Notes under the pieces: generated by a model
What the model was told of the DNA's origin: nothing
The model's database searches: none
The model's input: only the letters and a program-made list of their open reading frames with translations
Translations under genes and position numbers: made by a program
Assembly: GCA_001938485.1 (NCBI GenBank)
Contig: MQRK01243332.1
Location: forward strand, 5,501-55,936
Origin: Girardia tigrina
Lineage: Eukaryota
DNA length: 50,436 nucleotides
Direction of reading: 5' to 3'
In this document: in pieces, positions 1 through 50,436 of the stretch
Layout: the number at the start of each line of letters is the position of its first letter
Numbering within the stretch: position 1 is the stretch's first letter

Positions 1-387
1 TTCCACCATCACAATGTCGATTGTAAGTAATTTACTTGTTTTAAATTAATTTTTGAGTAATTGTTATTCCAGATATCGCTGCCCTGCCGGTCAATTATGG
101 ATCTGCAATTACCGCTCGCTGGCAACAAACAGGATGCGAGGGGAAAACAGGGAGGAAACGGCCGCGAACGCTTTGATAATTACTGGCGTCCAATGATTTC
201 GGGTAATTTATTTTATAAGTCCAAGTTTTAATTAATTAATTAAAACTNNNNNNNNNNNNNNNNNNNNNNNNNNNNNNNNNNNNNNNNNNNNNNNNNNNNN
301 NNNNNNNNNNNNNNNNNNNNNNNNNNNNNNNNNNNNNNNNNNNNNNNNNNNNNNNNNNNNNNNNNNNNNNNAAACAAATTTAAAAAC

Positions 388-500
388 AACGGGGATAGTC
401 GAGTTTGACTATCCCCACAATTCTCACTAAAGGTTTCGGGCGCAAGGGGCGTTGAGCGTGGGGAAGGGCTTCCTTCGAGTAGGCATCGTAACACGTAACA
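388..500 (-). repeat. LTR-like repeat end (TGTTAC... terminus) with GGGGATAGTC/GACTATCCCC hairpin; related to 21425-21540 and 23150-23271
   Basis: Direct similarity to 23153-23271; ends in cgtaaca (TGTTACG on minus); truncated by N-gap 248-371. Confidence 0.5.
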
Positions 501-1244
501 GTTAATGGACTAAAAATATAATAACAGTTTTACTGTAATAGAACCAATAATTTCATAAAATTACAACATAGGATATTTAAAAATTAAAATTATTGAAAAA
601 TTAAGTCTTTAAATATTTTATTATTAAAAATTTTGATAAAAATACATAAATTTAAACCTAATTTTAAATAGATTAAATAAATGTTTTTCAATAAAACAAT
701 TTTTAATTTAAAATAATATTTAGATAAAATTGTAAGTAGCGTTTATGCCACTTTCAGTATTATCGAATTCCGAAATCATAATTTAACACCACAAAATTTA
801 TTAATATCAACAATTCACATATTTAAACAAATTTCGCCCAAAATTAATTCATTAAATTTTTTGGATTAAATTTTGAAATTTTACGAAATTTAAACCTTAA
901 ATTATTTTACATTTTTTACGAAAATTTTATCATAAAAACTAATTAATTTAAATTTACAATAAACCCTTTTGTTAAAAAAAATATTTCTTAAAATATTAAT
1001 CCGTTAATTATTTATTTTAAAATTTATTCAAACTTATTTCATAAATTTTATTAAAATATATTAATTGTTATTACTGTAAGCATATTTTAAATAGGTATTT
1101 ATTTTATCATATTTTTACTCTACATTTTAGTTTTTTAATTTATTTCTTTTAAATTTTCAAATTAAAAAATAATAAACTATTTTGGCGAAACTTAAATTTA
1201 AACTAACCCCTTATAAAAATTATTGTTTAAATTATTATTATTTA

Positions 1245-1570
1245 GTGAAGTGGTCTATTCTTCCCAAAATGTATCTTTCTCTTCTTACTGTCTCATCCCA
1301 CGGTCCACAGATATTTATAAAAACCTTTTCAAATATTTCTGACGCTGTTATTTTTAAGTTTTCTTCCTTTGACTTCGTGGTCACTGTCTGTTTCTGTTAG
1401 CATTCTATGCATTTTCCGACTACCTCTTTTACCGTTTTCTTTTCTTTGTCCATGTCGAACTTGTCCCTCAGATATTCATATACTCTTTCTGGTCCCGCAT
1501 GACACAGTAGTCTATGTGTCTGTATGATTAAATAATTCCTTTTTCTTTTGGTATCCATTTTTCTGACCTG
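1245..1570 (-). mobile_element. Gypsy integrase zinc-finger (HHCC) fragment, degenerate
   Basis: Manual translation: THRLLCHAGPERVYEYLRDKF...VVGKCIEC*...FEKVFINICGPW. Confidence 0.6.
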
Positions 1571-1699
1571 CTCTGGCTTGGCTTCTCGTAGTAACTGCTA
1601 ACAATCTGGTCTTATTCTATATATTTTGCTCGCGAATGCGCAACTGCCAAACATGGCCAACCGAACCATTTCCCGAGAACTACTACAAAATCGAGAATG

Positions 1700-3130
1700 C
1701 TTTAGGTACGGTCCAGTAGGTTATTCTGTAAAAGAGTGTCTAGAGCGTAGGATTAGCGAAGTACTAATTAAATGATATATTAGTACCATCAAGCAAACCA
1801 TCGAAGAAGGGAAGTTACCAGTAAAATTACGACTGGTAAATTCGGTGGAGAACAAAGCAGATGGCATTACCCAAGTGACTAATAATTGTTTGAACGTGGC
1901 CAAGCACATATTGGAAGAGGTGTTCAAAGTGGTTGACGGGAGTGGAAGTTGCACGGCAGTCTAGAAACATTTCATCGCATTCACCATTTCAGAGTAAAAA
2001 GGATTGTGTCCCTAGTGAGAAGTTTATGGAGCCCGGGACAAGTGACCGAGAAACAAGTTTAAGCGATGGTGAAGATATGCCCTTGATGTGCGTTGATTGA
2101 CATATCTCCAGTGAAATGAAAAGAAGGGGAATCTGGCGTCAAGAAAACCCGGCAGCTGCTCGGCATGGATGTGACGCACATAACCGAGAGGAAATTTATG
2201 ACACTGATGAATCATGGGAGGGCCAAGGTGCTTCTCGACATGGACGTAAGCAGACAGCTCGGAGGAGTCTAACTCTTCGCGGTGTGAAGGAACATCGTCA
2301 CAGAAAGTGACATGGTCTTATGAACCACACTAAAGTCGGTGTTCAAAAATTTCGGTCCACCCTAAGAGTTACTAATAACTTCACTACACATTATTGAGCA
2401 GCAATTCAATGTTTGTTAGCTGATATGGGCGTTGAGATGCGATTTTGATGAGCCAATCGGCCCTGATGGAATGTAATCGTTGAGTGCTGTTACCAGATCT
2501 TTAAGACTAGAAGTAGAATACCAATCCAAGACATGATAACGTGGTGTAATGCGTTCCCCCAAATCTAGTTGGGTGATCCCAGCATTGACAATTTTTGCCC
2601 AGTGGCGGCGGTTGCTTCTTCTGATCGATTTCACGAAGCAGCTTTCGGGAACTAGCAGTATGAGACACACGGGAGAGTAAGGGGTGGGAGACACCAAATT
2701 AGTGAAGCTAACGAACCTAACGTGCACGACGCAGTGAAAGCGCACTGTAGTGAACGGGCTCGGTCCCATTCAACCAAGTCAAGATCGACGGAATCCAACA
2801 GCCTGTAACGCACTTGAGGCGCGTGTTTGGTTTGTTACAACGGACTCAACGGATTCATCGACAAATGTACGAGCGTTTCCGGAAATAGTGAACGCAGATG
2901 TCCGGAATGACAGTAGCTCTGATTAAGAGGACGAGTCATCGGGGACTCGGAGAGTAATTGACTTCAGAGCAATTATGTGAGAGTAGAGAGACCGTGCCGA
3001 GAGATCATTCGGCCTGCTCGGTTTAATGACTTTATCTGAACGGGGTTGCGGCTATCCGGAGAGACGGGAATTCCTCTCTCTCGAGAAAGAGTATGGATGT
3101 GTGCTTTGATTACAATGGGGGTGTGACAGA
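1700..3130 (+). mobile_element. Highly degenerate LTR retrotransposon pol/integrase remnant, same family as 47520-48395
   Basis: GC-richer block; visible nucleotide similarity of ~2030-2200 to ~47705-47870; ends in a purine tract followed by TGTGAC. Confidence 0.45.
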
Positions 3131-3503
3131 ATAATTAAAGTTTAGTGTTTTAATAATCGAATAGAAAGCGGGAAATTGGAAAAGCGGAAATTGAATTGAA
3201 ACAAAGGTTTTTTGCAAGTTTTCTTTAAATTGTTATTTGACCTTTTTGCACAATAACATTTATTCAATCGGTTTTAAAATTTAGATTAAACGTTTTTTAT
3301 TATACTTCTGTTGTAATTCAAAATGTAAGTCATTCCCGAACAATTACATATTCAGAACTTCCGAAATACCAATTACCATTTTAGTGGGAGAAACACATTT
3401 TCCAATACCGAATTCAAAATACCAAACGTCAAATATTCCTCCCAATGTATTTTAATTTCAAGTCCCATAAAGTTAAATAGAAAATCTAAACAATAAAACT
3501 TAC

Positions 3504-3735
3504 TAATATATTTGATAATTTGATATCTTTATGTATTATATCTTGATCGTGTAAATACTGAATTCCTTCAATAATTTCCAAGGATATTTTTATTATATTC
3601 TTCGGGTTCATAAAGTGAGACTTCATATAATTTCTCAGATTCATTTTCATTAATGGATAAAATATATCAATTCTCTTCTCATCTTCTGATATTTTCACTC
3701 CGAGAGTCGGTAAAAGATTCTCGTGGGAAATTTGA
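3504..3735 (-). CDS. DSTYK: Exon 4 of dynamin-like GTPase-kinase (DSTYK-like) gene: kinase subdomains IV-VIb
   Basis: taaag acceptor at 3736, gtaagt donor at 3503; QISHENLL...GIQYLHDQDIIHKDIKLSNIL; phase-2 join to exon 3 keeps frame. Confidence 0.8.
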
Positions 3736-3818
3736 CTTTAATATAAAAAATAATAAAATAAAAAGTGATAGTAGATTTAGTTTATTTCTATTCAAATAAT
3801 TAGATAAATATTTAATTA

Positions 3819-5115
3819 TTAGGGTGAACCAAAAGTCATTTCGTATTTTTTATTAAAAATTTAAACATAATTTTACAACAAATAAAAAAAAATTTAAGTT
3901 TCAAAGTAAAGGCCATTTGAATCTATAGCTTGAACCCATCTATGACCAAGTTGTTCGATCCCGCTGCGGTACCAATCCTTGTTCTTGGAAGCGAAGAATT
4001 GGTGACACCCGTTTTCGACCTTGGTCAGATTAGTGAAGCTGCGACCACGAATAAAGTGTGCCATAGAGCGGAAAAGGTGATAGTCGGAAGGCGCAAGATC
4101 TGGACTATACGCTGGATGTGGAAGAAGTTCAAAGGCATCGAGATTTTTGATTTTTTCCTTTGTTTGTTTGGCGGTGTGCGGTTTTGCATTGTCCTGTTGT
4201 AGAAGAACTCACTTTCGATTGATCAAAGCGGGGTATTTCTCGCCAAGTGTCGCATACATTCAATCAAGTTGGGCGCAGTAAAGATCAGCGTCGATGGTAC
4301 GACCATTTGGAACTAACTCGAAGTGAATCACGCCTTCGAAATTCTACCAAACACAAAAAAGTGCCTTCCTTGAGAAACGATCTCGTTTCGCTACCGGTTT
4401 CGCCATTTGTCCGGGATCCAACCATTGATTTTGTTGGTCTGGATTACTGAAGTAAACCCACTTTTCATCGCAAGTTACAATTCGACGGATAAAACGGTCA
4501 TCGCGCGGATTTTCAAGCAATTTTTGACAAGTTTCGAAACGCTTTTCGGCTTGAATTTGTGTCAATTCATGAGGCAAATCTCGACATCGTCTATTGACCT
4601 TGCCAAGAGCGTGAAGGTGTCGTACAATGGATATTTCAGGAATATCGAGTTCGGCCGACAATGTACGAGTACTTATTGACGGATTTTTCTCGACTGCTTA
4701 ACGAATTGCTCCGGAATCTACGGTGATAGGTCGGTCTGAACGTGCATTGTCTCCGAGGTCAATGTCGCCTTCGTTGAACCTTTTGAAACAATTTTGTGCA
4801 TTACGCCTTACTTTACATTACATTACATTATCGCCTTCAAATTCACATAACTTCTTTGTTGTTGCAGTTGTGTTTAAGCCCTGTTTTCAGTAATGGCGTA
4901 AAAGAACACGAATTTCAAAATTTTCTATGATTTTTTTAAAAGACCATAAAAATTATATTAACGACTAATTAGTAGTTTTAATAGATATTGTGATAGAGCA
5001 GTTCAAGGGCTTTATAAAGATATAACACATGTATATAAAATATCTTTATTTGTTAATAAGAAACAATTGAACAAAAAGACATAGAAAACACGAAAAGACT
5101 TTTGGTTCAAACTAA
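3819..5115 (-). mobile_element. Full-length (1297 bp) mariner DD34D transposon with inactivated transposase
   Basis: TIRs TTAGGGTGAACCAAAAGTC / GACTTTTGGTTCAAACTAA with TA on both sides; motifs IVTCDEKW, QDNAKPH, HPAYSPDLAPSDYHLF; stops and frameshifts. Confidence 0.93.
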
Positions 5116-5291
5116 TACTTTTGTTATAAAAATGAGAATTTTTTATTCTTATAATTATTTAAAAGACTTCCAAAATGAGTTCGTTTTTTCCATATCATTC
5201 AAATTTTTGCTAAATTGATTTAGTCAGTTAAAAAATTTATTAATCTTGTGGTGATAAAAAAAATATTGACTAAATAAGAAATGAAAAAAAT

Positions 5292-5520
5292 CATGGCTGC
5301 GGAGTCGGAGTCAAGGAGTCCGAGTTTAAGGATTTTTGGGGAAGTCGGAGTTGGAGTCAGAGTCGTGAAAATCGACTCCGACCAAAATAATAACGAATAT
5401 TATAAATTTAGCTAAAAAGGAGTTGGAGTCGAATGCTGAATCGAAGTTAGAGACGGAGTCAGAAATTTTACAAATATAGGAGTTGGAGTCGGGCAATTTT
5501 AGTCCGACTCCGCAGCCCTG
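5292..5520. mobile_element. hAT-type MITE with GGAGTC subterminal repeats
   Basis: TIR CATGGCTGCGGAGTCGGA / TCCGACTCCGCAGCCCTG; 8-bp TSD AAAAAAAT at 5284-5291 and 5521-5528. Confidence 0.8.
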
Positions 5521-6379
5521 AAAAAAATAACATTGACAATTGTTTAAACGAACTAAATGATAAAAAATAATGAACTCTACGTTTGAATGAGCAAATGTTA
5601 ATATTGGAAAATAAATGTATTGAATTCGTCACTTGTTTTTAATATGCATCTTGTTTTTACCCAATAATTCTATGACAATGACTCATTGGTCCGCCTTCAT
5701 GGATCTTCAATATCGAGTACGAGGACGCACACTGACCACCGGTATTGGGGAGTGCATCGAGCGGCGTCACAGAATGCTGCTACTTGGGACCGCATCGACT
5801 GGAATCAAACGATACGAGACGGTTGCAGGTCTGCAATTTGACAAACGAGAGACCACTGGACGATGACCACTCGACGGAACCGATCAGTCCGCAGTAGACG
5901 AACCCATGTGCAATTATGTGACCAGGTGAACGATTGAAGACTGGATTGCCCCCCTCCACATATCCATATAAAAATTAAGCTGACAGAATAGAAAGTAAGA
6001 AAAGAATATCAAAATCAAAGGCAAACAGGAAAAAGCATTTCATTGTTTTCAAATTTCATAAGTGAATGAAATGTTTTATTGGAAGCAAAACTCAATGACA
6101 ACATACGTCGATGAACCAAGCGTCAACTTCATGTTACTAAATACTAATGTCAAATGAAAAACATGTAAATGTGATATTAAAATTTAAAGATTCTATGTAA
6201 GCATTTTGATAGGTATTGGAAGAGAATTTCGTGTGAAGCATTTCTAATTAGATCGAATTTGCCGTAAAATTTATATCCACACATGTAATTAAGTTAAGTT
6301 TTAATTAATTTTAATATTTTTTTAAACAATCAGTTGATTTTTATTGACAAAATATACGATAAAGTCAAATTTTGCAGTG

Positions 6380-7150
6380 TAATTCATTTTTATTGTTGTG
6401 ATAAAAAGACATTATTTTCTATCAAAAAAACTGCAAAAGAATCGGGAGAGAATGGAAAAATTAAAGAAAATTATGACTTAAGAAAGGAATATTACTAAAA
6501 TGAAGCTGTCTTAACAACTAAATACTAATACAAAATTGTGCGGCTTGAGTTACACCATCTGGAAACCCAAAAGCTATGTTGCAAAATCTTAATTTGTTTG
6601 TTTTACGGTTGAAAGTATAGCCAGACAAAAAAAATATGACAACAATCTTCACCTGTTCGAGGAGATTGGACCCCCTTTATTGGTGAATATAGTGACTGAA
6701 GATGAGAAGTCATTAAGTCCTGCAATTCATTACTCCAAGAAAGAATAAAAAGCAGGTTTTATCATCTAGAATGGTAGTTCTCATCAGAAATATGTCATAT
6801 TGAGTATCTATCTAGATTATAGAAAAATTTTGAAGGTCGATTACACAGAAGGTATAATTAACTCTGAGTACTACCAAAATCTAGTCTTAAATTCAAGACC
6901 TTTTGACGCTTTCGACTTCATCTGGACCTTGATTTGCTATACGAAAATGCTTCTGTCCGTCCAATTCGTACTAATAGGCAACCCCATGATCTCGGATATT
7001 GCATTTAGTGACTTTTGGTTGTTCAAGCTAACTAAGAAACATTTTTCGAGTCACAGATTCGAATAATAGAACAATCGAAGCTATAAATTTTAAAGAAGTG
7101 TGTTGAAATTTCTCAGAGAAGAAGGGTCACAGTATATTCGAAATTAGTTT
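6380..7150 (+). mobile_element. Old, degenerate mariner transposase remnant
   Basis: Fragments NIVTEDEK and ISDIAFSDFWLFKL resemble the mariner first-Asp and SPDLAPSDF motifs. Confidence 0.55.
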
Positions 7151-7168
7151 CAAAACAATGATGAATAA

Positions 7169-8511
7169 CACTGGGTAACAAATTTTTATAAAAGTCATGT
7201 TTCATGACACTTTTAGTGTTTCTTAATGTAATTTTGCTCACTGATTCAGAAAATAACATCAGTTTCTCCTTACCTTCAACGGTTCAAAAGATAAACTAAA
7301 TTTATATAATTAACATATACGAGAAATCAGATTTAATTACCTTACACAAAATAAGCAAAACATCAACATAATTGATAGTTACAATGTCTCCTTTGTGTAT
7401 ACAATAAATGAAATGATTCAAGTAATCCTAAGTTCTTCAAAAATGCACAGTAGATTGTTTTTGTCTCTTATGAGTTGTGTCATCTGTGCGCACCAAACTC
7501 CATACATAGTCACCCATCCTGGCTTCGTCCCAACGTCCTTGATATCGCTTCTCCATCACCGTAATGTCCTGGTGGAACCACTCACCGTGCTCTTCGCTAA
7601 TATCTCCGAGATTTGGTCGAAAGAATTCTAGGTGAGAGTGCAGATTTGTTGACATTTTACAACCCAAATCTTGATAGCTGTTGAGTAATTCTTCAATCAG
7701 TTCCTTATAATTATCCGCTCTGTTGTTGCCAAGAAAATTAGAAACTACATGCTTGAAAGTAGTCCAGGATCTCTTTTCTTTTTCTTTCATTTTACTCTCT
7801 AGACTTTTTGATTCAAATCTGTCTCACTTGTGGTCTGACAAATACACCTGCTGAAACTTTAGCTTCTGATAGCTTGGGAAACAATGACTTGATCTCTTTC
7901 AGGGTTTCACCACTAGGATCTAGGGCTATTACAAATTGTTTAATCAATCCCAGTTTTATATGCACTGGAGGTAGAAGAATTTTGTCTGCAGAAACAAGAG
8001 CGACATTGTTCACGCTGTATGCACTTGGTTGCAAGTCACTTCGTTCAGGCTTTCTCTTTAGATATAATGAATTGCTTTGTCTCTGATATCCCATAAGCAA
8101 AGAAAACAAGGGAACTTTATGAATCCACCTTGCGATTCAAGAAGAAAACCAATCATCTTGAAATCTCCCCAAACATCCCATTTGTAGCTATCGTAGTTGA
8201 CCTTCTGCAGTAAAGTTCTAACATTACTATAGTCCTCCTTCAAGTGGACACTGTGACCGATTGGTATCGAAGGATTCGGATTGCAATTGTGGATTAATAA
8301 TGCTTTTAAACTCCTAGTAGAGCTGTCAATAAATAGTCACCATTGATCTCGTTGATGTGTGACACCAATTGCTTCAAACAGCCCCATCACGTCTGAACAA
8401 AAGCAAAGTGTTTCCTCAACTCTAAAGTACTGAACAAATGTAGTGTGTCTATTTTGGTACTTAGAAATTCTCACACTTGGATCAAATAAATTCAATTCCT
8501 TTAGTCTAGAT
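7169..8511 (-). mobile_element. Chapaev3-like (CMC) DNA transposon, 3' half, frameshifted transposase
   Basis: LPPVHIKLGLIKQFV and LHSHLEFFRPNLGDISEEHGEWFHQDI...RYQGRW motifs; terminus CACTGGGTAACAAATT preceded by TAA. Confidence 0.75.
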
Positions 8512-8600
8512 CAGTGATTCTCAACCTGGGTGCCGCGGCACTTTTGGGTGCCACGAGCGTCTGAAAAGGGTGCGCGAGCTGGTTAGATGTACTGTTATAG
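8512..8600 (+). mobile_element. hAT-Charlie-type terminus inserted into the Chapaev3 transposase
   Basis: CAGTGATTCTCAACCTGGG directly after GTCTAGAT (NTCTAGAN target preference); second end not found. Confidence 0.7.
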
Positions 8601-8678
8601 TTTTAAATAAAAGATTAATAAGATGGATTATAAATATTTATTAACAAAAAACAATGTTTAAATAGTAATATTGATTTA

Positions 8679-8827
8679 CGGGTTAAGGTTATGGTTAGGG
8701 TTCGGGTTAGGGTTTAGGTTAATGGTTACACTGAGGGTTAGAGATTAGGGTAAGGGTTAGTTTAAGGATTACGGTTAGGGTTAAGGGTTAGTGTTGGGGT
8801 TGGAGTTAGGGTGAGGGTTATGGTTTG
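8679..8827 (+). repeat. Degenerate interstitial TTAGGG-like tandem repeat
   Basis: About 150 bp of GGTTAG / GGGTTA variants. Confidence 0.8.
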
Positions 8828-8954
8828 TAAAGAAAATAAAAAAAATTAAAATTAATAAAATTGAAAAATTTAACACCCAATTCGAAACAATAAATAACTA
8901 ATTATAACTACGATATTTTAATTAAAACAGAAACTTTCAAAGACGAAATTTAAC

Positions 8955-8987
8955 TCACTCGTCATACATGACGGGTCTTTTCTTAGT
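8955..8987 (+). mobile_element. Helitron 3' end (hairpin plus degenerate CTAG|T)
   Basis: CGTCAT-AC-ATGACG hairpin, same as the Helitron end at 18586-18613, followed by CTTAG|T. Confidence 0.6.
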
Positions 8988-9567
8988 GTAAATATAAATA
9001 AATAAAATTTTGTTTTGAATCTGTGTATGTTTTTCATTTTTTTTATTTATTAATATTGAGAAATACAATAGATATTAAAAAAATGGAACGTAAGTCGATG
9101 TAGATGGAAAGCGATTTGGCACGTGTTTTAGATAAAAAAATTCCGAAGATTTATGTGCTCATGTTCATCGATCCCAGAAAAAATTTAAAATAAAATTTAG
9201 TTAAAATTTAAAATTTAACTAAATGCCTTTCACTCTGTAATAATGCCTAAAAATTATGTGTGTTTGAAGTTTGTGTGTGTATTGTGCGTATGTATTTTGT
9301 ATGCTTTCAATTGTGTTTGTATGTGCATTTATATATATCTTTATGATTTAGACTCTAGGAAAATGCACACGACATCCATTCTTATTGCTTTTTTTATTTT
9401 TACATTATATTTTCAGTAATTTTTATAATTCATTTTATATATGTATGCCTAAACTGCATAAGTAAATGAGAACGGTTGTATTCTTAAAACATGTGATAAA
9501 TCAAATTTCCATTGTAAAAATTAAATAAATCGATATTAATAATAATAATAATAAACTCAATAATTAC

Positions 9568-9688
9568 TTAGTATAAAAGATTTCTTCTGTCAAATGTTCC
9601 AATTTGTAGATATCCAACTCAATACTTTTCATGGCAATGGGTTCTTCGTGAAGTTTACACTCGTAAACCTTACTTCGAATTCCTGTTC
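9568..9688 (-). CDS. DSTYK: Exon 3 of dynamin-like GTPase-kinase gene: kinase G-loop, beta3 Lys and alphaC (not in the ORF track)
   Basis: 48-nt intron 9689-9736 (gtaatc..tttag); (IIG)TGIRSKVYECKLHEEPIAMKSIELDIYKLEHLTEEIFYT; gtaatt donor at 9567. Confidence 0.85.
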
Positions 9689-9736
9689 CTAAATCAGAAT
9701 ATTATCATAAAAATGGTGTAATGATACTAAGATTAC

Positions 9737-11048
9737 CAATAATGTTTCCAACTTCTATGTTACTAAACATGTACTGCCCTTTGACATTTAAGATTTGAAG
9801 AAACAAGTAAAAGAAAATTGGAGTTTTCTTAGTTATTTCGAATTTCATTGTTTCCGAATCAATGATTTTTTCCTTGATCAAAATAGTTTCTTTTTTCATC
9901 GCGTTCAAAAACGCCGTATGTTTAATTTCAAAGTCATCAAAAAGTCTTTTGCAAACATCTTCCGCTAATAAATGAATATCGCATTTTTTCAAATACTCTT
10001 CCGCTTGCTTCAATTTCCATTCTCGACTTTTGACATTAATTTCATTTTCTTTTAGTTCAATGTTTAATCCATTAGAAAGAAAGGTTTTAACACTGGTCAA
10101 AACAACATTCATAAAATCCTTGAAAATACCATGATTATGCTCAGGACTCAAGGAAGGTAACTTTTCGATTTTGTATTTAACGTTTAATATACGTTCAAGA
10201 ATGAGTTGGTAAGGGGCTTTTCCGACTTTTTTATTATTTAACGTTTGGTTGAAATTTTTTAAACTTTGAAAGGTCTTTTCTTCTATTGCGAAACGATAAT
10301 TTTTAAAAAGTTCTTCTGCCACAAAACTTCTTAATACATTCTCTAATCCTTGTACCAAGATTTTGATGATAGTTAACTGACACTGATCTATAACCTGTGA
10401 ATCACTAACGATTCCATCTTCTGGTATAAAAATAGAGGAAGGATATACTGTATCAATGATCGGATTAATTATTGAATCAGCCTCCTTTTCTAAATGTATG
10501 ATCAGACGACTTCTTAATTCTTGCTTAGAATCAGTAATAGCAGATTTAATATTTTCATACATTTCTTTTTCTATCCTTTTAATCAACGTAATTTGTTCAT
10601 AGTTTTCTTTTGTTTTTGTATCAAAATTTTGAGTATAGTTGATTATTTTTGCCGAAATATCCATGATGAAATTCATCACAATATCACAAGATTCACAAAT
10701 TTTATTTTTAAAATATAATGACATGATATTGTTGAGTTCTGTATAAAATTTACAAAATTGCATGAAGTGATATTGCGTCTCCGGATTGATGATGTTTGAT
10801 CTATGCTTAATGAAACATGTTAAAGAAGCCCCATGAAAGTATGGACATTCATTCCAATATTTATAAGATTTGGGTATAAAATTGTGATATTGCAACTTAA
10901 AAAATGACTTTGACATTTTACTTCTCGCGCAATTTATCGGATCTTGATTGATATCCTCTTCATTGTCTTCAGGGTCCAAATGAGAGACAAAATATATTAT
11001 TTCTAAATTTGGAACCAAGTTTTTCAATTCGTGAAGATTAGCAGTATC
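9737..11048 (-). CDS. DSTYK: Exon 2 of dynamin-like GTPase-kinase gene: end of G domain and long, probably helical, middle region
   Basis: 1312-nt stop-free exon in very AT-rich DNA; ttcag acceptor at 11049, phase 0; DTANLHELKNLVPNLEIIYFVSHLD continues the G domain at the G4 position. Confidence 0.85.
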
Positions 11049-11556
11049 CTGAATGTGATATTAATTATCTGTTATTGAATGTTAACATAATGATAATATA
11101 TAAGTCATAAAAATACATTTTAAAAGTATTTCGTAATAAACATTTACAATAACACAATCACTTATGAGAAAAACATAACCCTTGTAAATATTTTAGAAAA
11201 AGATGTCTTATTGATGTAATTTCCTTCACATTAATACTTTACCCAATTCTTATAAAATACCCTTCTTTTTTTAATTTTTTATGTAATTTTATACCGGCCT
11301 ATCGAAATTCGGAAACTGTAACTGATTAAACTTAAAATTAAAATTACATTCGGATTCACTACACTAATATTTATCAGATTCCCTTCATGTTTTGTTCTAC
11401 ATAGAACGTCTTCATGTGTTTGGTCCATTGAGAGAACAACAAGTTTCAATAACAAATATAGAATCGAGAACTCATCCTTTAATTTGATTAGCTCTCTATT
11501 CTGACACGACATGAAATCTTCATAGATTTCAGTCTTTCAAATGTAATGTGTGTGCT

Positions 11557-12630
11557 CAGTAGGGGGAAAATGTATGTTCTCCCTCAAATGGATAATTGAC
11601 CACCCGGGGGTGGGGTAGCCCGTTGCCATGGCAACGGTCGCATTCCCCCTAGCAACAGTTTCGGTCACCATAGTAACGGTTTCGGTTACAATAGCAACGG
11701 TATCGGTTATCATAGCTACCGTTCCGGTTCACTTGGTGACGGTAACCAAGGTCTTGGTTACCATAGCAACAGTAACCAATGACGTTTTTCATTAGCAACG
11801 GATACAGTGATTCAAGGCGGTTGTAACCATGGTAACGGTTACCGTATCCATAGCAACCGTGACCCTATCACTAGGGACCGTAGAAAAAAGTGCTAATCGA
11901 TAGTGCACATTGTGCCGCACATTTCTAATGTGCTAGCACAGTGATTTTTAAGTTGCACATGTGCAAAAGTGCAAAAATCAATACATAACATTTTTTAAAA
12001 GTACTAGTGTCAAAAATCGTTGTCATTTGTTTGATGCACATTATGATTCTCTATGTGCAATTAGAATTTTCATATATTGATTACCTTTCCATATAATTAA
12101 TTATGAAGACTCTAATTGCACATTCAGATAGAGAATCAAAATGTGCATCAAACACATGATATCGATTTTTGACACTAGTACTTTTAAAAAATGTTATGCA
12201 TTGATTTTTGCACTTTTGCACATGTGCAACTTAAAAAGCACTGTGCTAGCACATTAGAAATGTGCAGCACAATGTGCACTATTGATTAGCACTTTAAAAA
12301 TATCGATTAGCACCTCTGGGCACTGTGCAACAATCGATTAGTACTTTCTTCTACGGTCCATAGTGATTGGGTCACGGTTGCTATGGATACGGTAACCGTT
12401 ACCATGGTTACAACCACCTTGAATCGCTATATCCGTTGCTAATGAAAAACGTCCTTGGTTACCGTTGCCATGGTAATCAAGGCCTTGGTTACCGTCAGCA
12501 AGTGAACCGGAACCGTTGCTATGGTAACCGCGACCGTTGCCATGGTAACCGTTGTCATGGCAACGGGCTACCCCCAGCCCCGGGGGGGTCAATTATCGAT
12601 TGAGGGAGAACATACATTTTCCCCCTACTG
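11557..12630. mobile_element. Foldback / long-TIR non-autonomous DNA transposon (1074 bp) carrying X-box-like repeat arrays
   Basis: Arms of ~520 bp are inverted copies (CAGTAGGGGGAAAATGTATGTTCTCCCTCAA / TTGAGGGAGAACATACATTTTCCCCCTACTG); TGCT duplicated at 11553-11556 and 12631-12634. Confidence 0.9.
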
Positions 12631-14216
12631 TGCTCACTAGTCAGAGGACGAAGATGATCGTCAATCTTTTAATGTACGAATTTTTGATATCCGTAGCATA
12701 AAAATATATATAAAATATTAATTCGCAAAAAAATCAGTTTATAATTTTCATGAGAAAAAATATCAAAGCAATTAATCAATTGACGTTTAAATTTTATAAA
12801 TCCTCAGAATACGGCACTTTCAACTTTTTTTACAATTGTTGAAGAGTGACTGATCTGATGTGGTTGTTGAGGGTAGAATGTCTGTCTTCCTCAAAACTTT
12901 AATATTTAATCTTACCCTTCTTCCTTCTGTTATTCCCCTCCCCGAGGAGCGTAAATCACCATTTTTGTTCTAATCAAGTACCGTGAGAACATCTTCCGTC
13001 TTACCAATAATTGCAGTAGAGTTTTTTTTATCAGAAAAAGAATTCTGATCCCATTTTCACTATCTGCTCCTGATTTTACTAAGTTCACATCTTTCATATG
13101 TTCGATCTTTCCACAATTTACATAATACAATCTCGTGATATGATTCACTTCGATTTTAGAAACTTTGAAAAAGAAAATATATTCTTCCGTAGTATAAAAA
13201 AAGTGAATAGTTACAACTAATAAATCAGTGAATGTGTAACTCTTCGCTTTCTTACTTAATAAATAAAATAATTTATAATTAAAAGATATGTTTAATATTA
13301 ATAATATATTAGTCAAAAAATATTACAATAATAGCGTGTAAGTTTAAAAAATGTTTATAATAATCACTACCAACGGCGAAGAATGAGTAATAATAATAAT
13401 ATAAATAATAATTATAATATTTAAACTAATAATTTAAATATTAATATAAATTATATTTATATATAATAACATAAATAATTTAAATATAAATTGGAATGTT
13501 AATCCCTTATCCGAATGAGGACGCTAAAAGTAAGGTTCGGCGGATGAGACTGGTTCCAATAAATAAGGATAAAATATTACATACTACTAAACAATAACAT
13601 ATGATAATTGGTGACAGAATATATGCTGTGTAGAAGAAGAGGGTAAACTACAGGTAGAAATATAATTATTATCGTACGGATTCGTATCAACATAATTACA
13701 ACAACGACTATCTATTTTCGACCTCAATTCACAATCCAACATATTAAGCCGGCCAAGGAAGTCCTTTTTCGTGTTTGAATTTATGAGGACATTTTGGCAA
13801 ACTCATAAGTTTTAACTCGAATTTTTAAATTTAAATATTTAAACAAAGACGATTAATCACTTTCTCCATCACAAAAATTAAAATAGTTTTAAAAAATTTG
13901 AATTATGGATATCAGAATATGTTTGATATAAAATATTAATAAGATAACTGTAAAACATTTCGAGTTAAAGTTTAATAAATTCAAAGGTAATTAATTCAAG
14001 TTTAGGAATTAAATCCAAATTAAAAAAATCCAAGAAGTTAAAATAAATTAAACTAGTTAATCAAAAAATTAATTTTTTTATATCCATTCTTTATGCAGAC
14101 AGAAATCTACTTTGCCAACAAAGTTTTTAAAATTTAAAAAATTTAAGATATGAAAAATTTTTATTAAGAAAAACAAAAAATCAATAAATAAAAAAGTAAT
14201 TCTTTTTCAATTAATA

Positions 14217-14385
14217 TTGTTCTGGAACTCCGAATTTTCCTTTTTGTCTCATTTTGGGACCTTCAATAGTTTTTTGATCAAATTTTGATATAATCATTTC
14301 TTGCCATCGAGAATGAGTAAGCGTGCCAAGTTTGAAGAAAATCGATTGAGTAAAAGGCCTTCAAAAACAAGTTTCTAATTCCATA
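14217..14385 (+). repeat. Interspersed repeat fragment, second copy at 39828-39998
   Basis: Shared TTGTTC.GGAACTC.GAATTTTC ... AAGTTTGAAGAAAAT.GATTGAGTAAAA. Confidence 0.7.
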
Positions 14386-16536
14386 TATATTTATATATAG
14401 AAACTAAGCTCATAAAAAATCGAGAAACATTTTACAAAAAATGAATTGGCAAAATTAGAACAACAATGATATTTTAAAATGTGAATAGATTTAAGATATG
14501 GCGAATTATAAATTTGTAGTAATATAATATAAATTTAAACATTGCTAAGTATTTCTTTAAATTATATTGATGTTAAAAATTGTTAAAAATTAATTGTTAA
14601 AAATTAATTTAAATTGTTTTTTAAATTAAATATTAAAATGTAATTCTGTAAAATTATTGCAATTAAAAAGTAATAATAATTTGAATTCGTAAAAATAATA
14701 ATTTTAATATAATAACATATCATTATTTATAATTCAGTATTTTTATGTATAATCAATCTGGTCGAAAAGAAAACAAAAGTTCCTCAACAAAAATTGTTTG
14801 AATAATTGTTATAAAATAAAGTTTTGTGTTCCAATGACATCAATTATTGATCACGAAACCAACAGAATTCAAACCCAATTTTAATAATTATAACATTATT
14901 ATTTAAACTAATATTTTGTAACTATTTAAATGAATCTTAATTATATATTTTTATACGTAAATACATAAATATAATAAAAGCAAGCAAAATAATTCAGCGA
15001 TTTTTGTCATTCAAACTCGAATAATATTCTGATCATGAGAATAATAAAACCATTGATTTTTGAATATTCGAAGAAAGGGACGTCAATATAAATATCAATA
15101 ACAAATTATTAATATAATGAAATGCGTTTAACATTTCGAAACACGTGTCTTACACAAGCTGTCTTTGCTCCAACCTCCATTGGTCATGTGTATTGCTAAG
15201 TGATCAATTCATCAAGTGATCATTGTGACAATTTATTTTGGTGTGAAGTTTTATGATGTTGAAGAAAGGCATTGATTATCCAAAAGTTCACTTAAGCTGA
15301 TAAATTTAGTGATATAGGTTGCTACTTCATATTATCCATTAATATTTAATAAATTAATCTAATTAATAAGATTTAAATAGTATTGGTAAAGAAACGAAAA
15401 AAATCCTACATTTTATATATTATTAAATATTTTATATATTATTATTATATTAAATATTTTTATAAATAATATTATTAATTTTGATTTGTCATACACCAAA
15501 TTTTCTTATTTTATCAAAATCAGTTCTATACATAGATTTATATCTAATTTTGTATACAAACATATCAAAATGATATAAATAAATCAATAATTTGTAAATT
15601 GTATAACTATGATAAAGTTTATGATAAATTATGTTATATTAATGTTTAATTTTCCTTTGTAAAAGGGATTTTACTTTTAATGAAAAATTTTCTTTACTAT
15701 TTTAAAATATTACTAATTTTAAGGGAACTTTTCATATTTATTGTCGAATAATTTAATAATCATACAAATTAGTACTTAAAATTAGTAATTCTGGCTGAAA
15801 TTGGAGTCCCATATTGATGTACACATTCGTATAGAACATATATTATAGATTTATTATATTTAGATAAATTCGCCATTTAATTTCTGATATGTAATACTTC
15901 AATAAACCAAAAACTTCACTCTTATTTTAATGATATTCAAGTTTTGATGACAGCAAAAAAATATAATCTCGATATTTTATCAGACGACTATGAACTGTTT
16001 TATCAGGAAAAATCATATGAGGGTCAGTAAAACTATTGATTAAGAAGGGTTACAAAAATTCAATTGCGGTTGTGGTGCTCTCGTCAATGTCACAATAATA
16101 AAAAAACTCATCAGAACAAAAATCAGAACGGATGCACGTTTCACGGATTCGTTTGTACTGGGGATCACGGAGTCTGATATCACAGTCGCGATTGATATCG
16201 ATCGCGGTCCACACTGAAAAGCCCCTTGGTCACAACCTAGCAGCTGAACGTCTGGGTCGTCACACCGCTGGGACGGCTCTCGGCGGGAGACTCTGCGGAG
16301 ATAGCGAAGCGGCTACATAGGGAACCCAATCTAGGCCATTAGAAAATGGAGTCATCCACAGTCGAGTAGTTCGGGATGCGGCTGACTCAAGCAGTGTCAC
16401 GGACTTCAGCGGTTAATATAAATTTGATAATATTTAATATTTTACATAGAGGTTAATTTGTGAGATTTTATTTTATTAATTCTTTTAGAAGACTTCTTTT
16501 AGAAAAAACAAATTATAGAATATAATATAAATAATA

Positions 16537-16791
16537 CTCTCTCTGTTCCGAAATAATGTTTACATTTGGGATAAATCTTTCCGATTATCAGGATAGATAA
16601 TAGCACGTCAGGACCAACAAAAATTTCCATGGTTACAGGTCGCATTTTTTAACAGCATTTATGTCATGCTTTCCTTTTCTCGTTTTCAGCACTTCATAAA
16701 AGAATTTAATCAAGTGAGACCTTTCTAGTAAAGAAGATTGCAGCATTTAACACAAATTAGAAATGTAAGCATTATTTCGAAACAGAGGGAG
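16537..16791. mobile_element. Tc1/mariner (Stowaway-like) MITE, 255 bp
   Basis: TIR CTCTCTCTGTTCCGAAATAATGTTTACATTT / AAATGTAAGCATTATTTCGAAACAGAGGGAG; TA flanks. Confidence 0.85.
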
Positions 16792-16942
16792 TAATATAAT
16801 ATTATAATTGATTTCTGAATTACGTAAATTAATTTAACGAGAATTTTTTTATTTTTATGAAAAATTATTTGAAATTTTCTAGATACTTTTGGCTACCAAT
16901 TTTTAATATAATTTTAGTATACTAACATTACTGTTCTTTTAA

Positions 16943-18569
16943 CCCGTTGGGTTTACGACTTATAACTTTTGAACGAAGAGGAATTTTTCAGTGCGGTTTA
17001 TTTCTAAATATTATTAACTTTTCTAGTCCAGCTCTCTCGCTCTCTAGTTCAACTTCTATTCAATTTATTGCATCAGAACAAAACTGGAGCATGTGGAACA
17101 GGGAGAAAAAATCGTAAAGGATAGCCAAAATTCACTGGAAATTCACGAAAAGGAGATGTTCAATGCTATTGATCTTCAGCTCTTCTAGCAATGAAATGGA
17201 AAGACAAACGAGATGTCTACATGTTATCGACTCTAAATAGTACAAATTTCTTGAACAGTAAAAAAATTGATAGATCAAACGGAACAGAAATAATGAAGCC
17301 CGCTCTAGTCATGGAATATTCGCAAAAAATGGGAACTGTTGATGAAACTGACATGCAGATATCATTCTCTGTTTCAATTAGGAAAACTTTGAAGTGGTAT
17401 AAAAAGTTATTCTTTCATATGATGGATATGGCGATATTCAATTCGTATATAGCATACAGAATGAAGCACAATGCTAAAGACTTACAGCTTGCTCAGTTCA
17501 AATTGCTTTTGGTTAGAGAAATACTTCAGAGATATGATCCTTCAGAGAGAAATAGAGTTGGAAGACATTCTAATACTCCTACACCTTTGAGATTAGTTGC
17601 TCGTCACTTTCCCGACAATTTTCCACAAGATCTAAAGAGTAGATAACGAAGTAGAAGAAATTGTATTGTTTGTAGTGCGAAACAATTTCGACAACGAAGT
17701 TATTTCATGTGCCTTGACTGTAATGTACCATTATGCGTACCAAATTGTTTCCGAATTTACCACACTAAGCTTCACTTTGATGTAGATGAGTGATAAATAT
17801 TATTAATAAAAAAATTTTTTTATAAAAACAACCACGTTTTTCAAGCATTACCAATGCACTAAAAAGAGGAAAATAATTTTTTTTAAGACATGTGCGAAAT
17901 TTTATACCTAACCAAAAACGTGGGGCGGATTTCTGAATTACTGCTATTAGTAACTGCTATTTCCTCTTTACTGCTTTTTAGTAACAATCGATCATTTCTA
18001 TGNNNNNNNNNNNNNNNNNNNNNNNNNNNNNNNNNNNNNNNNNNNNNNNNNNNNNNNNNNNNNNNNNNNNNNNNNNNNNNNNNNNNNNNNNNNNNNNNNN
18101 NNNNNNNNNNNNNNNNNNNNNNNNNNNNNNNNNNNNNNNNNNNNNNNNNNNNNNNNNNNNNNNNNNNNNNNNNNNNNNNNNNNNNNNNNNNNNNNNNNNN
18201 NNNNNNNNNNNNNNNNNNNNNNNNNNNNNNNTGTCATCGGAAGCAAGCCTGTATAAAAAAATTCAGCTCAATTGGATGACTGAAAGTGGTCGAAAAATTA
18301 ATCGCAAGATTTGTTCCAGACAAGAAACGAAGCTAAGTAAAACGTGGTAAGTAATAATAAAAACCAATTCTAATCAGTAAAATATCATAATACTGAAATA
18401 TTCATTGAAAACTGTCGTTTGTAGCTCAAAAAATTCATTTTTGTTAATCTTATGTAATAAATATTTCTAAGTCTTTTTTTAATTTTTTTCATGCTGAATT
18501 ACCTTTGTTACGTCTAAAACTTCAATAAAATTAATATATCTCCAAAACGAAAATTCGGTAGTGAACGGG
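16943..18569 (+). mobile_element. Internally deleted piggyBac element retaining the transposase C-terminus
   Basis: TTAA|CCCGTT ... AACGGG|TTAA; WKDKRDVYMLST, YSQKMGTVDETD, KWYKKLFFHMMD; Cys-rich tail CIVC..CLDCNVPLCVPNCFRIYHT lies after a premature TAA at 17644; contains an N-gap. Confidence 0.88.
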
Positions 18570-18585
18570 TTAATATATATATATA

Positions 18586-19106
18586 CTAGTAAATAACCCG
18601 TCATGTATGACGGATATAATTATATAGAGTTAAAATTTCAAATAAATTTTCAAGACATTTTTTTTTAAAATTCATTTGTTTTCCACATTTAATCATTAGA
18701 AATANNNNNNNNNNNNNNNNNNNNNNNNNNNNNNNNNNNNNNNNNNNNNNNNNNNNNNNNNNNNNNNNNNNNNNNNNNNNNNNNNNNNNNNNNNNTTGAA
18801 AATCCTACCGAAAAATATAATGAATGAAAAATGTTGAATTCCAAAAGGCCAACCCAAAATTTGCTTAAAAAGTCAAAATTAAGAATGCTCATATTATCTA
18901 CTTACAATTGTAAGTGGATAATTATATTAATAATAATTCATATGGAAAATTATCATGAATAATTCTACTAATAATAATTTTCCATATGAATTATTATTAA
19001 TATAAATATCTACTTACAATTGTAAGTAGATAATATGAGCGTTCTTGACAGCGTTAGTGATGCAGTGAGGCAGGCAGTGAGTGACTTGGGCTTTTATAAG
19101 ATAAGA
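18586..19106 (-). mobile_element. Non-autonomous Helitron, both ends present
   Basis: Minus strand A|TCTTATCTTATAAAAGCCCAAGTCACTCACTGCCTGCC ... CCGTCAT-AC-ATGACGG hairpin ... CTAG|T; inserted in a TA run with no TSD. Confidence 0.8.
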
Positions 19107-19986
19107 TATATATGTATATATATAATCTTATATCGATTTTTATCATCTAATAAAATAAAGGCGTAATAGATGATTAATAACATATGAATATAAAAATATA
19201 AGAAATAATGAAATTCTGTAATATATGATTGGATATATACAAAAAATATTTAATAAAAACGTTGATATTATATATTGTTTTGTGAATATTAATTATAATA
19301 ATAGAAAATAATGGTCATTGTTAGTTTCAATAAAAAATAATCATATTTAAGTAAAGATCAAAACTTATAAAGTGAATAGTTTAATAAAAAATTTTTAAAA
19401 TGTGGTAAAACAATTATTGAAATGAGATACTGAGTGATGGAAGCAAGATTAAATAAAGTAACATATGTATATAGAAAAAATCGAGCAGGATCGGTTGCAA
19501 TCAGTGTACTCGGCCACAAGTGTATTTACATCAAAAGAGTTTTAACAATCAGATGAGTCTTTTGTTGTCGCTTTTTAAACAGTTAATTGGTTACTAAGTT
19601 GTATAAAGAGGGCAATTAGTGATTGTAACAATTTAGATTACTAATCACTGACAAAAGTAAATATATGTAACAATAATTTACCGTTTGCTAATAGACAAGA
19701 TTCCACACTAAAATATACTTTAAAAAAGTAATATGCATCGTATATATATATATATAATAAATAAAAGGAGACTCTGTTATCGACCCTGTAATAATTATGT
19801 AATACAAATTTAGAAATATTCTAAATTTAGTGATCGAGTAATATTTTATTTAATTTTGTATTATTTAACAACGTTGATTATCAATAAAGTTAAATTTATT
19901 CACAAGAATATGAAAAAAATATTTTTGTTATTTAATAATATTGAAATGTTTGATAAAATATGATTTTTATTAAAAAAAACACTCAC

Positions 19987-20739
19987 GGTCTGTTTAACAC
20001 CTGAGCGGCCATCAATAACATAGATTATAATTGGTAAAGTATCTTGGATTAATTTTGATATGTTGATCAGACAATCATTTTCATTTAGTCCAGGAGAATC
20101 TATTAAATCAATTCCAGATTCCAAAAATTTCACTTTTAAACTAACTCTCAGTTTTGTATGGTTGTCCCCATCCTCACATCGTACATACCTCCTTGGAAGG
20201 GAAGCATTTCTAAGACTTTTTTTCTTTACAACTCTACCATCCTCGTCAATTATTTGAAGATAATTTTTTTCACCGAAGGAAAGACGTGTTATCTTCTCCG
20301 TACATCGATCATAAGGAGTAGGTAAAACATTTTTTTCAAACAAGCAATTTATGAATGAACTCTTTCCACTTTTTAATTCTCCAAGAACGGCAATTATTGG
20401 GTTTTCTATATTCATATTTTCCATTTTCAACTGACCGCCTACGGAAAAAGCCCCGAGTTCTTCAATGACATTCATCAAACTATCGGAATCAAAGCACTTC
20501 ACAATGTCCGCACTGAGAAGGTGTGATACTTCACCGAATAGGTTGATGGTTCGAATCGTTAATGATATTAACTTTTCCCTTCGTTGTCGATAATTTTGGA
20601 TGCATTTATTAAGATCAGAAAAGGAATCCTTATTTGCAGGTCTTCTCCTTGTCAATCTAGTCCACATATTATCGCAAAATGATGATTGAATAGTGAATAC
20701 ATGACCGGATATCACTTTTGACTGGTAATGCAAGTTCAT
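19987..20739 (-). CDS. DSTYK: Exon 1 of dynamin-like GTPase-kinase gene: Dynamin_N-type P-loop GTPase
   Basis: G1 IAVLGELKSGKSSFINCL, G2 VLPTPYDRCT, G3 IDLIDSPGLNE; gtgagt donor at 19986; the ATG at 20739 is provisional. Confidence 0.88.
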
Positions 20740-21022
20740 ACACGTTACAAATCAATAAGTGGTTTTTGTTTAAGACTTTGCATAAACATTAGTCATAAAA
20801 ATTTATAATCACATATTAGTTGAAATATAAAATTACATTCCAGATTATTTAAATTTTACTCATTTTTAACAATTAAATTTGAACATTTATGTAAGCTTCT
20901 AATATTATATTTGGAAACAACTTTGAAAATCTGAAGATATTACCTTATTAAACTACTGTGACGGATAACCAGGTTTAAATTTATATTGTGGACGTTTGGG
21001 TTTAAAATATTTAAGTCAAGTG

Positions 21023-21023
<1 letters not shown>

Positions 21024-21056
<33 letters not shown>
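21024..21056. repeat. (TA)n microsatellite running into an assembly gap
   Basis: Seen directly. Confidence 0.9.
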
Positions 21057-21269
21057 NNNNNNNNNNNNNNNNNNNNNNNNNNNNNNNNNNNNNNNNNNNN
21101 NNNNNNNNNNNNNNNNNNNNNNNNNNNNNNNNNNNNNNNNNNNNNNNNNNNNNNNNNNNNNNNNNNNNNNNNNNNNNNNNNNNNNNNNNNNNNNNNNNNN
21201 NNNNNNNNNNNNNNNNNNNNNNNNNNNNNNNNNNNNNNNNNNNNNNNNNNNNNNNNNNNNNNNAATTTT

Positions 21270-21392
21270 TTTTCTAGACATGTGCGAAATTTTATACCTA
21301 ACCAAAAACGTGGGGCGCATTTCTGAATTACTGCTATTAGTAACTGCTATTTCCTCTTTACTGCTTTTTAGTAACAATCGATTATTTCTATG
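21270..21392 (+). repeat. Second copy of the segment at 17880-18002 (inside the piggyBac element)
   Basis: Near-identical GACATGTGCGAAATTTTATACC...TTTCTATG with a few substitutions. Confidence 0.85.
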
Positions 21393-21424
21393 CCCCATGT
21401 TTTATATTTATATTTATATCAATT

Positions 21425-21850
21425 TGTTACGGCCGACATTTTGACCTCACGTTCGACCCCTCCCGTCCATTGCACCACCCCATGAGCACGGAATTATTGT
21501 GAAGTTTGGCAATAGTCAAGCTCGACTATTCCCGGTTACGTTTAAGTGTCTTCCGTGCGTCAACGAGGCGGTGAAGTCCGGAGGGATCTGCGAGCAAGCC
21601 CTAAGAGTAGTTATGAGCCCGGAGTCGATAAAAGAGCGCTGCGAGACCTTCTAAGACCTTTGGAAAACCCCTGAAGAAGCTGAAAAAAAATAAAGGTAAA
21701 AATTAAAGTTAATTAAGAATTTTAATTAAAACCTGTGAATCACGATGATTCAAAACCCCACACGACTTCGAGATAGCTGTAAAATCCAGCTAGATAAACA
21801 AACGTCTGATAAATCCGTTCGCGAACATCAGGCCTGATGTAGAGAGACGC
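21425..21850 (+). repeat. LTR-like repeat starting TGTTAC with the conserved hairpin; right boundary uncertain
   Basis: TGTTAC start; AATAGTC-AAGCTC-GACTATT at 21511-21530. Confidence 0.45.
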
Positions 21851-22039
21851 CGCTACAGTAAGATGTTGTCCGCATTTGTATCTGCAAATAAGGATAAACA
21901 ATTAGAATAAACGAGATGAAGTAATAAATAACTACCGATAACAGTCGTGTAGAATCCGTGTAGACGATTGCATTTGTCAAATCGCAAAATCGAGTATAAC
22001 TGCTGATCAGATAAACAGTACCTCGAAATGGAGAGACCA

Positions 22040-22340
22040 AGAACGGCAGTATGATGGTTTTCTAGCCATTTCTGAGTTGACTTTGCCGTATGTGATGAGG
22101 TAGCATCTTCTTGGAAAATATATTCACCATCTGGGTGTAAATGTGCCAGAGATTGAAGTAGAGATTGCTCCAGAATTGATTGATATTTACTTGCATTCAC
22201 CATTCCATCGATAAAATGTAGATTTCCAACACCTTTGCTGCTCATATAACTCCATACTATGATAGTTTGAGGAAATTTTAATGAGCGTTTGAGACTATGA
22301 GAATGAAATGCTTCTTTTCTTGTTCGAATAACCACATTGT
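22040..22340 (-). mobile_element. Tc1-like transposase DDE fragment
   Basis: IIVWSYMSSKGVGNLHFIDGMVNASKYQSIL...YIFQEDATSSHTAKST. Confidence 0.85.
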
Positions 22341-23059
22341 TGTTGAGGTAAATATTAAAAATAAAAAAATAAAATTATTAAAAATAGACTTTGTTTTAAT
22401 TAATAAAATAAAATAAGATTTTATTTATCTTTTTATCAAATTAAATAAAATTTATATATAAATAATTAAATTAGAAAGGTAAATAATTAAGAATAAAGCA
22501 AGAGTTATTTATTATAAAGATGTCATATTCCCTCCTTCTCAAGAAATCTTCGTTAGCTCTGAGCCCCCATCCGCTTTTCTGAGTTAAACGGCAAATCACA
22601 TTGACACCAAACTTCTCTCAATAATTCGTCGATTCAATAACACGGGAACTGACACGTCTCCTTCACTCACATCAACACGTTGTGTATACGTCGGAGCGCC
22701 TTCAGATTCTCTACCAGTATCGAGGATGGCCCGATTGGTAACTCAGTTTCTGAGGAGATGATGCTAATATCATGACCGTTCGATAAAATTTTATTTTAAA
22801 CATGACTGAAGTGGGAGTTGCCCCAAGGAAATAAACGTCGGTCTGCCCGCGTGCCCCTTGCATGCTACGGTCAGCCTGCCTCATTTCCGAAAGGTTCCTT
22901 GTCGTCCTTCGACTCACACAATTATAATTTATAGAAGTTTAGTTTTATTTCTAGACCCATGTTACTTTATAAGTATTTTGTATGAGTTTGTAAAAGGGAT
23001 TTTATAATACCCGATGCCATACAACTTAATCTTTTATTAATGTTCCCATTTTCAATTTA

Positions 23060-23271
23060 ACATAGCTGGGATCGAATGGAAAGGGATGGGTCGAAGCCTA
23101 GGGAGCTCTCCTCACGTCTGGCGCCCGGTGTGCTCGGGACCAATTTGCAAATAACGGGGATAGTCGAGTTTGACTATCCCAACAAACTCTCACTAACGGT
23201 TTAAGGCGTACTGGGCGCTGGATGAGAAGAAGGGTTTCCTTCAGGTTATTTATTCGAGTTGTGTCGTAACA
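23060..23271 (-). repeat. LTR-like repeat end with the conserved hairpin
   Basis: Similar to 388-500; ends in cgtaaca. Confidence 0.5.
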
Positions 23272-24044
23272 AAGAGATAATCTAATTATTTTAAAAAGTA
23301 AATAAGGAAAAATAAAATGTAAGAGCAGGGTATAAAATGATAAGATTTTCAGTAAAAAAGCGCCTTAATTATATATTGAAAAAGTCCACAAGAAGTTAAA
23401 AGATTTGAAAGAATTTGAAAGGTCAAAAATATTAGAAACATAAATTCGATCGTCTGTCTAGACGGAATCAAATTTACATCAATTAATTGAGCTATATCTA
23501 TATAAGCTCACAACTCAGAATACTCAGAAAAATTTTGATCAGCTTGAGTAAATACAAAAGGTGTGAATTATATATAATTTATATATATTAAAATAACCAT
23601 ATTCTTATATCAAAATTCGTTCGGGTAAAAGAATCTTTTTTTGCGTTCTACCAAAACTGCAAATTCTAAATTCTTAAGGATTAAGTCTTTAAATACTTTT
23701 CTTAAATTTTTGTACATTGTATATTGTCAATAAAATATTTTAAAACCAATATAAATCTTATTTCTTGTGTTTAATTTCTATTTTAATTTAATCATACCGA
23801 TACACCAACATTGTAATGACTACCATATGAAACAGAAAAGGTGGATTCATCACTGAAAACCACTCGTTTATGCATATTCAAGCTCCATTGACTGTAAAAT
23901 TTACCCCACTAATGTCGCTTTTTCTTTTGAACATCTGCTAAGAAAGGTTTTTCTTTTGGGCGATAATGGGAATATCCACGCTCGTGAACTCTCCTACGGC
24001 AAGTTTCTGTAGAAACATGGACAAAGGGAGTTTCTGTAAAACCT

Positions 24045-26590
24045 TTATTGAAAAGATTTATAGTTAGTACAATGAATATCCCCAATAACGGTTTTACATA
24101 AGTTTGTCATTTCAGGTTGGAAGAGGTGATTACGGTAGTTACATGAGTGGAGGCCTAATCGGGCTTTCTGGATGAAGTACCAACCATCGAAGGTGATCCA
24201 TCCTCTCGTGTCTTTTAATCTCTTGTCTTGGAGCAATAGGTTCCTGTGTGCCTTGTTTATGTGGTTAAATAAGATAGAGGATATGGCCGCTTCGATGGAG
24301 GCATTGACGAAAACAGTCTTGTTACCGAAGAGGATAGAGAGATTCACCCTGTTACTGTCATGTATCCAATCGAGTTTGGCGTCAATGTTTAGCTCCTTTT
24401 TCAGCATGATTCTGGTGACAGTGAATTTGAACTATTGGCATGCTGCTTTGTAGTAAGGTTTGGGCACGTTGCTATTCAAGTAATGGAAGATGTTTGGGAT
24501 GTCGTAGTGTGAGTAGAAGTTGCTGAGGTTGGCAAAGGCAGATTCTTTTAGTTTTGGATCTTTGGAATAGCGAGACGATAAATGTACGTGATTGATTGGA
24601 CTGCGTATTCGTCTGCCGTTCTCCTGAGTCCAGCTCCTCCTTCAGCTGTTGTTGTGTAGAAAAAGTGGTCACTGATGTTCAGAGGCAATTTCATAAATTT
24701 TTGAACTTGCCTTCTAATTTTGATGTCGAGAGTGGGGGCCTCTTCTTTATTGTTAGAGAAGTTGTTCATGGCGATTTTGTTAAGGCGAAGGTGGAAAGGT
24801 AGTTTGGTATGTAAAAAAAGCCTGTATGCGGTGAATTTCTGACTGGGAAATAGGTCGGATTTCTCAACTTTCTTGAGAAAATCTATGATTTCGTCAAATT
24901 TGGATCTCGGATTCGTGTATTGGTTGTGGGTTACCGGTGATCCAAAAAAATTGATGAGGTGTTTATTGTTGACGAAAGGGATAGGAATTCCGTTGATGGT
25001 TAATTTGTTGGTGCGGTTTTGGTTGATTACTGGAACGGCAAGAACTCTACATTTGGTTGGTTGGAAGTGGAGGTCTAGTTTTTCGGCGAGGAAAGATGTT
25101 GCATTTATCATGCTCTGCAAGTCTTGTTGGTTGCTTGCAATTATGACAATGTCGTCGCCATATGCAATAACTTTATATGTGGTTTGGCCGATGGTATATC
25201 CTTTGTTTGGGAAGGTGCTCTCTATATTCTTGATGAGAGCTTTTATGTATATGCAAAAAAGGAGAGATGATAGTGGGCATCCTTGTTTCACTCCTTAATT
25301 GATTTATGTGGATCCGATGTTTCTGCCTTCGATTTGTACATCGGTGGTGTTGTTTTTGTAAAGACTTCTTAGGAGGCTTAGCAAAATGGGGTCGATACCA
25401 AGATGACGGAGGATTTGGAAGAGTAAGTTCTGTTAGACACTTCCGTAGGCATCTTTAATGTCTCCGAAGAAGAAAGCTTGCTTGGGGATTCTGTTTCTAA
25501 TGAGATTCCAAAGTCTGACGTCGTCTCGGATGATGTTGATGACGGCATTGTGGTCATGGCAACCTTCGCGGGATCCAACGGCTTTTTGGTTTGGTGAGAT
25601 GACATCCTTGTCAAGGATCCAGTGTGTGCAATGGTGTACGATCAAGGAGGCGGCAATCTTAGGTAGAGTATTAGATTTGGTAATTGGTCTCCATGCATTT
25701 GGTAGTCGAATTTCTTCTGTGGATTTCCCGTTCTTTGGGATCATGATGGTGGATGATTTCCTCCAGGATTTGGGGACTTTTCCTTGGGTGATTGCTTCCG
25801 TAGGAAGGGCAATGATGTCATAAGTGACGTCAACCTTCTTTATGTCTGAGGGTCGTATTTTGTCGGATCCTGATGATTGTTCTTTCATTTTAGAGATTAT
25901 TCCTTTGACATGGTTTCTATCAGGCAAAGGTACGCTGAAAGGGTCGTATGGAAAGGAGGGGTAGAGGTGTGCAAAATGGTTGATGGGTAATTTTTTGACT
26001 CCAGTTTCTTTATCAGCAAAAATACTACTGATTTGACTGTTGCTGGGGGTAGTAGTTACACCGTTCTTTGCGTAAATTGCCATTTTAACTGCTTCCTTGG
26101 GTTGTTTGCGGAAAAGTTTGTTGAGGGCAATATTTGATCTGGGTTTGCTATTTTTGGTATTTTCGATGAATGTTAATCAACCGTCCATGGCGTTACGGAT
26201 ATTAGCGATGAGTTGCGCGTCTAAGATTTCAATTCTAGACTGCTGGCTAATAGGGATGGCTACAGCAGCAGTCGGAATTAGTTTTTTTACGGTATTGCTG
26301 GTGGTGTTGGGGGCAGTGGTGCGTTGGTGGTTATTTCATCCTCATCTTGCTTCTTCTTTTTGTGGGATCGTATTTGAGTGAAGTTTTCACTTTCATTTTG
26401 GAATGTCTCAATGGTTGAGAAGATTTCGGACGCGATTCGCTTCTTCTTGTTTGGAAGGGCAGCGGATGGGTTCATTGCGTTGTCTGAGTTGCGTTGGGGG
26501 GACTATTGACATGGTTGGTTTGGAAGGGCTGAGTCCGAAGGGCTATTTCCGAAAGAAATCGTCAGATTGCCGTTCCGCGATGTGTCGTTA
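24045..26590 (-). mobile_element. Degenerate non-LTR retrotransposon, RLE-type (R2/NeSL-like) reverse transcriptase
   Basis: WRKSSTIMIPK, WRPIT, PNQKAVGSREGCHDH, DIKDAYGSV, KQGCPLSSLLF, AYGDD, GGAGL; several frameshifts; endonuclease domain not seen. Confidence 0.82.
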
Positions 26591-26619
26591 AATTATCCAG
26601 TAGAAGCTCTTTTGGTGGA

Positions 26620-28080
26620 CCGAATTCGTTGAACACCGCTTTCAGAGCGCCACATAAATCTCTATCGCTTTCTGACGCGATCTTCTCCAAACCGAGAACC
26701 GTCCCGGTTCGCAATCGACCAGCTTCATGGAATTTCCCTCAGATGTTAGTGTCACATCCATGGTGAGCCGCTTCCATGTTTCTTTGACCCCCAGCTCGCC
26801 ATTCTCCAGCTTAACCAGTCTTTTAATCTCCATGTTACTGCTGTCTTTATTACCTCATTAGCCGGTTAAAATTCTGCGAGATTGATGTGAGCGGTGTCAT
26901 CCTCCTTGCGAAGCCATGAAGCATCCTCGACCACCCCTCCCTCTATCTCTACAGAGATATCGGTCGCGATCGAACTTGCATCACACCACACTCAACCTTA
27001 TTTTCGGTCGGGTACTTCCCGCTTGCCGTTAACTGAGTCTTCGCTCACTAACGGTTTTACCAATTTCTGCGCGATGTCCACTACACGTGGTTCTACTGTA
27101 TTGTACCACTCGGCTCGACAGACCAACCTTTTTAAGAAACTGCATGCCGGCCTCAGCCAACCGTCGACTGGGAAATGGCCTACGAGCTGACCGACCCATG
27201 AAAATAACTTTCGTCGCGTCAGACGGTCCGGTAAATCCGGTATATTTACATCTTGGTGCCAGCGTAGTTCACCGTCAGTCTTCCGCACTGCGAGTCCAAT
27301 CACTATACCTTCATTAATCTTTACGGGCGGCTTTTTTTTGAAGTCCTAATCTATCGATCACCACCCCTACGCACCCGCTGATACTGATACAGCTTTAGCC
27401 TCTGCTCTTTCGTCCATTATATCGGTTCGGGTTCAATCAGTTGTATTATTGGCGCTCAGCCTCCCGGTCACACATTCACGCGCTAATTGCCTCTTCCCAC
27501 CACAGCAATAACAACTCGGTCTTCCTGTATCGGGTGACGGAAGCGATGGTGTCCGATTCCGCTACCGTGCAGCTATCGCTGTCTCATCATTGGGTTCATG
27601 TCTTGCCTTGACATGCACTCGAGTCAGCCGAATCAAGGTTTCCAGATTCAACGTTTTTCCCAGCGTCTCGGCCTCAACACTTCTCATGGCTTCCTCGGGC
27701 AGCCCATTTATAAATGTCTGAGCCACGAAAGTCTCCCAGTTTCCTCCGTTGCCACAGATGACAATCGCTGACCGCTTCAAATCGGTCATAAAAACATCTA
27801 CGCCCACACAGGGCGCCAGTCGTCGGAGGTAAAACTCACGCCTCGGACTTGGGACGAACGCTTCTTTAAATGTGACTGTGCTATTCTCAAAATTTTGCCG
27901 CGTCGCGTCACTAAATCCACGGAATACGACTTATACATCGCACATCAGTGCCAGTTTGTTTTCCTTGAGTGTATCCGCATTGTCACGGTATCGCTCGATT
28001 CAAATAGAAAAATCCATGCGCCCGTCTTACGCAGGCATGATTTTCAGAGTTTTCATCACAAAGCCGCGATAGCTTGTGAA
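26620..28080 (-). mobile_element. Deleted LTR retrotransposon remnant (gag plus post-RT pol pieces)
   Basis: FINGLPEE gag motif, degenerate knuckle CYCCGK, LTRRKLFSWVGQLVGHFPVDGWLRPACSFLKR. Confidence 0.65.
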
Positions 28081-28520
28081 TGAGAATATCGAAAATAGCA
28101 ATTCATTTATATCACAAGAGTTTCAAACCGTTTGGCGAATTCTGCTTATTTAAACAACTTTCTGTCTTTTCCACTACATATCCTTTTAAAAATCATAATG
28201 CATCGATCATATTATCTCCAGGGTTTGATCCTATTTTTGTAACAAATAATCAAGCTTCTAAAAACACCCTCTCTGATTCAATAGATGTCGGACGGATGCA
28301 TAACACAATTTGTATTTCAAACAATTAAATTGTGTTTCAAAAAATAAAAAAAAATTGAATGCCCTCTACATCATTTTAACAGATTTTTCATAAAATAAAA
28401 AATGAATTTCAAATAATAGCAATTGTATTTTTTAATTCGTAAATTGTATTTCAAATAATGACAAAACTAAAAATCTGATTTTTCATGATTTATTAAAAGT
28501 AAAATTTTAATGAAATAATA

Positions 28521-28785
28521 ACGGATAACATGAAATAGTAGGACACCTACTATTTTAATAGTAGGTGGAAAAAAAATTGAAAAGGCGCCCAATATTAATT
28601 TACACCTACTATTTGGTGCTTTTGTTTTATTTGTTTTTTTATTTTGTTTTTTTTGGTGCTATTGCTTTAAAAACGATACACCTACTATTTGATTCCATCT
28701 ACTATTTTAATAGTAGGTGGAAAATTTTTTGAAAACTTCATTACACCTACTATTTCATGTCCACCTACTATTTGATGTTATCCGT
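28521..28785. mobile_element. MITE with internal CACCTACTATTT repeats
   Basis: TIR ACGGATAACATGAAATAGTAGG / CCTACTATTTGATGTTATCCGT; TA flanks. Confidence 0.8.
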
Positions 28786-29726
28786 TATTATCTTTTAGAA
28801 AAATTGTAATAATATTAAATTCTAGACGTAAATTTTGCAAATTTTATTTTTCAAAACATTTTTTAACAACAGTATTTTTGTTAAATTTTTTCGGTAATTT
28901 AACGTTACGTAAAATCATTTTGTCGTTAATACCGTTTAAAAAATTTTATCGGTTACGGATTTACCGTTGGACTCCATAATGCGGATAATTAAAATTTCCT
29001 TATCAAAAAAATATTTTCCGCATATTTCTTTTAATAATAATAAGGAATACTTTTCCAATATTTTCCAATCCAATACTGTCTCAAAAATCAAAATAACTCA
29101 TTTACTAATTAATCTTTACAATAATTGGTAATTCGTTAATAAAAATTTAACGCTAATATAAATATATACTAACTTCATAAATCACGTGGAGAATTAAATT
29201 TTTAATTTTTGTCGTCTATCAAAAAATTTGTTTCTAAGTTTTATCTTTAATTAATATTTCTATTTATTAAAATTGTAAATGGATTTTATTAGCCCATGTC
29301 AGAGCATCAGTAGTTTATATTCAATAAAAATGTTATTTTTTGGGATTTTTACTCTAATTGAAATGTCTATAATTCTGTGAATTTTTAAATGCCTCTCGTT
29401 ATATAAGCAGTTAAAAAGGAAGATTTTTTAAAAAGAAGAATGTATTAAATTTCTTTCAAATGTTCTTGATAATTAAAAGAATTTTTCATATTAAAGGATA
29501 AATAACTTTAACAGATTACAATTAATAATCACCCAAAATCATTGTAAAATAAAATTTCGATTGTACGTTTATTTACAATCTTAACATCTGCTGTGAGAAT
29601 GCTCACAACAGAATTAATAGTACGCCCATGATGCAGATTCAAGCGAGAAAAAGAATATTAGAAAAAAAAACAAATAACTAAAAACTTTAATTACAAACAA
29701 TCATATTCAGTAATAAAAAATAATTA

Positions 29727-31151
29727 TTAGTCCATATCAGCCCCATATTCTCCGTATCTCCTAATTGCTGCCGACATAACTCCATTCTCCCGTTCCTTCT
29801 CATTGTCTTTCCTACGGTCTTTAGTTTTGGATTTATCGGTAAACCGATCTCTTGACTTTCCTCGGGAGCGACTTCTATGTTTTCGTCGATTGTTTGAGCG
29901 GCTTCGATGTTTGTATCTATCTTTAGATCGACTTCCTAAAGCGATGTAAAAAGATTATTCAAAAGACATAAATTTTTGTGATAAAAATGTAAAATGTTGT
30001 ACTTTGTCTTTTATTACGATCCGAACGTGACTCTTTGTGATGTCTGTCACGATGTCTTTCCTTCTCTAAATCTCTTTCGCGATCCCTGTGTCGATGTTCT
30101 TTTGATCGACTTCGTCTTCTTCTGCTTGAATCGCGATCTCGTGAATTATCTCGAATCGATAATCGAGAATTCTGCTCAGGAGGGCCTCTTCGAGTGTCAC
30201 CCAATCCTCCTCCTACCATTCATGACACAAAATTAATAAATTATTCCAAATCTGTAAAATACTTACCAAGTCTGCGTGGCCTCCAGCTTTTCATGGTTCG
30301 ACCACGTTCAACGTCTACAAGAACACGACGTCCATCGATTTTTTTGCCATCCGCATGTTTATAAGCCGCTGAAAAGAAATTTCAAAAATTATTTCTTTTA
30401 AAATAGGAAAATTTTACAATTTTCAGAATAAGTTGTCGACAACATTTATAATAAATAAAACAATAAGTTTGACGGAAAACTTTTTAAAAAAACGTGTTTT
30501 GAAACTAATTGTAGAAATGATACATTAATAGGTATTATTGTTACAAATAAAAAGTGGAAGCAAATAAATAAGCTTTAGGCACTTACCACGCATATCCCTT
30601 TTGTGCTCATATTCGATAAAGCAGTAACCCCTCGGTTTTTCATTCAATGAATTTTTTATCATTTGAATTGTTTTAATTGTTCCATAACTTTCGAATTCCC
30701 GTCTGATTTTACTTTCCGTTGTATCGTAACTCTGAAATAAAATTTTCAAAAGCTATTAAAAGAATAGCTTTTAATTTACAATTCGAGCAACAAATAAAGT
30801 TTTGTAAGGATCTTCAGTGGCGTTTTCAATCTCAAGAGGTTTCCATAGAGCTAGGTCTTGTTCGAGTTTATAAGCTGTTTGTTCTTCTTTTTCTTTTCTC
30901 TGAAATAAGAATGTTATAAAAAGTTCATTAGTTTTTGAAAATTTAACTTTTCTTTCGCGTTTCTCTTCTCTTGTTTCGACTTTTGGCGGGATTGGAGTTT
31001 CAGAAGGATCTTCGAAATGTTTGATGTACTGAGCTATTCCAGTATACGGTAAAGACCGATGGTTTTTCGGACGTTCAATTGGCGGAAGAAACGGTATTGG
31101 ATCTCGAGGGGCAAAAAGAGCCAACAAATTTGGGGGTAAGTACGAGGTCAT
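29727..31151 (-). CDS. SNRNP70: U1 small nuclear ribonucleoprotein 70 kDa; exons 31151-30948, 30899-30780, 30731-30587, 30368-30267, 30212-30003, 29935-29727
   Basis: [43 protein letters not shown] (RNP1), [39 protein letters not shown]-rich tail; all five introns GT-AG and frame-consistent. Confidence 0.97.
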
Positions 31152-32710
31152 ATGTTATTGGGAAGGTTAATTTTAATTTTGTGAAATGTAAAACACATAA
31201 ATTCTATGAAAATTAAAACAATATATTTTATAAAAATTTAGGTAAATAATATAAAAGTGCGTATATCAAGTATAATTAAAGTCAGTTTATAATAACATTA
31301 AATATATTGTAATATAAAAACTTTTGAACAAAAATATTCTAATTAAAATTTTTAATTTTCCAATGATCTGAAATGTCTTTTTAAAAAATTTGATACGTTA
31401 AATTTTTTTCGGATCACTCAAATTAACCGGATTCTACTGTAATAAATAATTCAAAAATATTTTAACTAATCATAAAATCAATTTAATTTAATTTCATGAT
31501 AATATTACACGTTTTTCAAAATAGTTAAAAAACATTTTAAAGAATTTTCAAAAATTAAGGTGATATAATTATTATTATTTGTGGTAATATAGAGTTTTAA
31601 TTTTACATTGAGACTTTCATTTTAGAGTGAGATTTTTTTACATTCTTTTTATTAGTTTACTTTCTATATATTTATATAAAGACCTAAATTATTACAACAT
31701 TATTTTCATAAATCAAATAAGGATTTTTTTCCTTTTAAATTGATTTTTTTATTTTAAAATGATATTTTTTTCACATAAAATTGCGAATGTTTTATTTTCT
31801 TTATTTTAGAATTTTAAGGCGTTTGAAACCGGAATCTTAATTGAAAAAACTCATTTTAAAATTAAAAAATCTCAATTTAAAAAACATACTAATACACACA
31901 GCGACGTATATAAAATTTAAAATATCAATAAAAAATCAACAAATTTTCAAAAAAAAATTAGTAAATTAATATTTCAAAAAATGTTTTTAGTATTAACGAA
32001 TTAATAATAAAAAATCAGCAAATTTTAAAAACATTTATAAAATTATACTTATTAACCAATTGTGTAATTACTTAATTTGTCAGCGTGCAAATACCGTTTT
32101 TGACATCGCCCTTTTGTCATCAGCGAATTTTTTAGGTACCTTTTAATTTTTATGATTATTCTTTGATTCTTTTAAAATAAATTTTAACAACTTAATTCCA
32201 ATCTTGAACAATCGGTTTGTGTATGAAATACTGTTGTGTTCAATTTCGACATACTCTCCTAATTACTTCACTTATGAAATTTATACCTCTGAATGTTAAC
32301 AAATTTATTAGTGGTACATGTGAAAATGATTTTTTCGGCAGTACCTTTAGCTTTCTAATTTTACATTTTATAATACTTAGAATACTAGAATATTATTAAT
32401 ACTATAATAGAAGTATGATTTCTGTCTGTGTGAAGTTCCGAAGATTAAAGTGATTCGTTTAAACAACCACGGGAAATTTACAAATTATTGTGAATATCTT
32501 TATAATTATTTTACGATTATCTACAAATATTTTAACTGTTTTTCTTGCATTTTTAACCCACTTTCAATGATGCTATCGAGCTGAAATTTTCAGGGTAGTT
32601 ATTTTCCTATCACATATTGATTGAACAAATCAACTGATCTCAAAAAGTTAATTTTATTTTTTTTGGAAAAAAATCGATTTACGATTATCTACAAATTTTT
32701 CAATTGTTTT

Positions 32711-35700
32711 AGTTGTGATTATTATTTGTTTAAGTATTCTAAAAAGATTGTAAATAATTAATAAATTCTACTTGTTGTTATAATGAATACTGAAGTGAAA
32801 CCTGGAAATTTAACTGGCGACCACACTGGTGTTCCAATAAAAGTTTTGAGGCTTCCTAAACTAGAACTTCCATCAATTTTTAAGGAAACCCTCGAGAAGA
32901 AAATGAAGGAGTACAACGGAGTGGATTCTGAAGAAGGTCAAACATGGTATAGAGATATATGCTAATGGCTCAAAATTTTTTGGGTTAACATTCTTGAAAA
33001 TGTGTAACTATTTGTTGATAGACGAAGCGAAAATTCTTTGGGTAAATGCAACAGAAGAAGGTAAGAAACCAATGTCCGATGTGGAATCCAAAAATTGGTT
33101 CCAGAAAACATTTATAAAGAAAGTACCGCTGTTGGAAGAATTGGACAAACTAAGCCAAATTTGTCAAGGTGAGAATGAAAGATTTTTAACATTCGAATTA
33201 AGGGTTCGGAAACAATTGAAAATTTTAGGAAACACGGCGATGAAGAAATTTTGAATGAACTTTTAAAAAAGCGGATAAAATCTCAAGTTCTGAAGGATCG
33301 ATTTGTTTTCAAACCTAACATATCGGTGGACGAAATGAGAGCGGAAGCAAAGATTTATGAGGACAATATATCAAAAGAAGAAATAAATGATGTTTTAGCC
33401 GACAAAAAATCGTATGCAGAAATGGCAAAGAAAGACAAATATGAAGTTAGAAGATATGAGAATCCTGAACATAAAAGAAATACAGCTCGATTGAATGAAT
33501 CAAACGATAGACAACCAATATTAAGAACGAAACGTAGAATACAATCGGAAAAATTTAGTAAAAGTAATGAGAAAGGATCCAGTAGAATGTCAGAAGATAA
33601 AAAACAATATAATCGCCCGGTGCATTCGGCTTGGTACAAAGCAAGGAAGTTATATTGCAAAATAAAGAGACTTTCAACTCCAGAAGAGGAGTATTTTAAC
33701 CAGAGGGGATTGTTATTGCTGTGGAAAACATGGGCATTTGAGGAAAGATTGTCCTTTAAATAATCGTTGCTTAATCTGTGGAAAAAGTGGACACGGGTTC
33801 AGAAACTGTAATCATATTAAGAATGTTAATGTAGTATGCATCAAAGATGTGTACAATGAAGACAACATGGATATCGTATCATGTAATGATGAATGTGAAG
33901 ATGATTTAAACGCCAGAAACTCCGTGGTGAGCATTTCGTCTGTGGAGTCGGCATAAAATATCCAAAAAATCGAATTGCAGAGATAGTAAAGGGGTCAGAT
34001 GGTAGATGGTAGAGCGATGTTAAGCTGAACAATCACAACGTATTAATGTTGTTGGATAGTGGAGCGGGTGTTTCAGTTATTAGTGAGAAGTTTTGGTTGG
34101 AAATCGGACAACCCAGATTAGAAAAGAGCCCAATTATACTAAATGGAGCGTTTTCAGAAGGCCATAAGTATTTGGGAAGAATGACAGTGAAGTTGAAATG
34201 GAAAGAAGAGTGCCATGCGGTAGATTTTTTAGTGGTGAAAGCAATCCGACCGGCAGTCATTGGAGGTGTTAATGTCATGCATAAATTCGGAATCAAACTT
34301 GAAAAAAACTATGAAGAAGTCAGTTGTGACAGTGCAGACAGATATGAAACTGCAAGAGCAAAACAAAAGACTGAAAGACCTTGTGAAACGATATGATGAT
34401 GTTTTCATGAAACATGAATATGATCTAGGATTTACGGATATTGTTGTCCATAAAATTGAAACAGGAGGTAAACCGATTTTTCTGAATCCAAGAAGGCAAT
34501 CAATTCATTTAGAAAGTCAAATCGAAGGATTTCTGAAAGGATTAGAAAAGGCAGGAATAATTCGGAAATGTAAAAGTGAATGGAACTCCCCGTTAGTCAT
34601 TACACCAAAGAAAGATGGAGGTATTCGAATTTGTTTAGATTTCAGAAAATTGAATGATGTATCAAAGAAAGTTTCCTTTCCAATGCCAGACAGCCAAATG
34701 TTAATGGATGCTCTGGGTGACTCCAGAATTTTTCCAGTATAGATTTAGGCAAAGCATACCATCAAGTAGCATTGGATGAACGTTCTCAAGAAAAGACTGC
34801 GTTTTGCACAAGAACACAGCAGTATTGTTTTAACCGTGTACCGTTTGGACTTTCAACAGCACCAGGAACGTTTCAGAGAATAATGAATTCATTATTTGAA
34901 GATTTACTATTCTCTGGAGTAGTAACATACCTAGATGATGTCTTAATTTACTCAAAATCAATGGAGGATCATATGAGACTATTAGAAGAAGTACTGAATA
35001 GACTGAAGAAAGCAGGTTTAAAAGTCAACCCAGAGAAATGCAAATTCGGAGTGGGGGAGCTGGTATTTCTAGGACATACAATAAACAAAGAAGGTATCTC
35101 AACAAATAAATTGAAAGTGGCAGAAATTCAAAATTTTCCGATTCCAAAGTGTACTCGAAATTTACGAGCATTTTTAGGTCTGTGTAACTACTATCGACGA
35201 TTTATCAAGAATTACGCNGAATTAGCAGCACCGTTGCACAGTGCATGCAGCGGAAAATGTAAAGAAATATTTTGGTCAGACGAGTGCGACAGAAGTTTTA
35301 ACGAATTGAAGCAAAAGTTATGTGGTGCACCAATATTAGCATTTGTGAGCCCGAATAATAATTTTATCTTAGACACAGATGCATCATTCGGATCGATAGG
35401 AGCACTTCTTAGTCAGATATGAGAAGAGAAAGAAGTAGTAATCGCGTATGCATCGATGACTTTAACCACAAATGAAAAAGGGTACTGTGTAACAAGAAAG
35501 GAACTATTAGCTTTACAAGAGTTCATGTTACATTTCAAGCAATATTTATATGGCAAGCGATTTACAGCAAGAACTGATCATAAAGCACTGGTGTATATGA
35601 AGAGTACTTCCAAACCAATAACTCCTCAATTCCAGACATAGTTAGCAATCATGGCTGATTTTGACTTTGATTTGAAGTATAGAAAAGGTGACAAACATGG

Positions 35701-37132
35701 AAATGCAGATGGATTATCACGGCTATACGATGACGTTTGTGCACAATGTGAAACAAAACACGAAGAACCAAAATCAACAAAAGCGAGGGTGAAACACATC
35801 AATACAGTGGTGATTCGGTCTACAATTCAATGGATAAAAGATGAACAAGAAAAGTGCTCAGAGTTGAACCAGTTGAAACAAATACAGGAGATGGCAGAGG
35901 GTGAAAAGAATGAAATCACCAAGGAGTTATTACAACTAAAGGACCAATTAATTTATCAGAATGGGTTATGGGGTAGGCAAGAAGGAAATTGTGTGTTACC
36001 ATTGGTTCCGAAGCAAATTAGAAGAGATTTCATCAGGAAAATACACAGAGATTTATGTCATGTAGGTATCAAAAAGACAAAGAAGTACATCCAAAATCAT
36101 TTTATATTACCAGATTTAGCGAAAGAGGTGCAAATCGTTATATAGAATGTCAGGAATGTATACGCAGAAAAATTCCAAGTGAAAAAACAAAAGAGAAGTT
36201 GATTCCAATAAAAAGTGACGAGTTTTTAGAGCAAGTCGTGATGGATATCGCATATGTGGGTGACAAGAATAGCATGTACCCATATCTATTGCTCATGGTG
36301 GACCAGTTTTCGAAATTGGTCTTTTTGACAGAGATTAGAACTCAAAACGAAGACACTATAGTTCAATGCGTGTTGATAAAATGGATATATTGATATGGGA
36401 AGCCAATAACAATATTAACAGACAATTGAAAATGTTTTACTGGCGGAAAATTTAAAGATTTTTGCAGTAAATATGGAATCGAACAAAGATTTAGTAGCCA
36501 ATTTCAACATCAATCAATCGGGTTGGCAGAAAGAACTATTCGAACAGTGAGTGACATGACAGTAACAAGCAGAGGAGACACAGACAAACGATCATGGTGG
36601 CTAATTGTTCCGAAGATAGAATTCTGTCTAAATGCAACAGTTCAGAGTACGACCGGATATTCGCCTTTCGAAGTTGTGTTTGGTAGAAAAATAAACTTAC
36701 ATGTGGCAGCAGGAATAGCTAAAACGGAAGAGAGCAACGTGATCAAAATGAAGGTAAGAGAAAATTTAGAGAAAGCGACAAGACGAATGGAAAATTGGGA
36801 GAGAGAGAGGAGAACAAATCGACATTTCGAGGATGGTCAGAAAGTCTTTGTAAAACAAGATCCTACAAAACTGAGAAAGGACACCTTCCCATTCGATGGA
36901 CCGTACCAAATTTTAAGACATATATCGCCACACCAATTGGAACTACAGAATTCGAAAGATGGAAAAATAATTCGTCGAAGAATTGAGTGGATTAAGAAAG
37001 TGAACAACGAATTATAAAAGAGGGGAAAGTTGTGATTATTATTTGTTTAAGTATTCTAAAAAGATTGTAAATAATTAATAAATTCTACTTGTTGTTATAA
37101 TGAATACTGAAGTGAAACCTGGAGATTTAACT
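32711..37132 (+). mobile_element. Full-length Ty3/Gypsy LTR retrotransposon (gag with 2 CCHC, PR, RT, RH, IN), coding-defective
   Basis: 105-bp LTRs 32711-32815 and 37028-37132; PBS TGGCGACCAC; PPT AAAAGAGGGGAA; TSD GTTTT; LLDSGA, YLDD, DTDAS, RTDHKAL, GLAERT, FDGPY. Confidence 0.95.
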
Positions 37133-37308
37133 GTTTTTTTTGCAATTTTAAAGCACTTCCCCTGATGCTATCGAGTTATTATCACTTATTATTTGTATTA
37201 TTATCACTTTTATTCTCACAGTTTCTTTTTACTTATTATAAAAAAATTAAATTAAAAAAAATTAAATTTGAAAAATTGAAAAATTTAACACCGAATTCGA
37301 GACAATAA

Positions 37309-39470
37309 ATTACAGAGAATTAATTCTCGGATCTAAAAATATAACAATGATAAATATAAATCAAAATCCATAATAAAAACAAAACAGCCACCATTGTCGA
37401 TTCAAACAAACAACAATTAAATAATAACAACGCACAACATTCACCCTCACAAGAAGATCAAGTGATTGAGTCCAGTGATAAAGTCTTTTTGCCAAGTCGG
37501 TGTCTTTTTCTGACGCTGTGGTCTTTCCGGATTCAGCAAGTTAGGCAACGTATTCGTCGCTGCTCCATTGTCAACATTAGAACAGTAAGCTATATGCGTT
37601 GAGGAAACCGTACCGGTTCGACCGCTGTGATGGAATTCAACTTCGATTGCGAATGGGGATATTATCTCTTTCACCAAGACTTCATCTGGATCGTAATTGT
37701 GAAAACTGAAGATGTAAATTAGTTGAACTTTTTATAACTTTTTTCTGGTCATTAATTTGATTTTAATTGAGTTATATTTGTATTTGATTTGACCTTTCGG
37801 ACAGATTCAATTTCAACCAGACAATTTCATTCTCGGACAAAGTAGATCAGGAAACAGTTATGCGACGGGTCATTAAAACGAGGGCACCGACAAAGATCAA
37901 GTGTCGTGGGAGTTGGCCACGTGTGAGCTAAAATTAAAATACTCCCCCCGATCCAGATATCGTCCAACGACTACAGGGTACTGCGACTGCGCTGTGTTCA
38001 CTCTTCTATCAGATACCTTCTACTGACATTTTTTACTTCATTAGCAATGAATTGCCTTTCCTCTTTAGTTTTGTATTGTGATGAGGTTCGAATTGGCTTG
38101 GCCGTTTCGCTAATTTTAATGCAGGAAATCGGTTGAATCTTTAGCAAACTAGCTTTACTCTTTTTTGCAGATGGATGGTACTGTTGTAGATGACACCATC
38201 AAGACTGGTAGTTTTCCAGGGAATCACAAGTGAACCTCTTTAAATTTTGCGAGGACAGACGTACCCAGAAATGCCTTGTACCTCAGTTGATGAATGACAT
38301 AAATCAGGGAACTAATAGCAGCGCCGTTCGAGAAACAAATCTCTGACGTAATCACTGCTGTTACTTTTAATTTGCTTCCATTTGTAGCTCGCATGTCAGC
38401 AATGGGTCCTTCAAACCAAATTTCCAATTCAGCAGCAACATCCTTAGACAGCAAAGACACGTCAATACTGTTATCGATAATCCACTTTATTTGGTACCAA
38501 TTTACAGAGGTCTCAATGCGTTTTCTTCTAGATTTTTACCCTTTTGTCCTCTCAATTGTTCCCACGACCAGGGTAGCACACGTTTTCCGTTGTTGCTTAC
38601 AGACGTTGCTAAAGTGTCCGATTTGGTTACAGTTAAAACACTGTTTACCATTAGCAGGGCAAGCCCGTCTTTCGTGATTTTGCGACGATTCACACAATTC
38701 ACACTTCCTCCGACGTCCTTGTTCGTAATGGTTGCCACGTTTAATGAGTGGGAGGATTGATTGTACATTTAACTTTCAGAGGTTCTATGTGCAGTTTCTT
38801 CCAATTGGACGGCGGCCGTGGCCTGATCCAAGGTAATAGCATTTCCTTGCCTGTACTGCTTGGTGAATTCCCAACATACCGCCTTTCTAACTTCATCTTC
38901 TTTAGATTCAAACAGAAAGCGTCGTAGAGAGCTTCATCTACAAAATCGATAGGGAATTCACAATATTGGTAAAATTTTCTGTAATTGGCTAACAAAACAA
39001 ATGATGGATTGATCTGTTTCTTGCCGTCTAGAATACAAAGTCAACCGCTTTTGTAAAATATTCTTCGATCCTTCTATTTTATGTCACTAGAAGGTGATTG
39101 CAAGAGAATATTCCGTTTTCCGGCATTTTATCCTTGGCTAGTATTTCTGGCCATGTAATTTCGTCATAAAATGATGCTAACTTGGAACCAATGTAGAGCA
39201 ATAATAGATCGAGTTTTTCATTGTTTTCAGTCTTTAAAATCCGCATAAATCTGTCAAATTGTTTGACAAATTGCTCAAAGCCATCCCGAATTTCTGCCAT
39301 TAATGTTGTTGCGGTAATTTTATACATTAATATCCGAAAATAGTGTTATATTTTAAAACAATTACAGAGAATTAATTCTCGGATCTAAAAATATAACAAT
39401 GATGAATAAAATCTATAATAAAAACAAAACAGTTGCCACTGTCGATTCAAACAAACAAAAATTTAATTAA
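37309..39470 (-). mobile_element. Internally deleted Gypsy-like element with LTR remnants at ~37309-37439 and ~39360-39470
   Basis: Direct repeat AATTACAGAGAATTAATTCTCGGATCTAAAAATATAACAATG; gag-like and degenerate protease segments; purine tract before TGTTGTG on minus. Confidence 0.75.
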
Positions 39471-39471
39471 A

Positions 39472-39772
39472 ACTGTTATCGATAATCCACTTTATTTGGT
39501 ACCCATTTACAGAGGTATCAATGCATTTTCTTCTAGATTTTTACCCTTTTGTCCTCTCAATTGTTCCCACGACCAGGGTAGCACACGTTTTCCGTTGTTG
39601 CTTACAGACGTTGCTAAAGTGTCCGATTTGGTTACAGTTAAAACACTGTTTACCATTAGCAGGGCAAGCCCGTCTTTCGTGATTTTGCGACGATTCACAC
39701 AATTCACACTTCCTCCGACGTCCTTGTTCGTAATGGTTGCCACGTTTAATGAGTGGGAGGGTTGATTGTACA
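39472..39772 (-). repeat. Near-identical duplicate of 38467-38769 (gag knuckle/protease junction)
   Basis: About 300 bp direct repeat with a few substitutions. Confidence 0.9.
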
Positions 39773-40019
39773 GTTAACGTATCGATACAGCACTTATAAT
39801 TTATAAGTAGATCTTTTTCAATGAATATTGTTCAGGAACTCTGAATTTTCGATTTTTCCCATTTTTGGACTTTAAAACGTTTTTTTTCAATCAAATTTTC
39901 ACATAATCATTTAATGTAATCGAAATTGAGTAAATGTGCAAAGTTTGAAGAAAATTGATTGAGTAAAAAGTCTTCAAAAAGAGGTTTCTAAATTCCATGG
40001 ATACATATATATGGGTTTG

Positions 40020-41460
40020 TGTCAAATGACCGTGAGGTGCTGTCCACCGGATCGAGCTGTGGCGACCAACATCTCTTTAATGTTTCAGGACTCAGTGCCC
40101 GGAAAGATCGGTGTCTCAGTTAAACAGCAGCTGTGTACCGATCGGTTCCCGCAACTACCGGTCGACGCGTCATCGGATTTCAATCCCACGATCGACTCAT
40201 GATGGTTCTCCGCCGAGCCGCGAGTAACAGCACCAGAATCTGTCGCTCCGATTGGTGCAGTCATGTCGACCTGTTGAACACTGTAGAATCGGAAGTGATG
40301 GTACCGGGGTTCGGTTAGACCGATTCGGGTTGTCATCGAGCAGTGTGATTCCGCAGATGACGCAAGATGTTGCTCGTTATTACTTTTTAGTTATTTCCAA
40401 GTAAATAACACATAGTCGAAAAAAATGTATTTTGTAATGTCGCCAATCGATCTTCCACTTCAAGCCACCTTTCTTTTAATCTTACGGTGTTCCCTCTTCA
40501 CAATGCCGTTTTCACTTGGCCAGTTCACGCATCTGAAACAAGCGTCCACTCCTGATTGATCCAGTAATCTTTTCACCCTGTTTCCTCGGAATGTTCTGGA
40601 ATTATCTAGAAGAAGGTCTTCTGGTGGTCCAAACTCGTAGATTACACTTGCTAATGTTCCACAGACTTCCTCTTCATTCTCCGACTTGATTTAGCGCCAA
40701 ATCATGAACCACCCCGGACTACAATCCACAACTGTTATGAACTTTTTTTTCTTATTTATGAGTGACGCCTACTACCAGTCTCTTCCATGTCATTATGGAA
40801 TTCAATTCTCCTTTATCCAACTTGATTGATATATGATCAATTGATGCGCACTGGACCGACAATGGTGGCTCACTACCTGATATTGCCATAGAGACCTGTC
40901 CGCATGAATTTGCAAGTAAGCTCGCTTCAGGTCTACGATCTCCGGGTTTTTTCCCATTTGATACCAGTTCCTGAGTTTGTCCGCGCAAATTAAACTCCCT
41001 ACCGTATGGCTTGTTATGTATTCGCATAGGCTCCCATAATTGAGCACTGGCCTGATTTTCTCCTTTGCTTCCTGAATGATCGCCATTAACGGAAGAGTCG
41101 TATGGTGGCGTCTCTCGCATTCCACCAACCATCCTTACATTTTCCATTCATTTAATTCAGCGTTGATTTCTTCCTTGTGCGGTTTGATTGAGTTATAGCT
41201 TGCCACTGGTAGAGCCTAACTCCTTTTGCAGTGCCAAGTCACCGACCAAGTGTACCCAACGAACTTCGCCGTGAAATCAGAGTCCATTAGGGTGACTGGC
41301 TGTGCCGATGCCCCGGTTGGGCTAAATATTGCTTTTTGGACGCCTCAAATTTTGTTGCCGTCGCTCTTACTATTCATTATGCTATGTTCGTGAGTCATCC
41401 CATGACTACTGTTTCCGGTTTTTCACTCCGCCCCGAATACCGACTCTGATGCAGCTGAGA
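40020..41460 (-). mobile_element. Deleted LTR retrotransposon pol remnant (RT N-part joined to integrase core)
   Basis: RPVLNY..IVDLKRAYLQI..LWQYQVV; FGPPEDLLLDN..ENGIVKREHR. Confidence 0.75.
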
Positions 41461-42408
41461 TTGTCCGATAATAGTGTCTAATGTAATGTGAGTTTTCTTC
41501 TACTTTTTTCTTTTATTTTTTTGCTTACCATCTTATCTTTCGTTTGCCTATCTATTTCTGATTGCCTATCTCACATGTGATTTTTTTATTTTTTATTGGT
41601 CTTTTAGTTCGTGTAGTAGCGCGAATGTTTTATTTGTTGCTTGTGATTTGTATTCGGAGCCGAATGATCTGTTGTATGTTTTGTTTGTTGTTGTGATATA
41701 TGTTTTTTATTTATCGAAAAAATGCAAAAAAGAAAGAAAAGAAACTTGATTAGTCTTTTGAATACCTTTCCGTTACTTGTGATTTATTAAAGAGGATCAA
41801 TAATTATTTTATTAACTCACTCAAATTATTATTTTACTTAATTCAGTTATTTCAGATTCCGTTTCTTTACAGAAAAAAATCACATTCCAAATTCTAAATT
41901 AAAAAATTGATTTAGAAAAAATCAATAAATAGATTATCAGAAATAATATTGTAACATACCAACGAATTAACCGTTTGACAACTGCGCGGTTTATCAGTCT
42001 GCGTATCCAGCATTTGATTTAGAACAACAAATTTTCATTTATCCAGTCAACTGTTCATTGTGCCTATCCATCATTGACTCTAAATTGACTCATTTGCACT
42101 ATTTTATCTGATTCGTCTAGTTGTCAATTGTAGAGGTTATTGAAAGATTAAACGTTTGTTTAGTTATCAATTACTCTAGTTTATCATTTTTCTCTATTAT
42201 TTAACAGTTGTATTCTGTTACATAGGGACTAAGTTCATCAAATTTAAGAGTAAAATACACAATTTGATTAACTTAGTCTACGTTTAGTAACTAAGTTTTT
42301 ATTTTCGTATTATACTCAATAGAGATAAAGAGTTCAGTCTTATTAAGCTGACCAAAGCGGAATAGATAGTATTAGTTTATTATTCTTTGGGGATTGAATT
42401 CGTTATTT

Positions 42409-42660
42409 CTACATCCAACACCGTATCCGTTGCCTATTGACCGTGATGTTCAAACACGCTCCTTTTTGCACCTCTATTCGATCGCATACAGTTTGAAAAT
42501 GTTTTGAAATCGCGTCCACTTGTTCCGGATCCACCAGATGCTGATCCACTATTGTTGTATCTACAAGTGCTCTCGTTATTTTACCTTCAATGCTCACCTC
42601 TATTATCGGCAATTGCGCGCCACTCCTCGCAGATACCCTCAGTAACAGTGGGAACTGCTA
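42409..42660 (-). mobile_element. Retrotransposon aspartic protease fragment
   Basis: LPIIEVSIEGKITRALVDT. Confidence 0.55.
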
Positions 42661-42704
42661 TTCATTTCCAGCCTTCTTGAATCCTTGGAAACTAGTTTCG
42701 CAAA

Positions 42705-42853
42705 AATTAAAACAATTTGAATGATAAAAAATTCATTGAATGAGAAACCGAGGGGTTACTATTTTATCGAATATGAGCTCAAAATGGATATGCGTGGTAA
42801 GTGCCTATAGCTTATTTATTTGCTTCTAATTTTTATTTGTAACAATATTACCT
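42705..42853 (+). pseudogene. Inverted, unspliced duplicate of U1-70K exon 3 (3' part) and the start of intron 3
   Basis: Reverse-complement match to ~30530-30678 including the GTAAGT donor; CAA changed to TGA plus other substitutions. Confidence 0.9.
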
Positions 42854-43499
42854 GTTGGGTTCTTGATCGAGATTAAGACTTATTAACACCAAAATTTAAT
42901 TTGTAACACAATTAACAATTATTCAAACAATTTTTAGTTAACAATTTTTTTTAATAACAATTTTTCGTCGAGGAACTTTTCTTCGTTTTCTTTTTTGACA
43001 AGATTTTTTATATCAAAATATGGAACAATAAATACTGATAAGCTATTTTAAAACTGAAACTTTTTTATTTTCTATTTTAAAAATTTACATTCCACTATTT
43101 TATGCAACTTAATTTAAATTAAAACTAACATAATTTATTGTAGTCATTTTTTACTAAATTATTATTACTAAATGATTTTTTATTATTTTAGAATTAGTTT
43201 AATGTTATTTTCTTTTATTTGTGAAACGTTTTTAATTAATAAAAGATTTTAAAGTTCTATTTATTATCAATATTTCAGTTTAAAAGCATTTTTTACCTAC
43301 AATTATTTTAAATACAATACAAATTTTAAATACAAAAAATAATTTACGGTATTCAAATTTTTATTATTATTACGATACATTAATGATAAAAGTTTTAATC
43401 TTTATTTATTTTTACGACAACTGTTTAGAATTAAGTATTTGTCAAATCTTTAATTTGCAGAATTTCAAACTAACTTTAAAATCTAAAATTATCTGTTGT

Positions 43500-45900
43500 T
43501 TTTTACTTTACATCTCTGGCAACAAAGTTATTTTATTTTTTAGAATCGAGCTAAAATACTTTGCACCTCCTAAGACATCCAACATTTCATCAACATTGGG
43601 CATCGGAAAAGCTTGTCTCTAAGTTATTGCATTTAAACGCCTAAAATCCAAACAGATACGAATATCTTTCTTCTCTTTTTTCCACACACAAATTAATGGT
43701 GTGTTCCAAGGTGAATTACACTTCCGAATGATATTATTATCATACAAATTTTTTATAGTCTCCATGATATTTTCTTCGAGATGCATTGGTTGACGAAAAG
43801 GTTTTAAATAAATTGGCTCTCCATTCGTCTTAATATGATGTTTTGCTAAACTGTACATCCGATATCCCATTTGTCAGCCATGAATACTTCTGCCTGATTA
43901 TGAATGACCTCTAACAATTTTGAATATAATTTACCTATGCAATCTAACGTTCTTTTTAATCTCTCCCCTGGCCTTATCACCCTGCCAAATTTCGCCTCGA
44001 TGTTACACACACTTCCGTGTGCTTCCCCTGAGACATTATTGTCTTGAGATTCGTTCTTTTGTATGGAATAACCGAAAATTTTCATGAATACTATGTCTCC
44101 TATAAGTTCCAGAACCACATTCTCTACAACAATAAATGGTACTGCTTTCCTTGTCTGACATATATATATACTTCTACATCTATTTTACCCAATACTTTCA
44201 ATTTTCCATCGTTGGCACCTCTCAAATTGATATCGCATTTTTCTAACACCAAATTATTCAAATCTTGATAATACTTCTTACTCATAACATTAACACCTGC
44301 TCCTGTATCCAACAAACACTCTCACTGTTTCCTCTGAATTTCCACTGTAACGCTCGAACGCCCCTGCATTTTACTATAACGTATCTCTGATTTCTGATCC
44401 TCAATCAACGCGTTAACATAAAATACTTGCTCAAAATTCTTTTTCACAAATCCATAGACCTTATTCATCGTTCGCACATCCAACTCGCATCCGAATCCGT
44501 GGGAATTATCTTCTAAGATCAGTGGCATCCGGCTCCAACCAACTCCCCAATTGACGGAGCCCAGTCGTTTGGGTACGGCTTATCGTTTTTTTCTTCATTA
44601 TCATCAAATATGCGTTCTTCATCTTCGTTCATGGTGTTGATTTTAAATTTTCGATCATTGTACTGCATTCTCGATCTGCCATTGTCGTAACCATTATTCT
44701 GTCTGCTAGAGTTCACTAAACATACCGATGCTAGATGCCCATTCCGGCTACATTTTTCACAGCGTATCTCTGGACATTGAGTTCGCCTATGTCCCTTTTT
44801 TCCGCACAAGAAACAAACCAATGGCTGTCTGTTAGGACAGTTTCGACTGAAGTGCCCAGTCTCTTTACAATTCCAACACTGTACAGGTCTTCTTTGTTGG
44901 CAATTTCTGCTGAAATGTCCTGGTTGCTGACAAGTATAGCATTTGAACTCGGTTGATTTCACTCTTGAGAGTTGTTTTCTTGGATGAGTCAGATTTACCC
45001 ATTTTTTAGTTACCTCAGAAGCCCTGCTGTTTTGAACAACATCTCGATTACTTCGGACAGCATTGATCCTGTACTTCTTTTAATGGTTTATTTGGTCTAC
45101 GAGTGCAACGAACTCAGATATTTCCTTGGCACTCTTTCGTTTCCGCAATTTAATTTCACGAACAACATCTTCATCATCAATGCAATGAAATAACATTTGA
45201 GCTTTTAGCTCTTCTTCCTCGAGTCTATGCGACAACGCATTTTTTACCAACCGGTCTACTTTTTTGAAAAAGGTCTGCGCGTTATCAGCACCTTTGCGAT
45301 AACTCAACAGTTTTTCCCAATCCGCTCTCGGCTTTTCAAACGCTAGTCTTAGCCGATCCTCAAAATTATCAGCTTTACCAGCTGTGTTTTCATGTGCTTC
45401 CAAGAGATCTTCATGTATCATGGAGTAAATACATGTTTGCCTTTTCTTTTGATTAATTTCCGCTGCTTCAAAATATCTTCTGCAGAGAAAAATAAATTTC
45501 TCAAGGTCTTCTCCGATCTGGAACATGTCGGGAATCAGTCGGTTCGTGATTGAATCCGCTAGCGCTGCCACCATGTTAGTTTGGGAATTTTCTTCCATTC
45601 TAAATCAAAAAGAAATTAAAACTTGCAAAATTTTTTAATCTACAACAGGTTAAATTTGTTATTTAAACAAATTTTCTTTTTTTTATTTTCTTTTTTTTAA
45701 TTCTATTTTTCATTATAATTCGATTATTTTTCGATTATAATTTGAAATTTTTAAAAACCAAAATTTTTATTTCTGAATATTAAAAAATAACATCAACACT
45801 CTCTTACAACTACTATATATATAATTTATATGATCTGGTCTGTGTTTAAGAAAACTTACTCCAATGCCAAGATCGAATCCTCGTCGTCTTGACACGATTC
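43500..45900 (-). mobile_element. 5' half of a Ty3/Gypsy element: gag with four CCHC knuckles, protease, RT start
   Basis: CYTC..GH..C, CWNC, CFLC, CEKC; LLDTGAGVNVMS; SPWNTPL..RICLDFRRLN; degenerate PBS-like GACGAGGAT near 45880. Confidence 0.88.
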
Positions 45901-47519
45901 GTTTTTTTCTATATGTTCTTGCTCTTGATCATTATTATTAAAATTTGTTCGAATAATTGTTTTTAAACAAGATATTAACAAAAATATATCAATTTAGAAC
46001 GATGTCAAATTATGAAAGTTTGCTGAGAATTGTTCAAAAGACAATTCAAATTGTGATGAAACCAATATTGGTGTTCTTAGTAATTTAAATAAAATTTACG
46101 AATTATTTAAACGCATGTAATTGGGAACAATTTTACAATAAAATAAGTGCTTCTCAGTTCAGCTTACTTCTCAATTAATATTTGATCAACTTTCTCCATT
46201 GTACTTCAGAAAACATTATAAAAGTAAAGGGACTTTAAGAGTAACTGCCTTATGTCTTGAAATTTCTTTCTTCCATAAAAGTATAAAATAAACAAAACGA
46301 TTGCTAACAAATCTATGCGTTTAATAAACGCATAAAAATTGTCTTATCACAAGTTGAAAAGTTTGTATTTGTTTCATTCTTAAATTTGATGACTTAAAAA
46401 ATCAAACGTAAAAACATCTTTTGAAATCGATTTTTGACATCTTGATTGTGGGAGGTGGTTGCAACATCAATATCCGAATTCATTTTTTTAACACCAAACT
46501 TTATTTATATAACAACAATTCACATATTTAAAACAAATTTTTGTGTTAATTTAATTATNNNNNNNNNNNNNNNNNNNNNNNNNNNNNNNNNNNNNNNNNN
46601 NNNNNNNNNNNNNNNNNNNNNNNNNNNNNNNNNNNNNNNNNNNNNNNNNNNNNNNNNNNNNNNNNNNNNNNNNNNNATTTATTTAAATTGCTTAATACTT
46701 CTATTAAAATATATAAATTGTTTTGACAATAAAAATATTTTTATTTATAAATAAATATTTAATATTTAATGGTTTTCTTATCATTTTTAATTTTAGATAT
46801 TTAATAGATACATTAAAAAGATATTTTTTATTTTTAAATAGATATATAATTTTTTATGATTTTCTTTTATTATATCATTTTTATTTTTTTAAAATATTTA
46901 AAAAACACATTTAAAACATATTTTATTTTTAAATACATATTTGCTTTTTTAATAGTTGTTTTATTATATCATTTTTAATTTTAAAATATTGAATAAGCAT
47001 ATTAACATTAAAATATTTTAACTTTTAAAAAAATAATAAATTATTCTGGCAAGATAAAAATTTAAATTAACCCCTCATAATGATCATTTTGTTGATGTTC
47101 ACTCAAGGCTTCCATAAAATATTTGGACCTTTAAAATCAAGCAATTTCTTATAAATACAATATTTTTCCACAATTAAAAATTCAAAAATTTCTAAAAATG
47201 TCTTTAGCGCATTGTCAAAATTTTTAGAAGATAGATGCATTGTTATGTCGTATTTTCGATTTTTATTGTTTTCTTTTTGACACTTTCTGATATTTTGGCA
47301 GCTTAGTTTTTAAAAAAAATTTAAAAAAAAATTTTAAAAATTTTTTTAAAAAAAATCTGTTTACCCAAAATTTATTTACTATGATATTCATCAATTTCAA
47401 ATACAAAAGTTTACTTTCTATTTAGTTATTATTTCGATTAATTTATTATCGTCTCTTTTCTTTGTTTATCAGACTCCTTATTTTTTGCACGTTTTTTTCT
47501 GAAAATATTTTTGTGGATA

Positions 47520-48395
47520 CTTACCCGGTACGAGCGACGTATGTTCTAGAACGACACTTCTCAGGGAGAGGCCGTATCACATCACTTCCGTTCAGTCGAC
47601 AACCTATATTATGTTCTGCTCGTTCGTAATTAATGATTTTAAACGTTACATATCATTCACTATTTCCGAGTAGCAATATTGATGTTTCTAGTGAGAAGAT
47701 TATGAACCCGGGACGAGAAACAAGTCAAAGTGGTGGTAAAGGATGTCATCAATGTTCGTCGATTGACTATCACATGCGAAATGGAGAGAAGGTGAGTTGG
47801 GTTTCAAGAAAACCTGGAAGCGGCTCACTATGGATGTAACGCACACAACAGAGGGAAATGTTATGACCTGGTGGATTTATGGCCATAGTGCCTTGCGACG
47901 TAAAGGGAAATTATCTTAGAAGGCAACATTAACCTATGTTTATCACTAAACACGGTATTATTGGAGTTCCGTTCACCACAAAAATTACTACTCGATAAAT
48001 TCATTACTCATTACATTCATTACAAAAGGGTAGCGGCAATTCGAAGTTTTCTACCTGACATGGGATTTAAGATACGATTTTGACGAATCAATCGGTATTG
48101 CTGGAATGTATTCCTCAAGTACTGTTCAAGCGCATGGTAGTGTAAAGGGGGAAACCGGTCAATACATGGTACAATCATACAATCCAAACTCGAGCGGGTG
48201 ATTTCAGAATTGATAGGCTCAGTGGTGGGGGGTTGCCTTACCAGGTCGATTTCGCGAAGCAGCTTCCGAGGGCTTCAGCTCAGAACACTCGGGAGAGTTA
48301 CGTGCATGATAATGTGGAATCGCTCTGAAGAATCGCGGAATGTGTTGCCAGGTGTAATGAATAGAGGGAGATGCCGAAATTTTAGGGGGGTGTAT
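47520..48395 (+). mobile_element. Degenerate LTR retrotransposon integrase-region remnant
   Basis: Similarity to the 1700-3130 block; ends TTAGGGGGG|TGT. Confidence 0.45.
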
Positions 48396-48469
48396 TTTGT
48401 CATCATTTATTAAAATGATACTCTTTTTAAAAAGTGCTCAAATACAATATTAATTAAGAAACAAAATTT

Positions 48470-50110
48470 ACAATTTGCTTTATTCAGTTTTAATGACAAC
48501 ATAACACAAAGTATGATCAATATAATTGCAATTTCCGGTTTTTGAGTTTAAATCTTTGGAAGACTTTTTCCATATTGATACATTTAGCTCGATTTGATGA
48601 ACAGAATCGAACTGGCGAGCGTGTATCATCGACTGTCTTTCAGGCCTGTACGTGAGTGAACACAGAGAAAGTCGGTTTGTACATAGCCGTGCTGCATTCG
48701 AAGGCTGCTACGCTGGATAGCACTTTGTATGTTTCTTTAAACGCAACTTGCTGTTCATATACTGCCTGGCAGAATAAATATAAAACAAAAGATATTCATT
48801 GTGTCAGAAGATACTAAAAGTAGCATTTAGAACCAATTTTATGTGAAAAGGACTTAAATTAGCCTTTTTTTCAAAACTGCTCTTAACCCCTACGAGATCT
48901 TCCTTTGAGGGGGGATTATTCCAAGGTAAATGAAAGGTTTAATTTAAAGGAGTCCAGGTCATTTATTAATGCTATCACCATCAATAGTTCATTTTATCAT
49001 GAAATCTTCGTTTAATCTCACTGCAAACAATGTATATCGTCTCATAATATACTTCTTACAATGATTCACTGATGTTTCCACTTGACTGTACTGTTGATTA
49101 GATGGTGATGCTATCTCTTAAACGTTTCGTTTCAGTTTGTTGATGCTTTGCTTTACCACTAAATTGCTTTTCATTTTCTGACAACAGCGACTGAGATTCT
49201 TGTAGTATCATTTGAAAATTTTCTGTTGATCTGAGGTTCAATATTACAGCAAAGGTAGAGTTTATAATTTTCATGGCATCCTATTGACCAGTCTCTCGAC
49301 GTTCGAGAATTTTTTCTGATTAAAACAAAATGGAAATTTATATCGCTCAATACCTTGATCAATCCCAGAGTGAGCGCCACGTCATTTCCACCGACAGTCG
49401 TTGAAGGTATTTGTTTTAATGTTTGAAAAATATCAGCATAATTGCTATGCATGATACAGGCAATGTTCAAATGCCTTTGTCATTGATGCTCAAGTAACCG
49501 TGGAACTTTATCAACTTCATAAAACGCTGCAATTCCAGGATGTGAGAGGAATTCATGGAGCATTGTATATTGGTCGAAATACTACTTAACAATATGAACA
49601 CGGGAAGTAACTTTTACTATCACAAGATGAAGCCGGTAATTGAATCGAAGAACGTATGGTATTTTCCTTTTTAGGTTTTCCTGTATCTTTGATTGGACGC
49701 CTCCAGATGATCCACTAATTACACTAGCACCATCGTAACATTGACTAAGTTGATAATTTGTATTCAGTTTGTTTTCTTTTAGCGTTGTCTGTATTAAAGC
49801 TGTCAGGGACTCTTCAACCAAATTTACAGTATTTTTGATCGAAAATAAAGATTCTAATGCTTGCCAATCCTTAGCATATTGAATTCCAATTGCTATACTT
49901 TCTCGATTTCATGCGTCATTTGTCCCGTCTTCTAACAAAGTGTACCATGGAACATCAACGGTGATTATATCATTCACAATATCTTTTCTGACTAACTCAG
50001 TCATCAATATCATGTTGTACTTCCGGTGACAAATAGTTTGCTTTCTTTGGAATGTGTTGATAACACTCTTCCAAACGAGTATTCTTTCGAAGTGCAAATT
50101 CAAACAGATT
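48470..50110 (-). mobile_element. Degenerate hAT (Tip100/ZMYM1-like) transposase
   Basis: YTLLEDGTND, SQCYDGASVISG..GVQSKI, YRLHLVIV; many stops and frameshifts. Confidence 0.8.
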
Positions 50111-50436
50111 TGTAAACAGAGAATATTCTTCCTTTACATCAAAATATTAGCGTCCGCCATTCCCACCAAGTATTGCACGTAAAACTCTTGCCAGGTGCTG
50201 ATACAACGAATCTAAAGGTACCACCGCCTTATTCACGAGCTGATGCGGAAATGATGAACGTGGATGTCCACAGCAGCAGCAGCTCCGTATCAGAAGATGA
50301 CTGAACGGGGGTAAAATCTGTAATTGAAGTTAATAAAGGTGTTTATGTCGTCGACTTACGTTTGCTCTTGTGCCACATAAATATGAAATTCTAACGCAAT
50401 AGAGTAGGGAGAAAATGGCGGTTCTCCACCACCCCC

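What the first reader, a model, noticed from the sequence alone, without database searches (positions are those of the whole stretch)
3504..20739. One gene across 17 kb: dynamin-like GTPase fused to a protein kinase (DSTYK-like with an intact P-loop)
Seen: three ORFs listed separately in the track plus one unlisted 121-nt exon splice in frame through canonical sites (19987>11048 phase 0, 9737>9688 phase 1, 9568>3735 phase 2). This gives about 800 stop-free codons: G1 GELKSGKS, G2 PTPYDRCT, G3 DSPG, a ~400-aa linker, then kinase IGTGIRSKVY / AMK / EEIFYT / HENL / HKDIKLSN. Known: a G domain followed by a helical stalk is the dynamin/mitofusin layout, and DIKLxN resembles the DSTYK catalytic loop; vertebrate DSTYK is usually described only as a kinase with a non-catalytic N-terminus. 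Inference: a GTP-regulated, possibly membrane-associated signalling kinase, analogous to ROCO proteins but built on a dynamin-like module.
Basis: partly seen in the sequence, partly recalled or inferred. Interest (0 to 1): 0.85.

Follow-up and report, generated by a model that had tools for sequence, protein, structure and literature searches.

The report
Mitofusin-like GTPase fused to DSTYK-type kinase
This is a real, spliced flatworm gene that joins a dynamin/mitofusin-type GTPase to a kinase, and its relatives show that the supposedly 'non-catalytic' front two-thirds of the disease-linked kinase DSTYK is a decayed version of the same membrane-shaping module.

Summary
Observation confirmed. 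The four exons splice through GT-AG sites into one stop-free frame, the assembly gaps lie only in intron 1, and RNA-type contigs show the joins (junctions 1 and 2 in four studies, junction 3 in one). Corrections: the start is probably the ATG at 20664, and the kinase C-lobe lies outside the window (candidate exon on another contig, unproven). The gene is not the DSTYK orthologue, which this genome encodes separately. It is one of four paralogues in a widespread invertebrate subfamily (Nematostella, amphioxus, hemichordates, Lingula, Macrostomum) named 'DSTYK-like' in databases, where Pfam already lists Dynamin_N plus Pkinase. So the fusion is old, not unique. The notable result: this subfamily's N-terminal part aligns over its whole length with canonical DSTYK (HH-suite E 5e-57), whose G motifs are all degenerate, and a bird DSTYK model best matches mitofusin-2 and BDLP. 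I found no paper saying so; zebrafish Dstyk is needed for vacuole membrane fusion by an unknown effector. This copy is the most diverged paralogue (G4 Lys to His, non-RD loop), so 'intact GTPase' is less sure here. The scan had not noted this elsewhere.

The parts
19987..20664 (-). Exon 1, coding part from the probable start ATG (20664): N-terminal neck helix and G domain with G1-G3. The open frame extends to an upstream ATG at 20739 that the RNA contigs do not reach.
   Evidence: (Dynamin_N 2.6e-13)
20359..20382 (-). G1 / P-loop GELKSGKS
20299..20316 (-). G2 region PYDRCT (conserved Thr; family consensus PCT)
20089..20100 (-). G3 DSPG
11049..19986 (-). Intron 1 (phase 0, about 8.9 kb, length only estimated because it holds two N stretches); contains a piggyBac-like transposase fragment
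9737..11048 (-). Exon 2 (1312 nt): end of G domain with G4, then long four-helix stalk that returns to the neck; no transmembrane segment
10974..10985 (-). G4 SHLD: Asp kept, the Lys found in all 34 aligned family members and in the paralogues is His; no run shows another letter here
9689..9736 (-). Intron 2 (48 nt, phase 1, GT-AG), skipped in all four runs
9568..9688 (-). Exon 3 (121 nt): kinase glycine loop GTGIRS, beta-3 Lys (AMK, 9635-9627), alpha-C Glu
3736..9567 (-). Intron 3 (5832 nt, phase 2) with DNA-transposon fragments
3504..3735 (-). Exon 4 (232 nt): kinase hinge to catalytic loop HKDIKLSN (3533-3510), followed by a GT donor; the last exon (activation segment, C-lobe) is not in the window
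   Evidence: (Pkinase 1.6e-10)

Best explanation
The gene encodes a protein of about 915 residues: a BDLP/mitofusin-type module (neck helix, G domain, four-helix stalk that folds back to the neck) followed by a DSTYK-type protein kinase. It is a fast-evolving flatworm member of an old animal subfamily in which the G motifs are kept; canonical DSTYK shares the same module with G motifs decayed. Shown: gene structure, expression as one spliced contig, domain order, family, homology to DSTYK. Inferred from how dynamin-superfamily proteins work: GTP binding makes two G domains pair and swings the stalk; because the chain returns to the neck, the kinase sits next to the G domain, so pairing would bring two kinase domains together and switch them on, probably on an endomembrane bound through an amphipathic stalk tip rather than a transmembrane anchor. 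It would thus work as a nucleotide-gated membrane scaffold or tether with a built-in kinase output. In this copy nucleotide binding may be weaker or less guanine-specific (G4 Lys to His).
For: Splicing and single contigs; conserved exon structure in paralogues; Dynamin_N and Pkinase; 870-960 aa invertebrate homologues with G1-G4 and a C-terminal kinase; G1, G2 Thr and G3 kept in this copy; 10 synonymous against 13 non-synonymous codon changes over about 264 and 1086 sites between the window and the most diverged run, a ratio near 0.3; exon-2 model ranks dynamin-family stalks first (Drp1 Z 11.9, SynDLP 11.0, dynamin 9.5; Foldseek best E 0.004); profile-profile match to canonical DSTYK, probability 100, E 5e-57, and directly from the flatworm exons E 2e-14 and 1e-12; bird DSTYK 1-655 model matches MFN2 (Z 20.0, 365 residues, rmsd 5.0) and BDLP (E 2e-12); DSTYK acts at late endosomes (PMC11933320) and is needed for vacuole fusion (PMC7012607).
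Against: No biochemical or cell data for any member. G4 is non-canonical and the catalytic loop is non-RD in this copy; its branch is two to five times longer than the paralogues'. No hydrophobic paddle (best 19-residue hydropathy 1.2). The exon-2 fold scores are within the range that helical bundles reach by chance. The last exon is assigned only by elimination. Canonical DSTYK works without G motifs, and 19 of 34 G-intact homologues lack an intact catalytic loop, so the two activities need not be coupled.
Confidence: 0.45

Rival explanations
1. The dynamin-like module is the working part (membrane tethering, fusion or tubulation driven by GTP, as in BDLP and mitofusin) and the kinase is an appended, dispensable regulator.
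For: Across the family the G motifs are better kept than the kinase motifs: 34 of 34 have G1, only 15 of 34 an intact H-R/K-D loop (the set was selected by a G-domain search, which biases this). Full-length stalk retained.
Against: No transmembrane or strongly hydrophobic paddle, unlike two outlying G-domain-kinase proteins that have one. In zebrafish the Dstyk phenotype is attributed to kinase activity (PMC7012607).
Confidence: 0.2
2. This particular copy is a diverging paralogue on the way to a pseudo-enzyme: it keeps the fold as scaffold, partner or decoy for its three paralogues, with weak GTPase and/or kinase activity.
For: Only aligned member without the G4 Lys; HKD for HRD; longest branch of the four paralogues (0.88 against 0.16-0.41); the candidate last exon has Ile where the activation segment usually has Thr; both kinds of decay have happened repeatedly in this family.
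Against: P-loop Lys/Ser, G2 Thr, G3 Asp/Gly, G4 Asp, kinase Lys, Glu, Asp and Asn are all kept; frame open and expressed in four studies; excess of synonymous change per site.
Confidence: 0.2
3. The subfamily is a set of innate-immune sensors or effectors (like Mx and GBP, or bacterial DLPs against phage) that assemble on foreign or damaged membranes and signal through the kinase; this would explain repeated lineage-specific expansion and fast change.
For: Several divergent copies per genome in hemichordates, Lingula, Tubulanus, Macrostomum and here, some on the same scaffold; patchy presence across animals; mammalian DSTYK phosphorylates STING (PMC11933320).
Against: No expression or selection test run; expansion alone does not show immunity. 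This is compatible with the best explanation rather than exclusive of it.
Confidence: 0.13
4. The GTPase and kinase exons belong to different genes, or the join is an assembly artefact across the gaps.
For: Intron 1 holds two N stretches; no single laid stretch spans all junctions; runs are only guessed to be RNA.
Against: Exon 1 letters directly follow exon 2 in contigs of four studies, exon 4 letters follow exon 3 in one; paralogue on contig C184541 splices the same four exons into 810 stop-free codons; full-length homologues in many animals.
Confidence: 0.02

Closest known systems
Invertebrate 'DSTYK-like' proteins (e.g. XP_048589780.1 Nematostella, XP_019629705.1 Branchiostoma, UniRef A0A1I8HXC8 Macrostomum, XP_013414081.1 Lingula)
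   Same: Same order and size: Dynamin_N G domain, about 400-residue helical region, kinase; window gene groups with Macrostomum members (SH-aLRT 99, quick trees). Databases already carry PF00350 + PF00069 for several.
   Different: G4 His for Lys, HKD for HRD, long branch. The subfamily has only automatic names; I found no paper that describes it.
Canonical DSTYK (dusty protein kinase)
   Same: Related kinase domain; N-terminal 620 residues homologous over their whole length; same predicted fold.
   Different: All 20 canonical sequences lack the G2 Thr and the G3 Asp and Gly, most lack the G1 Ser/Thr, G4 is not recognisable; Pfam does not call Dynamin_N in them. The genome has its own canonical DSTYK on contig C124238 (62% to bird over a kinase exon).
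Bacterial dynamin-like proteins (BDLP) and mitofusins
   Same: G-domain sequence (PDB 2j68 E 1.2e-9) and neck-G-stalk topology.
   Different: No transmembrane or hydrophobic paddle; a kinase is fused after the returning helix.
ROCO proteins (LRRK2)
   Same: GTPase, helical region and kinase in one chain; a model for GTP-dependent kinase control.
   Different: G domain is dynamin-type, not Roc; no COR, LRR or WD40 found. Independent solution, analogy only.

Membership tests
Dynamin superfamily, BDLP/mitofusin type | G domain matching Dynamin_N with G1, G2 Thr, G3 | tested here: met
   Pfam 50.8 bits against cut-off 27; motifs aligned; PDB relatives BDLP, DLP, IniA, MFN1
Dynamin superfamily, BDLP/mitofusin type | G4 (T/N)KxD | tested here: not met
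   SHLD in this copy; paralogues have TKLD
Dynamin superfamily, BDLP/mitofusin type | Long helical neck and stalk after the G domain | tested here: met
   Exon-2 model pLDDT 83, long helices; top five structural matches all dynamin family, though Z 9-12 is modest for helical bundles; language-model look-alikes are bacterial DLP helical regions
Dynamin superfamily, BDLP/mitofusin type | Membrane-inserting paddle or transmembrane hairpin at the stalk tip | tested here: not met
   Best 19-residue hydropathy 1.23; an amphipathic helix is not excluded
Dynamin superfamily, BDLP/mitofusin type | GTP hydrolysis, G-domain dimerisation, membrane remodelling | not testable with these tools
   Needs biochemistry
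Canonical DSTYK orthologue | Falls inside the DSTYK clade and is the genome's best match to vertebrate DSTYK | tested here: not met
   Another gene (C124238) is the best match and has the GRGQYG, HRDIKLKN, DLG signature; window gene lies outside the canonical clade in two quick trees; the AU test did not finish
DSTYK family in the wide sense | N-terminal region homologous to that of DSTYK plus DSTYK-related kinase | tested here: met
   hhalign E 5e-57 (family), 2e-14 and 1e-12 (flatworm exons 1 and 2); kinase search from a family member returns canonical DSTYK next after its own subfamily
Active protein kinase | beta-3 Lys, alpha-C Glu, catalytic Asp and Asn | tested here: met
   AMK, EE, HKDIKLSN; Arg of HRD is Lys
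Active protein kinase | DFG-type motif and C-lobe | tested here: inconclusive
   Not in the window; candidate exon on contig C69597 has DYG and APE but is linked only by elimination and length
ROCO | Roc and COR domains | tested here: not met
   No Roc or COR hit on exons 1-2 at E up to 1; structural matches are dynamins

The most novel reading that the evidence does not exclude
DSTYK and its invertebrate sisters form an undescribed branch of the dynamin superfamily: kinases mounted on a mitofusin/BDLP-like tether. Members such as this gene are still GTP-gated, while vertebrate DSTYK is a pseudo-GTPase whose module itself docks on or tethers endolysosomal membranes, which would supply the missing direct link between Dstyk and vacuole fusion. 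The structural half is well supported here (about 0.85); the functional half and its absence from the literature are not shown.
Probability: 0.3. Interest if true: 0.85.

Novelty: new variant of a known kind. Interest (0 to 1): 0.62.

Why it matters
DSTYK is linked to urinary tract malformation and spastic paraplegia type 23 (PMC8490499), STING signalling at late endosomes (PMC11933320) and notochord vacuole fusion, where the authors could not find the effector (PMC7012607). Two-thirds of the protein is described simply as non-catalytic (PMC8636471). Reading that part as a mitofusin-like module makes concrete tests possible: membrane binding, dimerisation through the G-domain face, and mapping of patient variants onto neck, hinge and stalk. 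The G-intact invertebrate subfamily provides the working reference state, and a flatworm with four expressed or intact copies is open to RNAi. It would also be a second, independent animal design of a GTPase-kinase fusion beside ROCO/LRRK2. The window gene alone is an ordinary, somewhat decayed member of this subfamily.

Tried and rejected
Word-based homologue search with exon 2 found nothing at E 0.001 (length limit excludes full-length relatives). Searching contig bases 1-5500 beyond the window for the last exon found none; 3.3 kb there is N and was left alone. The defining paper on dusty kinases (PMC4277547) is not held, so its family criteria were not tested. Seven paper searches combining DSTYK with dynamin, Dynamin_N, GTPase, pseudoGTPase or mitofusin terms gave no paper making the link; subscription journals and database fold classifications are not covered. 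The careful tree and the AU test did not finish; the position of canonical DSTYK among the G-intact groups differed between the two quick trees and is unresolved. A Pfam TcdB_N hit on exon 1 (E 0.025, below cut-off) was taken as chance. Rejected: separate genes; DSTYK orthologue; ROCO membership; start at 20739. The G-domain exons of the genome's canonical DSTYK were not found. As the operators asked, the spliced model was searched and folded exon by exon by reference; the joined protein was used only inside local scripts (frame check, alignments, trees) and was not sent to any search or fold tool, so there is no model of the joined protein. No human sequence was used; a bird stands for vertebrates. 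Earlier scan notes gave nothing on this gene.
Full report
Observation. The four stated exons lie on the minus strand at 20739-19987, 11048-9737, 9688-9568 and 3735-3504. Each junction has GT and AG at the stated base, and the spliced frame has 806 codons without a stop, against 76 and 77 stops in the other frames. The two N stretches are inside intron 1 and cannot affect the frame; they were not filled. Exon 1 matches Pfam Dynamin_N (E 2.6e-13, above cut-off) and exon 4 Pkinase (E 1.6e-10); exons 2 and 3 match nothing.

Transcript evidence. Twelve public runs hold half or more of the words of exons 2-3; none is on record as RNA, most are guessed to be. Laid on 9300-11300, contigs from four studies cover only exons 2 and 3, skip the 48-nt intron with GT-AG ends, and all four run on past 11048 with letters that match window 19987-20016, the end of exon 1. 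One run shows the start of exon 4 joined to exon 3. In two runs one 2915-nt contig has 713 nt before exon 2 and 769 nt after exon 3. If colinear, its 5' end is near 20699, which leaves out the ATG at 20739 and includes the one at 20664; homologues begin at that point. Differences between the window and the most diverged run change 10 codons silently and 13 non-silently over about 264 and 1086 sites, which points to purifying selection.

The missing end. The kinase breaks off after the catalytic loop at a GT donor. No further exon is seen in the window or in the readable part of the 5.5 kb of contig beyond it, most of which is N. The genome has four exon-2-like, four exon-4-like and four last-exon-like sequences. 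By elimination the most diverged last exon, on contig C69597, would belong to this most diverged gene. It codes 135 residues with DYG and APE motifs; the RNA contig length predicts 129 nt after the stop and a polyadenylation hexamer lies at +130. This is suggestive, not shown. It would give about 915 residues.

Family. A HMMER search of 1.84 billion proteins with exon 1 returns, near the top, 870-960-residue proteins with a G domain at the front and a kinase at the back. Sources name them DSTYK or DSTYK-like from Nematostella, amphioxus, Macrostomum, Lingula, nemerteans and hemichordates, and Pfam Dynamin_N plus Pkinase is precomputed for several. Three paralogues in this genome share intron positions and phases where their exons can be followed; one splices the same four exons into 810 stop-free codons. 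In two quick trees the window gene and its paralogues group with Macrostomum (support 99), apart from canonical DSTYK. I infer a flatworm, probably a planarian. The genome also has a canonical DSTYK with the usual kinase signature. The gene is thus a paralogue in a G-intact subfamily, and the fusion is at least as old as the split of cnidarians and bilaterians if the tree is taken at face value.

Link to canonical DSTYK. A profile of the N-terminal parts of 34 G-intact proteins finds all 21 canonical DSTYKs tested (E 1e-63 to 4e-24), and the two profiles align over 589 columns with probability 100, E 5e-57. Profiles of the flatworm exons alone give E 2e-14 (exon 1) and 1e-12 (exon 2). In the alignment canonical DSTYK has lost the G2 Thr and the G3 Asp and Gly in all 20 rows, mostly the G1 Ser/Thr, and has no recognisable G4. 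An AlphaFold model of bird DSTYK 1-655 (pLDDT 82) matches BDLP first in Foldseek (E 2e-12) and MFN2 first in the full structural scan (Z 20.0, 365 residues, rmsd 5.0), followed by Fzo1, EHD4, SynDLP, IniA and BDLP. The alignment used for this model included G-intact rows, so it is not independent of them; but the ESM Atlas's own DSTYK models are its nearest matches (TM 0.56 and 0.50), with mitofusin 2 at 0.49. The model of the window's exon 2 (pLDDT 83) ranks dynamin-family stalks first, at modest scores, and exon 1's closest solved relatives are BDLP, a Campylobacter DLP, IniA and MFN1.

Peculiarities of this copy. G1, G2 and G3 are canonical. G4 reads SHLD, whereas all 34 aligned homologues have Lys at the second place and the paralogues read TKLD; no run shows another letter there. 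The kinase keeps its Lys, Glu, Asp and Asn but is non-RD. The branch is 0.88 changes per site against 0.16-0.41 for the paralogues. There is no transmembrane segment in the stalk. Among the 34 G-intact homologues only 15 have an intact catalytic loop, so the family has lost either activity in different branches: kinase-dead with G motifs, and, in canonical DSTYK, kinase-active without them.

Mechanism. From established knowledge of BDLP and mitofusins, GTP binding pairs two G domains and swings the helical bundle. The chain here leaves the G domain, forms the stalk and returns to the neck just before the kinase, so the kinase sits by the G domain. The simplest reading is a GTP-gated dimer on a membrane that brings two kinases together (confidence 0.45). 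Rivals are a membrane-remodelling protein with an accessory kinase (0.2), a decaying pseudo-enzyme copy (0.2) and an immune effector family (0.13). None of these has been tested biochemically.

What is known. Papers describe the DSTYK N-terminus as non-catalytic and poorly conserved (PMC8636471). DSTYK acts at late endosomes (PMC11933320), and zebrafish mutants dock pre-vacuolar membranes but fail to fuse them, with no effector identified (PMC7012607); that paper never mentions GTP or dynamin. My searches found no paper linking DSTYK to the dynamin superfamily, but they miss most subscription journals, the 2006 family paper and fold databases, and the link is easy to find with AlphaFold models, so it may be on record.

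Verdict. The gene is a diverged member of a widespread subfamily that databases annotate but papers apparently have not described. Its value lies in what it shows about DSTYK. Novelty: new variant of a known kind. Interest 0.62. The spliced model was searched and folded exon by exon; the joined step was left out of all search and fold tools.

Noticed in passing
window 30771-31151 (-): First coding exon of a U1 snRNP 70 kDa gene (Pfam U1snRNP70_N, E 2.4e-22).
   Followed up: partly
window 17191-17646 (+), in intron 1: C-terminal fragment of a piggyBac-type transposase (DDE_Tnp_1_7).
   Followed up: partly
window 3897-4697 and 7437-8510 (-), in intron 3: Broken Tc1/mariner-type transposase (DDE_3) and a second broken transposase-like stretch with no Pfam hit on the piece tested.
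   Followed up: partly
window 34046-37017 (+); 24548-26083 (-); 44519-45598 (-): Frameshifted retroelement remains: LTR-type protease/RT/integrase-like ORFs, a non-LTR-like reverse transcriptase (RVT_1), and a gag-like region with zinc knuckles. Observed only.
   Followed up: no
window about 17770-18000 and 20940-21060: Near-identical sequence beside two different N stretches, with TA runs, in intron 1 and upstream of exon 1: a repeat or an assembly duplication.
   Followed up: no
G000:C231693 (L021-L024): Two paralogues of this gene lie in tandem on one contig; further exon-1-like and partial exon-2-like pieces exist on C84785, C224992, C249332, C185304, some broken.
   Followed up: partly
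P0076 (Mytilus), P0052 (Argopecten), P0049 (unnamed Logan contig), P0062 (cyanobacterium): Other dynamin-like G domain plus kinase fusions. P0049 and P0076 have a hydrophobic paddle in the stalk; the cyanobacterial protein has the kinase in front. Possibly older branches or independent fusions.
   Followed up: partly
P0015, P0018, P0029, P0032, P0033, P0035, P0038, P0045 and others: Many G-intact DSTYK-like proteins of hemichordates, nemerteans and Lingula have a dead kinase catalytic loop, the mirror image of canonical DSTYK.
   Followed up: partly
window 11557-12630, in intron 1: Repetitive stretch that an earlier scan note calls a foldback transposon; not checked.
   Followed up: no

Follow-up and report, generated by a model that had tools for sequence, protein, structure and literature searches.

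A foldback element with probable Polinton-type ends and arrays of X-box-like motifs in an intron of a DSTYK-like gene of Girardia tigrina

The window analyzed here, a 50,436-bp stretch of the Girardia tigrina genome (GenBank assembly GCA_001938485.1, contig MQRK01243332.1, positions 5,501 to 55,936) with a GC content of about 30%, contains a DSTYK-like gene on the minus strand. The upstream exon region of this gene (19987–20751) encodes a dynamin-like GTPase domain (Pfam Dynamin_N, E = 1e-13) and matches Macrostomum DSTYK in 9 of 9 hits; the downstream exon region (9705–11048) is an open frame that continues the DSTYK-like protein. Between them lies a phase 0 intron of 8,938 bp (11049–19986, minus strand), which is delimited by an in-frame GT donor and an AG acceptor and is spanned by query residues 231 to 234 in the tblastn search. 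This intron harbors the subject of the present analysis, a 1,072-bp non-coding, near-complete inverted repeat (11558–12629), located 7,358 bp from the donor and 510 bp from the acceptor (exon edge at 11048), in agreement with the 0.5 kb given in the original prediction. To our knowledge, DSTYK is not an established ciliary gene.

The window is rich in remnants of other mobile elements. The same intron includes a second palindrome (18881–19046; 166 bp, A+T-rich, 90% self-complementary), for which no clear duplication was found, and transposase fragments of the piggyBac type (DDE_Tnp_1_7) and the mariner type (17173–17646 and 3894–4697) are located in introns of the DSTYK-like gene. Transposase-like remnants at 7437–8336, which produced no Pfam hit and which we take to be Chapaev3-like, adjoin a degenerate, telomere-like array of about 24 GGGTTA copies (8680–8825). 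A Gypsy-type retrotransposon (32711–37133) retains pieces of the protease, reverse transcriptase, RNase H and integrase and is flanked by 106-bp direct repeats that are 99% identical, so that it is probably recent. The window further contains a broken non-LTR reverse transcriptase (24548–26176) and a U1-70K gene (29687–31154), the exons of which are closest to flatworm proteins (68–77% for the named hits and 87% for one unnamed record).

A strand of the inverted repeat folds into a single hairpin with arms of about 520 bp each, that is, the foldback form originally proposed. The arms are 92.6% identical (441 of 476 ungapped columns, with 17 transitions and 18 transversions) and are further distinguished by two large indels, a 48-bp block present in the left arm only and a 52-bp block present in the right arm only. 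Because the arms differ by 7% as well as by indels, and because a target-site duplication flanks them, an assembly artefact is unlikely. From its outer end inwards, each arm comprises about 64 bp of terminal domain, then the array of 21-bp units, and lastly an inner domain rich in A+T. The left terminal domain (11558–11621, plus strand) comprises a near-identical end of about 33 bp (32 of 33 positions match the right arm) followed by a G+C-rich block (65% GC; 28 of 31 matches), and the right terminal domain extends over 12565–12629 (minus strand). The left inner domain (11886–12074, plus strand) contains two short palindromes as well as the words GTGC/TGCAC and ATCGAT in several copies; the right inner domain (12102–12348, minus strand) includes the 52-bp block missing from the left arm, with ATCGATTAG repeats at its borders. 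The arms are separated by an unpaired central spacer of merely 27 nt (12075–12101), and an internal coding region is absent.

Several additional features of the arms were observed. Across the inner domains (11886–12348), TGCAC occurs 33 times per kb compared to 0.9 outside, and ATCGAT 17 times per kb compared to 1.0, with both arms counted; the ATCGAT word resembles DRE/Cut-type sites, and the repeated words may form a second factor platform. Directly outside the first X-box-like motif, there is a 9-bp imperfect palindrome (11613–11621, with a mirror near 12565–12573) that approximates the 10-bp terminal motif of Muta1 minus one base and could be either a chance occurrence or the remains of a Mutator-type end nested in the element. 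When transcribed as part of the intron, the element would yield an RNA hairpin of roughly 500 bp, which might serve as a substrate for small-RNA production or editing. Searches for a microRNA precursor yielded 15 Rfam matches, all 15 far below the gathering score and all generic hairpins, and a scan for bacterial promoters, irrelevant to an animal in any case, stayed at the chance level.

The arrays consist of units in which a 14-bp X-box-like core is followed by a 7-bp spacer. The left array (11622–11885, plus strand) encompasses 11 units spaced by 21, 21, 21, 21, 21, 30, 29, 37, 21 and 21 bp, and the right array (12349–12564, minus strand) encompasses 9 units spaced by 15, 21, 21, 30, 29, 37, 21 and 21 bp; the 21-bp period is also apparent from the autocorrelation, which peaks at lag 21 (0.51). 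The original prediction listed 8 to 10 copies per arm about 20 bp apart, and while the array itself is real, the period and the unit counts are refined accordingly. All seven 14-mers quoted there are present (starting at 11622, 11757, 11823, 11844, 12515, 12536 and 12551), as is the perfect 18-bp palindrome (11620–11637) that contains the outermost left X-box, which scores 22.3 of the 23.2 possible bits with the matrix described below. Seven of the 20 units are degenerate.

The likeness of the units to X-boxes, the sites bound by RFX factors, which control ciliary genes, was assessed with a scoring matrix built from the base counts of 30 validated 14-bp nematode X-boxes (PMC3245922, Table 1; the single 15-bp site was excluded). 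Sites sampled from this matrix have a 5th percentile of 12.8 bits. At least 12 bits were attained by 13 of the 20 units (7 in the left array and 6 in the right) compared to 5 sites elsewhere in the window, and at least 15 bits by 11 units, with none in the other 48.6 kb. The consensus GTNRCC-N0-3-RGYAAC matches 7 loci in the element (mean of 0.02 and maximum of 2 in 2000 shuffles) and none in the other 48,592 bases of the window; a nematode consensus matches 11 loci in the element (shuffle mean 0.01) and none in those 48,592 bases, and a fly consensus matches 6 loci in the element and 4 elsewhere in the window. A tandem array multiplies any founder motif, so controls at the level of the unit were added: the score of the commonest unit was reached by none of 20,000 shuffled-unit concatemers and by 9 of 200,000 random palindromic 14-mers. 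By eye, the outermost unit of the right array is identical to the validated xbx-2/xbx-4 X-box, and 8 of the 20 units are within one mismatch of some validated X-box.

The pattern of variation among the units is similar to that among X-boxes as well. Left-arm units share just 62% mean identity, with a perfect RGYAAC inner half-site in 13 of the 20 units and a looser outer half-site. When 13 partly independent units (11 from the left array and the 2 outer ones from the right array) were compared, column conservation tracked that of the validated X-boxes (rho = 0.74, p = 0.003; rho = 0.65, p = 0.013 for the per-column information content), the majority base was the same at 12 of the 14 columns, and the second core position of the outer half-site was constant in all 13 units. 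The scores against shuffled controls and this column profile bear out the original claim of X-box-like motifs and support the view that the array resembles X-boxes beyond chance and probably evolves like them. Outside the X-box, three positions of the spacer match the core positions in conservation (13, 12 and 12 of the 13 units), and the arms differ from each other no less often in the cores than in the spacers (10 of 126 compared to 5 of 59, p = 1.0). The Myb-like word YAACGG occurs 13 times in the element, overlapping the inner half-site and the spacer, and 0.58 times per kb elsewhere; GGTWAC occurs 22 times in the element and 0.45 times per kb elsewhere. The location of the element is not that of a typical X-box: 29 of the 30 validated 14-bp nematode sites lie within 300 bp of a start codon (PMC3245922, Table 1), and a promoter-proximal site would be expected within 500 bp of the start codon of a ciliary gene, whereas this element lies 7.4 kb into an intron; the suggested link to the neighboring gene finds no support.

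The exact ends of the element are ambiguous by 1–2 bp, and three nested registers give a perfect target-site duplication, namely, 4 bp (with CAG ends), 6 bp (AG) and 8 bp (GT), so that the single DNA copy fits duplications of 4, 6 and 8 bp; duplications of 9 and 10 bp do not fit. In the 6-bp register, with identical letters at 11552–11557 and 12630–12635, the element ends in AGTAGG//CCTACT, a 6-bp end of the conserved Polinton/Maverick type beginning with AG. Vertebrate Mavericks are reported to generate 6-bp duplications and to carry 6-bp end motifs, mostly (AGT)2 or (AG)3, that are thought to aid the jump-back initiation of protein-primed replication (PMC8097293). In the supplement of that paper, AGTAGG occurs 37 times and CCTACT 41 times, 35 of the 36 places inspected are end motifs, nearly all from tuatara and axolotl, and a 2,085-bp Maverick copy that lacks all 8 core genes has a perfect duplication. 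The arms of about 520 bp are within the range of Maverick terminal inverted repeats (TIRs), 46–1,447 bp, as given for vertebrates (PMC8097293). The flank letters are slightly likelier under a true 8-bp duplication (0.086) than under a true 6-bp one (0.037); with the end words taken into account, a 6-bp duplication with AGTAG is favored over an 8-bp duplication with a G start by a rough likelihood ratio of about 130 before priors, a value calculated from vertebrate word counts and from the assumption that 8-bp duplications make up 0.3 of those of Mutators. The 4-bp register, for which AcademX (with reported duplications of 3–4 bp), Ginger and Sola were considered, needs four chance matches in the flanks (0.003). 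Among other families, hAT (TAG/CAG ends, 8 bp) has no such duplication at the respective register, and the duplications of Tc1/mariner (TA) and piggyBac/Kolobok (TTAA) were not found. Of the transposase-driven foldback envisaged originally, the form stands, and the ends point to a Polinton/Maverick integrase more than to a transposase.

Within the window, neither self-BLAST nor a search with the end pattern allowing 3 mismatches detected a second copy, and the left arm had no match in the phage and plasmid collections; the single 21-nt match from a GTDB scan with the 19-nt end was rejected, about 4 being expected by chance. A search of 1.84 billion proteins with the spurious reading frame of the array produced 4 matches, two of which (P0131 and P0133) were unrelated and of low complexity and were dropped. 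The other two, P0130 and P0132, are unnamed protein records from contigs of 1,211 and 1,090 bp that are translations of related array DNA, which implies that the element belongs to a family. P0130 parallels positions 11691–11893 in two segments separated by a frameshift, with 32 of 37 and 21 of 33 residues matching (E = 1e-24), and agrees with the left arm at the inner boundary; P0132 contains a 24-residue piece (22 identical) within unrelated flanks. Together with the target-site duplication and the long inverted arms, these copies support the view that the locus is a mobile insertion. A coding minisatellite was rejected: there was no Pfam hit and no Atlas hit, the 78-aa frame has no homologue, and an 84-aa frame is interrupted in the other arm by a stop and in P0130 by the frameshift. 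None of the three open reading frames of at least 70 aa inside the element has a Pfam hit.

Comparison with P0130 provides another view of the evolution of the units. Five good units show a total of seven visible base changes in their cores, each of them to a base tolerated in X-boxes (present in at least 5 of the 30 validated sites), against an expectation of 45% of the visible transitions and 9% of the transversions (p about 0.0007; 0.008 if transitions alone are considered). The test assumes the fewest base changes that account for the residues, back-translated in a single frame, and the count omits two more core changes that are visible in degenerate units, one of them at the invariant second position.

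From the anatomy, the end motif with its duplication, the X-box match and the conservation pattern, all observed directly, we arrive at a tentative reading to which we assign somewhat less than an even chance: the element would be a non-autonomous Polinton derivative in which the array is kept as binding sites of a host RFX transcription factor for the benefit of the element itself. Taken separately, a Polinton origin with mobilization by Polinton machinery is probable, and RFX has a better than even chance of being the protein bound by the array. Under this scenario, the two long terminal repeats of a Polinton/Maverick would remain, everything between them having been lost, either by loss of the interior from a long element or by copying of one end back on itself. 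An autonomous Polinton with the same ends would supply the protein-primed polymerase and the retroviral-type integrase in trans, leaving the 6-bp duplication. Retroviral-type integrases read only the tips of an element, hence integration would not require the 260-bp array, for which a role as a platform for a host factor is the better explanation. Selection would maintain the 21-bp array as RFX sites, the period amounting to two helical turns and aligning the bound proteins along the same face of the double helix. The element rather than the host would profit, with the array of the parent switching on expression, or assisting replication, in RFX-rich cells, such as ciliated epidermis, neurons and sperm-forming cells. 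Precedents from viruses are the terminal repeats of adenovirus, to which host transcription factors are recruited for replication, and the polyomavirus and hepatitis B enhancers, which are bound by RFX1. A planarian Rfx orthologue is reported to be linked to cilia gene modules, with its motif enriched in their promoters; H3K4me3 and RNA of planarian Polintons are reported to increase as neurons and epidermis differentiate; and Mavericks are described as strongly expanded in Dugesia. X-boxes can also repress, and multiple X-boxes can tune expression up or down (PMC3245922), so the effect of the array could have either sign.

Among the 119 open reading frames scanned in the window (of 134, the rest being mostly runs of N), there were no Polinton or MULE genes. 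The element has none of the Polinton core genes (pPolB, integrase, ATPase, protease, capsids) and is far below the typical 13–25 kb size; therefore, it is classified by its Polinton-type ends only and not as a Polinton. Counting against the Polinton assignment, the foldback shape with subterminal arrays is characteristic of Mutator and P elements, the end-motif data come from vertebrates rather than flatworms, and the literature searched yielded no description of this form for Polinton derivatives; RFX binding alone also leaves the conserved spacer positions unexplained.

A rather unlikely alternative, in our estimate, is that the element is a Mutator-type (Phantom/Muta1-like) foldback spanning 11559–12628, with an 8-bp duplication and with the 21-bp units serving as transposase sites, their likeness to X-boxes being convergent or RFX binding incidental. 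The 8-bp register fits the element, which has TIRs longer than 100 bp and subterminal tandem repeats; MULEs are characterized by TIRs of more than 100 bp and 8–10-bp duplications, and the nine 12-bp subterminal repeats of Muta1 enhance binding and excision (PMC5499845). The arrays of Tm1 are variable and unequal at the two ends, as in our element, and its terminal motif at one end shares the GTAGG word (PMC3169594). Mutators account for most foldbacks (PMC4079207), a foldback with subterminal arrays being typical for them as it is for P elements; Schmidtea has recorded MuDR families; and conserved spacer bases would suit an element-specific protein. Against this, AGTAGG//CCTACT would have to arise by chance (the rough ratio given above), the variation among units and copies that follows the RFX tolerance profile would be left without an explanation, and no MULE transposase is encoded among the 119 scanned frames. 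If the element is nevertheless a Mutator, it would be an ordinary foldback with a curious motif. It is likewise unlikely, slightly more so, that the element is Polinton-derived, which the AGTAGG//CCTACT ends suggest equally well, but that the protein bound by the array is encoded by the element or is a host factor other than RFX, such as one of the Myb type on YAACGG. The invariant columns that extend past the X-box into the spacer and the enrichment of YAACGG and GGTWAC speak for such a protein; the outer half-site is conserved in the X-box fashion, with its constant second position, and the unit that equals a validated X-box, along with the other near matches, speaks for RFX.

The two remaining alternatives concern the function of the array. 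Co-option of this copy as an enhancer through which RFX would act on the DSTYK-like host gene is improbable: a dense cluster of strong predicted sites does lie within the gene, several X-boxes can tune expression in either direction (PMC3245922), and nematode Polinton TIRs are reported to have been co-opted at the eri-6/7 locus, but the upstream exon is 7.4 kb away, the same intron contains other transposon debris, and core changes are not depleted between the arms. Moreover, this copy looks recent and intact, so that selection on the motif would predate the insertion. An RFX sponge, or a neutral minisatellite that resembles the X-box by chance, appears highly improbable. Tandem arrays amplify any founder, and the site counts are therefore not independent, but the shuffled-unit and random-palindrome controls almost never attain the observed score, divergent units keep the core, and a sponge effect hinges on copy number.

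Returning to the favored reading, a Polinton derivative with host RFX sites, its extension to flatworm Polintons in general is doubtful: these elements would use RFX as a tropism switch, with phased X-box arrays in their terminal repeats activating them, or promoting the start of their replication, in ciliated and sperm-forming cells, and gene-less palindromic mini-Polintons would scatter the arrays and could put host genes under RFX control. We know of no host factor that acts on Maverick ends. If correct, the favored reading would name one, would explain the activation of planarian Polintons during epidermal and neuronal differentiation, and would be testable in an animal in which knock-down is routine; it would also reveal a miniature Polinton with a foldback structure, which is normally assigned to Mutator, as well as a route for the spread of ciliary regulatory sites. 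Mavericks are described as virus-like elements, the particles of which have not been seen (PMC8097293).

In the freely accessible literature searched, we found no report of RFX or X-box arrays in the ends of transposons or Polintons; the family itself may already be catalogued in repeat databases. Muta1 (Aedes) and Tm1 (Meloidogyne) resemble our element in their long TIRs, in subterminal arrays with unit numbers that differ between the ends and in non-autonomous members of about 1 kb; however, as far as their accessible descriptions go, the units are 12–15 bp long and not X-box-like, the duplications are 8–9 bp, and Muta1 ends in a palindromic motif that starts with GGG. The Drosophila foldbacks of the Tetris/Galileo type share the arrangement of flanking, repeat and inner domains in each arm but are reported to have much longer units (about 220 bp in Tetris), 8–10-bp duplications and a real middle domain. 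Polinton_CE_TIR of C. elegans provides a case of long Polinton TIRs that exist apart from the genes and contain predicted factor sites, although the accessible text includes no mention of DAF-19 or X-boxes and does not describe a self-contained palindromic element (bioRxiv 2024.01.15.575659). The RFX/DAF-19 X-box is, like our units, a 14-bp imperfect palindrome with a fixed RGYAAC-type half and a looser other half (PMC3245922); the validated sites are single or paired and promoter-proximal, in contrast to the 13 good, phased sites within a mobile element deep in an intron. The Mavericks of tuatara and axolotl with AGTAGG//CCTACT ends share with our element the 6-bp end words, the TIR length range and, if the 6-bp register applies, the 6-bp duplication (PMC8097293, supplement), a comparison made at the level of the end words, whereas ours is 1.07 kb long, almost wholly palindromic and gene-less, comes from a flatworm and contains a 21-bp X-box array. 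To the original prediction, the present analysis adds the AGTAGG//CCTACT ends, a documented Maverick/Polinton end type, in the 6-bp register.
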